Origin: Acidimicrobiales bacterium
Lineage (GTDB): Bacteria; Actinomycetota; Acidimicrobiia; Acidimicrobiales; SZUA-35
NCBI GenBank assembly: GCA_020630195.1
Contig: JAHDBV010000008.1
Location: 877 to 64,876, forward strand
Length of the DNA stretch: 64,000 bases
Reading direction: 5' to 3'
In this document: positions 1 through 64,000 of the stretch, piece by piece
Layout of the letters: the number at the start of each line of letters is the position of its first letter
Position numbering within the stretch: position 1 is the first letter of the stretch
Made by a program: the position numbers and the translations under genes
The notes under the pieces: model-generated
What the model was told of the DNA's origin: nothing
Seen by the model: the letters and a program-made list of their open reading frames with translations, nothing else
Databases searched by the model: none

Positions 1-977
1 CTCGTGAGATCGGGGAAGGTCGCCGGCGACACCGCCGCCTCGCCCTCGGGCAGTTCGCGTACCTCGGCGATCTTGCCGATCACCTTGTGCCCGGGCAGGT
101 GCCCACCCGTGCCGGTCTTCGCGCCCTGACCGAACTTGAAGTGGAAGGCCTGCACGTCGCGGACCTTGTCGAGGCTCCACCCGAACCGTCCCGATGCGAG
201 TTCGTAGAAGTACCGGGAGTTCTCGGCCTGCTCCTCGGGCAACATGCCGCCTTCGCCCGAGCAGATGCCGGTGCCGGCCATCTCGGCGCCCTTCGAGAGG
301 GAGATCTTCGCTTCCTCGGACAGGGCGCCGTAGGACATGTCCGACACGAAGATCGGGATGTCGAGCTCGAGGGGCTTCGCGGCGTTGGGGCCGATCACGA
401 CCTTCGAGGCGACCTCGGCCTCGTCGAGCAGGGGACGGCGGGCGAGTTGGGCGGTGACGAACTGGATGTCGTCCCACGACGGCACCTGATCGCGGGCGAC
501 GCCCATCGCCGTCGTCGGGCCGTGGTGGCCGAGTTTCGAGAGACCGTCGCCGGCCAGCTTGCGGATCAGGGCGACGTGGGGTTCGTCGGGCGTGCCGTGT
601 ACGTCCTGATAGGCGCCCTGGTAGGCGTCCCGGTTGTAGGGCTGCGGGTTCTCCGCCTCCCAGGCCAGCAGCTCGTCGAGGTCGATCAGCAGGTCGTCAC
701 CCTCGAGCCACGCGGTGAACTTCGGAAGCTGCTCGGCGTTGTTGTAGGCCGAGATGCCGGTGTCGAACCGGTAGTCCCAGCCGTGCACCCCGCAGATGAG
801 GTCCTGCCCGGCGACGTGGCCGTCGGCGAGGGGAGCGCCCCGGTGCAGGCACCGCCCGTAGAGCACCGACGGTGTGTCGTCGGCGCGGACGATGACGAGG
901 TCGACGTTCGACACGAGCACCCCGACGGGCTCACGGTCGGGGACGTCGGTCCAGGTGGCGATCTTGTGTGGCTGCAT
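1..977 (-). CDS. Rieske [2Fe-2S] domain fused to a glutamate-synthase-like FMN domain (GltB central-domain family); 3' end lies beyond the window start
   Basis: Absent from the ORF track because there is no stop inside the window. My own minus-strand translation from the ATG at 977 (GGGGA RBS-like a few nt upstream) reads MQPHKIATWTDVP...GRCLHRGAPL...LICGVHGWDYRF (Rieske CxH...CxxH). It continues ...IPIFVSDMSYGALSEEAKISLSKGAEMAGTGICSGEGGM...FHFKFGQGAKTGTGGHLPGHKV (glutamate synthase FMN-domain signatures). Third codon positions are G/C rich. Confidence 0.8.
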   Translation of the reverse strand, partial: MQPHKIATWTDVPDREPVGVLVSNVDLVIVRADDTPSVLYGRCLHRGAPLADGHVAGQDLICGVHGWDYRFDTGISAYNNAEQLPKFTAWLEGDDLLIDLDELLAWEAENPQPYNRDAYQGAYQDVHGTPDEPHVALIRKLAGDGLSKLGHHGPTTAMGVARDQVPSWDDIQFVTAQLARRPLLDEAEVASKVVIGPNAAKPLELDIPIFVSDMSYGALSEEAKISLSKGAEMAGTGICSGEGGMLPEEQAENSRYFYELASGRFGWSLDKVRDVQAFHFKFGQGAKTGTGGHLPGHKVIGKIAEVRELPEGEAAVSPATFPDLT

Positions 978-1017
978 GTGGTCCCCTTGGTTCGCAGCGG
1001 TGAACGTCGTGTCGGGC

Positions 1018-2103
1018 TCAGAACTTCCCGGAGTTCGACGTGTCGGACGCATCGGGCAACGGTTCGACGTTGTCCCAGTGCTCGACGATCATGCCGTCGG
1101 CGAGCCGGAAGATGTCGAAGGCCGCGTAGCCGATCCCGTTCCACACCTGGTGGGCGAGGGTGACGACCATGTCGCCCTGCCCGACGATGCGGTGGATCTT
1201 CTCGTAGTAGAGCGTCTCGCCCGCCTCGCGGCTGCGTCGGTCCATCTCGATCAGCGCCTCGACACCGTCGGGGGCGTCGGGGTTGTGGTTGATGTAGGTC
1301 TCCGACGAGATGAAGTCGGTGAAGGGGGCGGTCGGCTCGGCGCAGAAGGCCTCGGTCATGAAGCGGCGGACGTGGTCCTTGTTCTGCTCGGTGAGGTGCA
1401 GATCGGTGATCTCGGTCGTGCCGTCGATCTGGGTGTGGCCGGCCGGGTTCGTGCCGCCGAGTGCGGCGATCACGTCCCAGTGTTCGATGATCTTGCCGTT
1501 GCCGTCGGTGTCGAACAGGTCGGTGGTGACCCAGCGGGCCTCGCCGTTGTTGAGGTCCTGGGCGGCCTGGACGAAGACGAACCGTCCGTCGACGAGCGAG
1601 CGGACGATCTCGATGTCGCGTACGGCGTTCTTCTCGATGAAGGGCTCGAAGAACTCGACGAACCCCTCGACCCCGTCGCGGACGCCGGTCGAGTGCTGGG
1701 TGTAGCGGTCGCCGGTGTAGGTCTCCACCGCCCGGCGGGCGTCGCCGTCACGGATGCCCTCCATGTACAGGCGGGTGGCGTTGGCGAGACCGGGCGAGGC
1801 GGCCGAGGCGATCTCGACCTCACGGCGCATCTCCATGGTCTCGGCATCCATGAGCGCGAGGAAGTCCTGTGTGGCCTCGGCGGTCATGAACGAGCCCATG
1901 GAGGCGTCCGCGTCGTGGGCCGAGTCCCACCGCAGCGAGATCGTCCACGTGCCGTCCTCGGCGATCGTCGTGACACGGGAGCCGGCGTTGTAGCCGGGCT
2001 GGAGGGGGAGGTAGTCGGCTTCGACCCGGGCGTTGGCGGCGGCGAAGGCCTCGGCTGAGGTTCCCTCCGCCAGTCGGAGCGTGATGGTTTCGATGACGGC
2101 CAT
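1018..2103 (-). CDS. ABM-like N-terminal domain plus two SnoaL/NTF2-like domains (polyketide-cyclase-like fold protein)
   Basis: 361-aa ORF with balanced composition. Repeated ...EHWD... SnoaL-like modules (IIEHWDVIAALGG and MIVEHWDNVEP). Lies upstream of, and on the same strand as, the Rieske-GltS-like gene (40-nt gap). Confidence 0.75.
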   Translation of the reverse strand: MAVIETITLRLAEGTSAEAFAAANARVEADYLPLQPGYNAGSRVTTIAEDGTWTISLRWDSAHDADASMGSFMTAEATQDFLALMDAETMEMRREVEIASAASPGLANATRLYMEGIRDGDARRAVETYTGDRYTQHSTGVRDGVEGFVEFFEPFIEKNAVRDIEIVRSLVDGRFVFVQAAQDLNNGEARWVTTDLFDTDGNGKIIEHWDVIAALGGTNPAGHTQIDGTTEITDLHLTEQNKDHVRRFMTEAFCAEPTAPFTDFISSETYINHNPDAPDGVEALIEMDRRSREAGETLYYEKIHRIVGQGDMVVTLAHQVWNGIGYAAFDIFRLADGMIVEHWDNVEPLPDASDTSNSGKF

Positions 2104-2312
2104 GGGCCGAACCTACGAGCGGTGCTCCGTGCCGGGAAGGTCACGGCCCGACGGTGTGTGGTCGAAACCGGACAGGTCGTCGTCGGACGTCCCGGAGGTG
2201 GATTCCGGTCACGCCGGGCGCGCCCGATCGGCGGCGGCGAGACTGCCGAGGGAACGAACCCGGCATGTGGCCGGTTCGTGCCGATGCAGCGTCGAGCCCG
2301 GAGAGATCGCCC

Positions 2313-4262
2313 ATGACCAGCCCCGCCCCCGCCGACCACGAGTGGCACCACATCCTCGGACCGGACGACCTGCCGGAGGGTCGGGTGACCACGGTGCACG
2401 TCGAGCATCACACCTACGCCGTCACCCACCACGAGGGCCGCTACGGGGTGCTCGACAACCGCTGCCCGCACCAGGGCGGCCCGCTCGGCGAGGGCTCGAT
2501 CGAGAACGGGCATCTGCGGTGCCCGTGGCACGGCTACGACTACGACCCGACCACCGGCGAGCCCCCGCCGCCGTTCGATGACGCGCCCGCCTGCTTCGCC
2601 ACCGAGGTCCGGGACGACGGTGTCTGGGTCGCGCTGCCGACGCCGTCCGCCCCGCCTCGCACGGCCAGCGACGTCGTGGTCGAGACGATGGTCGACTTCG
2701 GTGTCGACACCGTCTTCGGCATGGTCGGGCACTCGAACCTGGGTATGGCCGACGCGATGCGCCACGCCGAGGACCGGGGAGACCTCCGGTTCTTCGGGAT
2801 CCGCCACGAAGGCGCCGCCGCGTTCGCCGCCTCGGCGTACGGGAAGTTGACCGGTCGGCCGGGGGCCTGTTTCGGCATCGCCGGACCGGGCTCCACCAAC
2901 CTGCTGACGGGCCTCTACGACGCGAAGGTCGACGGCGCACCGGTGCTCGCGATCAGCGGCCAGGTCCCGTCGCCTTCACGAGGCCGCGGTGCCTTCCAGG
3001 ACCTCGATCTGTCCGCGGCGTTCAACGACGTGGCGGCGTTCTCCGAGACCCTCTACCCCGCATCGGATCACGCCGAGTTGACGAGCCTGGCCTGCAAGAC
3101 GGCGATCGTCGAGCGGACCGTGGCGCATCTCGTGCTGCCCGACGACGTGCAGACGATCCCGTCGGACGCCGCGGCCGGCACGGCCGTCGGACGCGTCGTC
3201 GAGCGGGCCATGCCGCCGGTCGCCGATGCCCTCCGGGACGCCGCGGCACGTCTGGCCGCCGCCGAGCGGCCCACCTTCATCGTGGGTGCGGGGGCCCGGG
3301 ACGACATGGCCGAGATCATCGAACTCGCCGAACACGTCGGTGCACCGATCGCCACCACGTTCAAGGCCAAGGGGCAGATCAGCGACAACCACCCGCTCGG
3401 CTGTGGCGTGCTCGGCCGCAGCGGCACGCCGGTGGCCAGTTGGTTCATGAACGAGAGCGACCTGCTCGTGGTGTTCGGGGCCTCGTTCTCGAACCACACC
3501 GGTATCAGCTCCTACAAGCCCATCATCCAGATCGACGACGATCCGATGGCGCTCGGCCGATTCCACCCCGTCGAGATCCCCGTGCTCGGCAACGCCGCAC
3601 TCACCGCGGCGGCGCTGCGGGGAGCGGTCCCGGCCGACGGAGGCGTCGATCGGCGGCCCGAGGTGGCCGAACGCTGGGCGATCTGGCGTGAGGAGAAGGC
3701 ACGCCGTCGGGTCGACGACAAGGGGCACGGACTCTCGGCGGCGGCGATCTTCGAGTCGCTCGGCGGGGAGATCGCCGACGACGCCGTGATCTGTGTCGAC
3801 GTCGGCAACAACACCTACAGCTTCGGCCGGTACTTCGAGGTCGCCGACCAGACGGTGCTGATGTCGGGCTACCTCGGATCGATCGGGTTCGGGTTCCCGG
3901 CGGCGATGGGCGCCTGGGCCGCGCTCGGGACCGAACGCCAGATCGTGTCCGTCAGCGGCGACGGCGGCTTCGGGCAGTACGCCATGGAGCTGAGCACCGT
4001 CGCCAAGTACGGCATGAACCTCACCCACGTCGTGCTCGACAACCACGAACTCGGCAAGATCAGCAAGGAACAACGAGACGCCGACTTCGACGTCTGGCAG
4101 ACGAGCCTCCACAACCCCGACTTCGCGTCGATGGCGGAGCTGTTCGGTGTCGACGCGCACCGGGTCACCACCGCGGATGAGCTCGCTCCCGCCCTGCGGG
4201 CCGCCTTCGACCACGTCGGCCCGTCACTCGTCGCCATCCAGCAGGATGTGACCCTCCTCTGA
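2313..4262 (+). CDS. Rieske [2Fe-2S] domain fused to a thiamine-diphosphate enzyme of the pyruvate oxidase / acetolactate synthase family
   Basis: In frame with ORF 2154..4262. The ATG at 2313 is preceded by GGAGAG. The N-terminus carries NRCPHQGGPL...LRCPWHGYDYD (Rieske). The rest shows the TPP-enzyme N, central and C modules: GIRHEGAAAFAASAYGKLTGRPGACFGIAGPGSTNLLTGLYDA... and SVSGDGGFGQYAMEL...VVLDNHELGKI (GDG-x-N TPP-binding motif). Confidence 0.85.
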   Translation: MTSPAPADHEWHHILGPDDLPEGRVTTVHVEHHTYAVTHHEGRYGVLDNRCPHQGGPLGEGSIENGHLRCPWHGYDYDPTTGEPPPPFDDAPACFATEVRDDGVWVALPTPSAPPRTASDVVVETMVDFGVDTVFGMVGHSNLGMADAMRHAEDRGDLRFFGIRHEGAAAFAASAYGKLTGRPGACFGIAGPGSTNLLTGLYDAKVDGAPVLAISGQVPSPSRGRGAFQDLDLSAAFNDVAAFSETLYPASDHAELTSLACKTAIVERTVAHLVLPDDVQTIPSDAAAGTAVGRVVERAMPPVADALRDAAARLAAAERPTFIVGAGARDDMAEIIELAEHVGAPIATTFKAKGQISDNHPLGCGVLGRSGTPVASWFMNESDLLVVFGASFSNHTGISSYKPIIQIDDDPMALGRFHPVEIPVLGNAALTAAALRGAVPADGGVDRRPEVAERWAIWREEKARRRVDDKGHGLSAAAIFESLGGEIADDAVICVDVGNNTYSFGRYFEVADQTVLMSGYLGSIGFGFPAAMGAWAALGTERQIVSVSGDGGFGQYAMELSTVAKYGMNLTHVVLDNHELGKISKEQRDADFDVWQTSLHNPDFASMAELFGVDAHRVTTADELAPALRAAFDHVGPSLVAIQQDVTLL

Positions 4263-4302
4263 CCGACCCGGTCCGACCGTCATCGCCCCACCGGAGCCCA
4301 CC

Positions 4303-5025
4303 ATGCCCCTCGTGCCCGACATACCCGCCGCCCTCGTTCCCACGCGGCTCGCGCTGCATCGCCTCGCCACCTACGTCGTGGCGCCAGCCCGTCACGTCGT
4401 CACCGGACGATTCGGTCTCCGGGCCGTCGAGGGTGGCTACGGCACCCCGCCGTTCGAGGGCCGCCGGATCTGGGTGCAGGGCACGACGATCTTCGACGAG
4501 CGGGACGGTGAGGTGCGCAGCGCCCCCGTCACGTCGTTGCAGGCCGCCGCCGACTTCCTCGGCACCGCCATCGACCCGACCACGGCCGCCGAAGGTGACT
4601 CCCCGGCGCTCGGCGACGTCGACGCCGACCTCGGCATCGACCCGGCGTCGTCGGACTATCTCGGGTGGTGGTTCGCCAACGCCTTCGAGGCACTCACGAC
4701 CGTGCGAGGCGACGACGCCTCGGTCGATGCCAGCGAACCCCAGCTCTGGCCGGGGCACTTCGACCCGGCGATCGAGATCGGTGACGAGGACCATCGGGGG
4801 AGCTACGGCGCCTCGCCGGGCGACGACGCGATCGACGAGCCCTATCTCTACCTGTCGTTGTGGTGGCCCGACCGGCTGGGCCTGGACACGGCCGACCCGT
4901 CGTGGAACGCACCGAGCTTCACGGGTCGGGTGCTGCGGGTGTCGGACTTCCCCGCCGACGTCGATCCGGTCACCACGGCCACCACGTTCTGGCGTGACGC
5001 GAGGGACGCCGCCGCGCTCGGGTGA
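4303..5025 (+). CDS. hypothetical protein (no family recognised)
   Basis: 240-aa ORF with normal composition and G/C third positions. It fills the gap between neighbouring genes on the same strand. I saw no recognisable motif. Confidence 0.6.
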   Translation: MPLVPDIPAALVPTRLALHRLATYVVAPARHVVTGRFGLRAVEGGYGTPPFEGRRIWVQGTTIFDERDGEVRSAPVTSLQAAADFLGTAIDPTTAAEGDSPALGDVDADLGIDPASSDYLGWWFANAFEALTTVRGDDASVDASEPQLWPGHFDPAIEIGDEDHRGSYGASPGDDAIDEPYLYLSLWWPDRLGLDTADPSWNAPSFTGRVLRVSDFPADVDPVTTATTFWRDARDAAALG

Positions 5026-5037
5026 GTCGCCGTCGGG

Positions 5038-6066
5038 TCAGGCGGCGTAGGCGGTGACGATCGGCGCGAGCTCGGTCGGGTTCGCCCCGTGCAGGATCAC
5101 GCCGTCGGCCCCGAGATCGAGCTGGCGTCGAACGGCCGCCGCACACTGCTCGGCGGTTCCCCGCGCCGCGGGGGCCAACCACTCGTCGGGGAGCAACGTG
5201 GCGATGTGTTCGAGCTGGGTGGTGTCGGCCTTCGCATCGATCGCGCCCGGGAACGTCGCCACCATCGGATCGGCCCGGAACCGCTCGAGGACCGCCGGAT
5301 CCCATCGGTTGGTCCGAACCATCAGATCGCCGTAGGCCTGCAGGTAGGTCGCGAGGCGGCCCACGGTCTTCTTCAGCCGGAGCGGCTCGGGCAGGTGATC
5401 GCCGATGGTCGCATAACACGACCACACCCGGACCGACGCCGGGTCCCGTCCGGCCCGCTCCGCGGCGTCCTTCACCGTGGCCACACAGCGGGTGAGGGTC
5501 TCGTCGGTGAAGAACGTGTGGAGGATGACGTCGTCGAACGCCCGGCCGGCCAACGCGAGGCTGTTCGGTCCGAACGCGGTCAACCCGAGCGGGATGTCCT
5601 CGTCGAAACCGGGATCCAGACGGAGCACCGGCCACGATCCGGCCGGGCCGTCGTGGCCGACCACGGTCTCCCCACGCCACAGGCGGCGCATGAGCCCCGC
5701 GAAGTCCTCCATCTGGGCGGTGGTGATCCGGCCCATGCCGAACGCGTCCTGCATCCGATCGATGCCGCGGCCGAGACCGAGCGTGAACCGGCCGCCCGTG
5801 AGGAAGTGCATCGTGGTCGCATACGACGCCGTCACGATCGGGTGCCGGGTGTTGTGGTTCGTCGCACCCGTGATGATCCGGAGATCGGTCGAGACGGCGG
5901 CGACGGCACCGCTCAACGTCGCCGCCTCCTTCACGTTGAACCGTTCCGAGATGAAACAGGCACCGAGCCCGAGGGCCTCGGCGTCACGCACCTCGTCGAG
6001 CAGCTCCCGTGGACTCCCCGGCGCACCGGCGAGGGTGTAGAAGCCGAGCTCGTCGTGGCGTGCCAT
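5038..6066 (-). CDS. luciferase-like (LLM class) flavin- or F420-dependent oxidoreductase
   Basis: 342-aa ORF. Sequence resembles the bacterial-luciferase TIM-barrel family: GACFISERFN...GGRFTLGLGRG...LGADGVILHG. Confidence 0.85.
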   Translation of the reverse strand: MARHDELGFYTLAGAPGSPRELLDEVRDAEALGLGACFISERFNVKEAATLSGAVAAVSTDLRIITGATNHNTRHPIVTASYATTMHFLTGGRFTLGLGRGIDRMQDAFGMGRITTAQMEDFAGLMRRLWRGETVVGHDGPAGSWPVLRLDPGFDEDIPLGLTAFGPNSLALAGRAFDDVILHTFFTDETLTRCVATVKDAAERAGRDPASVRVWSCYATIGDHLPEPLRLKKTVGRLATYLQAYGDLMVRTNRWDPAVLERFRADPMVATFPGAIDAKADTTQLEHIATLLPDEWLAPAARGTAEQCAAAVRRQLDLGADGVILHGANPTELAPIVTAYAA

Positions 6067-6126
6067 GACCGAACCCTACGAGACCCGTCGGCGCGGTCTC
6101 GAACCGCCACCGATGGCCTCTCGGCG

Positions 6127-6567
6127 TCACCGGGCGGGTGCCGGCCGCCCGGCGAGTGCACGGATGCGGCTGCGATTGCGCCATAGGTGCACGAACATGA
6201 GCACGATCGCGAGCAGGCCGGTGGCGGTGTGCACGGTCACCCAGATCGCCGCGCTCGACCATTCGAGCCAGATCGGGAAGCCGGTGACGGTGCACACGGC
6301 GGTGAGCGCCCCCAGCACGGCGTTGAGGACGCCGAGCGAGAACTCCCGGTCGTCACGGCCCCGGGAGACGACCCGCCGGATCCAGCTCGCGTTCGACGCG
6401 AGGTGCACGGCGATCACCGGGACGAGCGCGATGCCGATCCAGCTGTGCAGCGTGTAGTCCGGTCCCTCCCGGGTGAGGAACTCGACGATGAAGCCGACGA
6501 ACAGGCCGACATCGACGACGATGCGGATGATCCGGCGGCGTGCGAGTGACTCGAGGCGATCGATCAT
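6127..6567 (-). CDS. small integral membrane protein (about 4 TM helices, conserved His; DUF4405-like)
   Basis: Within ORF 6127..6648. The internal Met (MIDRLESLARRRII...) is followed by four hydrophobic segments. The upstream 27 codons are Arg/Pro rich and look non-coding. Confidence 0.55.
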   Translation of the reverse strand: MIDRLESLARRRIIRIVVDVGLFVGFIVEFLTREGPDYTLHSWIGIALVPVIAVHLASNASWIRRVVSRGRDDREFSLGVLNAVLGALTAVCTVTGFPIWLEWSSAAIWVTVHTATGLLAIVLMFVHLWRNRSRIRALAGRPAPAR

Positions 6568-6739
6568 GGTGGTGACTCCCGTGGGCGACGGTGGTGCCGC
6601 CCGCCGTTGCATCCCACCACGCCGGCGTCGAGGCCACATCGGTGCCACATCAAGATCCGATCAAGTCGCGACATGGCGCCGGCTTGACCCGTGAACGGGA
6701 CTGGCGGACGCTGGTCGCCCACGACGACGGGAGCTCCGC

Positions 6740-7426
6740 ATGCCGCTTCGCCCCCGGGGTGTGAACCACCTCGCCCTCTCCACCACCGACATGAAGGCCC
6801 AGCTCTCGTTCTGGTGCGACGCCCTCGGGTTGCCGCTGAAGGCGCTCTACTGGATGCACGGCGTCGAGGGCGCCCTGCACGGCTTCGTTGAACTCGCCGA
6901 GGACAGCCACGTCGCCTTCGTCCAGCACCCGGACAACACCGACGCCGTCGAGTTCGGGGTGAGCCACGCCGACGGGCCCGGTGGTGGTGTGCGGGGCGGC
7001 ACCATGCAGCACGTCGCCTTCCACGTCGACACGCTCGACGAGGTGCTGACCCTGCGGGACCGGCTCCGCAGCCGTGGTGTGCAGGTGCTCGGACCGATCG
7101 ACCACGGCTTCGTGCAGTCGATCTACTTCGAGGGGCCCGAGGGCCTCAACCTGGAGGTCGCCGCGGGCGCCGGGATCGACGCCGATGCGTGGATCGATCC
7201 GGAGGTCACCGCCCTCTGCGGGATCGACGACACCGAGCTCGCCGCGCTGAAGGAGCCGGCGCCGTTCGAACGACCGGCCGATCCGGTGGCCCAACCGGCC
7301 GAACCCCACCCGACCAATGAGCGGGCCCGCCAGCATCCCGAGCACCACGCCCTGGTGATGGGGCTCGCGGACGAATTCGTCTGGGATCGCCTCAGCGAGA
7401 CCGAACCGCCGGTGGCCCCGGCCTAG
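6740..7426 (+). CDS. VOC (glyoxalase / bleomycin resistance / extradiol dioxygenase) family protein
   Basis: 228-aa ORF with GGGAG RBS-like sequence upstream of the ATG. Shows a VNHLALSTTDM...HVAFHV paired beta-alpha-beta-beta-beta module pattern. Confidence 0.8.
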   Translation: MPLRPRGVNHLALSTTDMKAQLSFWCDALGLPLKALYWMHGVEGALHGFVELAEDSHVAFVQHPDNTDAVEFGVSHADGPGGGVRGGTMQHVAFHVDTLDEVLTLRDRLRSRGVQVLGPIDHGFVQSIYFEGPEGLNLEVAAGAGIDADAWIDPEVTALCGIDDTELAALKEPAPFERPADPVAQPAEPHPTNERARQHPEHHALVMGLADEFVWDRLSETEPPVAPA

Positions 7427-7427
7427 C

Positions 7428-8591
7428 GTGACATCCATGGATCTGGAGGCGCTCGTCGGCGCGGGCTTCGACCTCGACGCGAGCCGATCCCACGCCGCCC
7501 ACGGTCGGTTCTACACCGACCCGGCCGTGCACGAGTTCGAACAGGAGCGGGTCTTCGCCCGGGAGTGGTGCTACGTCGCCCACCGGAGCCAGCTCCCGAA
7601 CCGGGGCGACCATCTGGTGGTCGAACTCGCCGGGCGATCCGTCGTCGTCGTGGCCGACGGTGACGGTCATCGGGCCTTCCACAACGTGTGTCAGCACCGG
7701 GGGCACCAGCTCGTCGCCGAGTCGGGTCACACCCCGAACGTGCTCGTGTGCCCCTACCACGCCTGGAGCTACGCCCTCGACGGCCGTCTGCGCGGCGCGC
7801 CCCACGCCCGTGACGTGCCCGACTTCGATCGGTCGTGTGTCTCATTGACCCCGGTCGGGCTCGACGAGATCGGCGGCTTCCTCTTCGTCAATCTCGACCC
7901 CGATGCCCGTCCGCTGCGAGACGTGGCACCGGGCTTCGAACCCCGCCTGCGCTCGATGGTGGGGGAGAGCGAACACCTCCGCCTCGCGTCGGAGTCCCGC
8001 TTCGGCATCGAGGCCAACTGGAAGGTCGTGACGGAGAACTTCCTCGAGGCGTACCACGTCGAGTTCTCCGGCCCGGCCCACCAGGCACTCGGCAACATCA
8101 TCGACCCGTCGACCTATCGGTTCGAGATCGACGGCCGGGTCATCGAATACACCGCGGGTGGCGGTGCGCCGGAGGTGCTGCCCTACGAGGTGCACGGCAC
8201 CGACGACTTCACGTCGACCGCCGGCGTGCCGTTCCACCAGATCTTCCTCTACCCGAACATGACGTTCTCGGTGTTCCCCGGGACGAACATGGTGTTCGTG
8301 TTCGACATGTCACCGAGCGGCCCCGAGACCACGGCCGAACGCATCCAGTACTTCACCCTCGACGGCCATCTGCAGCGCCCGTCGGACCAGGCCGAGGCCT
8401 TCATCAGCCGGGAGCTCAACCACGAGGACATCGCCCTCGTCGAAGGGGTCCAGCGCGGGCTGCGCTCACCCGGGTATCGGCCGGGCCGGTACATGGTCGA
8501 CGCCGCCGGTGAGGCCGGCTGGGGCGAGCAGTTCGTGCACCACTTCGTGCTCACCCACCTCCGGGCGCTCGGGGTGGTGCCCGAGGCCTGA
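7428..8591 (+). CDS. Rieske non-heme iron oxygenase, alpha (catalytic) subunit
   Basis: Carries CQHRGHQL...CPYHAWSY (Rieske) and ...NFLEAYHVEFSGPAH... (mononuclear iron region). The start is GTG at 7428 or ATG at 7437, one nt after the VOC gene stop. Confidence 0.85.
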   Translation: MTSMDLEALVGAGFDLDASRSHAAHGRFYTDPAVHEFEQERVFAREWCYVAHRSQLPNRGDHLVVELAGRSVVVVADGDGHRAFHNVCQHRGHQLVAESGHTPNVLVCPYHAWSYALDGRLRGAPHARDVPDFDRSCVSLTPVGLDEIGGFLFVNLDPDARPLRDVAPGFEPRLRSMVGESEHLRLASESRFGIEANWKVVTENFLEAYHVEFSGPAHQALGNIIDPSTYRFEIDGRVIEYTAGGGAPEVLPYEVHGTDDFTSTAGVPFHQIFLYPNMTFSVFPGTNMVFVFDMSPSGPETTAERIQYFTLDGHLQRPSDQAEAFISRELNHEDIALVEGVQRGLRSPGYRPGRYMVDAAGEAGWGEQFVHHFVLTHLRALGVVPEA

Positions 8592-8596
8592 GGGGT

Positions 8597-9061
8597 TCAG
8601 CGTAGCGGGATGCCGTCGGTGTCGCCGTCGGCCCGGGCGCCGTGGATGCGTCGCTCCGCCTCGGTGATCTCGACGTCGTTGATGCTGGCTTCCCGGCGGC
8701 GCATGAGGCCGTGCTCGTCGAACTCCCAGTTCTCGTTGCCGTAGGAACGCCACCAGCGGCCCTCGAGGTCACGGCTCTCGTACTGGAACCGCACGGCGAT
8801 CCGGTCGTCGGTGAACGCCCACAGGTCCTTGCGGAGTGCGTAGTCGGTCTCGCGAGCCCACTTGGCGGCCAGGAAGTCCCGGATCTCGTCGCGGCCACGC
8901 AGGAACGTGTCACGGTTCCGCCACTCGGAGTCGACGGTGTAGGCCATCGCCACCCGCTCCGGATCGCGGGTGTTCCAGGCAGCTTCGGCCGCCAACACCT
9001 TCATGGTCGCCGTCTCACGGGTGAACGGTGGCACGGGTGGCTTGGTCTCGGGGGTCGTCAT
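8597..9061 (-). CDS. DUF1348 / NTF2-like family protein
   Basis: The internal Met of ORF 8597..9124 gives [18 protein letters not shown]...[37 protein letters not shown]...[14 protein letters not shown]. This closely matches the conserved DUF1348 pattern as I remember it. Confidence 0.8.
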
Positions 9062-9162
9062 CGCGGGCGCTCCGGGGCTCGTCGGGCCCACGGAACCGAC
9101 GACGACGGGCCGGCCATTCCCCACGGGCGTCGGGCGTCCCCGGAGGACTAGGTTCGCCGTCC

Positions 9163-10014
9163 ATGACGACGGTCGAGGTGTTCCTGGACGGGCTGGATTT
9201 CGGAGAGGGACCGCGCTGGCGCGACGGGCACCTCTGGTACTCCGACTTCTACCAACACGCCGTGTATCGGGTCGACGGCGCGGGGGAACGCACCACCGTC
9301 GTCGAGCTCCCCGATGCGGGGCAGCCGTCCGGGCTGGGCTGGATGCCCGACGGCTCGCTGCTCATCGTGTCGATGCTCGACCGGACGGTGTTGCGCTTCG
9401 CCGAGGGTGTGCTCACGACCCACGCCGATCTCGGTGCGATCGCCACGTTCCACTGCAACGACATGGTGGTGGCCGCCGATGGCTCGGCCTATGTCGGCAA
9501 CTTCGGCTGGGACATCGCCACCGATCCGCGGTCGGTCACACCGGCCAAGCTGGCGCTGGTCCGTCCCGACGGCTCGACCGCCGTGGCCGCCGACGACCTG
9601 TTGTTCCCGAACGGGATGTTGATCACCCCGGACGGGTCGACCCTGATCGTGGGCGAGAGCTACGGCGCCCGCTACCGGGCCTACGACGTCGCCGACGACG
9701 GCTCGCTTTCGAACGAGCGGGAGTGGGCGTCGGTACCGAAGACCGCCCCCGACGGCTGCGACCTCGACGCCGACGGTGGCATCTGGTTCGCCGACGCTCT
9801 CGGCGGTCGGGTGGTCCGGGTGCTCGAGGGCGGCGAGATCACCGATTCGGTCGAAGTCGGCGACGGTTGCTTCGCCTGCGTGCTCGGCGGCGACGACGGG
9901 CGCACCCTGTTCGCCCTGTGCGGCCCCGGCTCCCACCCCGACGCCGTGGCCGGCAAGGGTCTCGGCTCGATCCGCACCTTCGACGTCGACGTCCCGGCGG
10001 CGTGGGCCCGATGA
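9163..10014 (+). CDS. SMP-30 / gluconolactonase / LRE-like beta-propeller hydrolase
   Basis: ATG at 9163 inside ORF 9028..10014. Sequence [18 protein letters not shown]...[13 protein letters not shown]...[14 protein letters not shown]...[15 protein letters not shown] shows the six-bladed propeller repeats of the family. Confidence 0.85.
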
Positions 10015-11603
10015 CCACCGACGGCGTCAACTTCGGCGACCTGCTCGACGAGATCGGCCCGTCGCTCGGTGACCACCCGGCGATCGTGCACGACGACGGT
10101 GTCACGAGCTGGCGCGAGTTCGACCGGCGGACCAACGCCCTGGCCCGGGCGATGCGGGACCACGGAGCCGCCCCGGGCGACCGGGTCGCGTTCTTCCTCC
10201 ACAACGGGCCGCACTACATCGAGCTGCTGGCCGCCACCTTCAAGGCCCGCCTCGCCCACGCCAACATCAACTACCGCTACGTCGCCCACGAGGTCGCCCA
10301 TCTCGTGCGTGACTCCGACGCTCGGGTCGTCGTGTTCGACGCACGCCTCGGTGAGGTCCTCGCCGCGCTCGACCCGGAGCTGCTCGCCGGACGGCTCCTC
10401 GTCCGCGTCGGTGGCGACGGGCCGGTGGTCGACGGGGCGGTCGACTACGAGGCGCTGCTCGACGGGGTCGACACGGCACCACTCGGGGAGCAGCGCTCAC
10501 CGGCCGACCCGATCTTCATCTACACCGGCGGCACCACGGGCTACCCGAAGGGTGTCGTCTGGGAGACCGGTGACATGGCCCGGGTCATCTTCGGTGCCGA
10601 ACTCGTGGACCAGCCGTTCACCGTCGACCGGGTCGCCGCGCTGACCCGCACCCCGGATCGTGTCGTGCCCTACGACGTCGGACTCGTCGCCTCACCACTG
10701 ATGCACGGGGCCGCGCTGTGGATGGCGATCACGATGATGTGCAACGGCCACACCGCCGTCGTCGCCGACAACGCCGGCGGCTTCGACGCCGACCGCCACC
10801 TCGACCTCATCGAGGCGAACGGGGTCAACGGCATGATCCTGGTCGGCGACTCGTTCGCCCGGCCGTTGATCGCCGCGGCCGAGGCCCGACCGGGATCGCT
10901 CGGCTCCCTGCGGATCATGGGCTCGACCGGTGCGATCTGGAGTACCCCGATCAAACAACGGCTCCTCGAGCTCCATCCCGGCATGGTTCTGCTCGACCTG
11001 CTGGCCTCGACCGAGGCCGCGTCGATCGGTTCGTCGGTGACGACGGCGGCCGGCGGCGTCGAGACCGCCCGGTTCGAGCTCGGGCCGAACTGTCGGGTGT
11101 TCGACGACGACGATCGGCCCGTCGAGCCCGGGAGCGACACCGTCGGCTACCTGGCCGTCGGTGGTCCCCAGCCGGTCGGCTACCACAACGACCCCGACAA
11201 GACGGCGGCCACCTTCCGCACGATCGACGGGGTCCGGTACTCGTTCCCCGGTGACATGTGCACGGTCGACGCCGACGGCGGGATCACGCTGCTCGGACGA
11301 GGCAGCAACTGCATCAACACGGCGGGCGAGAAGGTGTTCCCCGAAGAGGTGGAGGAAGCGGTGAAGACGCACCCGGCCGTGCGGGACTGCCTCGTGGTCG
11401 GGCTCGAGGACGAGACCTGGGGCCAGGCCGTGGCCGCCGTCGTCGAAGCCGACGATCTGGACACCGACGAGCTCCGGGCCTTCCTGCGCGACGGTCGCCT
11501 GGCCGGCTACAAGATCCCCAAGCGGGTGGTGGTCGTCGGGTCGCTCGCTCGCAAGGCCAACGGCAAGGCCGACTATCCGGCCGCTCGGGCGGCGCTCTCG
11601 TGA
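10011..11603 (+). CDS. acyl-CoA synthetase (AMP-binding / adenylate-forming family)
   Basis: ATG at 10011 overlaps the upstream stop (ATGA). AMP-binding motif IYTGGTTGYPKGV. The C-terminal region ends ...GYKIPKRVVVV...NGKADY. The upstream 347 codons of ORF 8970..11603 are Arg/Gly/Pro junk. Confidence 0.85.
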   Translation: MTTDGVNFGDLLDEIGPSLGDHPAIVHDDGVTSWREFDRRTNALARAMRDHGAAPGDRVAFFLHNGPHYIELLAATFKARLAHANINYRYVAHEVAHLVRDSDARVVVFDARLGEVLAALDPELLAGRLLVRVGGDGPVVDGAVDYEALLDGVDTAPLGEQRSPADPIFIYTGGTTGYPKGVVWETGDMARVIFGAELVDQPFTVDRVAALTRTPDRVVPYDVGLVASPLMHGAALWMAITMMCNGHTAVVADNAGGFDADRHLDLIEANGVNGMILVGDSFARPLIAAAEARPGSLGSLRIMGSTGAIWSTPIKQRLLELHPGMVLLDLLASTEAASIGSSVTTAAGGVETARFELGPNCRVFDDDDRPVEPGSDTVGYLAVGGPQPVGYHNDPDKTAATFRTIDGVRYSFPGDMCTVDADGGITLLGRGSNCINTAGEKVFPEEVEEAVKTHPAVRDCLVVGLEDETWGQAVAAVVEADDLDTDELRAFLRDGRLAGYKIPKRVVVVGSLARKANGKADYPAARAALS

Positions 11604-12340
11604 GCGGCCGGGCCGACGACACCGTCGCACTCATCACGGGTGGTGCCTCGGGGATCGGGTTGGCCACCGCCCATCGGTTCGCCGAACTCGGCGCAGCGGG
11701 TGTGGCCCTGCTCGACCGGGACACGACGGCGCTCGATTCGGCGGCGGTCACCCTGGCGGATCGCTTCACGGGGCTCGCCGTACAGACGATCACGCTCGAC
11801 GTCACCGACGCCGCTGCGCTGGCGGCGGCCTTCGACGACGTGGTCGAGCGCCACGGCCGGCTCGATCACGTCGTGAACAACGCCGCCCGCATGACCGGCC
11901 TGCCGGTGTTCCCCGACCTGGCACCGCCCCGGGTCGCCGAGGTGCTCCAGCTCAACGTCGAGGCCGTCGTCGTCGGGTGCATGCTCGCTCACGAGCATCT
12001 GGCCGACCGAGGTGGGTCGGTCACGTGCACGGCTTCGGGTGCGGGCAAGGTGCCGTTCCCGTCGGACCCCCTCTACGGAGCCAGCAAGGCGGCGGTGATC
12101 ATGTTCGTCCGGTCGGCCGCGGCGACCTTCGCCGAGTCGGGGATCCGCCTCAACGCCGTGTGCCCGTCGCTCGTCGACACCCCGATGCTGCACGGCAGTG
12201 TGGAAGGTCGCCCTGAGCTCGCCGCAGCCCTCGCCGTGGCGCCGACACTGTCGGCCGACGAGGTGGCCGAGGTGCTCGTCGGGCTGGCGCTCGATCCCGA
12301 CGCCGTCGGACAGACCCCGAGCGTGCTGCCCGAGACCTGA
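11600..12340 (+). CDS. short-chain dehydrogenase/reductase (SDR)
   Basis: GTG at 11600 overlaps the upstream stop (GTGA). Carries the Rossmann motif ITGGASGIGLA and the YGASKAAV catalytic YxxxK. Confidence 0.85.
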   Translation: MSGRADDTVALITGGASGIGLATAHRFAELGAAGVALLDRDTTALDSAAVTLADRFTGLAVQTITLDVTDAAALAAAFDDVVERHGRLDHVVNNAARMTGLPVFPDLAPPRVAEVLQLNVEAVVVGCMLAHEHLADRGGSVTCTASGAGKVPFPSDPLYGASKAAVIMFVRSAAATFAESGIRLNAVCPSLVDTPMLHGSVEGRPELAAALAVAPTLSADEVAEVLVGLALDPDAVGQTPSVLPET

Positions 12341-12373
12341 GCGACGCGGCCTCGTCGAATCAGGCCCGTCGGG

Positions 12374-13627
12374 TCAGGCTCGGCGGCGGTGTTCGGTGAG
12401 GAACTCGATCGCCCGGCCCCGGAGATCGGCCGGTGCCTCAGGCACGACGACCGGACCGCCGTCGCGGGTCGGCAACGCGATCGTGGCGGTCGCGAATGCC
12501 GTCTCCTCGCCGCGCTGGTTCACCGAGGCCACCCGCACGTCGACCGTCGCCAACCCGTCGGGTGACGAGGCGGCGTCGTGCGCGGCTTCGACGGTGCCGG
12601 TGAGGGTCTGGAGGTCGCCGAGGTAGTTGAACTTGCGGATCTCGTCGTGCTGGCGGAGCACCCAACCGTCGTCACCGCAGAAGTCGGTGAGAGCGTGGTG
12701 CAGCCAGAACTCGCGGGTCAGCCCCCAGTCGTAGGCCTGTGGATTGCCGACCTTCTTCGCGAGGTCGCCGTCCCAGTGCACCCGCGCTTCGGTGTCGAAC
12801 GCTCCCTGGGCGTTGCGGGAGTACATCATCGGCATCCGCGCCCGGTCCTTGGCCGCCACCCGACCGGTGGCGAGCATGCGCTGCGGGGCGAAGCCGTACC
12901 CAGCGGCATGGGTGAGGATCATGTCGGTCATCACGAGTGGCCCCTTCTGGAGGGGGCCGAACGTCTCGCCGGCGGCGACGTCCTCCCAGTAGCGGGGCTC
13001 GGCACCTCGGGGTGCCTCGGCGAGGTAGGCCTCGTCGATCGGACCGAGGTCGTCGCGGTCCCAGTGAGCGGCCTCGATCTCGGCGTACTTGCCCTTCTCC
13101 CGAGCCGTCTTGCGCTCGGCGATGATCCGCAGCAGCCGGTAGACGCCGACCACCTCGGCCCGCTGGTTGAACTTCACGTAGCGCCGGGTGATGTGCACGG
13201 TGCGCCCGCCGAACTCCGATTCCTTCACCTCGAGGGTCTCCTCACCCTCGAAGCTGTAGATCGTGTCCCCCGGGTACATCGGGCGGTGCCAGGTCCAGGT
13301 GCCGCCCGACATGAACGTCTGGCAGCCCTTGAACGCCCCCCGGGCCCGCTTGCGGACCTCGCGGGGGATGCGCTCGCCCCGCAGCGGGGCGTTCACGATC
13401 GCCGCCATGATGTTCGGCGCGATCACCTCGCCCCAGCGGCTCGTGCGAGCGTGGTCGGGATCGATGTAGAGCGGGTTGTCGTCGCCGATGCCGAGCGCGA
13501 AGTTGCGGATCGAGTCGACCGAGAGCGTCGTGTGGAACTCCTGGTGCGGGCTCGGTTCGTCGAGGCCGACGACTTCCATCTGCCGTTCGATGTCGGCGTC
13601 GGTGATCTGTCCGGTGGTGTCGCTCAC
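12374..13627 (-). CDS. MaoC-like / double hot-dog acyl dehydratase (enoyl-CoA hydratase type)
   Basis: ORF 12374..13756. GTG at 13627 has a GGGGGA RBS-like sequence upstream. Shows two hot-dog-like halves (…FALGIGDDNPLYIDP… and …HWDGDLAKKVG…). Confidence 0.75.
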   Translation of the reverse strand: MSDTTGQITDADIERQMEVVGLDEPSPHQEFHTTLSVDSIRNFALGIGDDNPLYIDPDHARTSRWGEVIAPNIMAAIVNAPLRGERIPREVRKRARGAFKGCQTFMSGGTWTWHRPMYPGDTIYSFEGEETLEVKESEFGGRTVHITRRYVKFNQRAEVVGVYRLLRIIAERKTAREKGKYAEIEAAHWDRDDLGPIDEAYLAEAPRGAEPRYWEDVAAGETFGPLQKGPLVMTDMILTHAAGYGFAPQRMLATGRVAAKDRARMPMMYSRNAQGAFDTEARVHWDGDLAKKVGNPQAYDWGLTREFWLHHALTDFCGDDGWVLRQHDEIRKFNYLGDLQTLTGTVEAAHDAASSPDGLATVDVRVASVNQRGEETAFATATIALPTRDGGPVVVPEAPADLRGRAIEFLTEHRRRA

Positions 13628-13772
13628 GTCGTCCCCCCTGCCGGCCCGGTCGGTCGGCCGGGCGGACGAGGCGACCGTAGTCCCTACGACCTCGACGGTT
13701 CCTCTGCGGCCTCTGGGAGCGCTCCGGACCTCCGGACTAGGGTCGCCACCGTTCACTCCGAAGGGGGCTCGT

Positions 13773-14843
13773 GTGGACGTCGGCTTTCACCAGATCTTCT
13801 CGTCCTACGGCTGGGACGGCATCACCGATGCCGAGGTCTACGACCAGGAGGTGCGGTTCGCCCGACTCGCCGACGAACTCGGCTTCAGCTGTCTCTGGCC
13901 GACCGAGCACCACTTCCACGACTACTCGTTCTGCCCGGACAACACCCAGTACCTCGCCTACATGGCCGGGGTGACCGAACGGATCGACCTCGGCACCGCG
14001 GCGGTGATCCTGCCGTGGAACGATCCGCTGCGGGTGGCCGAGAAGATCTCGATGCTCGACCAACTCACCGGCGGCCGGGTCCGGTTCGGGATGGGCCGGG
14101 GCCTGTCCCGCTTCGAGTTCGAGGCGTTCCGCGGCGTCGAGATGGGGGAGTCACGCGAACGGTTCGACGAGGCGTCCCTGATGGTGACGACGGCCCTCGA
14201 GACCGGCTTCATCGAGGGCGACGGTCCCTTCTACCCGCAGGTCCGCAAGGAGATCCGGCCCCGCCCGACCCGCTCGTTCGTCGGGCGGACCTATGCCGTG
14301 GCCAACTCGCCCGACTCGATCGAGGCGTGTGCGGCGTGTGGGGCGAACATCATCATGTTCGCCGAGTCGAACTGGGAGAAGCGGCTGCCCGCCCTCGAGC
14401 GGTATCGGGAGCGCTTCGAACACCACCAGGGACGTCCGGCGCCGATGCCGCTGACGGCCGACTTCGCCTACTGCCACGAGGACGCCGACACGGCGGTCGA
14501 GGTCGCCCAGGAGGCACTCGCGAACTACCTGTCGAGTCTGCTCGAACACTACGAGCTGACGGGCTCCCATCTCGACGGACTCAAGGGCTACACGGGCTAC
14601 GGCAAGCAGGCCGAGTACCTCCGGGAGCACGGGTTCGAGAAGTTCATCGACGGCTTCCTGGCGGCGAACTCCTACGGCACCCCCGGCCAGATGATCGATC
14701 GGTTCCGGGCCCGGCGGGAGATCATCGGACCGTTCGAGCTGGCGACGTGTTTCCGCTTCGGCGGGCTCGATCCCGAGGCCGTCGAGGCCAGCATCCGGCT
14801 GTTCGCCGCCGAGGTGTTGCCGGAGCTGGCGTCGTGGGACTGA
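13773..14843 (+). CDS. luciferase-like (LLM class) flavin-dependent oxidoreductase
   Basis: GTG at 13773 (GGGGG upstream) in frame with ORF 13476..14843. Sequence shows LGFSCLWPTEHHFHDY...GGRVRFGMGRG... Confidence 0.8.
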   Translation: MDVGFHQIFSSYGWDGITDAEVYDQEVRFARLADELGFSCLWPTEHHFHDYSFCPDNTQYLAYMAGVTERIDLGTAAVILPWNDPLRVAEKISMLDQLTGGRVRFGMGRGLSRFEFEAFRGVEMGESRERFDEASLMVTTALETGFIEGDGPFYPQVRKEIRPRPTRSFVGRTYAVANSPDSIEACAACGANIIMFAESNWEKRLPALERYRERFEHHQGRPAPMPLTADFAYCHEDADTAVEVAQEALANYLSSLLEHYELTGSHLDGLKGYTGYGKQAEYLREHGFEKFIDGFLAANSYGTPGQMIDRFRARREIIGPFELATCFRFGGLDPEAVEASIRLFAAEVLPELASWD

Positions 14844-14900
14844 GGGTGACCCTGAGCGGAGCGAAGCGATGGAACCGAGCACGTCGAGAGGGAGCGAACG

Positions 14901-16091
14901 ATGAGTGAGCAGGAGAACGAAGCACCGCTCGAGGGTGTGCGGGTCGTCGAGCTGGGCGTCTGGATCGCCGGGCCCGCGGCGGCCGGCATGTTGGCCGACT
15001 GGGGCGCCGAGGTCGTCAAGGTCGAGTCGACGAGTGGCGACCCGCAGCGTCACATCCTCGCCACCGTCGGACGGGAGATGCCACGCCTGCCTCCGTTCGA
15101 GGTCGACAACCGCGGCAAACGCTCCGTCGTGCTCGACCTGAAGACCGACACCGGCCTGCGGGACATGGACCGGCTCCTCGCCGAGGCCGACGTGTTCGTC
15201 ACCAACCTGCGGGTCGAGGCGCTGCGTCGTCTGGGGCTCGACCCCGATGCGGTGCGGGCGCGGTTCCCGTCGCTCGTCTACGGCCTCGTGACCGGGTACG
15301 GCACCGAGGGTCCCGAGGCGGATCGGGCGGCCTACGACGTGGCCGGCTTCTGGGCCCGGTCGGGTGTGGCCAACGCCTTCACCGCGCGGGAGGGTGAGCC
15401 CCCGTTGTGTCCGCCGTCGTTCGGCGACCACATCACCGCCACGGGGCTCGTCGGTGGGATCTGTGCGGCGCTCGTGGCCCGGGGCCGCACGGGGGAGGGG
15501 CGCCTCGTCGAGACGTCGCTGCTCCGGTCGGGCATCTGGGCCAACTCCGCCGACCTGGCGCTCCAGCTGCAGAACGGCACGGCCGGTCGGACCCTCGCCC
15601 GTCACGAAGCCCCCAATCCGATGCTCAACGGCTACCGCTGCGCGGACGGCCGATGGTTGTGGCTGATCCTGCTCGAATCGGACCGGCACTGGCCGGCGCT
15701 GCGGGCGGCCCTCGGTGACGAGGAGGTCGCAGCCGACGAACGTTTCGCCACCGCCGGCGGCCGCGCCAAGCATCGCCGGGAACTGATCGCACGGTTCGGC
15801 GAGATCTTCGCCACCCGGACCCGGGCCGAGTGGGGAACGATCCTCGACGAGCACGGGGTCTGGTGGGCGCCGCAGGCCGACCTCGCCGACGTGGCGGCCG
15901 ACCCGCAGGTGGCGGCGTCGCGAGCCATCGTCGAGCTGCCGGCATCGGACCACGTGCCGGCCGCCCCGACGGTCGCGTCACCGGTCGACTTCGACGGTCG
16001 GCCGATCACGATCCGACGTGCCTCACCCGTCACCGGCGAACACGGCGCCGAGGTCGCCGCCGAGTTCGGGCTCGAGTCGCCCGGCTCCTGA
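14901..16091 (+). CDS. family III CoA-transferase (CaiB/BaiF type)
   Basis: 396-aa ORF. Shows LEGVRVVELGVWIAGPAAAGMLADWGAEVVKVE...NRGKRS..LDLK, the typical family III N-terminus. Confidence 0.9.
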   Translation: MSEQENEAPLEGVRVVELGVWIAGPAAAGMLADWGAEVVKVESTSGDPQRHILATVGREMPRLPPFEVDNRGKRSVVLDLKTDTGLRDMDRLLAEADVFVTNLRVEALRRLGLDPDAVRARFPSLVYGLVTGYGTEGPEADRAAYDVAGFWARSGVANAFTAREGEPPLCPPSFGDHITATGLVGGICAALVARGRTGEGRLVETSLLRSGIWANSADLALQLQNGTAGRTLARHEAPNPMLNGYRCADGRWLWLILLESDRHWPALRAALGDEEVAADERFATAGGRAKHRRELIARFGEIFATRTRAEWGTILDEHGVWWAPQADLADVAADPQVAASRAIVELPASDHVPAAPTVASPVDFDGRPITIRRASPVTGEHGAEVAAEFGLESPGS

Positions 16092-16140
16092 ATGGTGGAC
16101 GTGTCGGGCAGTGCGCCTCGTCCTGGGCGATGATCCCGGG

Positions 16141-16998
16141 ATGGCGAGCGCTCTCGACGTCCTGATCACCGACGACCTCGTCGAGCGGTTCGCCGTCGAC
16201 GGAGTCGTGCCCGTCCGAGGGGTGTTCGACCCCGCCTGGATCGACGTCCTGCGGACCGGGCTCGAACGCCACCTCGCCGCACCCACCGAGCGTGCCCGCA
16301 CCTGGGACCGCGACGCCCACGGTCGCACCATGTTCTGGGACGCGATGGCCTGGCACGGGGTGCCCGAGTACGAGCAGTTCGTCCGGGACTCACCGGCCGC
16401 GGCCGTCGCGGCCCGCATGCTCGGGTCGAGTCGGATCCACTACTTCTTCGACGCCGTGTTCGTGCGTTCGGCCGGCTCGCAGTTCCAGACCCCGTGGCAT
16501 CAGGACGAGCCCTACTGGAGTGTGGAGGGGTCCCAGACCTGCACCGTGTGGATGCCGCTCGTGCCGGTGGCGGCCGAGCACGCCCTCGCCTTCGTGCCCG
16601 GCTCGCATCTCGGCACGACGGTGTTCGATCAGTACGACTTCGGGTCGCTCAATCCCGACGACAAACACGACGTCGACCGGAGTGACTTCTCCGCTATTGC
16701 CGAGGCCGACATCCCGGACATCTCGGCTGATCCCGAACGGTTCGGTGTCGTGAGTTGGGACCTGGAGCCCGGCGACGCCGTCGTGTTCAACAGCCGCATC
16801 CTGCACGGCGGTTCGGGGTGCCTGCCCGAGGGTCGTGACCTGCGGGTGTTCACCTCCAAGTGGCTCGGCGACGACGTGCGGATCCGGTTCCGCGACGTCG
16901 GGATGGATCCCGACTTCAGCGGGATCATGCGGGATCACGGCCTGGCCGACGGCGACCGTCCCGGCACGGACCTGCTGCCCGAGATCGCACTCGGCTGA
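16141..16998 (+). CDS. phytanoyl-CoA dioxygenase (PhyH) family Fe(II)/2-oxoglutarate oxygenase
   Basis: ATG at 16141 in ORF 16018..16998. WHQDEPYW (HxD), ...VVFNSRILHGG (distal His). Confidence 0.85.
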   Translation: MASALDVLITDDLVERFAVDGVVPVRGVFDPAWIDVLRTGLERHLAAPTERARTWDRDAHGRTMFWDAMAWHGVPEYEQFVRDSPAAAVAARMLGSSRIHYFFDAVFVRSAGSQFQTPWHQDEPYWSVEGSQTCTVWMPLVPVAAEHALAFVPGSHLGTTVFDQYDFGSLNPDDKHDVDRSDFSAIAEADIPDISADPERFGVVSWDLEPGDAVVFNSRILHGGSGCLPEGRDLRVFTSKWLGDDVRIRFRDVGMDPDFSGIMRDHGLADGDRPGTDLLPEIALG

Positions 16999-17019
16999 CC
17001 GAGCCGGGGACCGGGTCCG

Positions 17020-19503
17020 TCAGCTGCGGGGCCGCTCGTGGTCGGGGTCGTAGATCCCGTGGGCGTGACGGACGGCGGGGGCGTCGACTCCCCATGCGTC
17101 GATCGTGAAGCCGTCCATCCGATCGGCGAAGCGGCCCTCGACATAGCCGAGGCAGACCCGTTCGCCGGTCCGGAAGCCCATCGAGGCCGATGTCACGAAC
17201 CCGGCCAGCTCACCATCGACGCGGATCGGGGCCGACGGTGGCGGATCGCCGGCCGGTCCCGGGGCACCCGAGACGTCGACGGTCCAGGTCCCGTAGCTCC
17301 AGTCGGGCACCCGGTCGGCCAGCGCGGCGGCGGCCGCCCGACCGATGAAGTCGGGCTTGGTGAGATCGACGAACCGCTCGATGCCGACGTCGAACGGGGT
17401 GTACTCGACGCCGAACTCGCTGCCCCAGCCGTGATAGCCCTTCTCGACCCGCATGGCGTTGAGTGCGTAGGAGCCGAAGTCGCGGAGGCCGAGGTCGGCG
17501 CCGGCCTCGTGCAACGCCTCGTAGAGGGCGACGAGATCGCCGTCGTCGACGTGGAGCTCCCAGCCGAGTTCGCCGACGAAGCTCACCCGGAGTGCGGTGC
17601 ACACGACGCCGGCCACGGTGATCTCCCGAACCGACATCCAGGGCGCCGCCTCGCGTGACAGGTCGTCGTCGCTCAGCCGTTCGAGCAGGGTGCGCGACGA
17701 CGGCCCCATGACCATGAGGGTCGACGTGTGCCGGGTGCCGAGGCGGACCTCGACGTCGTCGGCGAGACCCACGTGGCGCTGCAGCCAGTCGAGATCGCGC
17801 TCGCGGGCCGCGGTGGGGCCGAGGAGCAGGAAGTGGTCGTCGGCGAGGCGGGCGATGGTCGCCTCGGTCCACACCGTGCCGTTCGGCCGGAGGAAGTAGG
17901 AGAGTCGGACCCGACCGACACCCGGCAACCGGGTGCACGTCATGCGGTCGAGGAAGGCCGCCGCATCGGGCCCCGAGACCTCGAACCGGGTGAACCCGCC
18001 GTGGTCCATCACCCCGACACCGTCCCGCACGGCTCGGCACTCCTCGGCCACGACGTCGTGCCAGTGCTCGTCCCGGTAGCTGAGGGTCTCGTGGGCGTAC
18101 TCGTCCGAGCCGAACCAGAAGGCCCGCTCCCAGCCGGCGATCTGTCCGAACCGGGCACCCTTCGCGGCGAGGGTGTCGTAGAGCGGGGTCTGCTGCACCG
18201 GGCGGGCCGTGGTCCACATGCGGTGCGGGAACGGGGCGCCGTACTGGTGCTCGTACATCTCCCGGACCCGGGCGTTCGGGTAGCTGTCCCGGCCCGATCC
18301 GGCGGTCGCCCAGGCGCCGAAGCGGCGCGGGTCCCACGGCCAGACGTCCCACTCGGTGTCGCCGCCCGTGATCATCTCGGTGAGCACCTTGCCGGCGGCC
18401 GCGGCGTGGGTGATGCCGATCTGGACACCGACGGCCTGGTACCAACCGTCGACCCCGGCCACCGGTCCGATGAGCGGGTTCATGTCGGGGGTGTAGGTGA
18501 TGGGTCCGTTGACGAACTCGGCGATGCCGACCTCGCCGAGGATCGGGACGTGGGCCATCGCCTGTTCAGCGACCTCGACGATGCCGTCGGTGTCGGCGGC
18601 GAAGAGCGACGAATCGAACACGTCGGGCCGGCCGTTCTCCCAGACCGTGCGGCCCTCGTGGCCGTAGTTGCCGAACAGGAAGCGGTCGTTCTCCTGGCGC
18701 AGGTAGAACATGATCTCCGGGTCCCGGACGAGCGGGAACGGTTCGGTCAGCTCGTCGAGCTGTGGCACCGCGCCGGTGACGAGGTACTGGTGCTCGAGCA
18801 CGGCCAGTGGGGCGTCGATCCCGGCCATGGCGGAGATGTCGGCGCCGTAGAAGCCGGCGGCGTTGATCACGATGTCGGCCTCGATCGTGCCCGGACCCGC
18901 CGAGCTGTCGACATGCACCCGCCAGCGGGCGTCGTCGCCGGGGCCGAGTCGGTCGATGCCGACCACACGGGTGTGGCGTCGCACCGTCGCGCCGAGCGCA
19001 CGTGCCCGCCGAGCGAAGCCCTGGGTCAGTCCACTGGGATCGATGTCGCCTTCGTAGGGGTCGAGCAGGCCGGCGATGACGGTGCCGTCGTCGTCCCAGA
19101 ACGGGTGCATGTCGGCCATCTCGGTGGGCGAGACGATCTTGAGGTCGAACCCGAGGCCGGTGGAGATGGCGACGAGATGATGGAAGTGGTCGAGGCGTTC
19201 GGGGGTGTGCCCGGGCCAGAACGCCTTGGTGTGGCGGTAGGTGATCGGGTCGTCGGGGTCGTCGGCCAGTTCGGAGTAGAGCCGCCACGCGTAGTTTCCG
19301 GCCCGTTGGCCCAGCCACGAGTTGGAGAAGGTCGGCACGTTGCCCGCGGCGTGCCAGGTCGACCCCGAGGTGAGTTCGTGTTTCTCGAGCAGCACCGCAT
19401 CGGTGCGGCCCGCTTCGGCGAGGTGCCAGAGAATCGAGGCGCCGACGGCACCACCGCCGATGACGACGATCTCGTGCCGGGCGTCGGTCGAGGGGGCACT
19501 CAC
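17020..19503 (-). CDS. FAD-dependent oxidase fused to a GcvT-type folate-binding aminomethyltransferase domain (dimethylglycine/sarcosine dehydrogenase family)
   Basis: 827-aa ORF. N-terminal dinucleotide motif VVIGGGAVGAS. The C-terminal half shows the GcvT-like pattern (…GYHGWGSEF…). The GTG start overlaps the MttB stop (GTGA). Confidence 0.9.
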   Translation of the reverse strand: MSAPSTDARHEIVVIGGGAVGASILWHLAEAGRTDAVLLEKHELTSGSTWHAAGNVPTFSNSWLGQRAGNYAWRLYSELADDPDDPITYRHTKAFWPGHTPERLDHFHHLVAISTGLGFDLKIVSPTEMADMHPFWDDDGTVIAGLLDPYEGDIDPSGLTQGFARRARALGATVRRHTRVVGIDRLGPGDDARWRVHVDSSAGPGTIEADIVINAAGFYGADISAMAGIDAPLAVLEHQYLVTGAVPQLDELTEPFPLVRDPEIMFYLRQENDRFLFGNYGHEGRTVWENGRPDVFDSSLFAADTDGIVEVAEQAMAHVPILGEVGIAEFVNGPITYTPDMNPLIGPVAGVDGWYQAVGVQIGITHAAAAGKVLTEMITGGDTEWDVWPWDPRRFGAWATAGSGRDSYPNARVREMYEHQYGAPFPHRMWTTARPVQQTPLYDTLAAKGARFGQIAGWERAFWFGSDEYAHETLSYRDEHWHDVVAEECRAVRDGVGVMDHGGFTRFEVSGPDAAAFLDRMTCTRLPGVGRVRLSYFLRPNGTVWTEATIARLADDHFLLLGPTAARERDLDWLQRHVGLADDVEVRLGTRHTSTLMVMGPSSRTLLERLSDDDLSREAAPWMSVREITVAGVVCTALRVSFVGELGWELHVDDGDLVALYEALHEAGADLGLRDFGSYALNAMRVEKGYHGWGSEFGVEYTPFDVGIERFVDLTKPDFIGRAAAAALADRVPDWSYGTWTVDVSGAPGPAGDPPPSAPIRVDGELAGFVTSASMGFRTGERVCLGYVEGRFADRMDGFTIDAWGVDAPAVRHAHGIYDPDHERPRS

Positions 19504-21002
19504 GTGGATGGCTCCAGATGGATCGGGAAACGGGTGCGGATGGCGGCCTCGGCATCGACGGCGAGGTGGTCGGGTCGGCCGCCGGCGAGGACGTCACGCA
19601 CGCGGGCCGCGGCGAGGTCCCAGAGTTCGGGCGAGCCGGCGGCGACCCATTCGTCGACGGAGCGACGGTCGCCGAGGCCCGGGTAGACGTACTCGGACCG
19701 CATGAGCTCGAGGGTCTGCGCCTGGCCGAGGTAGTGACCGTCGCCGGTGACGACGTCCTCGACGATGGCGAGATCGAGATAGCCGGGATCGACCTCGACG
19801 CCGCGCACGCTGCGCAGGATCGCGCCGCACATGTCGTCGTCGATGACGAGGCTCTCGGGGCTCGCCACCATGATCGAGCCGAGCATGCCGACCGAGAGCT
19901 GGACCATGTCGGCCCCGGCCTGGGCCGACAGCGCGACCGTGTAGCCCTTCTCGTAGCCGGCCTGGCTGTCGGCGGTCTTGGCGTCGGTGATGCCCGCCGA
20001 CACGGCGTGGGGCAGGTCGAGATCGCGCAGCAGCTGGGCGGCGGCGGCGCTCGTGACCGCCGCTTCGCCACTGCCGCCGGTCATCGCCCCGCTGCGCAGA
20101 TCGGAGATGAACGGCATGAACGCGTGGATGCAGGGATGGCCAGGCCGGATGGCATCGGCGAGCACGACCCCGGCGAGGATCTCGGCGAGACCCTGGGCCA
20201 ACGATCCGGCGAGCGACGGCGGGCTGGTCGCACCGGCCTGGCCGGCCGAACAGGTCTGGATCACCATGCCGCGCTCGATCGCCCGCTCCATGATCTCGCA
20301 CCCCTCCGGCGAGAAGCGCAGTGGCGGCACCACGTGGACGACGACGGCCATCGAGAACGGTTGGCGGGCGAAGGCTCCCTCCGAGCCGAGGGCGACGTCG
20401 AAGAGGTCGACGACGGGGTCGACGGTGTCGACCGAGGTGAAGCTCACCCCGGTCGGCTTGGAGGTGGCGGCGGTGATGGCGAAGGCCGTGTTGAGGTCGA
20501 GTTCGAGCGGGTCGACGACGTCGCGGGCGACGAGTGTACGGAGCCCGTAGTGGATGTTCGGGCTCGTATCGAGCACCCGCATCATCGACCAGAGGTCACC
20601 GAGCTCGGAGTCCCGGAAGCCGCCGGTCTCGGCGTCGAGCACACGGACCGCTGCGCCGCCCGTGCCGACGTGCACATGGCCACCGCCGACGGTGAGCCCG
20701 CGATCGGCGGTGAATCCGGGCAGGTCGACGCGGGACGGGGCTCGTTCGAGCGCGGCCTCGACGACGGCACGGGGGAACAGGAGTCGACCGTCGTGGCGTT
20801 CGGTGGCGCCGGCGGCGAGCAGGCGGTCCCGGGCGGCCGGGGGAGCGTCGGCCATGCCGATCGTCGCGAGGATGTCGAAGGCGTGGTCGAGGACGGCGTC
20901 TCGGTGCGGATCCGACAGCGGGCGATACGCACCGCCCCTGGGCGGGGCCGTGATCGGCGGCGGCCCGGCCGGTTCGCGACGCCGGCGTCCCGCGCGGCTC
21001 AA
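19500..21002 (-). CDS. MttB-superfamily methyltransferase, non-pyrrolysine member (quaternary-amine/trimethylamine methyltransferase family)
   Basis: 500-aa uninterrupted ORF, apparently with a TTG start. It has the basic N-terminus (SRAGRRRRE...) and overall pattern of the MttB family (…FDILATIGM…VGTGGAAV…SAGQAGATSP…AGADMV…). There is no in-frame TAG. Confidence 0.85.
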   Translation of the reverse strand: MSRAGRRRREPAGPPPITAPPRGGAYRPLSDPHRDAVLDHAFDILATIGMADAPPAARDRLLAAGATERHDGRLLFPRAVVEAALERAPSRVDLPGFTADRGLTVGGGHVHVGTGGAAVRVLDAETGGFRDSELGDLWSMMRVLDTSPNIHYGLRTLVARDVVDPLELDLNTAFAITAATSKPTGVSFTSVDTVDPVVDLFDVALGSEGAFARQPFSMAVVVHVVPPLRFSPEGCEIMERAIERGMVIQTCSAGQAGATSPPSLAGSLAQGLAEILAGVVLADAIRPGHPCIHAFMPFISDLRSGAMTGGSGEAAVTSAAAAQLLRDLDLPHAVSAGITDAKTADSQAGYEKGYTVALSAQAGADMVQLSVGMLGSIMVASPESLVIDDDMCGAILRSVRGVEVDPGYLDLAIVEDVVTGDGHYLGQAQTLELMRSEYVYPGLGDRRSVDEWVAAGSPELWDLAAARVRDVLAGGRPDHLAVDAEAAIRTRFPIHLEPST

Positions 21003-21143
21003 CGCTCGGTCCTCTGTCGGATGGGCGGCTGCCGGTCGGAGCCGGGGTGGGAGCTGACCAAGACGGATGATCCTGCCACGGTCACCCGAGCGACGGCGGG
21101 TTTCGGTACGCCGGTCATCACACTGCGGAAGCCCGGCGCCGAC

Positions 21144-22079
21144 TCAGGCGAGGTACGGCGTCGCCGGGTTGATCAGGCCCGGTCGCAGCTCGTATGCCTC
21201 GGTCGGGCCCCACGTGCCGGCGTCGGGGTGGCTGCCCCGGACCTCGTCGATCTCGAGGACGAGCGTCCGGGTCGAGTACTCGTCGGCGGCCGGTGACGCC
21301 TCGACGCGGCCCCGGCCGGTCAGATGCAGGGTGCGACCCGTCGTGGGGTCGAACGTCATGACGCCGAGCCGGTCGTCGAGCAGCAGGTTGCCGAGCGTCT
21401 GGAACATGCCGTTGCCGGTGTAGTCGGGCATCGAGATGGTCCGGTCGTCGACGACCGTGACGAACCCTGGCGGGCCGCCCCGGTGGGTCGGATCGACCCC
21501 GTGGCGTTCGTGGAAGCTCGCGAGGAACACCATGTCGGTCGCGGCGAGCTGATCGCAGTCGTCGGCCGAGAGCCGCTCGTCGCGACGCCCCGGCCGGCCA
21601 GCGGCGCTCGACGGTCGTTCCGGGTCGTGGTCGCGCTTCGCGATGTACTTGTTGCAGAGGCCGAAGTTGCGGTGCATGCGGTAGGTGATGCCGCCGCGGG
21701 CGTCGACCTCGGCCATGCCGAGCGACTTCGCCCTCCGCCGACGCGACGGCTCGAAGTAGAGGACGCCGAGGTGGCCGGTGGCGGCGATCGCCGGGATCAG
21801 CGGGTCTCCGTCGACCCGTGCCGTCGAGATGCCCACCGTCGTCGGGTCGAGCACGGTGAACAGCTCGCCGGCCCGCCCGAAGAACGGGGAGGCCCACGCT
21901 CTGCCGTCGGCGTCGATGGAGGCGCCGACGGAGAAGGTGCGTCCCGACACGAAGCGGACCTCGTTGTCGCTCAGCTCGGGCCGGAACGCCTCGTCGACCA
22001 TGCGATCGAAGGCGACCGTGTCGACCCCGGACTCGGCCTGGATCCGGGCTTCACCCTCGTGGAAGTTCCGCAGCGTCAT
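21144..22079 (-). CDS. pyridoxamine 5'-phosphate oxidase-like FMN-binding split-barrel protein
   Basis: 311-aa ORF. Shows FHEGEARIQAESGV...MVFLASFHERHGVDPTHRGGPPGFV...YTGNGMFQTLGNL, the PNPOx-like pattern. Confidence 0.7.
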   Translation of the reverse strand: MTLRNFHEGEARIQAESGVDTVAFDRMVDEAFRPELSDNEVRFVSGRTFSVGASIDADGRAWASPFFGRAGELFTVLDPTTVGISTARVDGDPLIPAIAATGHLGVLYFEPSRRRRAKSLGMAEVDARGGITYRMHRNFGLCNKYIAKRDHDPERPSSAAGRPGRRDERLSADDCDQLAATDMVFLASFHERHGVDPTHRGGPPGFVTVVDDRTISMPDYTGNGMFQTLGNLLLDDRLGVMTFDPTTGRTLHLTGRGRVEASPAADEYSTRTLVLEIDEVRGSHPDAGTWGPTEAYELRPGLINPATPYLA

Positions 22080-22111
22080 GGTCCGACGCTACGTCGGCGT
22101 GGTCGGTGCCG

Positions 22112-23032
22112 TCAGTCGTCGCCCAGCACGACGGCGGCGATCGCGACGTCCTGGGCGGCGATGCCGGTGAGATCGGCGACGGTGCGTTGCCCCGCGGTGG
22201 TCCGACCCCGCGCGGTGCCCGCCAACACGGCGCCGAGTTCGACCACCGCCGCGGTCGGCGGCAGCATCGAGCACTCGCCGTGATCACGACACTGGACCAC
22301 GCTGTCGGCCACGACGAGCTCGGCGGCGGCCAGCAGATCGGGGGAGAGTTCGTGTTTGCCCGGGGCGTCGGCTCCGACCGCCGTGATGTGGGTGCCCGGG
22401 CGGATCATGGCGGCGTCGAGCAGCGGCTCGGTGGCGGCGGTGACGGTGGCGATCACGTCGGCCTCGGCGCAGGCCGAGTCGAGATCGGGGGCGACCGAGG
22501 CATCGTTGCGGGCCGCCACCTCGGCGGCCCGGGAGGCCGAGCGACCCCACACCCGCACCTCGTCGAGGTGGGGGAGGAGGGCACGGTGCCAGCGGATCTG
22601 CTGGTCGGCCTGGATGCCGGTGCCGACCACGAGCAGGCGGGTGGCGTCGGGCCGGGCGAGTGTCCGGGAGGCGACGGCGCCACCGATGCCGGTGCGCACG
22701 TCGGTCAGGGTCATCTCGTCGTGCAGCACCGCCCGCACCTCACCCGTGCGGGCCGACAGCACGATCGAGGCGCCGTTGTTCACGGGCGGACCGGTCGGGT
22801 CGTCGCGATTGCCCGGGAATCCGGTGGCGATCTTCACGACGAACACGTCGTCTCCCCGTCGGTGCCCGATCTTCACGTGGCAGTCACCGCCCACAGCGTC
22901 GAAGACGAGATGCCCCACCGGCGGGAGCTGGACCTCGCCGCGGCTCGCCGCCACGTAGGCGGCCTCGACGGCGGCGGCCGCCCGGTCCGGGTCGAGTCGT
23001 CGGGCCAGCTCGTCCCGGTCGAGCACGATCAC
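22112..23032 (-). CDS. ornithine cyclodeaminase / mu-crystallin family protein
   Basis: 306-aa ORF. Shows ...LTDVRTGIGGAVASRTLA...LLVVGTGIQA (Rossmann)...ITAVGADAPGKHEL. The GTG start overlaps the upstream stop (GTGA). Confidence 0.85.
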   Translation of the reverse strand: MIVLDRDELARRLDPDRAAAAVEAAYVAASRGEVQLPPVGHLVFDAVGGDCHVKIGHRRGDDVFVVKIATGFPGNRDDPTGPPVNNGASIVLSARTGEVRAVLHDEMTLTDVRTGIGGAVASRTLARPDATRLLVVGTGIQADQQIRWHRALLPHLDEVRVWGRSASRAAEVAARNDASVAPDLDSACAEADVIATVTAATEPLLDAAMIRPGTHITAVGADAPGKHELSPDLLAAAELVVADSVVQCRDHGECSMLPPTAAVVELGAVLAGTARGRTTAGQRTVADLTGIAAQDVAIAAVVLGDD

Positions 23033-24171
23033 GAGATCGTTCCCGCGTGGGCCTCGAGGTGGGCGGTCATCGCAGCGAGTCCCTCATCGAGGCCCCGGCG
23101 GCCGTAGCCGAGCCGGAACCGGTCGGTGATCGTCGGGCCGACGTCGGAGCGGTAGATCGACGACGGCAACAGCAGGACCCCGGCCTCCTCGACCAGGCGG
23201 CGACAGAACTCCTCGACACCGTCGGCGCCGAGATACCGGGGGAACCCCATGCAGGAGCCGTCGGGGCGGACCCACTCGAACCGGTCGGCGAAGCGAGCGA
23301 AGAAGGCGTCCCACTTCGGCAGGTTCTCGTCGATGATCCGGTTGTTGCGGGTGATGATCTCGTCCTTGTGCTCGAGGGCGATGATCGCCAGGCGTTCACT
23401 CGGGCCCGAGTTGCAGATCGAGGTGTAGTGCTTGAGCTTCTCCATCCGCGCCAGCAGCTCCCGGTCCTTCGAGGCGATCCAGCCGATGCGCAGCCCCGGC
23501 AGGCCCATCGACTTCGACGTGACACCGAGCGAGAGCCCACGTTCGTAGACATCCGCGACGAACGGCAGATGCTCGGTCCCGGTCGGGCCGAGTCCATGGA
23601 AGATCTCGTCGTGCAGCAGGTGGATGCCGTGGTGGCGGCAGAGCTCGACGAGGGCGTCGTAGCGATCCCTCGGCAGGATCGTGCCGGTCGGGTTGTGGGG
23701 GAAGTTGATCGTGAGGAGCCGGGTCGACGGGCGGATCTCGGCCGCGACGCGATCGATGTCGAGCGACCAGCCGTCGTCGGGGTCGAGTGGCACACCACTC
23801 ACCGAGCCGAGTGCGCCGGGCAACGACTCGTGGCTCTGGTAGTTGGGGGTGACGACGATCGCATGGGCGTCGGGGTCCATGAGCACGGCGTTGGTGGCGA
23901 AGATGCCCTCACTCGCCCCGGCGAAGCACAGGACCTCACCCGGCTCGATGTCGTCGTAGGTGGCGGCGATCGCCTCCCGCAGGTCGGGTGCGCCCCAGGT
24001 CTCGGTGTAGCCGAGCCACATGTGCTCGAAGGCGTGGCGCTGCTCGTCGGTGGCGAGGGCGAGCAGGTCGGCGAGCGACATCGCCTCGGCGTCGGAGGCG
24101 GTGAGGTGGTGCTCGGCGGCGAACTCCCACCGCGCGAAGTGGGTCTCGAGACGGAACTCGGGGAGCTGCAT
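23029..24171 (-). CDS. PLP-dependent aminotransferase, class I/II fold
   Basis: 380-aa ORF. Shows ...NFPHNPTG... and ...SKSMGLPGLRIGW (PLP lysine region). Confidence 0.85.
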   Translation of the reverse strand: MQLPEFRLETHFARWEFAAEHHLTASDAEAMSLADLLALATDEQRHAFEHMWLGYTETWGAPDLREAIAATYDDIEPGEVLCFAGASEGIFATNAVLMDPDAHAIVVTPNYQSHESLPGALGSVSGVPLDPDDGWSLDIDRVAAEIRPSTRLLTINFPHNPTGTILPRDRYDALVELCRHHGIHLLHDEIFHGLGPTGTEHLPFVADVYERGLSLGVTSKSMGLPGLRIGWIASKDRELLARMEKLKHYTSICNSGPSERLAIIALEHKDEIITRNNRIIDENLPKWDAFFARFADRFEWVRPDGSCMGFPRYLGADGVEEFCRRLVEEAGVLLLPSSIYRSDVGPTITDRFRLGYGRRGLDEGLAAMTAHLEAHAGTIS

Positions 24172-24269
24172 GGCGGCGCAGCCTAGGAGGGCACTGGTGG
24201 CCGCTTCACGAGACCTTCACGGTCATCTCGGTACACGTGACACCGATGGAGATCCGAGGAGCACACCCC

Positions 24270-26765
24270 ATGTCCCATGATGACTGCGATCCCCGATGCC
24301 GTCGACGCCGCACGGTGGTGTTCGCCGTGGCGCTCGCCGTGGCGATGGTCGCCGGAGCCTGTGGCCGGTCGGACGCCGCGGCCGGCCCGGCCTCAGGCAC
24401 CCCGACGACGGTCGCGTCGGCGGTGGTCGATGGTGGGTCGACCGAGTTCGTCGACGACGGCCCACTCCACGGACGGCTCCTCGGGCTGGGCGACTCGATC
24501 TTCGACTGGCTCCACGAGGACGGGCAGGAGGTCCCGCAGGTCGCCGCGGCGGCGCTCGGCCTCGACGTCGTCAACGAGGCCGTCGCCGGCGCCCTCGTCG
24601 CCAATCCCGAACCGGAGCTGGCGGCCGAGGGCCTCGACATCCGGGCCCAATACGACCGACTCGGCGACACGGCGTTCGACTGGGTCGTGATGAACGGCGG
24701 CTTCAACGACCTGAGCAACGAGTGCGGGTGCGGGGCGTGCGCCGAGGTGCTCGATCGCCTGATCACCGACGACACCCGGTCGGGCGAGATGGTCGACCTG
24801 ATCGAACGGATCGTCGCCGACGGACCGCAGGTGCTGTTCGTCGGCTACGTCGACTTCCCGGACGAGTCCGGCCTGACCGACTGTGAGGAACGACTCGCCG
24901 TCTACAACGAGCGCCTCGGGCGGCTCACCGAACGTGTCGACGGTGCCTGGTTCGTCGACGGCGCCGAGGTCGTACGAGGCGAGATGTTCGATGCCTTCGA
25001 CCCCGATCTGCTCCATCCGAGCGTCGAGGGTGCCCGTCTCCTCGGGGATCGGGTTGCCGCGAGGATCGCAACGGTCGACCCCCGGTTGGACGCGGATGTC
25101 GCCGAGGAGCGCGAGGACCCGGCCGACGTGTCGACCGAAACGACCCCGCCCGGTGTGGACACCGAGTGGATCGCCACCGGTGGACTGCACTACCCGCTCG
25201 AGTGGATCGAGGACGAGAGTTTCGGCGCCGGATTCTCGATGTACGTCGCGGCCTGGCCGTTCCAGCAGACCCACGCCGGACCGGGCTACCAGACCGGCCT
25301 CCCGTCGACCTGGCTCAGTGCCGGCAGCTCCGATGGCGCCGGGGTCTACTCGACGATCGAGGGTGGCCTCGGCTGGTGGACCGGCACCCGGTTCCCGATC
25401 GAAGCACCGAAGTTCACGATGGGCGGCGTCTCGGCGGACTTCTACGAGTGGGCCAACGGACCGGGCGCCGGTGGCGGCACCGGTGTCGACGTCGACTCCC
25501 AGGAGTGGCGATGGGATGAGCCCGAGGGCAAGTACGGCATTGCCCAGCTCTCGAACCGGGTCCTCTTCCCGCCGGACGCGCTGAACCTCGACGCCGACGC
25601 CGACGGCGGCCTGTTCGGCTACGGCTACCACCCGCTCCCGATCGTCGACGCCCGCACCGTCGACGGGCCGGAGGGGACGATCGAGGTCGGCGACCAGAGC
25701 TGGACCGCCTTTCTGAGCACGGCCGACTTCCAGGGCCCGCTCGCGTTCTTCCTGCCGGAGTTCTTCACCAAACCCCTCGTCCACGACACCGAGTACGCCG
25801 GTCGATTCGGGACGAGCCCGTTCTTCGACTCGAACCCCTCCTCGCCGAACCACCCCGTCGACGTCGAGACCCACGATGTACCCGCGGCCCAGGTGGCGGC
25901 GTCCGACGGCACGGTCTACGCCAAGATCCCGGCGACCCAGTTCCCCGACAACGGAACCGGCGACGACTCGATCATCCTGGACTCGATCACCTCCTACGGC
26001 TCCGATGCACTGGGCGCCGCGGTCGCCGAGTGGTTCGAGGGCGGGCCGGCTCCCTCGGGCGCCTTCGCACCCGACGCCGCCGTGGTCAAGGACTTCGAGC
26101 AGCTCGAGACGCGGGACCACTTCGGCTGGACCATCATCCCCGTCGGGCTCGAAGACGGCTCACCGGAGCACCTCATCGACTTCGCCGCCTTCACCGACGT
26201 CGATCTCACCGACCCGACCACGTTCCGCTACCGCTTCGACCTCGACTGGGTCGACCGGGTCGACGGGCAGTTCGTGATCCCGCAGTACTACCGACTCGTC
26301 GACGACGACACGGCACCCTTCGGACGGATCTGGACGCCGGTGCGCGAAGCCGACGTGCCGCCCGAGACCGGGCTCCTCGACTTCGTGTTCGACGCGGCGG
26401 GCGTCCGAGGCGACACCCGGCCCTTCGAGACGCCGACCGACCCCGACAGCCCGTGGATGTCACCCGGCCCGAGCAGCGAGACCTTCCGGTCCGAACTCGG
26501 CGACGGGAGCGTCGTCACCTATGCCTGGTACCGCTTCGTCGACCAGCCGGCGATCGTGCACGCCGGCTTCACCGACGCCGAGCGGGCTGCCATGCAGGAG
26601 CGGGTGGAGGCGATCCACCGCGAGTGGGGTCCGGATCGGACCTACCTCGCCCCGCCCTCGACCGGCGAGCTCGCGTCGCTCGACCCGGGTGTGCTCGTCG
26701 AGCCGCCCCCGGGGCTGGAGATCGGGTACGTGCCGATCGTGACGCGCCAGGAGCTCGCCGGCTGA
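24270..26765 (+). CDS. secreted lipoprotein: N-terminal SGNH/GDSL hydrolase domain plus a roughly 550-aa C-terminal region of unrecognised family
   Basis: The ATG at 24270 is preceded by GAGGAG; GTG at 24237 is an alternative. Signal peptide RRRRTVVFAVALAVAMVAGAC has a lipobox-like Cys. SGNH blocks are present: GLGDSIFDW, NGGFNDL, DLLHPS. The remainder has no motif I recognise. Confidence 0.75.
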   Translation: MSHDDCDPRCRRRRTVVFAVALAVAMVAGACGRSDAAAGPASGTPTTVASAVVDGGSTEFVDDGPLHGRLLGLGDSIFDWLHEDGQEVPQVAAAALGLDVVNEAVAGALVANPEPELAAEGLDIRAQYDRLGDTAFDWVVMNGGFNDLSNECGCGACAEVLDRLITDDTRSGEMVDLIERIVADGPQVLFVGYVDFPDESGLTDCEERLAVYNERLGRLTERVDGAWFVDGAEVVRGEMFDAFDPDLLHPSVEGARLLGDRVAARIATVDPRLDADVAEEREDPADVSTETTPPGVDTEWIATGGLHYPLEWIEDESFGAGFSMYVAAWPFQQTHAGPGYQTGLPSTWLSAGSSDGAGVYSTIEGGLGWWTGTRFPIEAPKFTMGGVSADFYEWANGPGAGGGTGVDVDSQEWRWDEPEGKYGIAQLSNRVLFPPDALNLDADADGGLFGYGYHPLPIVDARTVDGPEGTIEVGDQSWTAFLSTADFQGPLAFFLPEFFTKPLVHDTEYAGRFGTSPFFDSNPSSPNHPVDVETHDVPAAQVAASDGTVYAKIPATQFPDNGTGDDSIILDSITSYGSDALGAAVAEWFEGGPAPSGAFAPDAAVVKDFEQLETRDHFGWTIIPVGLEDGSPEHLIDFAAFTDVDLTDPTTFRYRFDLDWVDRVDGQFVIPQYYRLVDDDTAPFGRIWTPVREADVPPETGLLDFVFDAAGVRGDTRPFETPTDPDSPWMSPGPSSETFRSELGDGSVVTYAWYRFVDQPAIVHAGFTDAERAAMQERVEAIHREWGPDRTYLAPPSTGELASLDPGVLVEPPPGLEIGYVPIVTRQELAG

Positions 26766-26815
26766 GGCTCACTCGCCTGGCGAGCCCGAGCGCCGCTGGA
26801 CCGTTGCGGCGTCGG

Positions 26816-28081
26816 TCAGCCCGTGGGTGCGCTCTCGTTCCGTACGCCGCTCGCCCCGATACCGAGCGGTGCACTCCTGCCGCCGGCGCGCGCCCTGCCG
26901 ACCACCTCGCGAAGCGTGAACGGCGCGGCGAGGTCGGCCGGGCTGGAGTCGGGTCCCAGCTCGCCGACTCTCACGTAGTCGCCCCGATCCGAGGCGAGCC
27001 GGAACTCGACCAGCGCACCCGCGGGCTCACCCGGTCGTCCCGTCGCGCCGAACCCGTGACCCTCGTTGGTCTGGCCGTAGGTGACGGCCTGGAAGCCCAT
27101 GCGATGCAGCAGCTTGTCGCTCGCTCGTTCGAGGACGTCGGGCCGCACGGAGAGCATCCAGTTCTCCTGCTGACGAAGGGCGTCGATCTGCATGCCGTTC
27201 AACATGACGATCCGTGGGGTGTCGGTGTGGTTGATGCCCGTGCTGTGCAGGATCCGGCCGTCGATCATCACGATCGTTCCGGCCTCGGCGTCGAGATTGA
27301 TGGCCGGGGGCAGCACACCGACCGGCTCGCCCGAGCGCATCGCGTCGGTGAGCACCCGATGACTGCCCGGGATCAGCAGTGTCCCGCCGTTGGTCTCGTC
27401 GATGTCGGTGAGCGGCGTGAGCAGATTGAGGGTGAGCGGGTGCGGGGAGTCGGGGGCGATGCCCTGGTCCTGGTGGAGCGCTTGTGGGACCCCGCCCTCG
27501 AGCGAGATCGCGGCGATCAGCGAGGCGCAGATCCAGCCCTTGCCCAGTGCCTCGTCGACGAGCTGCTCGATGAGCGGGCCGCCTTGCACGAGGTCGGGAT
27601 CCTGCTCGATCAGTTGCTCGAAGCACCGACCCTTGTTCACGCAGCAGTTGATGTTCTGGCCGCTCTGGGTCTTCTGGGCGATGCCGGCCAACCGCTCTCC
27701 CTCCGCCTGGGCGAGCACGCGGTCGCGGAGCATCTCGACCCGGTCGGGAGCGATGGCGCCGTCGATCTTGCAGTAGCCCCAACGCACGAAGTCGCGTCGC
27801 AGTCGATCGATGTCGCGTGTCGCGATCGGCAGATCGACGTCGGCCCAGTCCGGATGCTTCGCTCCGGTCGTGGTGTCGTAGTACGACCCGGGACGGAACT
27901 CCCACTGGCCCCATTCACTGCTTCGCTTCGGCGGCACGAAGTAGATGTCGGGATTGTTGGCGAGGACCGAGGCCATCGGTTCCTTCGTCGTCACCTCGTC
28001 GTGGTACATCCGTGCCTCGGGAGCGGAACGAGCCGCCACGTCGGCGGGATCGAACTCGGTCGGGATCGACACTGCTCGCAT
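26816..28081 (-). CDS. phytanoyl-CoA dioxygenase (PhyH) family oxygenase
   Basis: ORF 26816..28243, with the ATG at 28081 chosen as start. ALHQDQG...(HxD), NGGTLLIPGSH, IDGRILHSTG (distal His). Confidence 0.8.
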   Translation of the reverse strand: MRAVSIPTEFDPADVAARSAPEARMYHDEVTTKEPMASVLANNPDIYFVPPKRSSEWGQWEFRPGSYYDTTTGAKHPDWADVDLPIATRDIDRLRRDFVRWGYCKIDGAIAPDRVEMLRDRVLAQAEGERLAGIAQKTQSGQNINCCVNKGRCFEQLIEQDPDLVQGGPLIEQLVDEALGKGWICASLIAAISLEGGVPQALHQDQGIAPDSPHPLTLNLLTPLTDIDETNGGTLLIPGSHRVLTDAMRSGEPVGVLPPAINLDAEAGTIVMIDGRILHSTGINHTDTPRIVMLNGMQIDALRQQENWMLSVRPDVLERASDKLLHRMGFQAVTYGQTNEGHGFGATGRPGEPAGALVEFRLASDRGDYVRVGELGPDSSPADLAAPFTLREVVGRARAGGRSAPLGIGASGVRNESAPTG

Positions 28082-28241
28082 CTCGGCACCAGCCTTCGTC
28101 ACTCGGAGATGCTGCCGAACGTAGGTCGGCACCGGCGGCGGCGCCACCGGCGGCCGTCGGTGACCGGCGAGGCGGACGGCCACGACACGGCCGGGGGACG
28201 CCGCTGAACGCTCGTCCAGGCCGGTGCTAGGTTGCGCGGCC

Positions 28242-29501
28242 ATGACGCAGCTCGACTGGCACCAGGACGCCCCCGGTCTCGACGATCTCGTGATGCTCGA
28301 CCGGGACCCGGCCGACGACGAGATCGATCAGGTCGCCGTTCGGGGCTACCGACTCGGTCGAGTGCGGTCGGAGATGGAGCGCTACGGCGTCGACGCCTGC
28401 CTCCTGTTCGACTCGGTGAACATGCGCTACGCCACCGGCACCCGGAACATGCAGGTCTTCTCGTCCCGCAACCCGGCCCGCTACCTGTTCGTGCCCCTCG
28501 ACGGGCCCGTCGTGCTGTTCGAGTTCACCGGATGCGAGCACCTGTCGGCCGATCTCGAGACGATCGACGAGATCCGCCCGGCCACCACGGCGAGCTTCGT
28601 CGCCGCCGGCGATGCCATCGCCGGGAGAGAGCGACTGTGGGCACGGGAGATCGCGGAACTGATCCGGACCCACTGCGGGCCGACGGCGACCGTCGGCATC
28701 GAACGGGTGAATGCCGGGGCGGCGATGGCCCTCGCCGGGGAGGGCTTCACGATCGTCGACGCCCAGCAGCCCGTCGAGCGGGCCCGGGCCATCAAGTCGG
28801 ACGAGGAACTGAAGTGTGTGCGCTCGTCGCTGCGAGCCACCGAGATCGCCGTCGGCCGACTCCGCGACGCCATCCGGCCGGGCCTCACCGAACAGCAGCT
28901 CTGGAGCGTGCTCCATCAGGCCGTCATCGCCCAGGGTGGTGACTACGTCGAGACCCGACTGCTCAACTCGGGGGAGCGGACCAACCCCTGGTTCCAGGAG
29001 ACGAGCGGCCGGGTGATCCAGCCGAACGAGCTCATCGCCCTCGACACCGACGTCGTCGGCTGCCACGGCTACTACTCCGACTTCTCCCGGACCTTTCACG
29101 CCGGGCCCGACGAGCCGACCTCGGCGCAGCGCGAGCTCTACCGGCTCGCCCACGAGCAGGTGCACCACAACATGGCGATCATCCGGCCGGGGGTGAGCTT
29201 CAAGGAGTACTCCGACCGGGCGTGGGACATCCCGGCCCGATTCGAGGCCCACCGCTACTACCTGTCGGCCCACGGCACCGGGATGACGGGTGAATACCCG
29301 TACCTCTACCACCACCGGGACTACGAACACGCCGGTTACGACGGGGTGTTCGAGCCGAACATGACGATCTGCGTCGAGAGCTTCATCGGCGCCGACGACG
29401 GCGGTGAGGGGGTGAAGCTCGAGCAGCACTGCCTCGTGACCGAGACCGGGCTCGAGGTGCTCTCGACGTTCCCGTTCGAGGACGCACTGCTCGCTCCCTG
29501 A
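28242..29501 (+). CDS. M24-family metallohydrolase (creatinase / Xaa-Pro dipeptidase / ectoine-hydrolase type)
   Basis: ATG at 28242 in ORF 28224..29501. Has a creatinase-like N-terminal domain and a pita-bread domain with LDTDVVGCHGYYSDFSRTF...HGTGM...ICVESF metal-ligand pattern. Confidence 0.85.
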   Translation: MTQLDWHQDAPGLDDLVMLDRDPADDEIDQVAVRGYRLGRVRSEMERYGVDACLLFDSVNMRYATGTRNMQVFSSRNPARYLFVPLDGPVVLFEFTGCEHLSADLETIDEIRPATTASFVAAGDAIAGRERLWAREIAELIRTHCGPTATVGIERVNAGAAMALAGEGFTIVDAQQPVERARAIKSDEELKCVRSSLRATEIAVGRLRDAIRPGLTEQQLWSVLHQAVIAQGGDYVETRLLNSGERTNPWFQETSGRVIQPNELIALDTDVVGCHGYYSDFSRTFHAGPDEPTSAQRELYRLAHEQVHHNMAIIRPGVSFKEYSDRAWDIPARFEAHRYYLSAHGTGMTGEYPYLYHHRDYEHAGYDGVFEPNMTICVESFIGADDGGEGVKLEQHCLVTETGLEVLSTFPFEDALLAP

Positions 29502-29577
29502 GTCGGATCGGCGGCGGGTGTTGCCAGCGACTGAACGATCGTCCAAGCTTCCGCCCGTGGAGACCACACGCACCCGG

Positions 29578-30597
29578 ATGCAGCGACCACGCGGCTACGA
29601 CCCCGAGCCCTTCGACGTGCCGCCGATCTTCCAGTCGCCGCCGAAGCCGGTGTCGATGCTGCGATGGATCGTCACCAAGTTCATGTGGCCGCAGTCGTTG
29701 CTGTGGATCGGCCTCGCCGCGGCGACCTATCACCTCGTCACGCCCGGCCTCGACCGATTCGCCTCGCTCGGGGTCGACGACGTCGCGATCCTGTGGGCTC
29801 GCAACATCGTCCTCATGCTGCTGACGATCGGCGGCCAGCACTGGTGGCTGCACATCCGCAAGGCGCAGGGCACGCAGTTCAAGTACGAGGGTCGCTGGCT
29901 GGCGAAGGGTCGCAAGAGCTTCACGTTCGACGACCAGACCCGCGACAACATGTTCTGGACGCTCGTGAGCGGTGGCCTCGTGGCGGCGGCCTACGAGGCG
30001 ATCATGTTCCGGCTCTACGCCGGCGGCGCCATCCCGCAGCTCGATGCGCTGTGGGCCATCGGTGCGATGACCTTCGCCGTGTTCTGGATCGAGGGGGTGC
30101 ACTTCTACCTCAACCACCGGCTGTTGCACCTCGACCCGCTCTACGGGTGGTTCCACTCCCTGCACCACCGCAACGTCAACACCGGACCGTGGTCGGGGAT
30201 CTCGATGCACCCGGGCGAGCACCTGCTCTATTTCTCGCTGCCGTTCGTGTTCCTGTTGCTGCCCGGCTCGCCGTTCATCATCACGTTCTGCAGCGTCTAC
30301 CTGATGATCTCGCCCTCACCGTCGCACTCCGGCTTCGACCGGTTCGTGGTCACCGAAGGCACGAACGTGCACGGCGGCGACTACTTCCACAATCTCCATC
30401 ACCGCTACTTCGAGGTGAACTACGGGATGTTGCTCGTGCCGCTCGACAAGTGGTTCGGCACCCTCCACGACGGCAGCCTCGAAGCCCACGAACGGATGAA
30501 GGACCGACGCAGGAGCCGAGCCGAAGGCGAGCCGTGTGATCGGGCGAACTCGGCTGACAGCGCCATGCCCGGGACCACCGACAGGAGCACTCCGTGA
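29578..30597 (+). CDS. membrane fatty-acid hydroxylase / sterol desaturase superfamily di-iron oxygenase
   Basis: Shows hydrophobic segments and three histidine boxes: HFYLNHRLLH, HSLHHRN and HNLHHRYF. The start is ATG at 29578 or GTG at 29518. Confidence 0.8.
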   Translation: MQRPRGYDPEPFDVPPIFQSPPKPVSMLRWIVTKFMWPQSLLWIGLAAATYHLVTPGLDRFASLGVDDVAILWARNIVLMLLTIGGQHWWLHIRKAQGTQFKYEGRWLAKGRKSFTFDDQTRDNMFWTLVSGGLVAAAYEAIMFRLYAGGAIPQLDALWAIGAMTFAVFWIEGVHFYLNHRLLHLDPLYGWFHSLHHRNVNTGPWSGISMHPGEHLLYFSLPFVFLLLPGSPFIITFCSVYLMISPSPSHSGFDRFVVTEGTNVHGGDYFHNLHHRYFEVNYGMLLVPLDKWFGTLHDGSLEAHERMKDRRRSRAEGEPCDRANSADSAMPGTTDRSTP

Positions 30598-31430
30598 AGC
30601 GCATCTATGACTTCGGTCGAGCCCCCGCCACCCGCAACTACACCGTCCGTGACCTCCAGGATCTCAAGGGTTCGGGGACGACCCTCTCGATGAGCAACCC
30701 GGCGAACGCCGCCGAGCTCGAGGTGTGCGTCGAGGCCGGCATCGACCTGCTCGTCGTGTGGGCCGAGCAGCTCGAGGAGTGCCGCCGCATCGCTCCGAGC
30801 CAGTTCATGGGCATCGGCTCGACCTGGAAGGAGTTCGGCACCTCGGACGAGATCCTCGCCCACGCCGTCGATCTCATGGGTCGGGGCGGCGACGTGTACT
30901 ACACGCTCCGCAGCTACGAGGTCATCGAGAAGCTCGCCAACGAGGGGATCCCGGTGCAGAGCCACATCGGTCTGATCCCGACGTTCTCCCACCACGCCGG
31001 GGGCCTGCGTGCCTACGGCCGGACGGCTGCCGAAGCGATGGAGATCTGGCAGACGATCCGTCGACTCGAAGACGCGGGCTGTTTCGCCGTCGAGGTCGAG
31101 TGCATCGCCGAGGAGTTCCTCCCCGCGGTCAACGACAAGACCTCACTCGTCACGTTCTCGCTCGGCTCCGGACGGGGAGGTGACGCCGTGTTCTCGTTCG
31201 TCGCCGACGTGTGCGGCGAGGCGAGCGAGGAGGCCCGCCCGCCGAAGCACGCCCATGCGTTCGGCGACGTCGGTCGCCTCCATCGACAGATCCACACCGA
31301 GCGGGTGGCGGCCATGAGCGAGTTCCACGACGAGACCCGAGCCGGCGCATTCCCGTTCGACGCCTGCAACACCTCGATGCTCGAGGGCGAGCACGAGAAG
31401 TTCCTCGAACTGCTCGACGCCGCCACCTGA
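30594..31430 (+). CDS. divergent PanB-like (ketopantoate hydroxymethyltransferase fold, ICL/PEP-mutase superfamily) protein
   Basis: The GTG at 30594 is preceded by AGGAG and overlaps the upstream stop (GTGA). The C-terminal half aligns by eye with PanB (…PVQSHIGLIPT…GGLRAYGRT…DAGCFAVEVECI…SLGSG…). The N-terminal PanB metal-ligand motifs are not conserved. Confidence 0.8.
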   Translation: MKRIYDFGRAPATRNYTVRDLQDLKGSGTTLSMSNPANAAELEVCVEAGIDLLVVWAEQLEECRRIAPSQFMGIGSTWKEFGTSDEILAHAVDLMGRGGDVYYTLRSYEVIEKLANEGIPVQSHIGLIPTFSHHAGGLRAYGRTAAEAMEIWQTIRRLEDAGCFAVEVECIAEEFLPAVNDKTSLVTFSLGSGRGGDAVFSFVADVCGEASEEARPPKHAHAFGDVGRLHRQIHTERVAAMSEFHDETRAGAFPFDACNTSMLEGEHEKFLELLDAAT

Positions 31431-31472
31431 CGGGGTCGGAGGTGCGCCCGGAGCGAGGAGCGATGGCTCGGG

Positions 31473-32390
31473 TCAGATCACCTCGCCGGTGAAGGAATCG
31501 GTGATCAGGTACTCATAGGGGCGGCGCCGCACCTTCTCCTGCCAGGCCCGTTGGATCTGGAGGAGCTTCTTGATCTTGGGGAAGTCCTTCTGGTTCTTCT
31601 CCCACTTCTCCGCCACGACGGCGGGGTCGATGGGCTCGTCGAGCACCTCGTTGAACGTCTCGATGGCGGGCTGGACCCAGGCCTCGGCGTCGACCCGTCG
31701 GAGGAACACCGCCACCTGGGTGAGCTGATTGTGCACACCCCGATAGGTCTGGAGGATGTCGTTCGTCGCCTTGCCGAGGGCCGGGCGGAGCACGGCGGGG
31801 ACGAGCTGGGCCGAGAGGTCGGCGAGTGGGTCGATCAGCGTGCCATCGGGCTCGAAGCGGGCGGGCGAGGTGACGTCGAGCAGCCACAGCTCCCCGTCGA
31901 CCCGGGCGAAGTTCGGGATCTGGGCGTCGAGCATCACGTCGTCGCCGCCGCAGGCCTGCACGAAGTCCCGCACGGCCACGAGCAGCGGATGCCCGACGGT
32001 CGGGGTGTCGGTGGCGAGGACCGTCTCGGCGAGCTGGCCCTTCGGCACGATCGGCTGCACGACGTAGCCGACGTGCTGCCCGTCCGGGCGCCGGACCCGG
32101 CGGGTCTCGGTCGGGAGCACCCGATGGCCGCGATCGGTGACCCGTCCGATGAGTGTCTCGATGGCGGCGAGCGGCTCGTCGATGCGATGTGCCTCCGCCA
32201 TGGGGATCAGGCGTTTCGCCACGAACCGGGGTTCGTCGGTCGGCCATCCGAGGGCGATGCTCACCTCTCCGAAGCCATACGCGGTCAGCCCGTCGAGGGA
32301 GCGGTTGCGCTGTGCCTCCTGCACCCGGGCTTCGAGCGCGAGGAGCTCCTCGTCGGACACGTCGGGCGGGGTGAACGGATCGGTCGACAT
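31473..32390 (-). CDS. hypothetical protein, possibly protein-kinase-like fold
   Basis: The ATG at 32390 is preceded by GAGGAGG. Shows GFGEVSIALGW...RFVAKRL (resembles a glycine loop plus VAxK) and DAQIPNFARVDGELWLLDV (resembles a catalytic loop plus DFG-like). I recognise no family. Confidence 0.6.
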   Translation of the reverse strand: MSTDPFTPPDVSDEELLALEARVQEAQRNRSLDGLTAYGFGEVSIALGWPTDEPRFVAKRLIPMAEAHRIDEPLAAIETLIGRVTDRGHRVLPTETRRVRRPDGQHVGYVVQPIVPKGQLAETVLATDTPTVGHPLLVAVRDFVQACGGDDVMLDAQIPNFARVDGELWLLDVTSPARFEPDGTLIDPLADLSAQLVPAVLRPALGKATNDILQTYRGVHNQLTQVAVFLRRVDAEAWVQPAIETFNEVLDEPIDPAVVAEKWEKNQKDFPKIKKLLQIQRAWQEKVRRRPYEYLITDSFTGEVI

Positions 32391-32499
32391 CGCAGGGGCC
32401 TCCTCGGTCAGCGAGCATGGTCGCGAGCCCGACCGCCCAGTGGCAAAGCGGAGCGACCACACTTTCGCCGTGGCCGGTGGCGTCCCTACCGTGACGCCC

Positions 32500-33363
32500 A
32501 TGACGACACCGCTCGACGACGAGCAGATCGAGGCGTACTGGCGGGACGGCTACGCCTTCCTCCCCGACGCGGTCAGCCCGGCGCAGCTCGCCGGCCTCCG
32601 TGCCGACATCGCGGCCTGGGAGGAGGAGAGCCGGAGCCACGACGCCGCTTGGGGCGAGACCCTCGCGCAGCGTCCCCGGTTCGACATCGCGCCGGACCAC
32701 AGCGCCGAGACTCCGCGACTGCGGCGGGTGGCATCGCCGGTCGAGGTGTCCGACGTGTACCGCGACGTCATGCGGGACAACCGCGCGCTCGACGCCGTGG
32801 CCCAGCTCATCGGGCCGAACATCGAGTTCAACAACTCGAAGATCAACGCCAAGCAGCCCGGCTCGTCGACGGAGGTGAAGTACCACCAGGACTTCATGTT
32901 CCAGCCTCACACCAATGAGGACCTGATCGCCTGTCTGGTGTTCCTCGACGACGTCACGCTCGAGAACGGTCCCCTCAACGTCGTCCCCGGCACGCATCGG
33001 GCGGAGCTGTGGGATCACTGGCACGACGGGGTCTACACCGGTGCGGTGAGCCCGGAGGTCGAGGCGGCCCACGTCGGGGCGGCCGTGCCGATCCACGGCC
33101 CCGCCGGCTCGGCCTGTCTCATGCACACGCGCTTGCTCCACGGCTCGGCCCCGAACAGCTCGGACCATCCCCGTACTCTGCTGATCCTCGAGTACCGGGC
33201 AGAAGACGCCAAACCGCTCCAGGTCAACCACCTGCCGAGCGTGTTCGACGGCGAGGTCGTGCGTGGCGTGCGGACCAACCGTGTGCGGTGCTCCAGCTAT
33301 GAGATGGAGTACCCCGAAGTGCCCACCGGCGCCTCGTTCTTCTCCCAGCAGGCCAAGGCCTGA
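32500..33363 (+). CDS. phytanoyl-CoA dioxygenase (PhyH) family oxygenase
   Basis: ATG at 32500 in ORF 32137..33363. KYHQDFMF (HxD), ENGPLNVVPGTH, LLHGSAPN (distal His). Confidence 0.85.
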   Translation: MTTPLDDEQIEAYWRDGYAFLPDAVSPAQLAGLRADIAAWEEESRSHDAAWGETLAQRPRFDIAPDHSAETPRLRRVASPVEVSDVYRDVMRDNRALDAVAQLIGPNIEFNNSKINAKQPGSSTEVKYHQDFMFQPHTNEDLIACLVFLDDVTLENGPLNVVPGTHRAELWDHWHDGVYTGAVSPEVEAAHVGAAVPIHGPAGSACLMHTRLLHGSAPNSSDHPRTLLILEYRAEDAKPLQVNHLPSVFDGEVVRGVRTNRVRCSSYEMEYPEVPTGASFFSQQAKA

Positions 33364-33394
33364 CGCTGGTCCGCCCGCATGCCAAGGTGAGCGG

Positions 33395-35035
33395 ATGCTG
33401 ACCGTCTACCCGGCCCGCCGCATCCACACCATGAACCCGTCGTTGCCCGAGGCGACGGCGGTGGTGGTGCGTGACGGCACCATCGTCGAGGTCGGCACGA
33501 TGGACACCATCCGGCCGTGGCTCGATGCGCACCCCCACGAGATCGACACGGCCTTCGCCGACAAGATCCTGTTCCCGGGGTTCATCGACCCGCACCTGCA
33601 CCCCTCGCTCGCCGCGACGTTGCTGCCGATGCACTTCATCACGGCCATGCCGTGGCGACTCCCGGATCGGGACGTGCCCGCCACCCGCGGCCACGAGGCG
33701 TTCCTCGACGAACTCCGGCGACTCGACGCCACCGAGCCCGCCGGCGAGCCCGTGTTCACCTGGGGCTACCACGAGTTGTGGCACGGCCGGATGCATCGCT
33801 CGATGCTCGACGCCATCAGCACCGACCGGCCGATCATCGTGTGGCAGCGGTCGTTCCACGAGATCTTCATGAACGTCGCGGCGATGCGCCACTTCGAGCT
33901 CGACATGACCCGACTCGAGGCGCACCCCCAGGTCGATGTCGCCGCCGGACGGTTCTACGAGAACGGCATGTACGTGGGTGCGGTGGCCATGAGCGGTCAT
34001 CTCAACGACCACGACCGCTTCCGCCACGGGCTCGCCCTCGCCAAGGCGGCGGTCCACCAGGGTGGTCACACCACCATCGGTGACCTCACCGGCTCCCAGT
34101 TCGACACCGACGTCGAATGGGCGGCGCTCGACGAGGTGCTCGGCGGAGACGACACCCCGTTCCGTGTCCAGATGATCCCGGCGGGCGCCCGGACGCTGCG
34201 CAACGAGGACGACCGGAACGACCCGGCGGGCTGGCTCCGACGAACCGCCGAGCGTCGCGGCTCGGACAAGCTCTACTTCCGGAACAACGTGAAGCTCTTC
34301 ACCGACGGTGGCTTCTACGCCCAGCTGATGCGGGTCCGTCCACCCGGGTTCATCGACGGCCACCAGGGCGAGTGGATGATCGCTCCCGAGCAGTTCGAGG
34401 AGCTGGCCCGCGGGTTCTGGAACGCCGGGGCCCAGATCCACGTGCACTGCACCGGCGACATGGGTGTCGAGCTCGCGATCGACGTGCTCGCGAAGCTCCA
34501 GTGGGAGCGGCCCCGGTTCGACCACCGCTTCACGATCGAACACCTCGGTCTGTCGAACCCCGAGCAGATCCGGCGGTTGCGGGAGCTCGGCGGCCAGGCA
34601 TCGGTGAACGTCTACTACGTACATGAACTCGGCGATGCGTACTGGACCCACTCGGTCGGCCACGAGCGGGCCTCCCAGATGGCTCGCGTCGGGACGTGCG
34701 TGCGCGAAGGCGTGACCACGGCGCTGCACTCCGACTTCACCATGGCGCCCGCCCGGCCACTCACGAGTGCATGGGTCGCGGTCAACCGACTCGGAGAACA
34801 CGGCGAGGTGCTCGGCCCCCACGAGCGCATCAGTGTGCACGAGGCGATGCGGACCATCACCTGCGACGCCGCTCGCGTGCTCGGCATGGAGGATCGGATC
34901 GGTTCGATCCGTGCGGGCAAGTCGGCCGACTTCACCGTGCTCGAGGCCGACCCCTACGAGATCGATCCGCTCGAGCTCGCGGACATCCCGATCTGGGGCA
35001 CGGTCTTCGAAGGCACACCCCACCCGCTCGCGTGA
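33395..35035 (+). CDS. metal-dependent amidohydrolase (Amidohydro_3 / YtcJ-like)
   Basis: ATG at 33395 in ORF 33263..35035. Shows GFIDPHLHP (HxH metal motif), ...HVHCTGD..., ...ALHSDF..., ...GSIRAGKSADF. Confidence 0.85.
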   Translation: MLTVYPARRIHTMNPSLPEATAVVVRDGTIVEVGTMDTIRPWLDAHPHEIDTAFADKILFPGFIDPHLHPSLAATLLPMHFITAMPWRLPDRDVPATRGHEAFLDELRRLDATEPAGEPVFTWGYHELWHGRMHRSMLDAISTDRPIIVWQRSFHEIFMNVAAMRHFELDMTRLEAHPQVDVAAGRFYENGMYVGAVAMSGHLNDHDRFRHGLALAKAAVHQGGHTTIGDLTGSQFDTDVEWAALDEVLGGDDTPFRVQMIPAGARTLRNEDDRNDPAGWLRRTAERRGSDKLYFRNNVKLFTDGGFYAQLMRVRPPGFIDGHQGEWMIAPEQFEELARGFWNAGAQIHVHCTGDMGVELAIDVLAKLQWERPRFDHRFTIEHLGLSNPEQIRRLRELGGQASVNVYYVHELGDAYWTHSVGHERASQMARVGTCVREGVTTALHSDFTMAPARPLTSAWVAVNRLGEHGEVLGPHERISVHEAMRTITCDAARVLGMEDRIGSIRAGKSADFTVLEADPYEIDPLELADIPIWGTVFEGTPHPLA

Positions 35036-36012
35036 CCCCGCCCATCCCGCTCACCCTGATCGGGGGCTACCTCGGGGCCGGCAAGACGACGCTCGTCAAC
35101 AGCCTGCTCGCCGGTGGCCACGGCCTCCGGCTCGCGGTGCTCGTGAACGACTTCGGCGAGGTCGACATCGACGGGCGACTCGTCGTCGCCCACGACGGTG
35201 AGACCTACACGCTCGCCAACGGCTGCATCTGCTGCAGCTTCGGTGACGACCTGGGCGAGACGCTGCGGGGCATCGCCCGGGCCGACGATCCGCCCGATGC
35301 GGTGATCGTCGAGGCCAGTGGTGTCGCGGACGCCCGCCGACTGGCCGCGTCGACGGGGGAGTGGTTCGGCTTCGAGCACCACGCCACCCTCGTGCTCGCC
35401 GATGCCGAGACGGTGCGGGCCCGGTCCGAGGACCCCTACGTCGCCGATCTCGTACGGAGCCAGCTCGCCGGCGCCGATCTCGTCGTGCTCAACAAGGTCG
35501 ATCTCGTGGCCGAGTCGGACGTCGACGAGCTGCTCGCCTGGTGCCGCTCCATCGGGGTCGACGGACCGATCCTGCCGACGACGAACGGCCGTGTCCCGAT
35601 CGAGGTCCTCACGTCGGTGCCGGCCGGGCGGTCGCCGGTCGATCGGGTCCACGACGACCACCACGTCCCGTTCTCGTCCGTCGTGGTGCGCCCCACCGGC
35701 CCGTGGCGTCGAACGCAGCTCGAGGCCGCGCTCGCCTCGTTGCCACCGGAGGTCGTCCGGGTGAAGGGATTCGTCGATCTCGACGACGACGGCGTCGGCC
35801 GACGGGTCGTGGTGCAGCTCGCCAGCCGCCGCACCCGGATCACCGACGCACCCGACCGGTCGGCGGCCGGGGGCGATGCGGACGACGAGCCCGTCCTCGT
35901 CGTGATCGCCGTTGGTGACCTCGATCCAGCGGCGCTCGCCGCGGCGCTTCCGGACTCGACGATCGCTCGACGCCCCGGTCGTCCCGACTCGTTCCTGTCC
36001 GCGGAGGTCTGA
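35032..36012 (+). CDS. COG0523 / CobW-family G3E P-loop GTPase (metallochaperone family)
   Basis: GTG at 35032 overlaps the amidohydrolase stop (GTGA). Carries the Walker A motif GGYLGAGKTTLVN, the GCICCS metal-binding CxCC motif, LNKVDL, and a His-containing linker (VHDDHHV). Confidence 0.85.
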   Translation: MTPPIPLTLIGGYLGAGKTTLVNSLLAGGHGLRLAVLVNDFGEVDIDGRLVVAHDGETYTLANGCICCSFGDDLGETLRGIARADDPPDAVIVEASGVADARRLAASTGEWFGFEHHATLVLADAETVRARSEDPYVADLVRSQLAGADLVVLNKVDLVAESDVDELLAWCRSIGVDGPILPTTNGRVPIEVLTSVPAGRSPVDRVHDDHHVPFSSVVVRPTGPWRRTQLEAALASLPPEVVRVKGFVDLDDDGVGRRVVVQLASRRTRITDAPDRSAAGGDADDEPVLVVIAVGDLDPAALAAALPDSTIARRPGRPDSFLSAEV

Positions 36013-36018
36013 ACCACC

Positions 36019-37227
36019 TCAGTCCGCGAGCGCGACCACGCCGTTCGCGACGAGGGAGTCGATCTCGTCGCCGCCGAACCCCGCATCGGTCAGAATCGCC
36101 CTCGTGTCGGTCCCGACGGAGGGCGCGAGACCATCGGGGCCCGGCATCGTGCCGTTGAGGCGGACGCCGACGCCGGGGAGTCGGCGCGTGCGATCGGGTG
36201 CTTCGGGGCTCGGGTCGGGCACGTGGTGCAGGAGGCCGCGTGCGATCGGGTGCCCCTCGTCGACGACTTCGGTCAACGACCGGACGCGGCCGGACGGGAT
36301 GCCTTCGGCGTTCAGGAGCGTCTCCCACTCCGCGGCGGAGCGGGTGGCGAATCGTTCCGCGATCCGAACGCGCGCCGTCGCGACCTCATCGGGGTCGGCG
36401 CCGGGTAGCCCGATCGTCGGCTCGGCGGCGAGGTCGTGCAGCTCGAGGAGTTCGGCGAGGCGGGCGAAGTGTGTGACCTTGTTGGCGGCGACCATGAGCA
36501 GGCCGTCGGAGGTCTCGAACGAGCCCGACGCAGCGGCGCCACTGAATGCGTTGTTCCCGGTGCGGGGAGGGTTCCCACCACCGTTGGCGGCCCGGACGAG
36601 CCCACTCGCGTTCAGGAAGAGGCCGAGGTCGAGCATGGCGGCGTCGACGTCGACGCCTTCACCCGTCCGGTCCCGTTCGAGGAGTGCGGCGAGGATGCCG
36701 AAGGCGAGGAGCAGCCCCGTGCCGTAGTCGAGGAACGGTGCGCCGACCTTCGTCGGCGGCGACCCCTCGAACCCCGTCGCGGGCATGATGCCGCTCATCG
36801 CCTGGACGACGTGGTCGAACGCCGGGCGTCCGGCGTAGGGGCCCTCCTCGCCATAGGCCGACAACGACGCGTAGACGATCGCCGGGCTCCGGCGACGCAC
36901 GGCCTCGATACCGAGTCCCATCGCCTCGGCCGTGCCCGGAGCGAAGCCCTGCACGAACACGTCCGCGGTCTCGGTGAGCCGGAGCACCACCTCGGCGGCG
37001 CCCGGCGCACGCATGTCGATCGCGAGTGAGCGCTTCCCGGCGTTCTGTGTGGAGAAGCCGACCGGGGTGTTCACCCTCCGGAGCCACTCGCCTCCGATCG
37101 GCTCCACCTTGACGACCTCGGCACCGAGCAGTCCACAGAGGTAGGTGGCCGTCGGTGTGGCGAGCACCTGCCCGAGGTCGATGATGCGCCGTCCGGCGAG
37201 CGGCTGGGCGACCGGGGTGTCCTGCAT
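36019..37227 (-). CDS. family III CoA-transferase (CaiB/BaiF type)
   Basis: ATG at 37227 in ORF 36019..37272. Shows LAGRRIIDLGQVLATPTATYLCGLLGAEVVKVE...NAGKRS..IDM. Confidence 0.85.
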   Translation of the reverse strand: MQDTPVAQPLAGRRIIDLGQVLATPTATYLCGLLGAEVVKVEPIGGEWLRRVNTPVGFSTQNAGKRSLAIDMRAPGAAEVVLRLTETADVFVQGFAPGTAEAMGLGIEAVRRRSPAIVYASLSAYGEEGPYAGRPAFDHVVQAMSGIMPATGFEGSPPTKVGAPFLDYGTGLLLAFGILAALLERDRTGEGVDVDAAMLDLGLFLNASGLVRAANGGGNPPRTGNNAFSGAAASGSFETSDGLLMVAANKVTHFARLAELLELHDLAAEPTIGLPGADPDEVATARVRIAERFATRSAAEWETLLNAEGIPSGRVRSLTEVVDEGHPIARGLLHHVPDPSPEAPDRTRRLPGVGVRLNGTMPGPDGLAPSVGTDTRAILTDAGFGGDEIDSLVANGVVALAD

Positions 37228-37237
37228 GGCGCGGAAC

Positions 37238-38119
37238 CTAGTCGTCGGCGTCGCCGGGAACCCGAACGTCACCGCCCGCCACCGCTCGGAGCAGCTCGAC
37301 GGTGTGGTCGATCGGGGCGGCCGGGTCGGTGGCCCGGGCCACCCAGACCACGGCGACGGGTCGGTCGAGCGGGATGAGTCTGAGGCCGAGGTGGGAGAGA
37401 CCGGTCACGGCCCGTGATGGTTGGATCGAGACCCCGTCGCCGCGGGCGACCAGCTCGGTCAGCGCCGTCAGGGACGCCACCCGGGTGATGAGGTGCGGGC
37501 CTCCGCCCGACGGCAGCAGGAACCCGTCGAGTTCGAAGCCGGGCTGCGGTTCGGTGTCGGACGCGAGGAAGCGGTGCGGCGCGAGATCCTCCGCCGTGAC
37601 GATCGTGCGACCGGCGAGTGGGTGGTGGGCTGCGGCCACGAGCACGAGCTCGTCGTCGGCCAACGGTGTCCCGACCACGTGCGCAGCGCCGACGACGTCC
37701 ACGGTGAGATCGGCGAGGCGTGCATCGGCGGCCTCGGCGGGGCGGAGTGTGGGCAGTCGCACGATCTCGACCGGCAGCTGGTCGGGGGAGGGGAGCATCC
37801 AGGTGATCCGATCGTGGAACCCGACGCCGATGCGGACCGGAGGCTCCTCACCCGTCGCGATCAAGGCCGCGGCCGCTTCGGCATCGGCCAGTTGGCGCAG
37901 GACCGTGTCGGCGGTGGTGGCGAGGAGCTGGCCGGCGTCGGTGAGTCGGAGTGTCCGGCCGTCCGCGACCGCCAGCTCGATGCCGAGGCGTCGTTCGGCC
38001 TCACGGAGCCGACGGCTCGCCGCCGACGGGCTCAGCGAGATCGCGTCCGCGGCCGCCGCCAGGGTCGTGTGGCGGGTGATCGCCCGGAGCAGTTCGAGGT
38101 GGCCACGATCCAACGACAC
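37238..38119 (-). CDS. LysR-family transcriptional regulator
   Basis: GTG at 38119 in ORF 37238..38518. The N-terminal wHTH is LELLRAITRHTTLAAAADAISLSPSAASRRLREAERRLGIELAV, followed by a LysR substrate-binding-like C-terminus. The upstream part of the ORF is Arg/Pro-rich junk. Confidence 0.8.
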   Translation of the reverse strand: MSLDRGHLELLRAITRHTTLAAAADAISLSPSAASRRLREAERRLGIELAVADGRTLRLTDAGQLLATTADTVLRQLADAEAAAALIATGEEPPVRIGVGFHDRITWMLPSPDQLPVEIVRLPTLRPAEAADARLADLTVDVVGAAHVVGTPLADDELVLVAAAHHPLAGRTIVTAEDLAPHRFLASDTEPQPGFELDGFLLPSGGGPHLITRVASLTALTELVARGDGVSIQPSRAVTGLSHLGLRLIPLDRPVAVVWVARATDPAAPIDHTVELLRAVAGGDVRVPGDADD

Positions 38120-38205
38120 CGCTGCGAGGATAGATGCGCGTTGTGCATGAATGCGGTGTGGTAGATGCGCTGGACACATTGGATCACCTCGGGGAGGCTG
38201 AACGC
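38120..38205. promoter_or_regulatory. divergent promoter / candidate LysR operator region
   Basis: This is the least GC-rich stretch of the neighbourhood. It contains ATGC-N7-GCAT (38134-38148, fitting the LTTR T-N11-A pattern), GCATGAATGC (38145-38154), and a 9-nt direct repeat TAGATGCGC at 38131 and 38162 (31 nt apart). Confidence 0.45.
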
Positions 38206-39195
38206 ATGGGCATCGCCGTTCCGTTTCCCGACACCCAACCCGCCGGCTACGAGTGGCTCGACGACGAGCCGCCGTTCGATCCGGCGCGGCACCTGCAGCT
38301 CGAGGCGCCATCGGAGATCGTGATGCTCGCCGATCTCGGCTACGACGACGCCGAGATCGCCACGAAGGCCACCCCGGTCGCCGCGTCGAGCCCGTTCCGG
38401 GTCCTGAGCGATGAGGGGGCCGAGATCCTGCTCGCCACGGCCCGTCAGCTCCGCGGGTTCGTGAGCCCGGCCAACGATCGCATCGAGAACATGCTGCGAG
38501 GCGCCTGCTATCGGTCACGGTGGCTGCGGGATCTCTGCATCAGCCAGGAGGTCAGCGATCACCTGGAGGCCGTCTACGGCATCGAGATCGCTCCGCATCC
38601 GATGCCGTTGCACCTCGGGCACATGAACTTCGAACCGAACCGGATCGACACGGCCATCGACAAGTGGCACCACGACACCCTCCCGCTCGACTTCGTGCTG
38701 ATGGTCACCGACCCGGCCGACGTCGACGGGGGGCGATTCCAGTACTTCACCGGCACCAAGGCCGAAGCGGCCGAGCTCGCCGCCCGGGGCGAGACACCGC
38801 CGGACGACCGCGTGGTGACGCCGGAGTTCCCCGGGCCCGGCTACGCCATCGCCCTGCACGGCGACATGGTGGTGCATCGAGCGGGCCCGCTGGCGACCCT
38901 CGCCGAGCGCATCTCGCTCGTGAACGGCTACGTCGCGCTCGACACGAGCGTCGACGAGCAGAGCCGCTCGGCCGATCTGATCTCGGTCGACGATCCGAAC
39001 GCGCTGTACACCGAGTGGGCGAAGATGGCGGCGTGGCGCTCCGGTGATCGTCTCCGCCGCCTCGTCGACGACCTGCCGTTCACCGACGACAAGGACGTCG
39101 TGATCGACCGGCTGTCGGACGCGATCGCCGAGGCCCAGGCCGCGGTCGAGCAGATGCGGGCCGGTGAGGCTCGCCTCGAGCACTACGGAGGCTGA
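38206..39195 (+). CDS. hypothetical protein with Fe(II)/2-oxoglutarate-oxygenase-like motifs
   Basis: The ATG at 38206 is preceded by GGGAGG. KWHHDTLPLD (HxD) and ...ALHGDMVVHRAG...RISLVNGY (distal His / Arg) suggest a double-stranded beta-helix oxygenase. The family is not firmly recognised. Confidence 0.65.
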   Translation: MGIAVPFPDTQPAGYEWLDDEPPFDPARHLQLEAPSEIVMLADLGYDDAEIATKATPVAASSPFRVLSDEGAEILLATARQLRGFVSPANDRIENMLRGACYRSRWLRDLCISQEVSDHLEAVYGIEIAPHPMPLHLGHMNFEPNRIDTAIDKWHHDTLPLDFVLMVTDPADVDGGRFQYFTGTKAEAAELAARGETPPDDRVVTPEFPGPGYAIALHGDMVVHRAGPLATLAERISLVNGYVALDTSVDEQSRSADLISVDDPNALYTEWAKMAAWRSGDRLRRLVDDLPFTDDKDVVIDRLSDAIAEAQAAVEQMRAGEARLEHYGG

Positions 39196-39198
39196 GGC

Positions 39199-39217
39199 TC
39201 GGCATCGCGGATGCCGA
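39199..39217. terminator. hairpin between convergent genes (8-bp stem, 3-nt loop)
   Basis: TCGGCATC-GCG-GATGCCGA is a perfect inverted repeat, 4 nt after the stop at 39195 and 10 nt before the convergent stop at 39228. There is no U-tract. Confidence 0.4.
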
Positions 39218-39227
39218 ACCGTGTGTC

Positions 39228-41111
39228 TCACTCCGGGACGGTCACCACGTCGTCGTCGGCATCCCGATCCGGGGCGTAGAGGCGGGCGAGTTCGTCGGCC
39301 CGGTGGAGCTGGGCGGCCCGCTGGTTGACATAGCCCTTCTCGGTGATCTCGTTCCGTGTCGGATCGGGTGGCGAGTCGAGCAGCAGGAAGCGACGGATGG
39401 CGGTTGACGAGGCCGGGTTGGCCCGGTTGTGGGCGGCGAGGCCCTCGGCGATGGCGGCCCGCACGGCAGGGGATCGAGCGGGGTCGGCGTCACCGGCCAG
39501 GTCCGCACACGCGGCGGGGTTCGGCCACAGCAGTGCCGTCACCTCGGCCTCGTTCAGGCCGCAGATCACGGCGTCGCGCACGAGCGGTGAGGCGGCGGCG
39601 ACCACCCGGCTGCGGAGTGCGCCCGACTGCACCCAGGTGCCACTGACGAGCTTGAAGTCCTCCGCCACCCGACCGGCGAAGCAGAGGCCCCGCTGTCGGT
39701 CGTCCGGGTCCCGGAACCGGACCGCGTCGCCCATGAGGAAGAAGCCCTCCTCGTCGAACGCCGCCTCGGTGATCGCCGGGTCGCCCAGGTAGCCGGGAGT
39801 GATGCCCGGCCCCCGGGGTCGGAGCTCGTAGCGGCCGTCACCGAGTGGCAAGAGCTTCACCTCCGAGCCCGGACCGGGCAGCCCGAGGACGTCGTGGTCC
39901 TCCGTGGGCCACCAGCGGTTGAGGCCGACGGAGACCTCCGTCGACAGCAGGCTCGTCGTGAGCAGGATCGGGCCGCCGGTGTGGGCCCGGGCCAGGGCCT
40001 GGAGCCGATCGGCGACACTCGTCGGCATGGCCGCGGCGCCGAAGCCGAAGGATCGGCACGACCCGAAGAACGACGCCGCGAGCTCGTCGTCGGCCTCGAG
40101 GGCGTCGACGAGCATGCCCCACCCGATCGGCGAACCGCTCGCCACCGTCGGACGGATGGCGGCCAGGTTCTCGATCGTCGCGTCGTACTGGCCGGGCAGT
40201 GGGCGTCCCCGGTCGAGATGGATCGTGCCGCCGTCGTGGATCAGCATGTTCTGGCGCATCACTCCGGCGGCGACGTGGCTCCAGGGCATCCAGTCGAGCA
40301 CCCGCACGTCGCCGTCGTCACGTTCATCGGCGAGCGCGCACATGGCGCCGAGGAAGCCGCGGTGCATCCGGTGCGTCTGGATGACGCCCTTCGGCACCCC
40401 GGTGGAGCCCGAGGTGAAGATGTACTTCGTCACGGTGTCGGGGGTGATGGCCCCGATCGACGCATCGACATCGTCGGTGGGCTCGGTGGTGAGCAGCTCG
40501 TGGAGGGCGACAGCGCCGTCGTGGCCGCCGGCGTCGGTGATGAGCGTGGCATCGTCGAGGCGCCACGAGACCGCCGAGTCGTTCGCCACCGCCTCGAGCC
40601 CGGCACGGTGGAGCGCCGGGTCGGCCGCGTAGACGAAGGCGGGAGCGACGAGGTCGAGCACGGTCGACAGCTTCCCGAACGCCCCCGGCACCGTGGAGTA
40701 CGGAACGCTCACCGGGCAGACGGGCACCCGTGCCATCTGCGCCCCCCACGAGAGCACGAAATGGTCGAGGGACCGAGCGGACAGCACCGCGAGCGTGCGG
40801 TCGGGTCCGCCATCGTGATCGAGCAGCCACTGCGCCACCCGACGGGCCCGATCGACGGCGTCGCCATAGGTGAGGTCGTGCCACACGCCGGCCTCGTCCT
40901 GCTCGGAGAGCAGCAGTCGGTCGGGATGGCGCGCCGCCCGGTCGACCAGCATGGTCACCATGTCGTCCGGGACGTCGAGTGGCGCGATCGGGCAGGTCAG
41001 CACGAGCGTGCCGTCGTCCCGCTCGACGACGTCGACGACGGGTTCACGAGGAATGGTGCGCAACGGAGGCCTCCGGGTGGGGTGCGCCGACGATCCCACG
41101 CTCTTTGACAT
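39228..41111 (-). CDS. AMP-binding acyl-CoA synthetase (long, feruloyl-CoA-synthase-like subgroup)
   Basis: ATG at 41111 in frame with ORF 39228..42314. Carries the motif YIFTSGSTGVPKGV. The 400 upstream codons are antisense to the P450 gene and compositionally junk. Confidence 0.8.
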   Translation of the reverse strand: MSKSVGSSAHPTRRPPLRTIPREPVVDVVERDDGTLVLTCPIAPLDVPDDMVTMLVDRAARHPDRLLLSEQDEAGVWHDLTYGDAVDRARRVAQWLLDHDGGPDRTLAVLSARSLDHFVLSWGAQMARVPVCPVSVPYSTVPGAFGKLSTVLDLVAPAFVYAADPALHRAGLEAVANDSAVSWRLDDATLITDAGGHDGAVALHELLTTEPTDDVDASIGAITPDTVTKYIFTSGSTGVPKGVIQTHRMHRGFLGAMCALADERDDGDVRVLDWMPWSHVAAGVMRQNMLIHDGGTIHLDRGRPLPGQYDATIENLAAIRPTVASGSPIGWGMLVDALEADDELAASFFGSCRSFGFGAAAMPTSVADRLQALARAHTGGPILLTTSLLSTEVSVGLNRWWPTEDHDVLGLPGPGSEVKLLPLGDGRYELRPRGPGITPGYLGDPAITEAAFDEEGFFLMGDAVRFRDPDDRQRGLCFAGRVAEDFKLVSGTWVQSGALRSRVVAAASPLVRDAVICGLNEAEVTALLWPNPAACADLAGDADPARSPAVRAAIAEGLAAHNRANPASSTAIRRFLLLDSPPDPTRNEITEKGYVNQRAAQLHRADELARLYAPDRDADDDVVTVPE

Positions 41112-41165
41112 GGTTCCAAAAGCGGGGGAGTCTCGGCCCGCAGCCTTCCGCCTTCCGGAGCCGAG

Positions 41166-42377
41166 ATGAGCGACACGACGAGCCCCGTTCCCCGGGTCGA
41201 CGACTGGACGACCGACTGGGACCACCACGATCCGCGCTGGACGAACGACCCGTTCCCCATCTGGGACGAGCTCCGCGCCGGCTGCCCCGCGGCCCACACC
41301 GATCGATACAACGAGGGGGTCTGGCTGCCGACCCGGTTCGCCGACATCACGGCCGTCGCCCACGACACCGACGCGTTCTCGAGCGGGCACAGCGGTGTCA
41401 CCGCCGGCGGGACCGTGCCCCGCGGTGTCTTCCCGCCGATCCATCTGGATCCGCCCGACCATCATCCGATGCGGCGGGCGATGCTGCCGTTCTACAACCC
41501 GAAACGCATCGAGGGCTGGCGCTCGCACGTGCTCGGGATCTGCGACGACCTGATCGACGAGCTGCTCCCGCGGCTCGCCGCCGGCGAGCCCGTCGACGTG
41601 GCGGCGGAGTACGCAGCGCACATCCCCGCCGCCACCATCGCCGCCCTGCTCGGGATCCCGACATCCGACGGCGACCTCTTCCGCCGGTGGATCCACGGCC
41701 TCGAACTCGGCGACAACGACGTCGACGTCCGCAAACAGGCCGTGGCGGAGATGACCGGCTACTTCGCCGGGGTCATCGAGGCCCGCCGTGCCGAACCCGG
41801 CGACGACTTCGTGAGTGTGCTCGTGCAGGCGGAGGTCGACGGCGCGCCGATCGACGACGCCACCTTGCAGCACATCCTCGCCCTCCAGCTCGTGGCCGGC
41901 ATCGACACGACCTGGGGGGTGCTGGGAGCCTCGTTGTGGCACCTCGCCTCCCACGACGACGATCGCCGCACGCTCGTGGCGGACCCGGACAAGATCCCCA
42001 CCGCGATCGAGGAGTTCCTCCGGGCCTACGCCTCGGTGAGTCTGTGGCGCACGGTGGTGGCGCCGGCGACGATCGGCGACGTCGAGGTCTCGGTCGGCGA
42101 CACCGTGATGATGGCCTTCCCCGCGGCGTGTCGGGATCCGGAGGTCTTCGACGACCCGGCCACCGTCGACATCGAGCGCCAGCGCAACCGCCACGTCGCG
42201 TTCGGGTCGGGCATCCACCGATGCCTCGGATCCAACCTCGCCCGCCTCGAGCTGAACGTCGCCGTCGCGCGATGGCTCGAGCGGGTCCCGTCGTTCCGGC
42301 TCGTTCCGGGCCACGACGTCGTCTGGGCCGAGGGTGCGATCCGGGGGCCGCGCTCGGTCATGGTCGAGATCGTCTGA
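41166..42377 (+). CDS. cytochrome P450
   Basis: 403-aa ORF with GGAG upstream. Shows the I-helix AGIDTT, the EEFLR (ExxR) motif and the heme loop FGSGIHRCLG. Confidence 0.9.
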   Translation: MSDTTSPVPRVDDWTTDWDHHDPRWTNDPFPIWDELRAGCPAAHTDRYNEGVWLPTRFADITAVAHDTDAFSSGHSGVTAGGTVPRGVFPPIHLDPPDHHPMRRAMLPFYNPKRIEGWRSHVLGICDDLIDELLPRLAAGEPVDVAAEYAAHIPAATIAALLGIPTSDGDLFRRWIHGLELGDNDVDVRKQAVAEMTGYFAGVIEARRAEPGDDFVSVLVQAEVDGAPIDDATLQHILALQLVAGIDTTWGVLGASLWHLASHDDDRRTLVADPDKIPTAIEEFLRAYASVSLWRTVVAPATIGDVEVSVGDTVMMAFPAACRDPEVFDDPATVDIERQRNRHVAFGSGIHRCLGSNLARLELNVAVARWLERVPSFRLVPGHDVVWAEGAIRGPRSVMVEIV

Positions 42378-42400
42378 TCCGCTCCACCTAGGGTCACCTC

Positions 42401-42781
42401 ATGGCACCAGAACACCCGTCGTTCCCGCTCCAGGCCCATCTCGGCTTCGAGGTCGAAGGCGACGGCGGGCGCGGGTCGGCCCGGCTCGTGCTCGACGAGC
42501 GGCACCACAACCCGAACGGCGTGGCCCATGGCGCCGTGGCGTTCACGATGATGGACACCGCCATGGGCGCAGCCGTGATGTCGCTGCTCGACGACGGCGT
42601 GTTCTGCGCCACGATCGAGATGCAGACGCGCTTCATCCGGGCGGCCTCGGGTGGCGAACTCCGGGCCGAGGCCACGGTCGTGCACCCCGGACGCCGGGTC
42701 ATGCACCTCGAGGCGCGCACGGTCGACGCCGACGGCCGCCTCGTGGCGTCCGCGACGGCGAGCTTCGCCGTGTTGGCCTGA
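42401..42781 (+). CDS. PaaI-family hot-dog thioesterase
   Basis: 126-aa ORF. NPNGVAHGAVAFTMMDTAMG is typical of the PaaI/4HBT class. Confidence 0.8.
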   Translation: MAPEHPSFPLQAHLGFEVEGDGGRGSARLVLDERHHNPNGVAHGAVAFTMMDTAMGAAVMSLLDDGVFCATIEMQTRFIRAASGGELRAEATVVHPGRRVMHLEARTVDADGRLVASATASFAVLA

Positions 42782-42784
42782 GCG

Positions 42785-42823
42785 ATCGGGGGTGCGGGGC
42801 CGGCGAGGGGCCCCGACCGATCA
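42785..42823. terminator. GC-rich stem-loop between convergent genes
   Basis: Inner stem GGGGCC (42797-42802) pairs with GGCCCC (42810-42815). Outer stem GATCGG (42785-42790) pairs with CCGATC (42818-42823). The structure overlaps the stop of the CYP153-like gene. Confidence 0.35.
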
Positions 42824-44167
42824 CTTCTTCCGGGTGACCTTGACGGGCAGCTTCGAGTAGCCGTTCACGAAGGACGAGAACACGTACTCCGGCTCGCCGA
42901 CGACCTCGATCCGCTCGAAGCGCTCGAGGATCTCCTCCCAGACGATCTTCAGCTGGAGCTCGGCCAGGCGCGAGCCCATGCAGAAGTGCACCCCGTACCC
43001 GAAGGACAGGTGCTCCTTTGCGTTCTCCCGCTCGATGTCCAGCTGCTCGGCGTTCGGGAACTTCTCCTCGTCCCGGTTGGCCGACACGTACCACATGAGG
43101 AGCTGATCGTCCTTCTTGATCTGCTTGCCGCCGATCTCGACGTCGCGCGTCGCCGTGCGGCGCATGTACGACAGTGGCGTCTGCCAGCGGATCACCTCGG
43201 GCACGAAGTTCTCGACGAGCTCCGGATTCGCGATCAGCTTGTCGTACTGCTCGGGGTACTTGTTGAGGCCGTAGACACTGCCGGTCATCGTGTTCCGGGT
43301 GGTGTCGTTGCCGCCGACGATGAGCAGCAGCAGGTTGCCGAGATGCTCGATCGGCTGCATGTCCTTGGTCGCCTCACCGTGGGCGAGCATCGAGACGAGA
43401 TCGAAGCCGGGGTTCTCCCGCCGCTCCTTGAAGAGCTGATCGAAGTACCAGACGCACTCGAGCATCTCGTCGCGCTTCTGCTCCTGCGACTCGACCACAC
43501 CACCCGGCTCCGGGATGGCGAACACGATGTCCGACCACCGGGTCAGCTTGCGGCGGTCGTCGAGGGGGAAGTCGAACAGGGTGGCCAGCAGGAGCGTGGT
43601 GAGCTCGATCGAGACGGTGTCGACCCAGTCGAACACCTCGCCCTCGGGCAGGTCCTCGAGCACTTTCACGCTGCGCTCGCGGATCAGGCCCTCGAGTTCA
43701 CGGAGGTTCTTCGGCGCCGAGATGCCGCGCACGGTCTTGCGCTGCGCCGTCTGCTCCGGCGGGTCCATGGCGATGAACGGCGTGATCGGGATCGACGGCT
43801 GGGCCGGCATGTCCGAGGCCTTGAGGCCGAGGGTGATGCCGCTGGCGGAGGAGAAGTCCTGCCAGTTGCCGTCGACGGCGCGCACGTCCTCCCACTTCGT
43901 GATCGACCAGAACCGCCCGGCGGTCTCGATCTCGTTGAAGTGGACCGGGTCCTCGGCCCGCAGACGGGCGAAGTGGTCATGCCAGCGGTGATCCCGGAAG
44001 AGATGGGCGTTCACCGGGTTGATCTCGGAGATCTCGAGGTCGGCGGCGTCACCGACGTCCTCACCGAGCTCGGCCATCTCCATCTCCGGGGTGCGGATGG
44101 TGATCGGCAGGAGTTCGTCGTCGTTCGACGCCTCCGCGGTGGTGCTGTCGGGCATGGTGTCGGTCAT
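42821..44167 (-). CDS. cytochrome P450, CYP153-like (terminal alkane/alkyl hydroxylase type)
   Basis: 448-aa ORF with GGAG RBS. Shows I-helix LLLIVGGNDTTRN, heme loop FGYGVHFCMGSRLAELQLKIVWEEIL and a Lys-rich C-terminus, which closely resembles CYP153 as I recall it. Confidence 0.9.
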   Translation of the reverse strand: MTDTMPDSTTAEASNDDELLPITIRTPEMEMAELGEDVGDAADLEISEINPVNAHLFRDHRWHDHFARLRAEDPVHFNEIETAGRFWSITKWEDVRAVDGNWQDFSSASGITLGLKASDMPAQPSIPITPFIAMDPPEQTAQRKTVRGISAPKNLRELEGLIRERSVKVLEDLPEGEVFDWVDTVSIELTTLLLATLFDFPLDDRRKLTRWSDIVFAIPEPGGVVESQEQKRDEMLECVWYFDQLFKERRENPGFDLVSMLAHGEATKDMQPIEHLGNLLLLIVGGNDTTRNTMTGSVYGLNKYPEQYDKLIANPELVENFVPEVIRWQTPLSYMRRTATRDVEIGGKQIKKDDQLLMWYVSANRDEEKFPNAEQLDIERENAKEHLSFGYGVHFCMGSRLAELQLKIVWEEILERFERIEVVGEPEYVFSSFVNGYSKLPVKVTRKK

Positions 44168-44228
44168 CGAAGGCTCCTGAACGGTCCGGTCCCGGTGACA
44201 GGTTTACACGGTAAGGCTGTCAGATGTC

Positions 44229-44245
44229 TCTTCGGCATCCGAAGA
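44229..44245. other. 7-bp inverted repeat in the CYP153 upstream region (operator or terminator of the upstream thioesterase gene)
   Basis: TCTTCGG-CAT-CCGAAGA lies 62 nt upstream of the P450 start on the minus strand and 35 nt downstream of the thioesterase stop. Confidence 0.3.
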
Positions 44246-44279
44246 TTCCCGATGAGTCGGGGCCGACGGCGGTCGCCGA

Positions 44280-44696
44280 TCAGACCCGATTCGGGACGAG
44301 ACGGATGGTCGAGGTCGCCTTCGCGAGGACGTCGCCGGCCTCGTTCAGGAGGCGTCCTTCGGCGAAGACGGTCTGCTTGCCGGCCTTCTCGATCCACCCC
44401 TCGGCGACCACCGGGCCCGGCGGGGTCGGCTTGAAGAACGTCACCTTGATCTCGAGGGTCGCGATCCAGAACTCGGTGGTGTAGCGCCCGATGCAGGCAT
44501 GGGCCATCGCCGAGTCGATCCACCCCGTGACGAAGCCGCCCTGGGCGACCCCGCCCGAATGGCACATCTCGGGCTTGCAGACGAAGCGGAGCCGGCTCGT
44601 CCCGGCCTCCGGGTCGAGTTCGAGCACCTCACCGTCGCCGAGGGTGGTCAGCAGTTCGTTCTCGGGCGGTTCGATCGTGTCGGTGGGCTCGCTCAT
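44280..44696 (-). CDS. PaaI-family hot-dog thioesterase
   Basis: ATG at 44696 in frame with ORF 44280..45224. Shows HSGGVAQGGFVTGWIDSAMAHA, the PaaI-type pattern. Confidence 0.8.
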   Translation of the reverse strand: MSEPTDTIEPPENELLTTLGDGEVLELDPEAGTSRLRFVCKPEMCHSGGVAQGGFVTGWIDSAMAHACIGRYTTEFWIATLEIKVTFFKPTPPGPVVAEGWIEKAGKQTVFAEGRLLNEAGDVLAKATSTIRLVPNRV

Positions 44697-44740
44697 GGCA
44701 CGCAGTGTGCGCGGCGAGCGGCCGGGTGCGCCAGCGACGC

Positions 44741-45922
44741 TCAGTCGGCGTTGGCGGCGATCCAGTCGCAGAACTGGACGCACCAGCGCTCGTCGCGTCC
44801 GAGCGGGCCGGGGCGGTAGTGGGCGGAGCGGGCGCCCGCCGTCATCGAACGGCACAGCTCGACGTCCTCGGCGTTGGTGACCCGCCAGACCTCGGCGAGG
44901 TGATTGACGTCGTAGTCGACCCCCTCCACGGCGTCGGCGTGCACGAGCCAGGTCGTGGCGAGCAGGCACCGGTCGGTTCCGAGCGGGAGCACCCAGTTCG
45001 TGGCGATGTGGTCGGAGGTGAAGTGGAGCCAGGCGTTGGGGTTGAGCCAGATCGACAGCGTGCTGGCGTCGTGGTGGTGCCACGGTCCGATCGTGCGGCG
45101 GCAGGCGGGGCGACCATCGAAGGTGATCGAGGCGAAGCCCTCGGCCATCGGATACCGGGCGACCCGGACGGCATCGTGGGGGTCGAAGGCCTGCTCCCGC
45201 CATGCCAGCCCGGCGGCCTCCCATCGTGCGGCGGCCTCGGCGAGCCGTTCGGCGTAGGCGGGTGTGGTCGCGCCGTTGAAGCTCGACGGATCGAACACGT
45301 CACACAACCCCGGGTGGTTGGCCCGACAGTGCACACACTCTCGGTTGTTCACCATCACGACGAGCCAGTTCGCGTCCACCACCTCCCGCTCGTGCAGGGC
45401 GACCCGGTAGCCGCCACGGTCGAGATGGAAGGGGTCGGTGTAGGGGGCGAGCACCTGCTGGAGGTCGTCGAGGTCGGCGGTGTCGGCATCCGGATCGAGA
45501 CAGGCGAACACGAGACCGCCTCGTTCGCCGACCGAGATCGCACGCAGCCCCCCGAACCCGTCGGGTGGCCGGTCGACGAAGTCGACGGGCATGCCGGTGG
45601 CGCCCCGGAGCGCGCCGGACGACGGGTCGTAGCTCCACTGGTGGTTGGGGCACACGAGCCGTCGACCGCACGAGCCCGATACGCCGTCGAGCAGGCGGGC
45701 ACTCTGATGCACGCAGCGGTTCTCGAAGCCGCGGATCACCCCGTCGGGACCGTGGACGAGCAGCACGTTCTCGTCGAACAGGTCGAAGGCGAACATGTCG
45801 CCGGGCTCGGGGAGGTCGCCGCGGGTGGCGACGAAGAACCACCGGTTGGTGAGGACCCGACGGCTGTGGCGCTCGTCGCGCAGCATCTCGGCGGGGAGGC
45901 CGAAGCCGCTCGTGTGCTCCAT
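44741..45922 (-). CDS. Rieske non-heme iron oxygenase, alpha (catalytic) subunit
   Basis: 393-aa ORF. CVHQSARL...CPNHQWSY (Rieske), ...NNRECVHCRANHPG... (iron site region). Confidence 0.85.
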   Translation of the reverse strand: MEHTSGFGLPAEMLRDERHSRRVLTNRWFFVATRGDLPEPGDMFAFDLFDENVLLVHGPDGVIRGFENRCVHQSARLLDGVSGSCGRRLVCPNHQWSYDPSSGALRGATGMPVDFVDRPPDGFGGLRAISVGERGGLVFACLDPDADTADLDDLQQVLAPYTDPFHLDRGGYRVALHEREVVDANWLVVMVNNRECVHCRANHPGLCDVFDPSSFNGATTPAYAERLAEAAARWEAAGLAWREQAFDPHDAVRVARYPMAEGFASITFDGRPACRRTIGPWHHHDASTLSIWLNPNAWLHFTSDHIATNWVLPLGTDRCLLATTWLVHADAVEGVDYDVNHLAEVWRVTNAEDVELCRSMTAGARSAHYRPGPLGRDERWCVQFCDWIAANAD

Positions 45923-45976
45923 CGCGGTGACGCTACTGGACGCTCGTCCAGTGGACCGGGGCTTGCCGACACGTGG

Positions 45977-47047
45977 TCAGGGGATGAGCACGAACTTGCC
46001 GACGTGGGCCTTCTCCAGGAACTCCTGCTGCGCCGCGACGATGTCGACGAGCGGGAAGGTCTTGGCCACCACGGGGCGGATCTCGCCCCGCTCGATGTAG
46101 CCCACCAGGTTCGGGAAGACCGGTTCGTCCCATGCCGTCGAGCCGATGAGGCGCAGATCGCGCAGGTACATCGTGCGCATGTCGAGTTCGACGATCGGTC
46201 CACCGATCGCGCCGGACGAGACATAGCGCCCGCCTCGGCGCAGCGAGCCGAGCACGGCCGCGAAGGCGGGCCCGGCCACGTTGTCCACCGCCACGGTGAA
46301 CGTGTCGGTCGGGATCGGCTCGCCACGGGCGATCACGTCGTCGGCGCCGAGCGCCCGCACGGCTGCCGCCTTCGAGGCCGAGGCCACGGCGGTGACCCGG
46401 GCGCCGCGGCGTTTCGCCAACTGCACCGTCGCCGACCCGACACCACCGGATGCTCCCGTCACGAGCACGTGGTCGGCCCCGTCGACCCCGGCCCGGTGGA
46501 GCATGTTCTCCGAGGTCCCGTAGGCGCAGGGGATCGAACCGAGCTCGGCGTCGGTCCAGTCGCAGTCGACCGGGAACACCTCCGAGGCGGCGACCGTGAC
46601 GTACTCGGCGAACGCGCCGTCGAAGTCGGACGCCATCCACACGTGGTCGTAGGTGTCGTAGCCGAGGTGGCGGATGCTGCACCGCACGATCACCCGGCGC
46701 CCGACGATCGACGGGTCGACGTCGGTGGCCACGGCGTCGACGACACCGCAGCAGTCGGTGCCCTGGATCAGCGGCCACGGCGTCGGTGCGCTCCAGCCGC
46801 CGTCCTCACGGTGAACGTCGTCGTCGGCGGCGTCGGCGTCGGAGCTGGTGTCGTCGGTCGAGGCCGTGACGTCGTCGGAGTACCACCCGAGGCGGGTGTT
46901 GATCTCGGTGTTGTTGATGCCGGCCGCGAGCACGCGGATCCGGGCCTCGCCCGGTGCGGGCCGGGGAATCGGCACCTGCTGGATCTCGAGGCGATCGAAG
47001 CCGCCGTTGCCGGTGGTGACGACGGCGGTCATGGTCTCGGCGCTCAT
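45977..47047 (-). CDS. medium-chain (zinc-type) alcohol dehydrogenase / quinone oxidoreductase family
   Basis: ATG at 47047 in ORF 45977..47260. Shows a GroES-like N-terminus and the nucleotide motif VLVTGASGGVGS. Confidence 0.85.
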   Translation of the reverse strand: MSAETMTAVVTTGNGGFDRLEIQQVPIPRPAPGEARIRVLAAGINNTEINTRLGWYSDDVTASTDDTSSDADAADDDVHREDGGWSAPTPWPLIQGTDCCGVVDAVATDVDPSIVGRRVIVRCSIRHLGYDTYDHVWMASDFDGAFAEYVTVAASEVFPVDCDWTDAELGSIPCAYGTSENMLHRAGVDGADHVLVTGASGGVGSATVQLAKRRGARVTAVASASKAAAVRALGADDVIARGEPIPTDTFTVAVDNVAGPAFAAVLGSLRRGGRYVSSGAIGGPIVELDMRTMYLRDLRLIGSTAWDEPVFPNLVGYIERGEIRPVVAKTFPLVDIVAAQQEFLEKAHVGKFVLIP

Positions 47048-47114
47048 GGCGACCACGCTGGCGCTCGCCGACGCCGGACACAACACCTCGGTGTCGCCGG
47101 AGCCCGCCGATTCC

Positions 47115-47132
47115 GGTGACCGGTTGGTCACC
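47115..47132. promoter_or_regulatory. perfect 7-bp inverted repeat upstream of the lar operon
   Basis: GGTGACC-GGTT-GGTCACC lies 38 nt upstream of the larC2 GTG start, inside the 122-nt divergent intergenic region. Confidence 0.3.
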
Positions 47133-47169
47133 ACCCGGCCCGGGCCCGCGGTGAGTACCGTTCGGCGGC

Positions 47170-47613
47170 GTGGCCGTGCACCAGCTCGAGACCAACGTCG
47201 ACGACATGGACCCGCGCCTGTGGCCCGGGGTGCTCGACGCGTTGCTGGCGGCCGGCGCACTCGACGCCTGGCTGGTCCCGATCACGATGAAGAAGGGCCG
47301 TCCGGCCTTCACCCTCTGTGCCCTGGTCGACGACGCCCGACTCGACGCCGTCGCCGAGGCGGTGTTCGCCGAGACGACCACGATCGGTCTGCGGCATCAC
47401 GAGGTGGCCCGGCGGGTGCTTCGGCGCGAACCCGGCGCCGTCACCGTCGGGGGTGAGTCGATCTCGACCAAGACGTCGTCGCTCGACACCGGCCGCTCCC
47501 ACACGAGCGTCGAGTGGGACGACGTCCGGGCCGCCGCCGATCGGCTCGGCCTGTCGGCTCGCGACGTGCTCCGGGCGGCCGAGGCGGCCGCCACCCCGGG
47601 GGCCGGCCGATGA
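47170..47613 (+). CDS. larC2: LarC C-terminal half (LarC2) of the nickel-pincer cofactor nickel insertase
   Basis: 147-aa ORF with a GTG start. It begins VAVHQLETNVDDMDPRLWPGVLDALLAAGALDAW...MKKGRP..., which matches the C-terminal domain of DUF111/LarC. It ends with an ATGA overlap into larE. Confidence 0.8.
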   Translation: MAVHQLETNVDDMDPRLWPGVLDALLAAGALDAWLVPITMKKGRPAFTLCALVDDARLDAVAEAVFAETTTIGLRHHEVARRVLRREPGAVTVGGESISTKTSSLDTGRSHTSVEWDDVRAAADRLGLSARDVLRAAEAAATPGAGR

Positions 47614-48461
47614 GCGCCACCGCCGATCTCACCGCCCTCGAGAGCTGGTTCGCCGCGGCCGGTCCGGTCGCCGTCGCCTGCAGCGGCGGGGTCGACAGCC
47701 TGCTGCTCGCCACCGTCGCCCATCGGGTCGAACCGACCACGCGGATCGTGCACACCGTCACCGCGGCGGTCCCGGCCGACGCCACGGCGAGGGTCCGGGC
47801 TCGAGCCGGCGAGGCCGGCTGGCGTCTCGAACTCGTGCGATCCAGCGAGTTCGACGACGAGCGTTACCTCTCGAATCCGACGGACCGGTGCTACCACTGC
47901 AAGACGCACCTCTACGACGCCATCGACGGACTCGTCGCGGCCGGCGCCGTCCGGGGTGCGACCGTGGTGAGCGGCGCCAACCTCGACGATCTCGGTGAAT
48001 ACCGCCCGGGCCTCGTGGCCGCCGAGGAACACGACGTGCGCCACCCCTACGTCGAGCTGGGCATCACCAAGGCCCGCCTTCGGGCCGTCGCCCGGCTCCT
48101 CGGATCCGATGACGCCGAACTCCCGGCCTCGCCGTGCCTCGCCAGCCGCCTCTACACCGGGACCCGGGTGACCGAGGAGCGCCTCCGTGCCGTCGAGGCC
48201 GGCGAAGCGGTCATCCGGTCCGCCGGCATGCCCGTCGTGCGGTGCCGGATCCGCGGGGACGAAGCACTGGTCGAGGTCCCGAGCGACGATCGGCATCGGA
48301 TCGACGACGAACTCCTCGCCGCCGTCGCCGAGGCCATGCGGGCGGCCGAGCCCACCCTGCGGTCGATCACGCTCGACGACGCGGCCTATCGGCCGGGTCG
48401 GGCGTTCGTCGGTGCGACGACGGCGCCGATCCCCGTCACACTCGGCCGGAGTCGGGGCTGA
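47610..48461 (+). CDS. larE: LarE, ATP-dependent sulfur transferase for the nickel-pincer cofactor (PP-loop ATP pyrophosphatase family)
   Basis: ATG at 47610 in ORF 47514..48461. Shows the PP-loop ACSGGVDS and the Cys motifs RCYHCK and SPCLASR. Confidence 0.9.
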   Translation: MSATADLTALESWFAAAGPVAVACSGGVDSLLLATVAHRVEPTTRIVHTVTAAVPADATARVRARAGEAGWRLELVRSSEFDDERYLSNPTDRCYHCKTHLYDAIDGLVAAGAVRGATVVSGANLDDLGEYRPGLVAAEEHDVRHPYVELGITKARLRAVARLLGSDDAELPASPCLASRLYTGTRVTEERLRAVEAGEAVIRSAGMPVVRCRIRGDEALVEVPSDDRHRIDDELLAAVAEAMRAAEPTLRSITLDDAAYRPGRAFVGATTAPIPVTLGRSRG

Positions 48462-49111
48462 TGCACGTTCCCGACCTCGACCGGGCCGACCGGATCGGCA
48501 TGCCCGAAGCGGTGCTCTGCGAACCGAAGACGGACGAGCAGCTCCGCGTGGTGCTCACCGACCTCGTCGCCGCCGGTCGGCCGACCCTCTGCACCCGTCT
48601 CCCGGCCGAGCGGTTCGCCGGTCTTTCTGCCGATCTCACGGCCGTCATGACCCACGACCCCGCCTCGTCCACGGCCGTGCTCCACGGCGGCCTGCCGGCA
48701 CGGCCGGGGCGCGTCGCCGTCGTCGCCGCGGGCACGTCCGACCACGGCGTGGCCGCCGAAGCCGCCGCGACCCTCCGCTTCTCGGGCGTCGAGGCCGAGC
48801 TCATCGTCGACGTCGGTGTCGCCGCACTGTGGCGCCTCGAGGCCCGCCTCGAGGAGATCCGGGCCGCGGATGTCGTGATCGTGGTGGCCGGGATGGACGC
48901 CGCACTCGTGTCCGTCATGGGTGGTCTCGTCGCCTCACCCGTGATCGCCGTGCCGACCTCGGTCGGCTACGGCGTCGCCACGGACGGCACCTCCGCCCTG
49001 CACAGTTCGCTCGCGAGCTGCGCCCAGGGCGTGGCCGTGATGAACATCGACAACGGCTTCGGCGGTGCGTGCGCGGCCCTGCGCATCCTCGGTCTCGCCC
49101 ATCGTGGCTGA
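48461..49111 (+). CDS. larB: LarB, nicotinic acid adenine dinucleotide carboxylase/hydrolase (AIR-carboxylase-like)
   Basis: ATG at 48461 shares one nt with the larE stop (TGATG). Shows GMPEAVLCEPKT...VAVVAAGTSDHGVAAEAA...VVAGMDAALVSVMGGL...VIAVPTSVGYG. Confidence 0.9.
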   Translation: MHVPDLDRADRIGMPEAVLCEPKTDEQLRVVLTDLVAAGRPTLCTRLPAERFAGLSADLTAVMTHDPASSTAVLHGGLPARPGRVAVVAAGTSDHGVAAEAAATLRFSGVEAELIVDVGVAALWRLEARLEEIRAADVVIVVAGMDAALVSVMGGLVASPVIAVPTSVGYGVATDGTSALHSSLASCAQGVAVMNIDNGFGGACAALRILGLAHRG

Positions 49112-49832
49112 CCCCGACACCCCCACCATCGTCTGGCTCGACGTGTCGACCGGTGTCGCCGGCGACCTCCTGCTCGGGGCCCTCGTCGACGCCGGCGTGC
49201 CGATCGAGGTCCCCGCCGAGGCCGTCGCCCCCCTCGGTCTCGGCATCGGGTTCCGGCGGGAGTCGGTCCAGCGGGCGGGTCTCGCCGCCACCCGTGTGCA
49301 CGTCGACGCGCCCGACAGCCGCACCCACCGGCACCTGCCGGAGATCCGGTCGTTGCTCTCGGACCTCGACGAGGCCGTCGCCGGGGTCGCACTCGACGTG
49401 TTCGAACGACTCGCGGCGGCCGAGGCGTTCGTGCACGGCACCACGATCGACGAGGTCCACTTCCACGAGGTCGGTGCGCTCGACGCCATCGCCGACATCG
49501 TCGGGGCCGTCGCCGCCTGGCGGCACCTCGGTGCCCCCACCGTGGTGGCGAGCCCCATCGGCGTCGGTCGGGGCCGGGCCCGTGCCGCGCACGGCTCGCT
49601 CCCGGTTCCGGTGCCGGCCGTGCTGGCACTCACCCGCGACGTCGCGCCCATCGAGGCGGGCCCCCTGCCGTTCGAGGCGGCGACGCCGACAGGTGTGGCC
49701 CTCGTGTGCACACTCGCCGAACGGTTCGAGCCCATCCCGGCGATGACCCCGATCTCGGTGGGGGTCGGCGCCGGCCAGCGTGATCCCGACGGAGTGCCGA
49801 ACGTGGTGCGGGCGGTGCTGGGGCGGGCCTGA
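49104..49832 (+). CDS. larC1: LarC N-terminal half (LarC1) of the nickel-pincer cofactor nickel insertase
   Basis: GTG at 49104 (8-nt overlap with larB) in ORF 49065..49832. Shows IVWLDVSTGVAGDLLLGALVDAGVP...FHEVGALDAIADIVG...GAGQRDPDGVPNVVRAVLG, the N-terminal DUF111 domain. It stops exactly at the LarC1/LarC2 boundary. Confidence 0.85.
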   Translation: MADPDTPTIVWLDVSTGVAGDLLLGALVDAGVPIEVPAEAVAPLGLGIGFRRESVQRAGLAATRVHVDAPDSRTHRHLPEIRSLLSDLDEAVAGVALDVFERLAAAEAFVHGTTIDEVHFHEVGALDAIADIVGAVAAWRHLGAPTVVASPIGVGRGRARAAHGSLPVPVPAVLALTRDVAPIEAGPLPFEAATPTGVALVCTLAERFEPIPAMTPISVGVGAGQRDPDGVPNVVRAVLGRA

Positions 49833-49839
49833 GAGGCCC
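49825..49839. terminator. short hairpin between convergent larC1 and response-regulator genes
   Basis: GGGCCT-GAG-AGGCCC spans the larC1 stop codon. Only 10 nt separate the two convergent stops. Confidence 0.3.
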
Positions 49840-49842
49840 CGG

Positions 49843-50520
49843 TCAGTCGAGTCGGTGCCGGGTGGCGAGCACCGCCGCGCTCGTCCGGTCGGTGAGGCCG
49901 AGTTGGCGCAGGATCGACGACACGTGGTTCTTGACGGTGCCGGCGCTGAGGTGGAGCTCGGTGGCGATGTCCGGATTCGACGCGCCGGTGGCCAGGAGCC
50001 GCAGCACGTCGCGCTCGCGGGGTGTGAGTTCGTCGATGGCTCGCTGCACGTCCGGGTCGATCCGGTCGGCGTCACCCGGCCCGATCATCGTCACGATGCG
50101 GGTGGCGACGTCGGGGGCGAGCTGCACGAGCCCGTTGGCGGCCGCCGTCACGGCGTCGGCGAGCTCGTCGGCCGAGATGTCCTTCGTCAGGTAGCCCGAC
50201 GCACCGGCGGCCAACGCTTCGGTGATCAGGTCGCTCTCGACGAACGTCGTGAGGATGAGCACCCGGGTCCCCGGGTGCGACCGCTTGATCCGCCGGGTCG
50301 CCTCGAGGCCGTCGAGGTGGGGCATCTTGATGTCCATGAGCATCACGTCGGGTTGGTGCTCGTCGACGAGCACCAGCGCGTCGCGTCCGTCGGCACCGGT
50401 GGCGACGACCTCGATGTGCTCGGCGACCCCCGCGAGTGCCGCGAGGCCGTCGCGGATCATCCACCGGTCCTCGACGATGACGATGCGGATCGGCCCGCCG
50501 GCGGTGGTCTCGGCGTTCAT
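49843..50520 (-). CDS. two-component response regulator, NarL/FixJ (LuxR-type HTH) family
   Basis: ATG at 50520 in ORF 49843..51285. The receiver domain shows IVIVEDRWMIRDG...DVMLMDIKMP. The C-terminal LuxR HTH shows LTPRERDVLRLLATGASNPDIATELHLSAGTVKNHV. Confidence 0.9.
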   Translation of the reverse strand: MNAETTAGGPIRIVIVEDRWMIRDGLAALAGVAEHIEVVATGADGRDALVLVDEHQPDVMLMDIKMPHLDGLEATRRIKRSHPGTRVLILTTFVESDLITEALAAGASGYLTKDISADELADAVTAAANGLVQLAPDVATRIVTMIGPGDADRIDPDVQRAIDELTPRERDVLRLLATGASNPDIATELHLSAGTVKNHVSSILRQLGLTDRTSAAVLATRHRLD

Positions 50521-51641
50521 CGGGGCACCGTCGCGGTGATCAACGTGCCGTCGAGCCCGGAGTCGACCCGGAACACGCCGCCGAGGTCCTCGATCCGGCG
50601 GCGCATGTTCGCGAGGCCTCCCGAGCGTCCGGGGTCGCCGACGTCGAAGCCGACACCGTTGTCGACGACCTCGACCGTCACACGCTCGGGCCCGGCGGTG
50701 CTGCGGATCGAGGCGGCCGTGGCGCCCGAGTGGCGGACGAGGTTGGACAGCGCCTCCTGGACCAGCCGGTAGACGGCGACCCGTGTGGCGGGGGTGAGCT
50801 CGTCGTGGTCGCCGTCGAGGTGGACCTCCATGGTCGTGCCCGTCGGCAGGATGCGTTGCACGAGCTCCCGGATCGACGGCTCGATGTCGAACCGTTCGTC
50901 GCCGCGGCTCGCGTCGACGATGAGTCGGGTCTCGGCGATGGCCTGGGCCACGGCGGTCGAGGCGTGGCCGATGGAGACCTGCGCGGCCGCGGGATCGCGT
51001 TCGCGCAGCGCCTGGGCCGTGCGGAGCTGGACCGATCCGGCGAGCAGATGGTGGCCGAGGCTGTCGTGGAGTTCCTCGGCGAGCCGGCTCCGTTCGTCGA
51101 GTGCGGCGAGCCGGCGCTCGACCTCGACACCCTCGTCGAGGCGGCGGAGGGCATCGCCGAGCACACCCATGGCGACGAATCCGATGGCGAGGGTCATCAT
51201 CGCCTCGAACTCGATGGTGGTCCGGCGGGTGTCCTCGAGCAGCACGATGGCGGCGGTCACGATCAGGATGGCGGCCGACAGCCACGAGCGCCGTGGGTCG
51301 GCATCACGCCGTCGCCGATCGATGAGCGGCACCGACATGGCCAACGCGCCGTAGGTCGGGTCGGCGAACAGCAACGGACCGAGACAGACGAGAAGCAACA
51401 CGTCGCGCAACGGGGACTCGACACGACCGGCCGGGTCGAGTCGGCCGAGTGCGACGACGAGACCGGCGGCGAGCGCACAGCTGCCGAGCACGAGCGCCAA
51501 CCCGGGACCGGCACCGAGCGGGAGCACGCCGGAGGGGGGATCCCCGACCGAGACGTCGTAGACGGTGGCGCCGGCGACACCACCGAGTACGAGCAGCGCG
51601 AACCACGTCTCGGTCGCCCCGGTGTGATCGATCGCGGTCAT
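50517..51641 (-). CDS. sensor histidine kinase, HisKA_3 (NarX/DesK-like) family with a polytopic membrane N-terminus
   Basis: ATG at 51641 in ORF 50517..51704. Shows about 5 hydrophobic segments, the H-box RSRLAEELHDSLGHHL and the ATPase motifs DNGVGF...GGLANMRRR. It overlaps the regulator gene by 4 nt. Confidence 0.85.
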   Translation of the reverse strand: MTAIDHTGATETWFALLVLGGVAGATVYDVSVGDPPSGVLPLGAGPGLALVLGSCALAAGLVVALGRLDPAGRVESPLRDVLLLVCLGPLLFADPTYGALAMSVPLIDRRRRDADPRRSWLSAAILIVTAAIVLLEDTRRTTIEFEAMMTLAIGFVAMGVLGDALRRLDEGVEVERRLAALDERSRLAEELHDSLGHHLLAGSVQLRTAQALRERDPAAAQVSIGHASTAVAQAIAETRLIVDASRGDERFDIEPSIRELVQRILPTGTTMEVHLDGDHDELTPATRVAVYRLVQEALSNLVRHSGATAASIRSTAGPERVTVEVVDNGVGFDVGDPGRSGGLANMRRRIEDLGGVFRVDSGLDGTLITATVPR

Positions 51642-51806
51642 GGGTCGATGGTGGAGGACGCCGGATGGTTCCACAAGTGCGCTTCGGCCCATGCCGATCG
51701 GCACCCTCCGTCGCCCGAACCGATGCCCGCAGGCACTTCCGTGCCCCGGCCCACCTTCCTACGTTCGTCGCAGCGCCCGACGTGGGCCCGACCAGGAGAG
51801 ACCATC

Positions 51807-52622
51807 ATGCACCGACTCGTCGCCGCCCTCGCCGGGCTGACCCTCGTGGCGGCCGCCTGCGGCTCCGACGCCGCCGACGATCTCGCCGTCACCGTCGAGT
51901 CGGAGGAGGCCGCCGTCGTCGAGACCGACGACACCGGCACCGACGACACCAGCACCGATGACACCGGTACGGATGACGCCGGCACCGACGAGTCGAGCGT
52001 CGACGACAGCGGTACCGACGACACGGCGGAGGTGAGCTCGGGCGAGGTCGAGACCTTCACCATCGAGGTCTGGGCCGACAACTGGATGGCCGTCTACGTC
52101 GATGGTGAACTCGTCGGCGAGGACTCGGTTCCGATCACCACCGAGCGGTCGTTCAACTCCGAGACCTTCACCTTCGACGCCGCCACCCCGTTCACCCTCG
52201 CCATCGAGGCACGCGACTACAAGGAGACCGACTCCGGCCTCGAGTACATCGGCGCCTCGAACCAGCAGATGGGGGACGGCGGGATCATCGCCCAGGTCAA
52301 GGACGCCTCGGGCGCCGTCGTGGCGGTGACCACCGGCGACTGGTCGGCGCTCGTCGTGCACCAGGCGCCGCTGAACACCGACTGCGAGAGCTCGTCGGAC
52401 CCCGACACCGAGTGTGAGTTCCTCACCGTCGAGTCCCCGGCCGACTGGACCGCCGTCGGCTTCGACGACAGTGCCTGGGGCACCGCCACCGTGTGGACCG
52501 CTGCGGACGTCGATCCGAAGCTCGGCTACGACGACATCAGCTGGGACGCCAGCGCCGAACTGATCTGGGGCTCCGACCTCGAGGTCGACAACACCGTGCT
52601 GCTCCGCACCACCGTCGGCTGA
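51807..52622 (+). CDS. secreted lipoprotein with an acidic Thr/Asp pentapeptide-repeat linker and a C-terminal beta-rich domain of unrecognised family
   Basis: The ATG at 51807 is preceded by AGGAGAG and is in frame with ORF 50730..52622. The signal peptide MHRLVAALAGLTLVAAAC has a lipobox. It is followed by TDDTG-type repeats and a W/D-rich globular part. Confidence 0.75.
   Translation: MHRLVAALAGLTLVAAACGSDAADDLAVTVESEEAAVVETDDTGTDDTSTDDTGTDDAGTDESSVDDSGTDDTAEVSSGEVETFTIEVWADNWMAVYVDGELVGEDSVPITTERSFNSETFTFDAATPFTLAIEARDYKETDSGLEYIGASNQQMGDGGIIAQVKDASGAVVAVTTGDWSALVVHQAPLNTDCESSSDPDTECEFLTVESPADWTAVGFDDSAWGTATVWTAADVDPKLGYDDISWDASAELIWGSDLEVDNTVLLRTTVG
51924..52028 (+). repeat. coding tandem repeat, 15-nt period, about 7 copies (TDDTG pentapeptides)
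   Basis: ACCGACGACACCGGC and its variants repeat head to tail. They encode TDDTG TDDTS TDDTG TDDAG TDESS VDDSG TDDTA. Confidence 0.7.
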
Positions 52623-52626
52623 CGAT

Positions 52627-52696
52627 CTCCCCGCCACCACGGGGAGGCGGAGGATCCGAGCACCGCCGTCACCGGCGGCCGGGTCCTCCGACCCGG
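52627..52696. terminator. three consecutive GC-rich hairpins between convergent genes
   Basis: The hairpins are CTCCCCG-N6-CGGGGAG (52627-52646), CCGCCG-TCAC-CGGCGG (52663-52678) and CCGGGTC-CTCC-GACCCGG (52679-52696). All lie in the 79-nt gap between the stops at 52622 and 52702. Confidence 0.45.
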
Positions 52697-52701
52697 CCGG
52701 C

Positions 52702-54207
52702 TCAGGCGTCGGCCCAGTACGGGTCGCGCAGCAACCGCTTCTTCAGTTTCCCGTGGGCCTCGCGGGGCAGGGTGTCGGTCACCTCGAAGGTGGCCGGCAC
52801 CTTGTACTTCGCCAGGCGTTCCGTCGCGAACGCCCGCACCGACGCGACGTCCACGGTGTGGCCGTCGGGGGCTTCGATCACGGCCATGATCGACTGCCCC
52901 CACTCGGGATCGGGGATGCCGAACACGGCGACGTCGGCCACATCGGGATGCTCGATGAGCGTCGCCTCGATCTCGGCCGGATAGACGTTCGAGCCGCCGG
53001 TGATGATGAGGTCGACCCGTCGATCGGCGAGGTAGAGGAATCCGTCCGCGTCGAGCCAGCCCAGGTCGCCCACCGTGAAGCGCCCGTCGGCCAGCTGGAT
53101 CGACGCCGTCTTCTCGGGGTCGCCGTGGTACTCCGGTGGGCCGTCGGTTCGCTTGCAGTAGATCGTGCCGACCTCGCCCGGCGGAAGGTCGTTCCCGTCG
53201 TCGTCGACGATCGAGTACTCGACCCGGGCCGAGGCCCTCCCGACCGTGCCGGGGTGGGACAGCCACTCCTCGCTCGAGCACAACGCCGGGCCCGTGCCCT
53301 CCGACGAGCCGTACATCTCGTAGATCACGGGCCCGAACCATTCGATCATCGCCCGCTTCGCCCACGCCGGGCACGGGGCGGCGGTGTGGAGCACCCACCG
53401 CAGCGACGACACATCGGCGGCGGCCTTCTCCTCGTCCGAGAGCTTCAGCAGCCGGATGAACTGCGTCGGCACCATCGGCGTGGCGGTGATGCGGTGCTCC
53501 GCGATGGTGTCGAGCACGCCGACCGGATCGAACCGTTCCATGAGCACGACGGGCAGCCCTCGGGACATCGACGACATGAAGACCGCGACGCCGAGTGCGT
53601 GGTAGAGCGGCGTCGAGATCAGCGTCGGCCCCTCGGTCGGCTTCGAGACGAGATCACCCCAGCCTCCCCACACCCGGGGCCAGGCCGAGACCACCGCCGA
53701 CTGGTCGGAACGGGTGACCCCCTTCGATCGCCCGGTCGTGCCGCCGGTGAACAGCATCGGCGACCCCGAGGGCCGGTCGTCGAGCGGGGCGTCGTCGTGC
53801 CCGGCCAACCAGTCCTCGTACACATCACCGACCTCGACGATCCGTTCGACCCCGGCGAGTGCCGCCGCCTCGGCGGCCAGATCGACCAGGCCGGGGCCGA
53901 CGACGATGAGCCGCGTGCCCGAGTCGGTCAGCAACGCCGCCAGCTCGGTGGCCGTCAGGTGCCAGTTGAGCGGGACGAGGCGGGTGCCGCTGCGGGCCAT
54001 GGCCAGACCCCACTCGGCCCACTCGGTGCGGTTGTGGGACAACACCGCCCAGACGGCGCCGGCACCGAGATCGGCGTCGAGCGCACGGGCCAGACGCCGG
54101 CTGCGGGCCTCGACCTCGTCCCACGAGCGGGTGGCTTCGCCGAGGCGGACGGCCACGGCCGATCGGTCGGCGGCGTCGGCGAGGTGCAACGGTGCGGCAT
54201 CGGTCAT
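52702..54207 (-). CDS. acyl-CoA synthetase (AMP-binding family)
   Basis: 501-aa ORF. Shows LFTGGTTGRSKGV, YGSSEGTG, ...GGSNVYPAEIE...KYKVPATFE...HGKLKKR. Confidence 0.85.
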   Translation of the reverse strand: MTDAAPLHLADAADRSAVAVRLGEATRSWDEVEARSRRLARALDADLGAGAVWAVLSHNRTEWAEWGLAMARSGTRLVPLNWHLTATELAALLTDSGTRLIVVGPGLVDLAAEAAALAGVERIVEVGDVYEDWLAGHDDAPLDDRPSGSPMLFTGGTTGRSKGVTRSDQSAVVSAWPRVWGGWGDLVSKPTEGPTLISTPLYHALGVAVFMSSMSRGLPVVLMERFDPVGVLDTIAEHRITATPMVPTQFIRLLKLSDEEKAAADVSSLRWVLHTAAPCPAWAKRAMIEWFGPVIYEMYGSSEGTGPALCSSEEWLSHPGTVGRASARVEYSIVDDDGNDLPPGEVGTIYCKRTDGPPEYHGDPEKTASIQLADGRFTVGDLGWLDADGFLYLADRRVDLIITGGSNVYPAEIEATLIEHPDVADVAVFGIPDPEWGQSIMAVIEAPDGHTVDVASVRAFATERLAKYKVPATFEVTDTLPREAHGKLKKRLLRDPYWADA

Positions 54208-54330
54208 CGGGCCATCCTTCCCCTCGGTCGGGGTCGGCGTCCATCGCGTCGGAACCGTCCGGTGATTGCCCCGGCCGAGGCCCCGCCTCTACGTTCGTCG
54301 TCACCAGCACGCAGCGTCGGGGGACCAGCG

Positions 54331-56139
54331 ATGAGCCAGCACGAGACCGTGATCAAGGGCGGCACGATCGTCGACGGGACCGGTGCGGTCGCCCGGACCG
54401 GTGACGTCGGCATCGACGGCGGGGTCATCACCGCCGTCGGCGGCGACCTGACCGGCGATCGTGTGATCGACGCCGACGGTGCACTCGTCGCCCCCGGCTG
54501 GGTCGACGTGCACACCCACTACGACGGCCAGGTCACCTGGGACGACGAGCTCGACCCGTCGTTCTCGAACGGCGTCACCACGATGGTGATGGGCAACTGC
54601 GGCGTCGGGTTCGCCCCGTGTCCGCCGGGGGAACAGGAGACGCTCATCGAGCTGATGGAGGGTGTCGAGGACATCCCCGGCGTGGCGCTCCACGAAGGTG
54701 TGCCGTGGGGTGCGTGGACGACGTTCCCCGAGTACCTCGACCATCTCGACCAACGGCACTACGCCCTCGACGTCGCCGCACAGATCGCCCACGGCCCGCT
54801 CCGGTTCCACGTCATGGGGGAGCGGGGTGCGAACAACGCCGATGCCACGGCCGAGGACCTCGCCGAGATGCAGCGTCTCGTCGCCGAGGCCACGGCGGCC
54901 GGCGCCGTCGGCTTCTCGACGTCCCGCACGATCTTCCACACCTCGATCGACGGCACCGCCGTCCCCGGGACCTACGCCACACCCGAGGAGCTCACGGCGC
55001 TCGTGCAGGGCATGGCCGACGGTGGCGGCGGCGTGTTCGAGGCGATCACCTCCAGCTCGATCGGCGACCTCGAGGCGTTCGGTGGCGAGCGGTTCTCGCA
55101 GGACCACGAGATGGAGCTGTTGGCGGCCATCTCCCGCTCCACCGGACAGAAGGTGACCTTCACCACCGTCCAGAACCGCGACCGCCCCGACGACTGGCGC
55201 GAGGTCCTCGACTTCGTGACGAGTGAGGCGGCCTCGGGTGCGCAGCTGTTCCCGCAGGTGGCCAGTCGGCCGATCGGTCTGCTGTCGAGCCTCGCCGGCT
55301 ACCACGCCTTCATGCGTCGGGCCGCCTACCTCGAGATCGCCCACCTCCCGGTCGCCGAACGGGCCGCCCGCATGCGGGACCCGGAGATGAAGGCCCGCAT
55401 CCTGTCGGATGTCGACGTGCCACCGGAACACGCGGGTTCGATGGAGGCGCTCTACGAGGCCTTCCTCGCCCGGCTGCCCAACATGTTCCTCATCGAGGGC
55501 GACGTCGACTACGAACCGGGGCCGGAGCGGTCCTTCGCCGCCCGGGCCGAGGCCCGGGGCATCTCCACGCTCGAGGCGGCGTACGACTACCTGTGCGACG
55601 GCGACGGCACGAACGTCGCCTCGATGTTCGGCGCCGGCTACGTCGAACGGAACCACGACGCGCTGCACGAGATGCTCGCCCACCCCTCCACCATCACCGG
55701 GCTCGGTGATGCGGGGGCGCACGTGAAGCTGATCTGCGACGGGTCGGCGCCCACCACCCAGCTCACCCACTGGACCCGCGATCGATCCCGCGGGCCGCAG
55801 TTGCCGCTCGAGTTCATCATCGAGAAGCAGACCCGACGGAACGCCCGGCTCTACGGGTTCACCGACCGCGGCACCATCGAGGTCGGCATGCGGGCCGACG
55901 TGAACGTGATCGACCACGCCAACCTCGCCGTCCGGGCACCCGTGGCCCACGAGGACCTGCCCGCCGGCGGGATGCGCTTCCTGCAGCCCGTGTCGGGGTA
56001 CCTCGCGACCTTCGTGAACGGCGTGCAGACCCGCTCGGACGACACCGACACCGGTGCACGCCCCGGGCGTCTCGCCCGCAACCAGCACGGCCTCGCCCGC
56101 AACCAGCAGAGCCGACTCGCTCGCAACCGACACGCGTGA
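54331..56139 (+). CDS. N-acyl-D-amino-acid deacylase (D-aminoacylase) family amidohydrolase
   Basis: ATG at 54331 in frame with ORF 52753..56139. Shows IKGGTIVDGTG...GWVDVHTHYD (HxH)...MGNCGVGFAP...GLGDAGAH. The 526 upstream codons are antisense junk. Confidence 0.85.
   Translation: MSQHETVIKGGTIVDGTGAVARTGDVGIDGGVITAVGGDLTGDRVIDADGALVAPGWVDVHTHYDGQVTWDDELDPSFSNGVTTMVMGNCGVGFAPCPPGEQETLIELMEGVEDIPGVALHEGVPWGAWTTFPEYLDHLDQRHYALDVAAQIAHGPLRFHVMGERGANNADATAEDLAEMQRLVAEATAAGAVGFSTSRTIFHTSIDGTAVPGTYATPEELTALVQGMADGGGGVFEAITSSSIGDLEAFGGERFSQDHEMELLAAISRSTGQKVTFTTVQNRDRPDDWREVLDFVTSEAASGAQLFPQVASRPIGLLSSLAGYHAFMRRAAYLEIAHLPVAERAARMRDPEMKARILSDVDVPPEHAGSMEALYEAFLARLPNMFLIEGDVDYEPGPERSFAARAEARGISTLEAAYDYLCDGDGTNVASMFGAGYVERNHDALHEMLAHPSTITGLGDAGAHVKLICDGSAPTTQLTHWTRDRSRGPQLPLEFIIEKQTRRNARLYGFTDRGTIEVGMRADVNVIDHANLAVRAPVAHEDLPAGGMRFLQPVSGYLATFVNGVQTRSDDTDTGARPGRLARNQHGLARNQQSRLARNRHA
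56071..56133 (+). repeat. 21-nt tandem repeat in the last codons of the D-aminoacylase gene
   Basis: CTCGCCCGCAACCAGCA occurs at 56071 and 56092, with a degenerate third copy (CTCGCTCGCAACCGACA) at 56116. The copies encode LARNQH / LARNQQ / LARNRH just before the GTGA junction with the next gene. Confidence 0.6.
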
Positions 56140-57737
56140 CCTCCTTCGACGCCGTCATCCGCAACGGCCTCGTGGTCGACGGCACCGGCGCGCCGGCGCG
56201 GTCGGTCGACGTCGGCATCGTCGGCGACCGGATCACCGCACTCGACGACCTGTCGGACGCGCCGACCGCCGCGGTCGACATCGACGCCGCGGGGAAGGTC
56301 GTGGCCCCGGGGTTCATCGACATCCACACCCACTCCGACCTGTCGCATCTCGTCGACCCGCGGGCCGAGAGCCAGATCCGCCAGGGCGTCACCACCGAGG
56401 CGATCGGTCAGTGCGGGATCAGCCTCGCTCCCTGCACCCCCGAGCACCGCACGGCGCTGTTCCGCTCCACCGGCTCCCGCCCGACCGGACACTGGCACAC
56501 CTACGCGGAACTGCTCGACGAGATGGACGAGGCGCGGATCGCCACGAACGTCGTCGGCATGGTCGGGCACGGCGCGTTGCGGACCGCCGTGATGGGCCCC
56601 GACGCACCCCGCCCGGCCGAGCAACACGAGATCGACGAGATGTGCGGCCTGCTCGCCGACTCGCTCGAGGCCGGCGCCCACGGCTTCACGACGGGCCTCG
56701 AGTACCACCCGGGCAAGAACGCCGCGTTCGACGAGCTCGCCGCGCTGTGTCGGGTGACGGCCGACGCCGACGCGCTCTACGCCACCCACTCCCGCAACCG
56801 CGACACGCGCTACTTCGTCGGGTTCGGTGAAGCCCTCGACGTGGCCCGGGACTCGGGTGTCCGGCTCCAGATCTCCCACATCAACCCGAAGTACGGCCGC
56901 CCCGACGACGCACTCACCAACACCCTCCAGATGGTCGAGTGGACTCGGGCCGAGGGCATCGATGTCGCGATGGACATGATGCCGACCAACTGGAACCACA
57001 CGGCCGCCACCTCGATGTTCCCGGCCTGGGCGTTCTCGTTGTCGACCGAGGAGCTCCTCGACCTGGTGCGGTCACCGGCCGGTCGGGCCCGGCTGCGGCA
57101 CAATCCGCTGCCGATGTGGCGCCTCGTCGCCGAGGAGCGGTGGGATCGGGTCCGGCTGCTCGCCTGCTCGGCGAATCGGGAGCTCGTCGGTCGGACCATC
57201 GCGGAGCTCACCACCGAGCGGGGCGCCGACGACGGGTGGGAGACGCTGTTCGAGTTGTTGTCCGACGAGGGTGAACGACTGAAGGGCCTGCTGATCACGA
57301 GCAACGCCTTCGCCGAGGAGGACAATCGGCTCGCGCTCGAGCACCCGCTGTGTGCGGTCGAATCGGACACGATGGCGCTCGCCACCGACGGCCCGCTCGC
57401 CGGCCGGATGATGAGCCTCCTCGGCTACAACTGGGTGCCCCGGTTCCTGGGCCACTACGTGCGCGACGAAGCGGTGCTCACGCTGGAGGACGGGGTGCGA
57501 CGCCTCACCGGCCTGCCCGCCGAACGACTCGGCCTCGACGACCGGGGCACGCTGGCCCCGGGGAGCGCGGCGGACGTCGTCGTGTTCGACCTCGACGGGC
57601 TCACCGACATGTCGAGCTTCGAGAACCCGACCGTGTACGCACGCGGGATCGACCAGGTGCTGGTGAACGGCGCACTCGTGTTCGCCGACGGCGACCGCAC
57701 CGGTGGCCACGGCGGTCGGGTGCTCCGGGCCGGCTGA
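56136..57737 (+). CDS. N-acyl-D-amino-acid deacylase (D-aminoacylase) family amidohydrolase, second paralogue
   Basis: 533-aa ORF. GTG at 56136 overlaps the upstream stop. Shows IRNGLVVDGTG...GFIDIHTHSD (HxH)...GQCGISLAP... Confidence 0.85.
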   Translation: MTSFDAVIRNGLVVDGTGAPARSVDVGIVGDRITALDDLSDAPTAAVDIDAAGKVVAPGFIDIHTHSDLSHLVDPRAESQIRQGVTTEAIGQCGISLAPCTPEHRTALFRSTGSRPTGHWHTYAELLDEMDEARIATNVVGMVGHGALRTAVMGPDAPRPAEQHEIDEMCGLLADSLEAGAHGFTTGLEYHPGKNAAFDELAALCRVTADADALYATHSRNRDTRYFVGFGEALDVARDSGVRLQISHINPKYGRPDDALTNTLQMVEWTRAEGIDVAMDMMPTNWNHTAATSMFPAWAFSLSTEELLDLVRSPAGRARLRHNPLPMWRLVAEERWDRVRLLACSANRELVGRTIAELTTERGADDGWETLFELLSDEGERLKGLLITSNAFAEEDNRLALEHPLCAVESDTMALATDGPLAGRMMSLLGYNWVPRFLGHYVRDEAVLTLEDGVRRLTGLPAERLGLDDRGTLAPGSAADVVVFDLDGLTDMSSFENPTVYARGIDQVLVNGALVFADGDRTGGHGGRVLRAG

Positions 57738-57740
57738 ACC

Positions 57741-58691
57741 TCAGCCGAGGCCGCAGGCCTCGAACGCCTCCCGGGTCGCCGCTTTCTCGGCGTCGGTCAG
57801 TTCGAGAAACGGTGCCCGCACCCGACCACCGACCTGGCCGAGCAGCTCCTGCCAGTACTTCTGGTGGGCATGGGGCTTCTCGGGTGGGCGGGTGCCCTTC
57901 CAGGCCCGACGAACCGGCTCGAGGCTCGCGCTGATCGCCCGGGCTTCGTCGACCCGTCCGGCGAAGGCGGCCTCGGTGTAGTCGTGCATCCGGCGATCGG
58001 TGGCCGTCTGCAGCATGAAGGGCGGCGACGAACACAGATAGAGCCGCCAGCCGAGCTCGACGATGTTGTCGAGCCACTCGTCCTCTGACGCCGTGCTCAC
58101 CTGGATCCGGTCGGATGCGAGATGGTGGAGCTCGGTGTACATGGGGCGGGGCACCGAGTACTTGATCGCCACGACGTTCTCGATGTCGGCCAAGCGATTG
58201 CACAGCTCGGGCGACATCAGATAGCCGCTGTCCGGGTGGCTCCACAGCGCCACACCGATGTCGACCGCGTCGGCCACGGTGCGGTAGTAGCGCAGCAGGG
58301 TCTCGTCCTGTGCGGAGGTGAAGTGCAGCGCCGGGGCGTGCACCACGATGGAGTCGGCGCCGACGTCCTGGGCATGGCGGGCGAGGTCGAGCACCACGTC
58401 GAGGTTTTGATCCGAACACGACATGATCGTGCTGGCCCGGTCGCCCGTCGCCTCGACCGCCAGTTCGAAGGTGCGCTTGCGCTCCTCGACCGTCATCGAG
58501 AAGCACTCACCCTGCTTCCCGGAGATGAACAGGCCCCGGATGCCGAGGTCGTCGACCCAGTGCCGGACGTTCTCGGTGAAGCCCTCTTCGTCGAGACGCA
58601 GCCGGTCGTCGAAGGGCATCAGAGCGGCGGCCCAGATCCCCGTCATGTACTCGCGGGCGTGCGCCTTCGCCTTGTGGCGTGCGTGGGTCAT
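57741..58691 (-). CDS. dihydrodipicolinate synthase (DapA) / N-acetylneuraminate lyase family class I aldolase-type enzyme
   Basis: The ATG at 58691 is preceded by GGAG and lies in ORF 57741..58775. Shows the family pattern ...GLFISGKQGECFSMTVEER...VVAIKYS (Schiff-base Lys region). Confidence 0.85.
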   Translation of the reverse strand: MTHARHKAKAHAREYMTGIWAAALMPFDDRLRLDEEGFTENVRHWVDDLGIRGLFISGKQGECFSMTVEERKRTFELAVEATGDRASTIMSCSDQNLDVVLDLARHAQDVGADSIVVHAPALHFTSAQDETLLRYYRTVADAVDIGVALWSHPDSGYLMSPELCNRLADIENVVAIKYSVPRPMYTELHHLASDRIQVSTASEDEWLDNIVELGWRLYLCSSPPFMLQTATDRRMHDYTEAAFAGRVDEARAISASLEPVRRAWKGTRPPEKPHAHQKYWQELLGQVGGRVRAPFLELTDAEKAATREAFEACGLG

Positions 58692-58701
58692 CCTCGGCTC
58701 C

Positions 58702-60138
58702 TCAGACGATCTGGATGCTGTGGGACACGTTCTTGACGACCGTGTAGTGGGCGAGGCCCTCGGCACCGCCCTCACGGCCGTAGCCGCTCGACTTCACGCC
58801 GCCGAACGGGGTCTCGGGCAGCGACGCCTCGAGGGTGTTGATCGAGAGGTTCCCGGCCTCGACGCCGTCGACCATGCGGTCGACGTAGTCGGCCCGGTTC
58901 GTGAAGCCGTAGGCGGCGAGCCCGTAGGGCACCCCGTTGGCCTTCTCGATGGCCTCGTCGAGGGAGGCGACCGGGTTGACGATGGCGAGGGGCCCGAAGG
59001 GCTCGGTCTGCATGACCGCGGCCGTGTCGGGGACCTCGGCGAGCACGGTGGGTTCGAAGAAGTACCCGGGACGGTCGATGCGGTTGCCGCCGGTCACGAC
59101 GGCGGCGCCGGCCGAGCGGGCGTCGGCGACGAGGTGCTCCATGGCGGCGATGCGTCGGTCGTTGGCGAGCGGCCCCATCTCGACGCCGGGCTCGGTCCCG
59201 TCGCCGACCACCGTCTCGGCGGCCCGAGCGGTGAACACCTGGAGGAACCGCTCGTAGATCGACTCGTGCACGAAGAAGCGGGTGGGGGAGGTGCAGACCT
59301 GGCCGGCGTTGCGCATCTTGCGGATGGCCGAGCTCACCGCGGCGGCCTCGACGTCGGTGTCCTCGCAGACGATCACCGGGGCGTGGCCACCGAGCTCCAT
59401 GAGCACGGGCGTCATGTGCTCCGACGCCATGCCGGTGAGGTGGCGGCCGACGTTCGTGGAACCCGTGAACGCCACGAGGTTGATGCGGTCGTCGGGGATC
59501 AGGTGGGCCGAGATGTCGGACGGGACACCCGACACGAGGTTCAACACCCCGGGCGGCAGGCCGACGTCGACGAAGGCCTGCACGATGTGGCGGGCGCCGG
59601 CCGGGGTCTCCTCGGCCGCCTTCAGGATGATCGAGCATCCCGAGGCGAGGGCACCGGCCACCTTGCGGGCCGGTTGGCTCATGGGGAAGTTCCACGGCGA
59701 GAACGCGGCGACGGGGCCGATCGGCTGGTGGTGCACCACGTAGGACACCCCCGGGGCGGACGGGATCACCCGGCCGTAGGTGCGGACCGCTTCACCGGCG
59801 TCCCACTCGAAGAACTCACAACCCCGGATCACCTCGAGCTCCGCCTGACGGAGCGGCTTGCCGTGCTCGGCGGTGATGTCGGCGGCGATCTCGTCGCGGC
59901 GGTCCCGCAGCAGGGCGGCGGCGTCACGGATCAGGTCGGCACGATCACGCGGCGAGGTCCGACGCCAGACGGCGAACCCGTCGGTCGCCGCCGCCAGTGC
60001 GTCGTCGAGATCGTCGGCCGTGGCCACGGGTACCCGGCCGATCTCGGCCTCCGTGGCCGGGTTCACGACGGGCAGTGTCTCGGCGGTGGTGCGCCACTCG
60101 CCGGCGATGTGGAGCGCGAGGTCGGGATAGTCGTGCAT
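58702..60138 (-). CDS. NAD(P)-dependent aldehyde dehydrogenase (semialdehyde dehydrogenase type)
   Basis: ATG at 60138 in ORF 58702..60528. Shows FSPWNFP, FTGSTNVG, ELGGHAP, NAGQVCTSPTR (catalytic Cys) and EPFGP. Confidence 0.9.
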   Translation of the reverse strand: MHDYPDLALHIAGEWRTTAETLPVVNPATEAEIGRVPVATADDLDDALAAATDGFAVWRRTSPRDRADLIRDAAALLRDRRDEIAADITAEHGKPLRQAELEVIRGCEFFEWDAGEAVRTYGRVIPSAPGVSYVVHHQPIGPVAAFSPWNFPMSQPARKVAGALASGCSIILKAAEETPAGARHIVQAFVDVGLPPGVLNLVSGVPSDISAHLIPDDRINLVAFTGSTNVGRHLTGMASEHMTPVLMELGGHAPVIVCEDTDVEAAAVSSAIRKMRNAGQVCTSPTRFFVHESIYERFLQVFTARAAETVVGDGTEPGVEMGPLANDRRIAAMEHLVADARSAGAAVVTGGNRIDRPGYFFEPTVLAEVPDTAAVMQTEPFGPLAIVNPVASLDEAIEKANGVPYGLAAYGFTNRADYVDRMVDGVEAGNLSINTLEASLPETPFGGVKSSGYGREGGAEGLAHYTVVKNVSHSIQIV

Positions 60139-60983
60139 CAGAATCGTGTCCGGATCGACCACAGGTCGGGGAAGGCGGGCTGGAAGAGGGTGGTGGCGAG
60201 GTAGCTGGCGCCGTCGGAGCCGCCGGTGCCGGGCTTCGTGCCGATCGTGCGGCGCACCATCATCACGTGTCGGTAGCGCCACTCCTGGAGGCCCTCGTCG
60301 AGATCGGTGAGCGTCTCGCAGAGGTTGGCGAACGCCTCGTCGGCGTAGTGCTCGACGATCGCGTCCTGGAGGCCGGGGTGTTCCGCGATCGGCTCGCGCA
60401 CGTCTCGTTCGAGGACCTCGGCGGGCACCGCGACGCCCTGGCGGGACCAGTGGCGGACCACGGCGTCCCACAGCGTCGGGGCCTCGTGGCGGGCGGTGAT
60501 GCGGGTGGCCTGGGCGTCGTCGAACCACTCGGCCAGCACCCGGTTCTTGATGCCGAGGAGTGATTCGAGCTCCCGGAACTGGACCGACTGGAACCCCGAC
60601 GCGTTCGCGAGGAACGAGCGGAAGCTCGCGAACTCGGCCGGGGTCATCGTCTCGAGCACGTCGATCTGGCCGACGACCGTCTTCAGGATCTTCAGCACCC
60701 GCTTCAGATGGTGGCGGGCCGCCGCCACCTCGTCGCGGTCGAGCAGGGCCACGGTGTGGTCGAGCTCGTGCAGGATCTGCTTGAACCAGAGTTCGTAGAC
60801 CTGGTGGATGATGATGAACAGCGTCTCGTCGTGTTCGGGCAGGCCGGTGTCCGGGTCGACCGAGCGGTGCTTCTGGAGCGACAGCAGGGCGTCGATCTCG
60901 AGGTAGGAGCCATACGTCATGCCGTCGGCGGCGTCGCGGGGCACGGCGGCGGCCGGCGTGGGGTCGGTCGGGTCGGTCGTCAT
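60138..60983 (-). CDS. kynA: tryptophan 2,3-dioxygenase
   Basis: ATG at 60983 in ORF 60138..61382. Shows YGSYLEIDALLSLQ...HDETLFIIIHQVYELWFKQILHEL...SGFQSVQFRELE...RYRHVMMVRRTIG...GTGGS. The stop shares one nt with the ALDH start. Confidence 0.9.
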   Translation of the reverse strand: MTTDPTDPTPAAAVPRDAADGMTYGSYLEIDALLSLQKHRSVDPDTGLPEHDETLFIIIHQVYELWFKQILHELDHTVALLDRDEVAAARHHLKRVLKILKTVVGQIDVLETMTPAEFASFRSFLANASGFQSVQFRELESLLGIKNRVLAEWFDDAQATRITARHEAPTLWDAVVRHWSRQGVAVPAEVLERDVREPIAEHPGLQDAIVEHYADEAFANLCETLTDLDEGLQEWRYRHVMMVRRTIGTKPGTGGSDGASYLATTLFQPAFPDLWSIRTRF

Positions 60984-62332
60984 GAGATCGAGAGGGCCTC
61001 GGGGTCGGCGAGCGGGTCGAGGGCGGGCAGGGGCGGCAACGCCCGGACGGCGGTGTCGATGTCGAAGGTCGGATCGGCGAGCGACGTGGTGATGAGCTCG
61101 GCCTGTCGACGGGCCCGTTCGAGGGCGTCGGCGTACGGCATGGTCGAGAACATGACCATGTTGTAACGAGGGCTGAGATGGCCGGGATGACGACGTTCGA
61201 GCTCGAGCGCCAGCGCCCGCTTGGCGAGATGATCGGGGTCGATCACCCCGCTGCGCATCTCCAGGTAGTTGCCGAGGGCCATCTCGGCGATGGCGTCGGC
61301 GTCGGGCTTGCGTTCGGTCTCGTAGGCGGCGAACGCCGCGGCCGGATCGTCGGGCCGGGTGGCGAGGTGGCGGTCGAGACACCGGACCGATTCGAGGGCC
61401 GCGTTCATGCCCTGCCCGTGGAAGGGCACGATCGCGTGGGCGGCGTCGCCGACGAGCACGGCCCGGCCGTCGTGGTGCCAGCCGTCGGCCCGGAGGGTGC
61501 CGAGCCGTCCGGTCGGGTTCTCGCCGAACTCGGCGACGAGGTCGGGCACGAACGGGACGAATTCGGCGAAGTGCTCGTCGAAGAACCGGGCGACGGCGGT
61601 GGGGTCGGCGTCGAGGTGTTCGAAGGTGGTCGACGGTGCGAACAGGGTCACCGTGAAGTCGCCCTCGGGGTTGGCGAGCGCGATGAGCATGAACTCACCC
61701 CGGGGCCAGATGTGGAGCGCGTTCGGGTCGAGCTGGTGGGTGCCGTCCACTCCGGGCGGCAGCGTGAGTTCCTTGTAGTCGTGATCGAGCCAGTCGGTGG
61801 TGAACGAACACGAGCCGGCGTCGCCCATCGAGCGGCGCACCCGGGAGCCCGCACCGTCGGCGCCGACGACGATGTCGAACGGTTCGGTCCGGCCGTCGGT
61901 GAAGTGCAGGGTCGAGGTGTCGAGATCGACCCGGTCGAGCCGGACCTCGAACTGGATGTCGACCCGTCCGGTGGCCTCGGCGGCGTCGAGCAGGATCGCG
62001 TTGAGGTCGGTCCTCGACACCGAATGGATGACTTCGTGTGGCCGGCTGCCGTAGGCCTGGAGGTCGGGCGTCGGGTCACCGACGGCATGCACCATCCGGC
62101 CCCGCATGGGGATCGTGATCGCGTCGACGGCGTCGATCACCCCGGCATCGACGAGCGGCACGATGCCCCGGGTCGCGAGGGCGAGGTTGATGGACCGACC
62201 CGCGTCGATGTCGACCCGACGCAGGTCCGGGCGGCTCTCGAACACGGTGACGTCGTGGCCGCGGCGGGCGAGGAGGAGTGCGAGCAGCGCCCCGGCCTGG
62301 CCGGCGCCGATGATCGTGATCCGCGGGCTCAT
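60980..62332 (-). CDS. kmo: kynurenine 3-monooxygenase (FAD-dependent)
   Basis: 450-aa ORF. Shows ITIIGAGQAGALLA, ...GADGAGSRVR..., ...LVGDAAHAIVPFHGQGMN.... ATGA overlap with kynA. Confidence 0.9.
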   Translation of the reverse strand: MSPRITIIGAGQAGALLALLLARRGHDVTVFESRPDLRRVDIDAGRSINLALATRGIVPLVDAGVIDAVDAITIPMRGRMVHAVGDPTPDLQAYGSRPHEVIHSVSRTDLNAILLDAAEATGRVDIQFEVRLDRVDLDTSTLHFTDGRTEPFDIVVGADGAGSRVRRSMGDAGSCSFTTDWLDHDYKELTLPPGVDGTHQLDPNALHIWPRGEFMLIALANPEGDFTVTLFAPSTTFEHLDADPTAVARFFDEHFAEFVPFVPDLVAEFGENPTGRLGTLRADGWHHDGRAVLVGDAAHAIVPFHGQGMNAALESVRCLDRHLATRPDDPAAAFAAYETERKPDADAIAEMALGNYLEMRSGVIDPDHLAKRALALELERRHPGHLSPRYNMVMFSTMPYADALERARRQAELITTSLADPTFDIDTAVRALPPLPALDPLADPEALSIS

Positions 62333-63594
62333 GCGACGATCTCGTCGAGGATGTCGACGAAGCGCTCGATGTCGGCGAACGAGTTGTAGAGCGGCACCGG
62401 GGCGGCCCGGATCACATCGGGCTCGCGCCAGTCGCAGAGGACGTGGCGGGCGGCCAGCTCGTCGAAGACCCGGCGGCCGTCACCGGCGACCACCTGCAGG
62501 GCGTACTGACAGCCGCGGTCGGCCAGGGTGGGCGGGGCGAGGTTGACGACTCGTCCGTCGAGGCGTTCGGCGAGGAGTCGGTCGAAGAAGACGATCTGAC
62601 GCTCCGACTTCGCCCGCAGCGCCCGCAGGCCTCCGGCGGCGTCGATCACGTCGAGTGAGGCTCGCAGCACGGCGATCGGCAGGATCGGCGCGTTGGACAG
62701 CTGCCACGACTCCACACTCGGGATCGCGTCGAACTCGGTCGCCATCTCGAAGCGGGTGGCGGGGTCGGTGCCCCACCAGCCGTGCAGTTTCGGGAGGTCG
62801 GGGTCGGCGACGTGGCGTTCGTGCACGTAGGCACCGGCGACACCACCGGGGCCGGAGTTGAGGTATTTGTAGGAGCACCACGCGGCGAAGTCGACGTCCC
62901 AGTCGTGCAGGGCGAGGGGAACGTTGCCGATCGCGTGGGCGAGGTCGAACCCGACCGTGGCGCCGACGGCGTGGCCGGCGGCGGTGATGTCGGCCATCGG
63001 CATCACCTGGCCGGTGTAGTACTGGACCCCGGGGAGGAACACGAGGGCGAGCTCGTCGCCGAGCCGGTCGATGGCGGCGACGATGTCGTCGCGGCGGAGG
63101 GTGTCCTCACCCTCACGTGGTGCGAGGACCTCGAGGCACTCGGCAGGGTCGAGCCCGCGTTGGCGGATCTGCGACTCGGCGACGAAGTGGTCGGAGGGGA
63201 AGGCGTGGTCCTCGATCAGGATCTTCCGGCGGCGCCCGTCGGGCCGGTAGAAGCTGATGAGCAGCAGGTGCAGGTTGACGGTGAGCCCGTTCATGGCCAC
63301 CACCTCGGCCGATCGGGCACCGACGAGGCGGGCGAGCTGGTCGGTGACGAGCTCGTGGTAGTCCTTCCAGGCGAGCTCGCCGGTGAAGTGGCCTTCGACC
63401 CCGAGGGTCTGCCACCGGTCGAACTCGATGCCGACGTGGGTCCGCGCGGCGCGGGGGAGGGCGCCGAGGGAGTTCCCGACGAGATAGATGCCCTCGGGGA
63501 GCTCGAACTCGTCACGGAACCCGGCGAGCGGGTCGGCGGCATCGAGCTCGGCGGCGGTCGCCGTGGCGGGGTCGGGGAGGCCGTCGGTGCTCAC
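62329..63594 (-). CDS. kynU: kynureninase (PLP-dependent)
   Basis: 421-aa ORF with a GTG start. Shows FDLAHAIGNVPL..., WCSYKYLNSGPGG (PLP Lys). 4-nt overlaps on both sides. Confidence 0.9.
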   Translation of the reverse strand: MSTDGLPDPATATAAELDAADPLAGFRDEFELPEGIYLVGNSLGALPRAARTHVGIEFDRWQTLGVEGHFTGELAWKDYHELVTDQLARLVGARSAEVVAMNGLTVNLHLLLISFYRPDGRRRKILIEDHAFPSDHFVAESQIRQRGLDPAECLEVLAPREGEDTLRRDDIVAAIDRLGDELALVFLPGVQYYTGQVMPMADITAAGHAVGATVGFDLAHAIGNVPLALHDWDVDFAAWCSYKYLNSGPGGVAGAYVHERHVADPDLPKLHGWWGTDPATRFEMATEFDAIPSVESWQLSNAPILPIAVLRASLDVIDAAGGLRALRAKSERQIVFFDRLLAERLDGRVVNLAPPTLADRGCQYALQVVAGDGRRVFDELAARHVLCDWREPDVIRAAPVPLYNSFADIERFVDILDEIVA

Positions 63595-64000
63595 GAGAAC
63601 GTGCCCTTGCCCTTGTGGACCACACCGCAGTTCGGGCAGGTGCGGGCCTCGAGGTCGGCGTGGTAGGCGGCGAACAGCGGGGGTAGGTCCTCGTCGATCG
63701 CCTGGACCTGCACCTCGACCCGGTGGACCCGGTGGGCGCAGTTCTCACAGACCCACTCGAACCCGTCGAGTTCGCCGGGGTCCCGCTGGTACTCGACGAC
63801 GAGTCCGATCGAGTCGGGATCGGGCCGTTGGGGTGAGTGCCGGACGTGGGGCGGCAGGAGGAAGATCTCGCCTTCACGGATCGGGAGGTCGTAGGGCTCG
63901 GTGCCGTCGCCGTCCCAGATCACGAGGTTCATGTCGCCCCGGATCTGGAAGAAGAACTCCTCGCGGGGATCGTCGTGGAAGTCGTTCCGTTCGTTCCCGC
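63591..64000 (-). CDS. nbaC: 3-hydroxyanthranilate 3,4-dioxygenase; 5' end lies beyond the window end
   Basis: The ORF-track fragment 63591..63932 shows EIFLLPPHVRHSPQR plus the C-terminal CENCAH...CPNCG rubredoxin-like site. My reading upstream of the listed Met continues in frame (...NERNDFHDDPREEFFFQIRGDM...) to the window edge. The true start is therefore outside the window. Confidence 0.85.
   Translation of the reverse strand, partial: GNERNDFHDDPREEFFFQIRGDMNLVIWDGDGTEPYDLPIREGEIFLLPPHVRHSPQRPDPDSIGLVVEYQRDPGELDGFEWVCENCAHRVHRVEVQVQAIDEDLPPLFAAYHADLEARTCPNCGVVHKGKGTFS

Follow-up and report, generated by a model that had tools for sequence, protein, structure and literature searches.

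One open reading frame in the 64,000-nucleotide stretch of Acidimicrobiales DNA analysed here (the window) joins a Rieske [2Fe-2S] domain to the N-terminus of a pyruvate-oxidase-like (POX-like) thiamine-diphosphate (TPP) enzyme. The gene is genuine, unbroken and conserved across phyla. Comparison with its relatives suggests that partner proteins, and not quinone or oxygen, probably receive the electrons that the product would take from a 2-oxoacid. We give a probability of roughly 55% to the reading that it is a soluble TPP enzyme of the POX branch, in which the electrons of 2-oxoacid oxidation would run from TPP to FAD, then to the enzyme's own Rieske domain and on to client proteins. To our knowledge, POX-family electrons go to O2 or to membrane quinones; if our reading is true, a multi-phylum subfamily with its own iron-sulfur outlet would represent a third type of acceptor for this family.

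The fusion gene and its product

The frame is free of stop codons over all 649 codons of its translation, and its parts are as follows.

2300..2305, plus strand: GGAGAG motif resembling a ribosome-binding site, 7 nt before ATG 2313, read from the sequence
2313..4262, plus strand: Rieske::POX-like TPP enzyme, 649 aa (stop codon within the coordinates), from Pfam, orthologues and AF2
2340..2561, plus strand: Rieske [2Fe-2S] ferredoxin-type domain, aa 10-83, ligands C51, H53, C70 and H73
2661..3014, plus strand: TPP_enzyme_N (PYR), aa 117-234, with the cofactor-activating Glu166 (Glu50 of PoxB)
3234..3617, plus strand: TPP_enzyme_M (middle), aa 308-435, with G325-x-G327-A-R and the invariant R369
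3798..4235, plus strand: TPP_enzyme_C (PP), aa 496-641, with GDGG...N577, K582 and E586

Both Pfam and motif reading bear out the earlier note, which had described a complete Rieske motif, three modules of POX/ALS type and GDGG...N within a single 649-aa frame. The profile HMMs matched the Rieske domain (PF00355, E 1.6e-15; 57.2 bits against a cut-off of 20.3) and, with scores far over the cut-offs, the three TPP-enzyme domains TPP_enzyme_N (PF02776, 2e-35), TPP_enzyme_M (PF00205, 3e-31) and TPP_enzyme_C (PF02775, 1e-32); families of the Rieske and TPP_enzyme_N/M/C kinds were the only ones found by Pfam, with no PFOR/OFOR domain among them. The Rieske boxes are C51-P-H53 and C70-P-W-H73, and the TPP motif is G549-D550-G-G...N577. 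In the AF2 model of the whole fusion (pLDDT 90.4, pTM 0.88), both the Rieske domain and the linker (pLDDT 90-94) are confidently placed. ATG 2313 is favoured as the start over the upstream GTG 2154, because GGAGAG lies 7 nt 5' of it and the first aligned residue in orthologues is one of residues 1-12.

Full-length orthologues of 55-80% identity are present in hundreds of genomes from at least nine phyla, and 13 of the 301 genomes in a sample of the fusion's own phylum carry it. Among 50 orthologues from many phyla, all four Rieske ligands (C51, H53, C70, H73) are invariant, as are E166, F228/Q229, R369, E586, G549, D550 and N577, with G551 near-invariant. The earlier note had considered that a frameshift or mis-assembly might have joined two separate genes; this is excluded, since the fusion is unbroken in the best 120 database matches, in 80 genome loci and in those 13 genomes. 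Hundreds of independent assemblies, complete genomes included, share the uninterrupted architecture, and with no evidence found in support of an artefact, we leave it a vanishingly small chance.

That note had also known of no characterised example, and here our searches agree. A literature search for Rieske or rubredoxin fusions to pyruvate oxidase or TPP enzymes returned nothing relevant, and neither sequence nor fold search found a PDB entry spanning the Rieske domain and the TPP body; yet the architecture is very common in sequence databases. Additionally, relatives of about 1,100 aa, considered as Rosetta-stone fusions, turned out to be mere tandem TPP enzymes.

Metal domain, TPP body and missing tail

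The N-terminal domain passes the soluble Rieske ferredoxin model PF22543 (29.1 against a cut-off of 28.4), and its nearest solved relatives in the PDB are the soluble ferredoxins RFESD, T4moC and NDO ferredoxin. Its boxes, CPHQGGPL and CPWHGYDY, read without the extra Cys of the bc1-type disulfide, and the CxH...CxxH ligands are common to T4moC, NDO ferredoxin, BphF, CarAc and mammalian RFESD. Ligands of this pattern in the absence of the disulfide cysteines suggest a low-potential carrier of the soluble-ferredoxin type. Whereas the Rieske ferredoxins of oxygenase systems shuttle between an NADH reductase and the oxygenase, that of the fusion is covalently tied to its presumed reductant enzyme.

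For the TPP body, POX, PoxB and PQO are the top family and structure matches, ahead of ALS, by NCBIfam, PDB sequence and Foldseek, and both NCBIfam scores and the tree place its clade nearer POX than ALS. All NCBIfam POX/PoxB scores are nevertheless far under the curated cut-offs: the best match is the pyruvate-oxidase model NF006377 (361.5 against 742), followed by NF006591 (289.7 against 792) and TIGR02720 (288.2 against 637.85). The ALS models are not reached either (NF006187, 281.1 against 509; TIGR00118, 279.2 against 538.35). The fusion has the same three-domain TPP/FAD fold as PoxB, PQO and S. aureus CidC, with Foldseek TM-scores of 0.92 to tail-less PoxB (3EYA) and 0.82-0.91 to the C. 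glutamicum PQO structures (9EV3-6); by E-value the best Foldseek match is the Lactobacillus plantarum enzyme LpPOX (1POX/4FEE). With E. coli PoxB (pyruvate:ubiquinone oxidoreductase), to which it is about 28% identical (score 290 bits, cut-off 792), it has in common the activating Glu, the FQ pair and GDG..N. R264 and E483, active-site residues of LpPOX, are kept as R369 and E586. The middle domain is the FAD-binding domain in POX and PoxB, and its motifs GxGAR, TTFKAKG and IQID.DP..LG have a similar form in LpPOX and PoxB; on this similarity and the family placement, the fusion may bind FAD as well. The chemistry shared with PoxB would be oxidative decarboxylation of a 2-oxoacid, with the electrons leaving via the flavin.

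One active-site position departs from these models. Lys582 sits where PoxB has F465 and LpPOX has F479, and it is invariant in 50 close orthologues. In remoter fused relatives the position is Met, Glu or Asn, and the Phe-to-Lys exchange was consequently rejected as a signature of the clade.

The second departure is at the C-terminus. As the earlier note had seen, the protein ends directly after the TPP module, 8 residues past the TPP_C domain. Its alignment halts at residue 525 of the 572 of E. coli PoxB, so that the PoxB tail is absent; the tail motif GQAKGFS.YML is found in tailed relatives and not in the fusion. The lipid-activation/membrane helix of PoxB, whose acceptor is quinone, comprises residues 558-568 (PMC7245740), and the fusion is without it. 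Given the extra N-terminal Rieske domain in comparison with PoxB, the acceptor is presumably a protein and not membrane quinone. LpPOX forms acetyl-phosphate and H2O2, passes its electrons to O2 and has no Fe-S domain, in contrast to the fusion, which in turn ends short of the LpPOX region past residue ~526.

The relatives point in the same direction. The closest ones bear, at the same N-terminal position, either a rubredoxin or a Fer4_19 (4Fe-4S) domain with two CDGSH domains and a Rieske domain. The C-terminal tail is missing in all eight fused clusters (8/8), and POX/PoxB-like clusters have tails of 24-64 aa. In the tree, a clade with an SH-aLRT of 100 unites the Rieske rows with two rubredoxin rows; it is nested in the tail-less group and apart from the tailed PoxB/POX clade. 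Recruitment of three types of one-electron carrier to one position, including a four-cluster chain in one cluster, argues for a wire rather than a sensor.

Conserved and local neighbours

The following genes of the window bear on the choice of partner.

3..1052, minus strand: Rieske::GltS-like [3Fe-4S]/FMN enzyme, 5' part, two genes upstream of the TPP fusion
4303..5025, plus strand: gene of an uncharacterised family, 240 aa, downstream and co-oriented, with motifs WP(G/H)HFD and GD..EPY.Y
7428-8591 and 44741-45976: Rieske oxygenase alpha subunits
41109-42377 and 42821-44203: P450s

Elsewhere, no conserved neighbour of the fusion is as frequent as the Rieske::GltS-like gene. It adjoins the fusion in 36 of 81 loci, in 31 of them on the same strand and directly upstream, and in 11 of 24 further genomes it lies elsewhere in the genome. 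The cultured Sulfidibacter corallicola M133 (locus L045) has the GltS-like gene immediately 5' of its orthologue of the fusion. In the phylum sample, three of the four genomes with the GltS-like gene also carry the fusion, whose overall frequency is 13 of 301 (Fisher p 2.5e-4, not adjusted for phylogeny). Ten of the 13 fusion-bearing genomes of the sample are without it, so that it would be a facultative client. The full GltS-like gene encodes 536-561 aa and continues beyond the window on its left side (G000:C169:243-1928). Its invariant Cys450, Cys456 and Cys461 form a C-x5-C-x4-C motif of [3Fe-4S] type, known from the [3Fe-4S] site of glutamate synthases, and the GltS FMN domain (PF01645, E 2.6e-88 in an orthologue) is shared with ferredoxin-dependent glutamate synthase. 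Unlike that enzyme, it has neither the glutamine-amidotransferase nor the GXGXG C-terminal domain by Pfam, and it possesses an N-terminal Rieske domain of its own (CDGSH in locus L006). Rieske and the GltS FMN region are its only Pfam matches, the weaker ones overlapping the GltS region, and a literature search for Rieske fusions to glutamate synthase gave nothing relevant.

The gene at 4303..5025 begins 40 nt past the TPP gene and is preceded by GGAG; simple scans, which are uninformative at 70% GC, showed neither a sigma-70-like promoter nor a terminator between the two. Its product, modelled by AF2 with pLDDT 90.7, matches a recurrent neighbour family (hhalign 99.3%, E 9e-21) that adjoins the fusion in 29 of 81 loci and in 6 of the 13 fusion genomes of the phylum sample; it is the commonest adjoining gene in the fusion's own phylum. 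The family has no match in Pfam, NCBIfam, PDB sequences or PDB folds, and has no role within the electron-transfer model proposed below. Furthermore, a membrane Ferric_reduct::Rieske protein, whose Rieske domain is 49% identical to that of the fusion, occurs near it in 8 of 81 loci, usually alongside both Rieske-fused enzymes; this genome has no homologue. By a neighbourhood comparison, the local oxygenases and P450s, together with LLM, VOC and SGL genes, were rejected as conserved partners.

Proposed electron flow and its alternatives

In the reading we prefer, the fusion would oxidatively decarboxylate a small 2-oxoacid, for which pyruvate or a close analogue is the likeliest candidate, and the two electrons of the hydroxyalkyl-TPP intermediate would pass to a flavin held by the enzyme, which is also their path in POX and PoxB. 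The electrons would then exit singly via the Rieske domain at the enzyme's N-terminus, a ferredoxin-type carrier of presumably low potential, which may have taken over the outlet role of the C-terminal lipid/quinone-binding tail of PoxB, PQO and CidC. From the reduced Rieske domain they might reach clients with matching Fe-S entry domains, most commonly the Rieske- (rarely CDGSH-) fused GltS-like [3Fe-4S]/FMN enzyme and, in some phyla, the membrane Ferric_reduct::Rieske protein. The sequences establish the domain content, the conserved ligands and catalytic residues, the loss of the tail, the exchange of metal domains and the linkage of genes; FAD binding, the direction of flow, the substrate and the acceptors are what we infer. 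The earlier note had proposed a Rieske wire for a 2-oxoacid enzyme, and the swapped carriers, the missing tail and the ferredoxin-like domain favour such an outlet role. Against this reading stand the replacement by Lys582 of the Phe (PoxB F465, LpPOX F479) that promotes TPP-to-FAD transfer, the sub-cut-off POX/PoxB scores, and the absence of the GltS-like client from most fusion genomes of the phylum sample and of the Ferric_reduct::Rieske protein from this genome.

In its function the enzyme would correspond to a pyruvate:ferredoxin oxidoreductase (PFOR) that is compatible with oxygen and has its ferredoxin attached. The likeness to PFOR/OFOR lies in the proposed function only, i.e., TPP-dependent 2-oxoacid oxidation with one-electron transfer to iron-sulfur carriers; PFOR differs in its domain organisation, its [4Fe-4S] clusters, its use of CoA and its lack of a flavin, and is mostly oxygen-sensitive. 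PFOR is fragile in aerobes, and the fusion, if our reading is true, would let these organisms use pyruvate-type substrates as a source of low-potential electrons bound to protein. More tentatively, the tail-less POX-like enzymes fused to Rieske, rubredoxin or CDGSH domains could together make up a class that has so far gone unrecognised, the flavin/TPP 2-oxoacid:iron-sulfur-protein oxidoreductases. Such a class would match PFOR in an oxygen-compatible form with the carrier attached, and would feed its clients directly, with neither NAD(P)H nor free ferredoxin in between. In this broader and possible, though less likely, picture, the Rieske::GltS-like enzyme would perform pyruvate-driven reductive amination, the Ferric_reduct::Rieske protein of some phyla would export electrons across the membrane, and the 4303-5025 family would be a dedicated component. 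The tight linkage of the fusion to the Rieske::GltS-like enzyme defines a pair of proteins open to reconstitution in vitro, and it may give functions to two large families so far named only generically.

An alternative that we consider unlikely reverses the role of the neighbour: the GltS-like FMN enzyme would make a 2-oxoacid from an amino acid or amine, the TPP enzyme would decarboxylate it oxidatively, and both would reduce the same acceptor, for example a membrane-bound cytochrome b or the Ferric_reduct::Rieske protein, leading to the respiratory chain. Operon neighbours often catalyse consecutive steps, both enzymes carry the same kind of N-terminal carrier, the Ferric_reduct::Rieske protein usually accompanies the two where it occurs, and in N-methylglutamate synthase GltS-type FMN domains oxidise glutamate reversibly. 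However, the physiological direction of known GltS FMN/[3Fe-4S] modules is reductive, the membrane protein is confined to its eight loci, and the TPP fusion mostly occurs without the GltS-like enzyme in the phylum sample. The other part of the earlier note's proposal, in which the fusion serves as 2-oxoacid-driven reductase plus ferredoxin for the partner-less Rieske oxygenases and/or P450s of the region, now appears improbable. Two of each are encoded in the window, no ferredoxin or ferredoxin reductase was found among the window ORFs scanned, and the Rieske domain is akin to T4moC, NDO ferredoxin and CarAc of oxygenase systems. Against this, homologues of these genes lie near the fusion in just 0-2 of 80 other loci, where other genes recur instead; the closest oxygenase gene is 3 kb off, past genes on the opposite strand; and redox partners of actinobacterial oxygenases are commonly encoded elsewhere.

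Less probable again is a reading without redox catalysis: the TPP body would be a carboligase or lyase resembling ALS, Gcl or HACL, its flavin would be vestigial, and the Rieske domain would be a sensor of redox state, O2 or NO, or a structural element. ALS keeps its FAD with no redox role in its chemistry, the electron-transfer Phe of POX/PoxB is exchanged for Lys, and the scores fall under every curated family cut-off. The clade is nevertheless nearer POX than ALS, the exchange of carriers at one position is wire-like, and the conserved neighbour is itself another Fe-S/flavin redox enzyme.

The fusion gene, its conservation and its distribution

The ORF at 2313..4262(+) of the window translates into 649 aa with no stops inside, and a profile-HMM scan with Pfam places a Rieske domain and the three TPP-enzyme modules within this single frame, as the earlier note had read them from the sequence:

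Pfam domains of the fusion
aa 10-83, Rieske [2Fe-2S] domain, E 1.6e-15
aa 117-234, TPP_enzyme_N, E < 1e-30
aa 308-435, TPP_enzyme_M, E < 1e-30
aa 496-641, TPP_enzyme_C, E < 1e-30

A soluble-Rieske-ferredoxin Pfam model also matches, marginally. The Rieske boxes CPHQGGPL and CPWHGYDY and the GDGG...N loop were found where that note had put them, and the chain does stop directly after the TPP module, just 8 residues past the PP domain. ATG 2313 is preferred as the start over an upstream GTG at 2154, because GGAGAG lies 7 nt 5' of it and the orthologue alignments begin at residues 1-12. The window's genome has no second copy; its three other TPP-enzyme paralogues are ordinary ones that lack a Rieske domain.

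Invariance was scored in an alignment of 50 fusion orthologues, and residue equivalences were taken from alignment to PoxB and LpPOX. The completeness of the Rieske motif, first noticed in this one protein, extends to the orthologues, all four ligands being kept in 50/50:

Positions invariant among the 50 orthologues
C51, H53, C70, H73, Rieske ligands
E166, equivalent of PoxB E50, the TPP-activating Glu
F228, Q229, FQ pair common to POX, PoxB and ALS
R369, equivalent of LpPOX R264
G549, D550, N577, TPP/Mg motif
E586, equivalent of LpPOX E483

R264 and E483 are active-site residues of LpPOX; their retention at 55-80% cross-phylum identity gives a faint hint that the substrate may be a small central 2-oxoacid, pyruvate for instance. 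At the position of PoxB F465 / LpPOX F479 stands an invariant Lys (K582), with Met, Glu or Asn there in more distant fused relatives, so that K582 cannot serve as a class marker. A helix in the segment that separates the middle and PP domains, ERWAIWREEK, keeps W455, W458, R459, E461, K462 and R465 invariant; it is common to the two nearest rubredoxin-fused clusters and missing in more distant relatives, and a docking or relay role for it is no more than conjecture.

Among NCBIfam models the TPP body is matched best by pyruvate oxidase (361.5 bits), followed by pyruvate dehydrogenase, PoxB and then the ALS models, with all scores far under the curated cut-offs. Because of these scores, the absence of a tail and the missing Phe, the fusion is, on sequence criteria, outside every curated POX, PoxB and ALS equivalog. 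By sequence and by fold alike, PoxB, LpPOX and C. glutamicum PQO rank as the best solved relatives, and in neither search does any of them cover residues 1-116. The isolated Rieske domain is nearest to soluble ferredoxin-type proteins (RFESD, T4moC, NDO ferredoxin, CarAc) and is without the extra cysteines of bc1-type Rieske proteins, which suggests a low-potential carrier. In the AlphaFold2 model built with the orthologue alignment, pLDDT averages 90.4 (pTM 0.88) and lies at 90-94 in the inter-domain linker; the Rieske domain is therefore predicted to be docked rather than loosely tethered.

A word-indexed search of 5.8 billion proteins returned at least 8,000 candidates, the best 120 of which all carry a Rieske and three TPP domains, at 636-674 aa and 67-80% identity over 97-100% of the query. 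A one-genome-per-species scan confirmed 159 fusion loci; the 80 that were kept show 55-70% identity across residues ~1-649 and come, by record title, from Acidimicrobiia, other Actinomycetota, Myxococcota, Gammaproteobacteria (Thiodiazotropha symbionts, Woeseiaceae), Alphaproteobacteria, Cyanobacteria (Leptolyngbyaceae), Planctomycetota, Acidobacteriota (including the cultured Sulfidibacter corallicola M133), Gemmatimonadota, Nitrospirales and Bacteroidota. This recurrence of one architecture in the best 120 matches and the 80 loci rules out a frameshift or mis-assembly artefact; as judged by these comparisons, the fusion is genuine and not rare. Within the window's phylum it is patchy, occurring in 13/301 sampled genomes (13/199 genera) and in no other sampled genome of the window's order. 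The database names of the matches are generic (e.g., "thiamine pyrophosphate-binding protein", "Rieske 2Fe-2S domain-containing protein"). In agreement with the earlier note, no characterised example came to light, literature searches finding no publication on a Rieske::POX-like architecture and PDB searches by sequence and fold no solved structure; the fusion is thus common and conserved, yet we found no study of it.

A changeable N-terminal metal domain and a missing tail

The TPP body alone (aa 112-649) was searched against 1.84 billion cluster representatives, and the nearest full-length clusters were Pfam-scanned:

N-terminal modules of the nearest clusters (identity to the TPP body)
P0121, 68%, Rieske
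P0122 (873 aa), 56%, Fer4_19 [4Fe-4S] + 2x zf-CDGSH + Rieske, a four-cluster chain
P0123, 52%, Rieske
P0124, P0132, P0139, P0143, P0144, 48-35%, rubredoxin
P0134, P0136, 41% and 38%, bare, no N-terminal module

In 8/8 fused clusters the chain ends at most 8 residues past the PP domain. The POX/PoxB-like clusters among the same matches extend C-terminally by 24-64 aa, a stretch that bears the motif GQAKGFS.YML, and one tailed cluster, P0149, lies above the NCBIfam pyruvate-oxidase cut-off (954 vs 742). In a maximum-likelihood tree of 47 TPP bodies, N-terminal domains removed, the four Rieske rows form one group (SH-aLRT 87), which joins two rubredoxin rows in a clade (support 100); the sister of this clade (93) consists of three further rubredoxin rows and the two bare rows, and the tailed proteins are a separate group, the tail being present in 14/15 rows. 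In PoxB, residues 558-568 form a C-terminal helix that binds lipid, acts as a gate to the active site and orients the enzyme for ubiquinone reduction; PQO and CidC behave similarly (PMC7245740).

By tree and domain comparison, three different carrier types are recruited to one N-terminal position in this clade, and tail loss accompanies the gain of a one-electron metal domain. The coincidence of the two is the strongest evidence that the N-terminal domain may serve as the electron outlet, and to this extent the built-in wire proposed in the earlier note finds comparative support. Six further proteins (P0141, P0148, P0152, P0167, P0183, P0186; 1,079-1,188 aa) consist of a complete POX-like TPP enzyme tandem-duplicated within one polypeptide.

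Genes that accompany the fusion

ORFs were called in 81 loci and grouped by all-against-all BLASTP, and gene order was tabulated. Two genes near the window's fusion belong to recurrent neighbour families:

3..1052, (-), Rieske::GltS-like gene (536-561 aa), running off the left end to G000:C169:243, complete on the window's contig
4303-5025, (+), 240-aa gene directly downstream of the fusion

The first type, a Rieske + Glu_synthase (FMN) protein of ~540 aa, is near the fusion in 36/81 loci and is its commonest conserved neighbour in other phyla; in 31 of the 36 it immediately precedes the fusion gene in the same orientation (median gap 64 nt), while many of the loci without adjacency have truncated flanks and 11/24 genomes without it hold a full-length copy elsewhere. 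In the window it is two genes upstream and divergent. Between the two lies a 361-aa protein with two SnoaL-like domains (1018-2103(-)); L041 is the sole other locus with a homologue of it near the fusion. In the GltS-like family a C-x5-C-x4-C motif, the counterpart of the glutamate-synthase [3Fe-4S] site, is invariant among 33 members, and the Rieske ligands are present in 32/33. The exception, at the Acidimicrobiales locus L006:8164-9924(+), has CDGSH-type motifs (C.CGRSKNQPFCDGSH) at its N-terminus in place of Rieske; therefore, the partner enzyme, too, has a swappable Fe-S entry module. Only 4/301 phylum-sample genomes have a full-length gene of this type, 3/4 of them together with the fusion, and 10/13 fusion-bearing genomes are without it (Fisher p 2.5e-4 across 301 genomes, a statistic that ignores phylogeny). 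From this asymmetry, the GltS-like enzyme seems to need the fusion more than the fusion needs it.

The second gene starts 40 nt past the fusion gene, preceded by GGAG and with no terminator between them, and joins its family by hhalign (99.3%, E 9e-21). This family (240-290 aa), for which Pfam and NCBIfam scans gave no model, adjoins the fusion in 29/81 loci; in the phylum sample it occurs in 10/13 fusion genomes vs 47/288 others (p 5e-6; adjacent in 6/13), and is wider than the fusion (57/301 genomes). It carries the motifs WP(G/H)HFD and GD..EPY.Y, with H19, P150, D154, G173, D174 and Y181 among its invariant residues and H152 near-invariant. The AF2 model of the window's member (pLDDT 90.7, pTM 0.89) found no match in a PDB fold search (best E 0.12). 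One genome of the phylum sample, G109, has two fusion copies (G109:C76:34517-37433 and G109:C4:93819-96766; 69% and 68% identity to the query), each followed by a gene of this family, with an in-frame TGA in one of the two matches.

Eight loci, all outside Actinomycetota (among them L082:12297-13397, L043:~14.4-16.3 kb, L031, L076, L084, L061 and L063), encode near the fusion a membrane protein in which a Ferric_reduct transmembrane domain is joined to a Rieske domain at the C-terminus; it comes together with two unknown proteins, one Cys-rich of ~255 aa and one of ~166 aa. The Rieske domain of the membrane protein is 49% identical to that of the TPP fusion, the GltS-fused one of the window's genome being only 32% identical; all three proteins are absent from the window's genome.

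Proposed electron flow and the local setting

We propose, with a probability of roughly 0.55, that the fusion is a soluble POX-branch 2-oxoacid dehydrogenase whose electrons leave through its own Rieske domain. Judging from family placement, a 2-oxoacid would be decarboxylated on TPP and two electrons passed to FAD; the domain-swap and tail-loss pattern suggests their single-electron exit through the fused low-potential Rieske, which may then reduce proteins bearing matching Fe-S entry domains. Such an enzyme would work like PoxB or PQO but with a different electron outlet, and would resemble PFOR plus ferredoxin in overall logic.

The chemistry of POX enzymes is oxidative and irreversible, and the known GltS FMN/[3Fe-4S] modules have a reductive physiology. 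For these reasons, and because of the asymmetric co-occurrence, we favour electron transfer from the fusion, as donor, to the GltS-like enzyme, as one of its acceptors, over a reading of the two as serial dehydrogenases feeding a common acceptor, which the same three points make unlikely. Less probable still is a sensor or carboligase, a reading hard to square with the chain of four clusters that P0122 carries at this position.

As for clients of the proposed donor, the Rieske oxygenases and P450s of this region, to which the earlier note had thought the electrons might go, find no support: homologues of these genes, and of the window's LLM, VOC, SGL, DUF4405 and tandem-SnoaL genes, are near the fusion in only 0-2/80 other loci, and by this comparison the suggested clients are a local coincidence. 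The window holds two Rieske oxygenase alpha subunits and two P450s, with no ferredoxin or reductase among the ORFs scanned. Its stretches 5038-8591 and 41109-45976 are rich in catabolic genes (luciferase-like monooxygenase, DUF4405 membrane protein, VOC/glyoxalase-fold protein, oxygenase alpha subunits, P450s). A gene run at 17020-24216(-) suggests methylated-amine or betaine catabolism, with a ~830-aa DAO + GCV_T protein (dimethylglycine/sarcosine dehydrogenase-like), an MttB-family methyltransferase and PNPOx-like, ornithine cyclodeaminase-like and aminotransferase genes. Other parts of the window hold three PhyH-type dioxygenases and two family III CoA-transferases, and a 262-aa ORF at 49044-49832(+), whose sole match is to positions 2-234 of 375 in the Ni_insertion (LarC-like) model, is possibly a gene that has been split or truncated.

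Follow-up and report, generated by a model that had tools for sequence, protein, structure and literature searches.

An uncharacterised clade of non-pyrrolysine MttB proteins is coupled to a DMGDH-like partner and may act in stepwise demethylation of a quaternary amine

How does a non-pyrrolysine MttB-family methyltransferase operate where its gene is joined to one for a dimethylglycine dehydrogenase (DMGDH)-like enzyme, with no corrinoid protein encoded alongside, and which of its neighbours belong to the same pathway? A 64,000-nucleotide stretch of an Acidimicrobiales genome (hereafter, the window) raised both questions, and an earlier note on this DNA had taken five genes in it as one pathway unit. 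Gene calls at 17020-24171 were made from the list of open reading frames and codon-position GC, and families were assigned using Pfam and NCBIfam. All five minus-strand genes were present, in the families the note had named, and the surroundings are rich in oxygenases, in line with its description (Table 1).

Table 1 Genes of the five-gene row and other features of the 64-kb window.
Feature	Position	Strand	Details
Aminotransferase, class I/II	23029-24171	minus	380 aa; PF00155 138.5 bits
OCD/mu-crystallin family	22112-23032	minus	306 aa; PF02423 177.8 bits
PPOX/PNPOx-like flavoprotein	21144-22079	minus	311 aa; PF01243 31.8 bits, residues 178-272
Non-pyrrolysine MttB-superfamily methyltransferase (MTTB)	19500-21002	minus	500 aa; PF06253 300.9 bits
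DMGDH/SARDH-family FAD + tetrahydrofolate enzyme	17020-19503	minus	827 aa; DAO + FAO_M + GCV_T + GCV_T_C
CobW/COG0523 GTPase	35035-36012		
PhyH x3, Rieske, P450, LLM, fatty-acid hydroxylase			neighbouring genes in the 64-kb window

Direct reading of the sequence revealed a GTGA overlap between the aminotransferase stop and the OCD start (23029-23032) and another between the MttB stop and the DMGDH-like start (19500-19503). The OCD and PPOX genes are 32 nt apart, and the PPOX and MttB genes 141 nt, the weakest link of the row; the description of the genes as joined by 4-nt overlaps or short gaps was right for both overlaps and the 32-nt gap, and the 141-nt gap is too large for it. The MttB start codon is TTG, with GAGGA 8 nt upstream. 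A scan detected neither a sigma-70-like promoter nor a coding-strand terminator, such scans being weak for Actinomycetota, and the 141-nt gap folded no better than shuffled sequence. The shared strand, the two overlaps, the spacings and the lack of a terminator-like site on the coding strand would suit a single catabolic operon of all five genes whose substrate is a diamino or cyclic amino acid in trimethylated form; N-trimethyl-ornithine or -lysine, for instance, would be demethylated to ornithine or lysine and converted to proline or pipecolate, with OCD and aminotransferase acting on the skeleton; however, a promoter of MttB's own could fit in the 141-nt gap.

The MttB-family protein belongs to the MTTB superfamily (PF06253 / COG5598): residues 24-489 match the profile with 300.9 bits, where the cutoff is 25. 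Its gene is uninterrupted and of the non-pyrrolysine type, as first noted: the reading frame has no internal stop, and Ile338 occupies the column of pyrrolysine 334 (Pyl334), where the 71 clade members have I, M or V. The Pyl-type trimethylamine methyltransferase was also considered as an identity and ruled out, given the lack of UAG, the isoleucine at Pyl334 and a score of 271.9 with TIGR02369, the Pyl-MttB equivalog model (cutoff 525). Searched against solved structures, the clade profile gave 1e-63 for MtgB (2qne/9yce) and 6e-55 for MttB (7xcl), and identities were 27.6% to MtgB of Desulfitobacterium hafniense and 30% over the full length to Pyl-MttB. The clade retains the full-length TIM barrel and the C-terminal extension, and an invariant glycine aligns to MttB Gly110 on the corrinoid-contacting rim.

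The glycine betaine (GB) site of MtgB, supported by mutagenesis and a GB-bound structure, consists of Y97 and F356 for cation-pi contacts and R312 and H348 for the carboxylate, and the other characterised non-Pyl members that were examined are reported to conserve the Arg312 equivalent (PMC13080624). In the window protein, Y97, R312, H348 and F356 correspond to G116 or a gap, A333, L369 and I377, respectively. None of the four is kept in any of the 71 clade members, whose Arg312 column is Ala, Thr or Ser, whereas three are retained in 4yyc, the homologue from S. meliloti. The clade profile, the identities and the binding residues bear out the view that this MttB lies outside the characterised substrate clades. 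By these alignments the clade is new to the non-pyrrolysine MttB superfamily and as yet uncharacterised, with substrate binding predicted to be unlike that of GB in Desulfitobacterium MtgB; even "betaine" as a substrate class is uncertain, because the carboxylate-binding arginine is missing.

We scanned GTDB species genomes for relatives of the MttB protein (n = 331); the best 80 loci are 58-81% identical, and MttB-centred counts were taken over 82 loci. Hosts among the best 80 of the 331 were Acidimicrobiia, Alpha- and Gammaproteobacteria, Dehalococcoidia and others, many of them sponge- or invertebrate-associated, and Ruegeria and Roseovarius genomes were among the carriers. A same-strand DMGDH-like gene (≥50% identity) followed MttB in 76 of the 82 loci, the other six being contigs that end within 1.3 kb; where enough downstream sequence was available, the partner was there in 76/76. 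Reverse look-up from proteins of the partner clade found MttB immediately upstream in 4/4. Of 49 Actinomycetota loci, at least 39 have a start codon available at -4, with the overlap seen in the window, and in Proteobacteria two small genes, one SRPBCC and one Amdase/EutA-like, sit between MttB and its partner. We conclude that the MttB and DMGDH-like genes alone are the conserved unit, a tightly coupled pair, and the coupling proposed earlier from the GTGA overlap is upheld by both sets of loci. In Alisedimentitalea scapharcae the pair is plasmid-borne, and in other loci integrases flank it. Cultured carriers include Ruegeria sp. R14_0 and Halocynthiibacter styelae as well as A. scapharcae.

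The partner protein has the architecture of the DMGDH, sarcosine dehydrogenase (SARDH) and dimethylglycine oxidase (DMGO) family, with four Pfam domains and a histidine motif for covalent FAD. It is about 40% identical to mammalian DMGDH over the full length (E = 8e-144 to rat and 3e-143 to human DMGDH), and its STWHAAG aligns to an identical motif of the rat enzyme; in human DMGDH, FAD is attached at His91 (DMGDH structure paper). Two DMGDH-like paralogues in series were found in some loci, consistent with stepwise loss of three methyl groups. JGI labels some proteins of the partner clade "dimethylglycine dehydrogenase".

Several accessory genes recur around the pair among the 82 loci, i.e., LysR (n = 27), a class-III omega-aminotransferase (n = 22-29), aldehyde dehydrogenase (n = 13-15), a TIGR03576-like PLP enzyme (n = 10), a D-glutamate-cyclase-like gene (n = 9) and HIBADH-like genes, and the recurrent ones are 57-70% identical across phyla. 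The class-III omega-transaminase is of the PRK06105 type, with best NCBIfam matches other than the lysine or ornithine aminotransferase models. In A. scapharcae, the operon with the pair begins with a HalD-family Fe/2OG enzyme and includes an ABC transporter with a family-5 solute-binding protein; no other transporter was seen to share an operon with the pair.

These neighbours and the partner's family bear on an aerobic GB route, in which an MtgB-type GB methyltransferase would be followed by dimethylglycine dehydrogenase and, where a second paralogue exists, sarcosine dehydrogenase. The similarity of the partner to mammalian DMGDH (E about 1e-143) and its JGI annotation fit such a route, and an MttB with two DMGDH-like genes would match the need of GB to dimethylglycine to sarcosine to glycine. 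GB is ubiquitous in the sea, and the genes for its demethylation are frequently co-located in marine bacteria (PMC12478193). Nevertheless, we regard this route as improbable: the clade keeps none of the validated GB residues of which 4yyc keeps three, and it is about equally distant from D. hafniense MtgB and Pyl-MttB. Moreover, the conversion of GB to glycine does not call for the co-transferred genes for an omega-aminotransferase, an aldehyde dehydrogenase and a PLP enzyme. The transporters expected for GB are of the BCCT or OpuA/ProU types, and the sole operon transporter is the family-5 system.

Homologues of the PPOX, OCD and aminotransferase genes were absent near MttB in 81 of the 82 MttB-centred loci. 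A complementary set of 80 loci was built on relatives of the aminotransferase in marine metagenomes (55-78% identity), and none of them had MttB, DMGDH or PPOX genes nearby; a PPOX-like homologue was found in neither set. OCD adjoins the aminotransferase orthologue in 15 of these 80 loci and the MttB pair in one of the 82, where it is 39% identical. Given these reciprocal absences, we conclude that the aminotransferase, OCD and PPOX genes do not belong to the conserved unit and probably stand beside the pair independently in the source genome. The aminotransferase is a widespread marine gene with a highly variable context, and together with OCD it is a module separate from the pair. All three proteins are assigned at a broad level. 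The PNPOx/PPOX match is limited to the C-terminal half of its protein (TIGR04025 70, cutoff 170). The best NCBIfam matches of the aminotransferase (PRK07324, GntC and VioD) are all far below their cutoffs. A true OCD equivalog is ruled out, as the best NCBIfam matches all score below their cutoffs (PRK06823 270 against 438, EutC 195 against 472, PRK07589 OCD 113 against 350), leaving family-level membership (PF02423).

The five-gene operon has further points in its favour. In many genomes the pair has an aminotransferase of one class or another close by, and a missing carboxylate-binding arginine by the N-methyl site would suit substrates in which carboxylate and ammonium are well separated. 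The A. scapharcae operon counts for it too, with a family-5 transporter and, at its start, an enzyme of the HalD family, which acts on free lysine and ornithine. However, the aminotransferase that recurs elsewhere is class III and not class I/II, and the co-occurrence of 0-1/82 in MttB-centred loci and 0/80 in aminotransferase-centred loci contradicts the five-gene pathway unit of the earlier note, so that we consider this operon unlikely.

Pfam profiling of essentially all credible open reading frames in the 64-kb window gave no match to a B12-binding, pterin-binding or RamA-type protein, and tblastn searches of it with a corrinoid protein from Acidimicrobiales and the MetH domains of Escherichia coli were equally negative. 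Nor do the 7 kb past its right end encode a corrinoid protein, a pterin methyltransferase or an activase. The sole match in the window with "cobalamin" in its name was the CobW/COG0523 GTPase. The reported absence of corrinoid, MtgA-type and RamA-type genes therefore holds over the 64 kb, and a conventional anaerobe-type MttB operon, with adjacent corrinoid, methyltransferase and RamA genes, is ruled out here. In 81 of the 82 loci, too, no such gene lay closer than 10 kb to the pair (corrinoid gene, 1/82; pterin methyltransferase, 0/82). Two Acidimicrobiales MAGs with the pair encode a corrinoid protein on its own at a distance of 8.4 kb, a precedent for a partner that is not adjacent; none of the best 120 homologues of this protein was traced to a complete pair-carrying chromosome, a weak negative.

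An MttB without an adjacent corrinoid partner had been called an open question, and a precedent is published: the genes for MtgB, MtgC and MtgD are dispersed in Ruegeria pomeroyi (Mausz et al. 2025, PMC12478193), where one MtgC/MtgD is proposed to be common to up to seven pfam06253 paralogues. The absent adjacent gene is no longer anomalous, because a distal MtgC/MtgD is proposed to serve several paralogues in aerobic marine bacteria (PMC12478193).

A far less conventional possibility is that the MttB-like protein works without any B12 protein, either in a complex that passes the methyl or the bound amine to the THF site of its obligate DMGDH-like partner, or as a subunit that binds or activates the substrate. 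The reciprocal linkage in every informative locus, the 4-nt overlap, the scarcity of corrinoid, pterin-methyltransferase and activase genes within 10 kb, the weak negative for corrinoid homologues and an active site unlike all characterised corrinoid-dependent members examined would agree with it. There is also a precedent in the GcvT-fold enzyme DmdA, in which an onium methyl passes directly to THF. We nevertheless hold it to be very unlikely, since, to our knowledge, every characterised MttB-superfamily enzyme methylates a corrinoid, and the clade keeps the TIM barrel, the C-terminal extension and the Gly110 equivalent at the corrinoid-contacting rim. No MttB-DMGDH fusion protein occurred in about 80 loci, the corrinoid-gene negatives are local ones, and dispersed partner genes are documented in Ruegeria (PMC12478193), a genus that also carries the pair.

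With moderate confidence, we favour a mobile two-gene cassette of MttB and DMGDH-like genes for stepwise demethylation, with distal, shared corrinoid partners. The pair probably strips methyl groups from a quaternary amine. In the chemistry we infer for it, the clade MttB would take one methyl off a trimethylammonio (quaternary) compound and, by family analogy, pass it to the Co(I) of a corrinoid protein. The co-translated DMGDH/SARDH-type flavoenzyme would then oxidatively take the next N-methyl group or groups from the tertiary or secondary amine, with the one-carbon unit going to tetrahydrofolate (THF) as 5,10-methylene-THF. The product would be a primary amine that, judging from other genomes, the nearby aminotransferase and aldehyde dehydrogenase may process. 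The corrinoid protein, a methylcobalamin:THF methyltransferase and a reductive activase would be encoded elsewhere and shared, as in aerobic MtgBCD. The demethylation sequence of the earlier note, MttB and then a THF-linked step, thus survives as the most economical reading, and its skeleton steps by cyclodeaminase and aminotransferase are not supported by the locus counts. As a low-confidence guess, the substrate could be an omega-trimethylammonio compound of marine algae or invertebrates, such as an omega-betaine or a basic amino acid trimethylated at N-omega; this class is suggested by accessory neighbours that occur in other genomes and not in the window.

The cassette resembles the aerobic MtgBCD(E) GB demethylase/split methionine synthase of R. 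pomeroyi, which has a pfam06253 enzyme without an adjacent corrinoid gene, belongs to aerobic marine heterotrophs and often has downstream N-demethylases nearby (PMC12478193). The present cassette, too, occurs in Ruegeria and Roseovarius genomes. Unlike that system, the present clade lacks the MtgB GB residues and has an obligate coupling to a single DMGDH-like gene dedicated to it, and its accessory omega-aminotransferase and aldehyde dehydrogenase genes point to a substrate other than GB. With the anaerobic MtgB (D. hafniense) and MtpB, MtcB, MtyB and MthB (Eubacterium limosum) it shares the superfamily, the TIM-barrel fold (1e-63 to MtgB), an aliphatic residue at the pyrrolysine position and presumably the quaternary amine to Co(I) chemistry. 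It differs from them in the Ala, Thr or Ser at the Arg312 column, the 27.6% identity to MtgB, the aerobic hosts, the lack of adjacent corrinoid, MtgA and RamA genes and a next step predicted to be a flavin/THF oxidative demethylase. Pyl-MttB of Methanosarcina barkeri (7XCL/7XCN) is similar in its full-length identity (30%) and rim glycine, whereas the clade protein has no UAG, has Ile at the Pyl334 column and scores below the TIGR02369 cutoff. The partner has the four-domain layout and GcvT-type THF domain of DMGDH, dimethylglycine oxidase and SARDH (rat 4PAA, human 5L46, Arthrobacter 1PJ5), but forms a distinct bacterial clade that is always beside the present MttB clade. Were the corrinoid-independent reading of this pairing true, it would mean B12-free quaternary-amine demethylation in aerobic marine and sponge-associated bacteria.

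The window has a GC content of ~70%, and its proteins have their closest relatives in Acidimicrobiia MAGs. Genes were called from an ORF listing combined with codon-position GC, and domains were assigned from Pfam and NCBIfam. Five minus-strand genes were recovered in series at the coordinates previously reported, with two GTGA overlaps, both seen directly in the sequence, and gaps of 32 nt between the OCD and PPOX-like genes and 141 nt between the PPOX-like and MttB genes. The MttB ORF begins with TTG, is preceded by GAGGA and has no internal stop and no in-frame TAG. These findings confirmed what the earlier note had observed; its interpretation, a single operon demethylating a quaternary amine, was partly supported. 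Scanning for promoters and terminators, and folding the 141-nt gap, gave nothing informative.

Coordinates of features in the window and at related loci (L-numbers are locus handles; ranges without one refer to the window)
Feature	Coordinates	Strand	Basis or remark
Class I/II aminotransferase	23029-24171	-	ORF + domain match
OCD/mu-crystallin family	22112-23032	-	ORF + domain match
311-aa protein, PPOX-like in C-terminal half	21144-22079	-	ORF + domain match
MttB (MTTB)	19500-21002	-	ORF + domain match
DMGDH-like (DAO + FAO_M + GCV_T + GCV_T_C)	17020-19503	-	ORF + domain match
PYLIS_3 match	19892-19991	-	27.2 bits, sub-threshold
PYLIS_3 match	L053 11021-11120		38.4 bits, equal to the gathering score
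MttB called as two ORFs	L172 5372-6906		168 + 354 aa
Plasmid-borne cassette	L168 (NZ_CP123586.1 37208-66623)		Alisedimentitalea scapharcae
Second MttB paralogue + flavoprotein	L002 3595-7203		also L051, L052
URO-D methyltransferase, corrinoid protein, CDGSH/Fer4_19 protein	L084 8748-11343 (= L035 24-2310)		8.4 kb upstream of the pair
CobW/COG0523 GTPase	35035-36012	+	
Rieske + glutamate-synthase-like fusion	3-1052	-	runs past window edge
Rieske [2Fe-2S] + TPP enzyme fusion	2154-4262	+	TPP_N/M/C
Oxygenase and CoA-chemistry island	12374-45922		
HalD-like match	38134-39195		weak
LarC C-terminal part	47170-47613	+	profile 245-374
LarC N-terminal part	49065-49832	+	profile 2-234
Kynurenine-pathway cluster	60138-63594	-	
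3-Hydroxyanthranilate dioxygenase	L169 6770-7324		just past window end

To profile the genomic context of the MttB gene, one genome per GTDB species was scanned with an alignment of 14 members of its clade, which gave 331 relatives; the 80 best-matching loci were retained. A DMGDH-like gene with ≥50% identity to the window protein by tblastn was on the same strand 3' of MttB in 76 of 82 loci, and in the other six the contig stops 246–1322 nt past MttB. Conversely, MttB was directly 5' of the partner for all four partner-clade proteins taken from a separate homology search. A start codon at -4 is available in the partner frame in at least 39 of the 49 Actinomycetota loci, and in Proteobacteria the pair is usually separated by a 1.1-kb insert encoding an SRPBCC protein and an Amdase/EutA-like protein. 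By contrast with the pair, homologues of the PPOX-like protein (0/82), the aminotransferase (0/82) and OCD (1/82; 39% identity) were found at no more than one MttB locus, so the five-gene row is, on this comparative evidence, a set of independent modules placed side by side, of which only the pair is a conserved unit. With the aminotransferase as the centre of a metagenome scan, 80 close relatives (55–78% identity) were recovered; MttB, DMGDH and PPOX genes were beside none of them, OCD adjoined 15, and the rest of the context differed greatly from locus to locus.

Among the best 80 of the 331 relatives, those with 70–81% identity were Acidimicrobiia MAGs, many from marine hosts including sponges (Poriferisodalis, Aldehydirespiratoraceae and SB06xx bins), and those with 58–67% identity were from Ruegeria, Roseovarius, Halocynthiibacter, Hyphomicrobiales, Kiloniellales, Gammaproteobacteria and Dehalococcoidia. 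Several genes recur beside the pair in different phyla; they encode a LysR regulator, an aldehyde dehydrogenase, a TIGR03576-like PLP enzyme, a D-glutamate-cyclase-like protein, an omega-aminotransferase of class III (512 bits to PRK06105, cutoff 517) and a HIBADH-like dehydrogenase (279, cutoff 291). These accessory genes are 57–70% identical between Alphaproteobacteria and Acidimicrobiia, which implies that the cluster as a whole was transferred horizontally. In A. scapharcae the cassette is on a plasmid; in Ruegeria halocynthiae and Defluviimonas salinarum (L173, L174) it has phage-type integrases or a DDE transposase at its flanks. On one complete 3.47-Mb chromosome (L172) the MttB gene beside an intact DMGDH-like gene was called as two ORFs, and may be a pseudogene or contain a sequencing frameshift. 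Taken together, sequence comparison gives good support for a horizontally mobile two-gene cassette that pairs a new MttB-superfamily clade with a dedicated DMGDH-type demethylase for the second step.

The window MttB is a full-length PF06253 member with homology to the TIM-barrel structures of MtgB and MttB, and has 27.6% identity to Desulfitobacterium hafniense MtgB (the glycine betaine, GB, methyltransferase), 30% to the pyrrolysine-type MttB (Pyl-MttB) and 26.8% to S. meliloti 4yyc; between 4yyc and MtgB themselves the identity is 44.6%. Active-site columns were inspected by aligning 71 clade members with three structural references. The pyrrolysine column is Ile, Met or Val in the clade, and Pyl-MttB identity was ruled out for the window protein by the lack of a TAG and by Ile at this position. 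PYLIS_3 (Rfam) matches inside non-Pyl mttB genes without TAG, in L053 and in the window, are mttB coding-sequence homology and not a recoding signal. In all 71 members, MtgB Y97 is replaced by Gly or a gap, R312 by Ala, Thr or Ser, H348 by Leu (Gln) and F356 by Ile (Leu). Mutagenesis and a structure with bound GB identified these four residues as GB ligands, and R312 is reported to be conserved in MtcB, MtpB, MthB and MtyB (PMC13080624). Membership of MtgB was ruled out by the missing GB-binding residues, and the replacement of all four ligands, including R312, places the clade outside every characterised substrate group. Anchoring of a carboxylate in the usual way is, judging from these columns, probably absent.

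The partner matches rat and human DMGDH over its full length (E ~1e-143), and its STWHAAG motif aligns with the same motif of rat DMGDH; His91 of human DMGDH is the flavinylation site. None of the recurrent accessory genes is beside the pair in the window. The A. scapharcae plasmid operon encodes, in order, a HalD-like Fe/2OG enzyme, a family-5 SBP ABC transporter, MttB and two DMGDH-like proteins, which are also in tandem in Defluviimonas. Together with the recurrent neighbours, this pattern fits a three-step N-demethylation to a primary amine and suits glycine betaine poorly: three N-methyl groups would be taken off stepwise, and the primary amine would then undergo transamination and oxidation. 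Ectoine-type catabolism was considered and rejected, with weak EutC, EutA and DoeA-like matches all far under cutoff; ectoine has no N-methyl groups. Separately, a second, different MttB paralogue in three loci adjoins an Oxidored_FMN + Pyr_redox_2 flavoprotein of the trimethylamine-dehydrogenase/N-methylproline-demethylase type, a design that combines MttB with a tertiary-amine demethylase as in the pair, but with another flavoenzyme class.

We searched for a corrinoid partner and detected no B12-binding, pterin-binding or RamA-like protein by Pfam among all credible ORFs of the 64 kb, no tblastn match in the window to Escherichia coli MetH domains or an Acidimicrobiales corrinoid protein, and no relevant gene in the 7 kb past its right end. 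No cobalamin, THF or glycine riboswitch was detected in the window or in four loci, the PYLIS_3 matches being the only hits. The sole 'cobalamin'-named gene in the window, CobW, was set aside as a sign of cobalamin metabolism because COG0523 proteins are generic metallochaperones. A corrinoid gene was within 10 kb of the pair in only 1 of 82 loci (L084), where a stand-alone corrinoid protein is encoded with a URO-D methyltransferase and a CDGSH/Fer4_19 protein, an arrangement seen in two Acidimicrobiales MAGs (the second is L085). Homologues of this corrinoid protein occur widely in MAGs of Actinomycetia and Chloroflexi; none of the best 120 matched complete chromosomes with the pair, a weak proxy that covers close homologues only, and the A. 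scapharcae plasmid was not among the 60 of 149 matches listed. The absence of an adjacent partner had been regarded as a puzzle, for which there is a precedent in aerobic Ruegeria pomeroyi, where MtgC (SPO2160), the corrinoid protein, and MtgD (SPO1863), the pterin methyltransferase, are encoded elsewhere in the genome, mutants in either gene fail to grow on glycine betaine, and both proteins also act as a split methionine synthase (Mausz et al. 2025, PMC12478193). As many as seven pfam06253 paralogues in one genome were proposed to use a common MtgC/MtgD, and ~5% of marine mtgC reads were assigned to Actinomycetota (PMC12478193). Genomes of Ruegeria, the genus of R. pomeroyi, and of Roseovarius carry the present cassette. 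By analogy, partners acting in trans would be the conventional explanation and are favoured by precedent, and a corrinoid-independent mechanism is a minority possibility. In the complex of MttB with MttC, the rim glycine Gly110 touches the corrin (PMC9842639); it aligns with an invariant Gly of the clade, which is compatible with, and no proof of, retained corrinoid docking.

Other features of the window were also recorded. Two unusual fusions join a Rieske domain to a whole TPP enzyme and to a glutamate-synthase-like domain. A LarC/nickel-insertion protein is seemingly split and permuted, its C-terminal part being upstream of its N-terminal part with a 315-aa ORF without Pfam match between them. 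The island rich in oxygenases and CoA chemistry contains three PhyH dioxygenases, a fatty-acid hydroxylase, two P450s, Rieske RHO alpha subunits, LLM monooxygenases, two family-III CoA-transferases, three AMP-ligases, amidohydrolases and the HalD-like match. The kynurenine-pathway cluster encodes tryptophan 2,3-dioxygenase, an FAD monooxygenase and kynureninase.

In the sea and in animal hosts, quaternary amines are major currencies of carbon, nitrogen and energy; to our knowledge, few substrates of the MttB superfamily have been identified, almost all of them in anaerobes. In marine and host-associated bacteria with an aerobic lifestyle, the cassette most likely starts the breakdown of some quaternary amine. 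Its clade is a deep uncharacterised branch, common in roseobacters and in sponge- or invertebrate-associated and pelagic Acidimicrobiia, and is of interest for its substrate, its divergent active site, its strict gene coupling and the cultured carriers on hand, i.e., Ruegeria sp. R14_0, Ruegeria haliotis, Roseovarius conchicola, Halocynthiibacter styelae and A. scapharcae, which make substrate and B12 dependence directly testable. A B12-dependent clade would raise the need of marine heterotrophs for cobalamin; a B12-independent one would represent new demethylation chemistry.

Follow-up and report, generated by a model that had tools for sequence, protein, structure and literature searches.

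Within 10 kb of the genome of an uncultured marine actinobacterium (marine Acidimicrobiales), two cytochrome P450 genes each lie beside a gene for a PaaI-type thioesterase, in the company of a CoA ligase, two further oxygenases and a LysR regulator, and with no gene for a redox partner. Do these genes form a single regulated pathway, or were they brought together separately? A comparison with related genomes indicated that the stretch is an ordinary, fluid catabolic neighborhood, a patchwork of breakdown genes that were inherited separately, with no single regulated unit. The window that we analyzed (i.e., the whole stretch of DNA) spans 64 kb. Searches against Pfam, NCBIfam, and PDB sequences recovered every gene that a first-pass annotation had listed for the 10 kb, each where it had been placed, with small corrections. 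The "four oxygenase types" announced there are indeed four oxygenase genes, but they represent only three superfamilies (Fe/2OG, two P450s, and Rieske). The features, including a CoA-transferase gene just outside the 10 kb originally described, are as follows.

36019 to 37227, minus strand: family III CoA-transferase (Pfam CoA_transf_3, 316 bits)
37238 to 38119, minus strand: LysR-type transcriptional regulator, ~293 aa (Pfam HTH_1 and LysR_substrate; GTG start at 38119)
38120 to 38205, no strand: divergent control region between the LysR and 2OG oxygenase genes (from both gene starts)
38206 to 39195, plus strand: Fe(II)/2-oxoglutarate (2OG) oxygenase with a BesD/HalD fold (AlphaFold, Foldseek, conserved iron-site residues)
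39228 to 41111, minus strand: AMP-binding acyl-CoA synthetase, ~627 aa (Pfam AMP-binding and AMP-binding_C_3; ATG at 41111)
41166 to 42377, plus strand: P450_1, a P450cin-like cytochrome P450 (Pfam p450; 208 bits to P450cin in the PDB)
42401 to 42781, plus strand: PaaI_1, a PaaI/TIGR00369-type hotdog thioesterase (Pfam 4HBT, 62.7 bits; TIGR00369, 78.7 bits)
42821 to 44167, minus strand: P450_2, a CYP153-family cytochrome P450 (464 bits and 55% identity to CYP153A7)
44280 to 44696, minus strand: PaaI_2, a PaaI/TIGR00369-type hotdog thioesterase (TIGR00369, 46.9 bits; PF03061 match in the genome search)
44741 to 45922, minus strand: Rieske nonheme iron oxygenase alpha subunit, Stc2/GbcA type (Pfam Rieske and Ring_hydroxyl_A)
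45977 to 47047, minus strand: medium-chain dehydrogenase/reductase (MDR) of the quinone-oxidoreductase/enoyl-reductase type (Pfam ADH_N and ADH_zinc_N; start uncertain, between 46933 and 47047)

We consider it probable that the 10 kb consists of at least three separately inherited pieces in a long catabolic region rich in oxygenase and CoA genes. The first would be the LysR gene (probably cotranscribed with the CoA-transferase gene) and, divergent from it, the gene for a BesD-like Fe/2OG hydroxylase, which is most likely the regulator's target. The second would be the acyl-CoA synthetase gene, divergent from a two-gene P450_1-hotdog operon, and the third the codirectional run of MDR, Rieske, hotdog, and CYP153 genes. 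Each P450 would hydroxylate a hydrophobic compound in its free form (e.g., an alkyl or terpenoid-like chain), with electrons supplied by shared ferredoxins encoded elsewhere and by the one ferredoxin reductase, on contig C5. Further conversion of the oxidized products would yield acids, which one of the many CoA ligases would activate, and the resulting CoA esters would be broken down. The PaaI-type hotdog proteins may serve as general relief valves that hydrolyze stalled acyl-CoAs and free CoA rather than as dedicated partners of the P450s, and the Rieske enzyme may be a monooxygenase of the quaternary-amine demethylase class that has no beta subunit and whose reductase is encoded elsewhere. 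Both P450-hotdog adjacencies would then result from the dense packing of acyl-CoA catabolic genes in this area and from gene shuffling specific to the lineage.

Genes of CoA metabolism abound in the setting, in line with the first-pass annotation. Pfam scans of the 64-kb window detected three PhyH proteins, two luciferase-like monooxygenases, three AMP-ligases, and two CoA-transferases. The GC content of the stretch is flat (0.68 to 0.72 throughout), and the GC3 values of its genes (0.83 to 0.95) equal those of the flanks. The region contains no tRNA, and no flanking direct repeats or other meaningful repeats were found; Pfam scans of the genes in the window detected no integrase, transposase, or phage families. 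The stretch does not show the hallmarks of a genomic island (i.e., a horizontally acquired block), namely, a deviant composition, an integrase or tRNA at the border, and flanking direct repeats.

Comparison with a genome of the same genus (G001) revealed where the stretch falls apart. The two genomes match at 78% DNA identity from position 42820 to 47998 of the window, and nothing contiguous matches to the left. Synteny stops exactly at 42820, in a 40-bp convergent gap that holds a G+C-rich hairpin. Only the MDR-Rieske-hotdog-CYP153 run is retained in G001, and other genes follow CYP153 there. The 2OG gene of G001 is on another contig, and its CoA-transferase ortholog (67% identity) is at another place on its contig, with no LysR gene beside it. 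No match to the ligase or to PaaI_1 (searched directly) was found in G001, nor was a close copy of P450_1. One explanation is that the left segment, from LysR to PaaI_1 (37238 to 42800), is a recent insertion or rearrangement into an older MDR-Rieske-hotdog-CYP153/lar neighborhood, in which case the segment might have been acquired horizontally. The exact end of synteny and the three genes without close matches in G001 point that way, as do the closest relatives of P450_1 and the ligase, which are just 61 to 67% identical. However, the segment has the same base composition and third-position GC as its flanks, and its borders carry no integrase, tRNA, or direct repeat. Moreover, gene order is shuffled along the whole G001 contig, so the break at 42820 appears to be one of many rearrangements rather than a clean insertion. 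We therefore regard the insertion as unlikely, though it is the best placed of the alternatives. It would be compatible with a patchwork of separately inherited pieces.

Another reading, that of the first-pass annotation, links each P450 functionally to its own PaaI thioesterase and to the CoA ligase: the substrate would be activated to a CoA ester and oxidized as a thioester by the P450, and the hotdog protein would then release the product or proofread misactivated esters. The local layout is suggestive, with two adjacencies within 4 kb and the ligase next door. PaaI_1 begins just 23 bp downstream of P450_1, and the two genes are probably cotranscribed here. However, the pairs are missing from nearly all related loci, a lack of coconservation that the first-pass annotation had itself named as evidence against its proposal. 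They were found at 1 of 80 CYP153-like, 2 of 74 PaaI_2, 0 of 9 P450_1, 0 of 19 PaaI_1, and 0 of 72 ligase loci, and thus recur only in G001, with its break at 42820, and in one unrelated case. Among the 80 CYP153-like loci (63 to 85% identity), the MDR-Rieske-hotdog-CYP153 order is kept only on the G001 contig, and a CYP153 copy with 85% identity (L001) has no hotdog gene beside it. A P450 of any kind occurs at just the 2 PaaI_2 loci counted above; relatives of PaaI_2 with 65 to 76% identity stand in unrelated contexts in marine Pseudomonadales. Five full-length P450_1 orthologs (64 to 67% identity) have no hotdog or ligase homolog at their loci, and the remaining four P450_1 loci scanned showed none either. 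No P450 was found within 1.5 kb of the PaaI_1 homologs (n = 19), and no hotdog gene was found at the ligase loci (n = 72).

The adjacency is nevertheless somewhat more frequent than expected by chance. In this genome, 2 of 19 P450 genes adjoin 2 of 12 4HBT genes (0.10 expected; P of ~0.004 under random placement). In eight genomes from the family, P450 and 4HBT genes were immediate neighbors 4 times, against 0.48 expected for a random gene order; these represent three independent cases (P of ~0.013). The unrelated case (G022:C1, the same locus as L096) is a codirectional cluster of genes for an AMP-ligase, an amidohydrolase, a PaaI_2-like protein, a P450_1-like protein, and an acyl-CoA dehydrogenase. 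This weak statistical excess leaves room for a loose association of P450 and hotdog genes in the family, and the independent L096 cluster makes a loose functional guild conceivable.

There is also a partial analogy in the phenylacetate pathway (PaaK/PaaABCE/PaaI), which shares with this stretch the gene classes that lie side by side here (ligase, oxygenase, and PaaI-type hotdog protein). In that pathway, PaaI has been described as a relief valve that accompanies an oxygenase with a CoA ester as its substrate (PMC9493321). However, the oxygenase there is the di-iron PaaABCE rather than a P450, and the other paa genes are absent from the window; no PaaABCDE-, PaaG-, PaaZ-, or PaaK-type family was detected among the window genes scanned. 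In addition, neither hotdog protein comes near the cutoff of the PaaI equivalog TIGR02286 (cutoff, 118.9 bits; PaaI_1, 25.9 bits; PaaI_2, 31.4 bits), and their adjacency to the oxygenases is not conserved. A literature search found no described P450-PaaI system. Overall, a dedicated P450-PaaI pairing seems improbable, slightly more so than the insertion. Bolder still is the idea that some P450s of marine Acidimicrobiales (P450cin-like and CYP153-like, here and in L096) oxidize acyl-CoA thioesters, with the adjacent PaaI-type hotdog protein as a dedicated release or relief valve. We regard this as a long shot; if true, the PaaK/PaaABCE/PaaI logic would have a P450 counterpart, repeatedly assembled from nonorthologous parts.

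The individual enzymes are consistent with the patchwork reading. P450_2 is 55.2% identical to CYP153A7 (PDB 3RWL) over 402 aligned residues, above the threshold of at least 40% for CYP153, and matches 12 further CYP153-type PDB chains at 341 to 457 bits. It carries the I-helix signature GGNDTTRN (residue 285) and the heme-thiolate loop FGYGVHFCMG (residue 389; pattern, F-x-x-G-x-H/R-x-C-x-G), both shared with the CYP153 alkane and fatty-acid omega-hydroxylases, of which CYP153A7 is an example. Its sequence thus identifies P450_2 as a true CYP153. The characterized members of this family use alkanes, alcohols, or fatty acids in free form, which argues against oxidation of a CoA ester. P450_1 has an AGIDTT I-helix and an FGSGIHRCLG heme loop, and its closest solved relative is P450cin. 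The acyl-CoA synthetase, encoded divergently from P450_1, scored 623 bits against NCBIfam PRK12582, below the cutoff of 777 bits. PaaI_2, whose ATG is at 44696, lies 112 bp upstream of P450_2 and is hidden in lists of open reading frames, where its frame continues to 45224. Both hotdog proteins passed the domain cutoff of TIGR00369 (36.6 bits), and the MDTA motif of PaaI_1 (HG...MDTA) aligns with the IDSA motif of PaaI_2, placing the conserved helix-N-terminal Asp in each. They are predicted thioesterases of the TIGR00369/4HBT hotdog fold. A small biosynthetic cluster, in which a starter acid would be activated by the ligase, tailored by the P450s and the other oxygenases, and released by the hotdog proteins, was hinted at by the best NCBIfam match of P450_2 (the solanimycin P450 SolI) and by matches of P450_1 to pentalenolactone synthase and cyclodipeptide-associated P450 models, but we find it hardly credible, as these matches are far below the cutoffs (435 versus 850 and 153 versus 700), P450_2 is a plain CYP153 among catabolic neighbors, and no polyketide synthase, nonribosomal peptide synthetase, carrier protein, terpene synthase, or cyclodipeptide synthase is encoded in the 64 kb.

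The lack of redox-partner genes was confirmed for 36 to 47 kb with Pfam and NCBIfam. It extends to the whole 94-kb contig (C169), on which tblastn with the genome's own five ferredoxins and ferredoxin reductase gave no match and to which none of the genome's Fer4_15, Fer2, and Reductase_C profile matches belong. The first-pass annotation had expected the electrons to come from elsewhere, and a genome search located candidate sources. The genome, which is 82% complete, so that its partner-gene counts are lower bounds, encodes 19 P450s, 5 small ferredoxins of the Fer4_15 type, and 9 Fer2 matches. One Reductase_C-type ferredoxin reductase lies beside a ferredoxin (C5:58876-60305), and the four other small ferredoxins are additional candidates; the partner genes are on contigs C5, C14, C104, C142, and C150. 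The Rieske-fusion flavoenzymes at 1 to 4.3 kb, which had been suggested as electron donors, are a Rieske-TPP-enzyme fusion and a fusion of Rieske and glutamate synthase domains; they are not reductases, and nothing connects them with P450 reduction.

Neither P450 therefore belongs to a three-component class I operon with an adjacent ferredoxin and reductase. In contrast to the AraC-Fdx-P450-FdR operon of CYP153, P450_2 adjoins genes of CoA metabolism. The same holds for its relatives: a ferredoxin reductase was found at 0 of 80 CYP153-like loci (flanks of up to 8 kb), and a ferredoxin was found at just 2, ~4 kb away. Judging from representative sequences, the commonest neighbors at these loci resemble enoyl-CoA hydratase, SDR, and acyl-CoA dehydrogenase. 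CYP153-like P450s without adjacent partner genes are thus the rule for the whole marine clade. Orphan class I P450s that share ferredoxins and reductases are a known actinobacterial pattern, from which this genome, with its many P450s, few ferredoxins, and one reductase, mostly unlinked, differs in nothing essential.

The first-pass annotation had placed LysR at the head of the island. The protein has the N-terminal HTH_1 and C-terminal LysR_substrate domains of its type and a divergent neighbor 86 bp away, and it reached no NCBIfam equivalog. The 2OG gene is its only divergent partner, and no LysR gene was found beside homologs of the 2OG gene elsewhere, so the arrangement is not conserved. 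The CoA-transferase gene starts 10 bp past the LysR stop codon on the same strand, a spacing that makes cotranscription of the two probable.

The supposed 2OG-oxygenase-like hypothetical protein proved to be a true Fe/2OG oxygenase. Its start (ATG at 38206, preceded by GGGGAGG) was fixed by the 329-aa calls of database homologs. The AlphaFold model (pLDDT of 94.8) had BesD, HalB, HalD, and HalA as its top Foldseek matches (probability of 1.0; target-normalized TM of ~0.6), the top eight comprising BesD, HalB, and a hydroxylase homolog. The protein has the double-stranded beta-helix of the BesD/HalD family, whose iron site (His-x-Asp or Gly/Ala...His) and 2OG-binding Arg correspond here to H155-x-D157, H224, and R235; among homologs, both His residues are invariant, and D157 and R235 are conserved at 90% or more. 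Because the Asp is retained at the second ligand position, the enzyme is of the hydroxylase type (HxD...H) and not a halogenase. The protein scored 21.4 bits with Pfam HalD, below the gathering score of 26 bits, and 39 of 53 homologs matched this family (E value of ≤0.01; best, 1.7e-11). It shares the fold, the HxD...H triad, and the Arg with BesD and HalA-D (free amino-acid halogenases and hydroxylases). However, it is only 14 to 20% identical to them and exceeds them in length by ~80 residues, and its C terminus carries a helical extension of ~70 aa. Together with its homologs, it forms a separate, highly conserved family in marine and sponge-associated Acidimicrobiales.

The minus-strand run of MDR, Rieske, PaaI_2, and CYP153 genes is convergent with P450_1 and PaaI_1. 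Its first gene, previously annotated as a zinc-ADH, was reassigned to the quinone-oxidoreductase/enoyl-reductase type of MDR on the basis of an ASGGVGS nucleotide motif and its best NCBIfam matches (PIG3-type quinone reductase, acryloyl-CoA reductase, and crotonyl-CoA reductase, all below cutoff). The Rieske oxygenase has the domains of its class (Pfam Rieske, 53 bits; Ring_hydroxyl_A, 96 bits) and a CVH...CPNH motif. Its domain order and best matches, including 3N0Q (219 bits) and Stc2 (204 bits) in the PDB, agree with those of Stc2 (stachydrine demethylase), GbcA (glycine-betaine monooxygenase), and CntA (carnitine monooxygenase). The score against the GbcA model (269 bits) was below the cutoff of 670 bits, and we predict an enzyme of the GbcA/Stc2/CntA class with a substrate that differs from that of GbcA. 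Alpha subunits of this class work without a beta subunit, and the missing beta subunit is therefore expected. Unlike the GbcA and CntA systems, this enzyme has no GbcB- or CntB-type reductase encoded nearby. Orthologs are rare (2 of 60 relatives), and the only one besides that of the same genus (57% identity) stands alone. A second Rieske alpha subunit is encoded elsewhere in the 64-kb window, as detected by Pfam scans, and an MttB/DMGDH-like quaternary-amine unit also lies within the window.

The 10-kb stretch is a composite of three or more pieces in a long region rich in oxygenase and CoA-metabolism genes, because synteny with a second genome of the genus (G001) ends within it and the relatives of its genes have different neighborhoods. 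The source MAG (4.9 Mb, 200 contigs, 82% complete) contributes the window as C169:877-64876, and related loci came almost without exception from marine or sponge Acidimicrobiales MAGs. Spurious ORFs are numerous at the GC content of the window (~70%), so genes were chosen by codon-position GC and then confirmed with Pfam and NCBIfam, as follows.

36019-37227, minus strand: family III CoA-transferase, starting 10 bp past the LysR stop
37238-38119, minus strand: LysR regulator
38120-38205: 86-bp divergent gap between LysR and the 329-aa protein gene
38206-39195, plus strand: 329-aa protein (2OG gene)
39228-41111, minus strand: acyl-CoA synthetase, PRK12582-like (623 bits)
41166-42377, plus strand: P450_1, nearest solved structure P450cin (208 bits)
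42401-42781, plus strand: PaaI_1 hotdog thioesterase, 23 bp 3' of P450_1
42821-44167, minus strand: P450_2, beyond a 40-bp convergent gap
44280-44696, minus strand: PaaI_2, second hotdog thioesterase
44741-45922, minus strand: Rieske alpha subunit
45977 to about 47047, minus strand: MDR

Pfam, NCBIfam, and PDB sequence matches upheld the gene list of the first-pass annotation. Its four oxygenase genes stand, although they represent three superfamilies instead of four types, and its "zinc-ADH" is a quinone-oxidoreductase/enoyl-reductase-type MDR according to NCBIfam. The PaaI_2 gene is readily overlooked, with a frame open as far as 45224; the sequence, together with a plot of GC by codon position, placed the second thioesterase at 44280-44696. 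An ORF at 44164-44565 (minus strand), considered for the same role, lacked a Pfam match and had the wrong reading frame.

The first-pass annotation had read these genes as a single LysR-headed unit. G001 matched window 42820-47998 (78% DNA identity), with divergence beyond. On the G001 contig, lar genes were followed by MDR, Rieske, PaaI_2, and CYP153, and then by another CoA-transferase, PhyH genes, and further genes. In G001 the 2OG gene was on a separate contig without LysR; more generally, the neighbors of 2OG-gene homologs varied, and none was a LysR gene. No match to PaaI_1, the ligase, or a close copy of P450_1 was found in G001. Among the lar genes, LarC (nickel insertion) is encoded by two genes (47170-47613 and 49065-49832), the one for the C-terminal part preceding the one for the N-terminal part, and this permuted order is retained in G001.

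The proposal that each P450 is paired with its own PaaI thioesterase and a CoA ligase likewise found no support in conservation. The MDR-Rieske-hotdog-CYP153 run was kept at only 1 of 80 CYP153-like loci (L002, on the G001 contig), and an equally close CYP153 (L001, 85%) was without it. P450 genes were found at 2 of 74 PaaI_2 loci (L081, on the same contig as L002, and L096 in G022, from the same family), within 1.5 kb of none of the 19 PaaI_1 homologs, and at 6 of 72 ligase loci, all distant; none of these 72 loci had a hotdog gene. The five full-length P450_1 orthologs (64 to 67%) were accompanied by genes for TetR, an aminotransferase, an AMP-ligase, a DUF5655 protein, and a hydrolase.

Because orthologue neighborhoods can overlook a loose, recurrent association, we also counted adjacency among all PF00067 and PF03061 matches (complete lists) in this genome and seven others of the family. 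The eight genomes had 129 P450 genes and 69 hotdog matches, of which four pairs were immediate neighbors: the two in the window, the G001 orthologue of the second, and the G022:C1 locus L096. There, a single strand carries AMP-ligase, amidohydrolase, PaaI_2-like, P450_1-like, and acyl-CoA dehydrogenase genes. Two further candidates, G022:C3 and G009:C5, were rejected, with one and four intervening ORFs, respectively. Random gene order would give 0.48 pairs, and three independent cases correspond to a P of about 0.013 under a null that is too generous for catabolic clusters. For this reason the excess was taken only to indicate that P450s and hotdog thioesterases share acyl-CoA catabolic neighborhoods, and not as evidence of a fixed pair. 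Literature searches found no published P450-PaaI system, nor any work on these Acidimicrobiales P450s. In a MAG, oxygenase, hotdog thioesterase, and CoA ligase genes that form a striking row can thus be the outcome of gene shuffling; each gene here is a new member of an enzyme family already known, the catabolic region around them is shuffled, and novelty is low.

Acquisition as a horizontally transferred island was rejected, since composition was flat and we found no compositional break, regional tRNA, or border repeats. Pfam likewise detected no integrase or transposase families among the window genes scanned. An ARAGORN call of tRNA-Leu(taa) at 5379-5463, within a luciferase-like monooxygenase gene (5038-6066, minus strand), is probably a false positive. 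On the scale of a single gene, the relatives of PaaI_2 (L088 to L104 and L139) include copies with 65 to 76% identity in marine Pseudomonadales. Identity this high across phyla, in a protein of 138 aa, is a hint of gene transfer between Acidimicrobiales and this group. The Pseudomonadales copies follow a crotonase-like gene; the conserved block there also includes several luciferase-like oxidoreductases, an APH-like kinase, and HtpX, names that come from reading the sequences without a family search. A biosynthetic cluster was dismissed, as the window contains neither a synthase nor a carrier protein. Promoter and terminator scans yielded nothing beyond the shuffled background.

The 329-aa protein scored just under the Pfam HalD cutoff, and a PDB sequence search with it gave no match. 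An AlphaFold model from 22 close homologs reached a pLDDT of only 58.8; a deeper alignment from a representative search was used instead and raised this to 94.8. Foldseek placed the resulting model, which has an additional C-terminal helical bundle, next to BesD, HalB, HalD, and HalA. In the deep alignment, H155 and H224 were invariant and D157 and R235 nearly so. The BesD-type fold is thus assigned with confidence, and together with the conservation of these four residues it identifies the protein as a predicted BesD/HalD-like Fe/2OG hydroxylase and not a halogenase. The family is strongly conserved: of the candidates scored, 971 proteins passed an E value of 1e-5, and the best 120 have 68 to 80% identity. 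It occurs in Acidimicrobiales from marine and sponge sources, "Ca. Poriferisodalis" among them, and a widespread "hypothetical" family of these bacteria gains a fold assignment.

P450_2 matched CYP153A7 with 464 bits (55% identity) and carries the GGNDTTRN signature, by which it is classified as a true CYP153. Its clade (L001 to L080; 63 to 85% identity to P450_2) spans Acidimicrobiales, Pseudomonadales (Azotimanducaceae), and Myxococcota, often with several copies per genome. In flanks of up to 8 kb per side, none of the 80 loci had a ferredoxin reductase gene, and two had a ferredoxin gene, at a distance of about 4 kb. The usual neighbors resemble enoyl-CoA hydratase, SDR, and acyl-CoA dehydrogenase genes, as named by reading cluster representatives without a family search. 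The constant absence of an adjoining reductase and the beta-oxidation-like neighbors suggest that this clade has a role different from that of the classical alkane operon. Metagenome surveys that count CYP153 as a marker of alkane degradation should allow for such a large marine clade, which travels without partner genes beside beta-oxidation genes.

The Rieske protein was closest to Stc2, 3N0Q, and a GbcA model (PDB search and NCBIfam). Enzymes of the Stc2/GbcA class function without a beta subunit, and none is therefore expected here. Only one other orthologue was found among 60 relatives, and it was solitary.

We propose that the P450s would hydroxylate free hydrophobic substrates by using partners encoded elsewhere, and that the products would be oxidized to acids and activated by CoA ligases, with breakdown proceeding through the CoA esters. 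The hotdog enzymes would hydrolyze stalled thioesters and so free CoA, the role that PaaI has in phenylacetate catabolism (PMC9493321). LysR would control the divergent BesD-like hydroxylase gene and probably also the CoA-transferase gene downstream of its own, and the Rieske substrate is possibly a quaternary amine.

The absence of ferredoxin- and reductase-like genes was borne out by Pfam scans of the window genes and by tblastn searches of the whole 94-kb contig in which the ferredoxins and the reductase of this genome served as queries. The expectation that electrons come from elsewhere was correct but ordinary: the genome search located partners on other contigs, and many P450s sharing few redox partners is a familiar actinobacterial pattern. 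The MAG encodes 19 P450s, five Fer4_15 ferredoxins (two adjoining other P450s), and nine Fer2 matches. The sole Reductase_C-type (putidaredoxin-reductase-type) ferredoxin reductase found is at C5:58876-60153, its start overlapped by a 3Fe/4Fe-type ferredoxin gene, with no P450 nearby. This pair (C5:58876-60305) is the obvious shared candidate for the 19 P450s and should be useful to anyone reconstituting them; for marine actinobacteria of this kind, "orphan" P450s are the norm. The Rieske-fusion "flavoenzymes" at 1 to 4.3 kb, put forward in the first-pass annotation as speculative candidates for the electron source, showed no tie to P450 reduction. Both fusions are unusual. In one (2154-4262, plus strand), an N-terminal Rieske [2Fe-2S] domain precedes an entire thiamine-diphosphate enzyme (TPP_N/M/C). 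The second (3-1052, minus strand) combines a Rieske domain with a glutamate-synthase FMN-type domain and extends beyond the window edge. At a P450_1-related locus in another genome of the family (L271 in G009:C5), an 87-aa ORF (7276-7539) lies immediately 5' of the P450_1-like gene (43% identity) and may encode a ferredoxin, in which case P450_1 relatives sometimes carry a partner gene.
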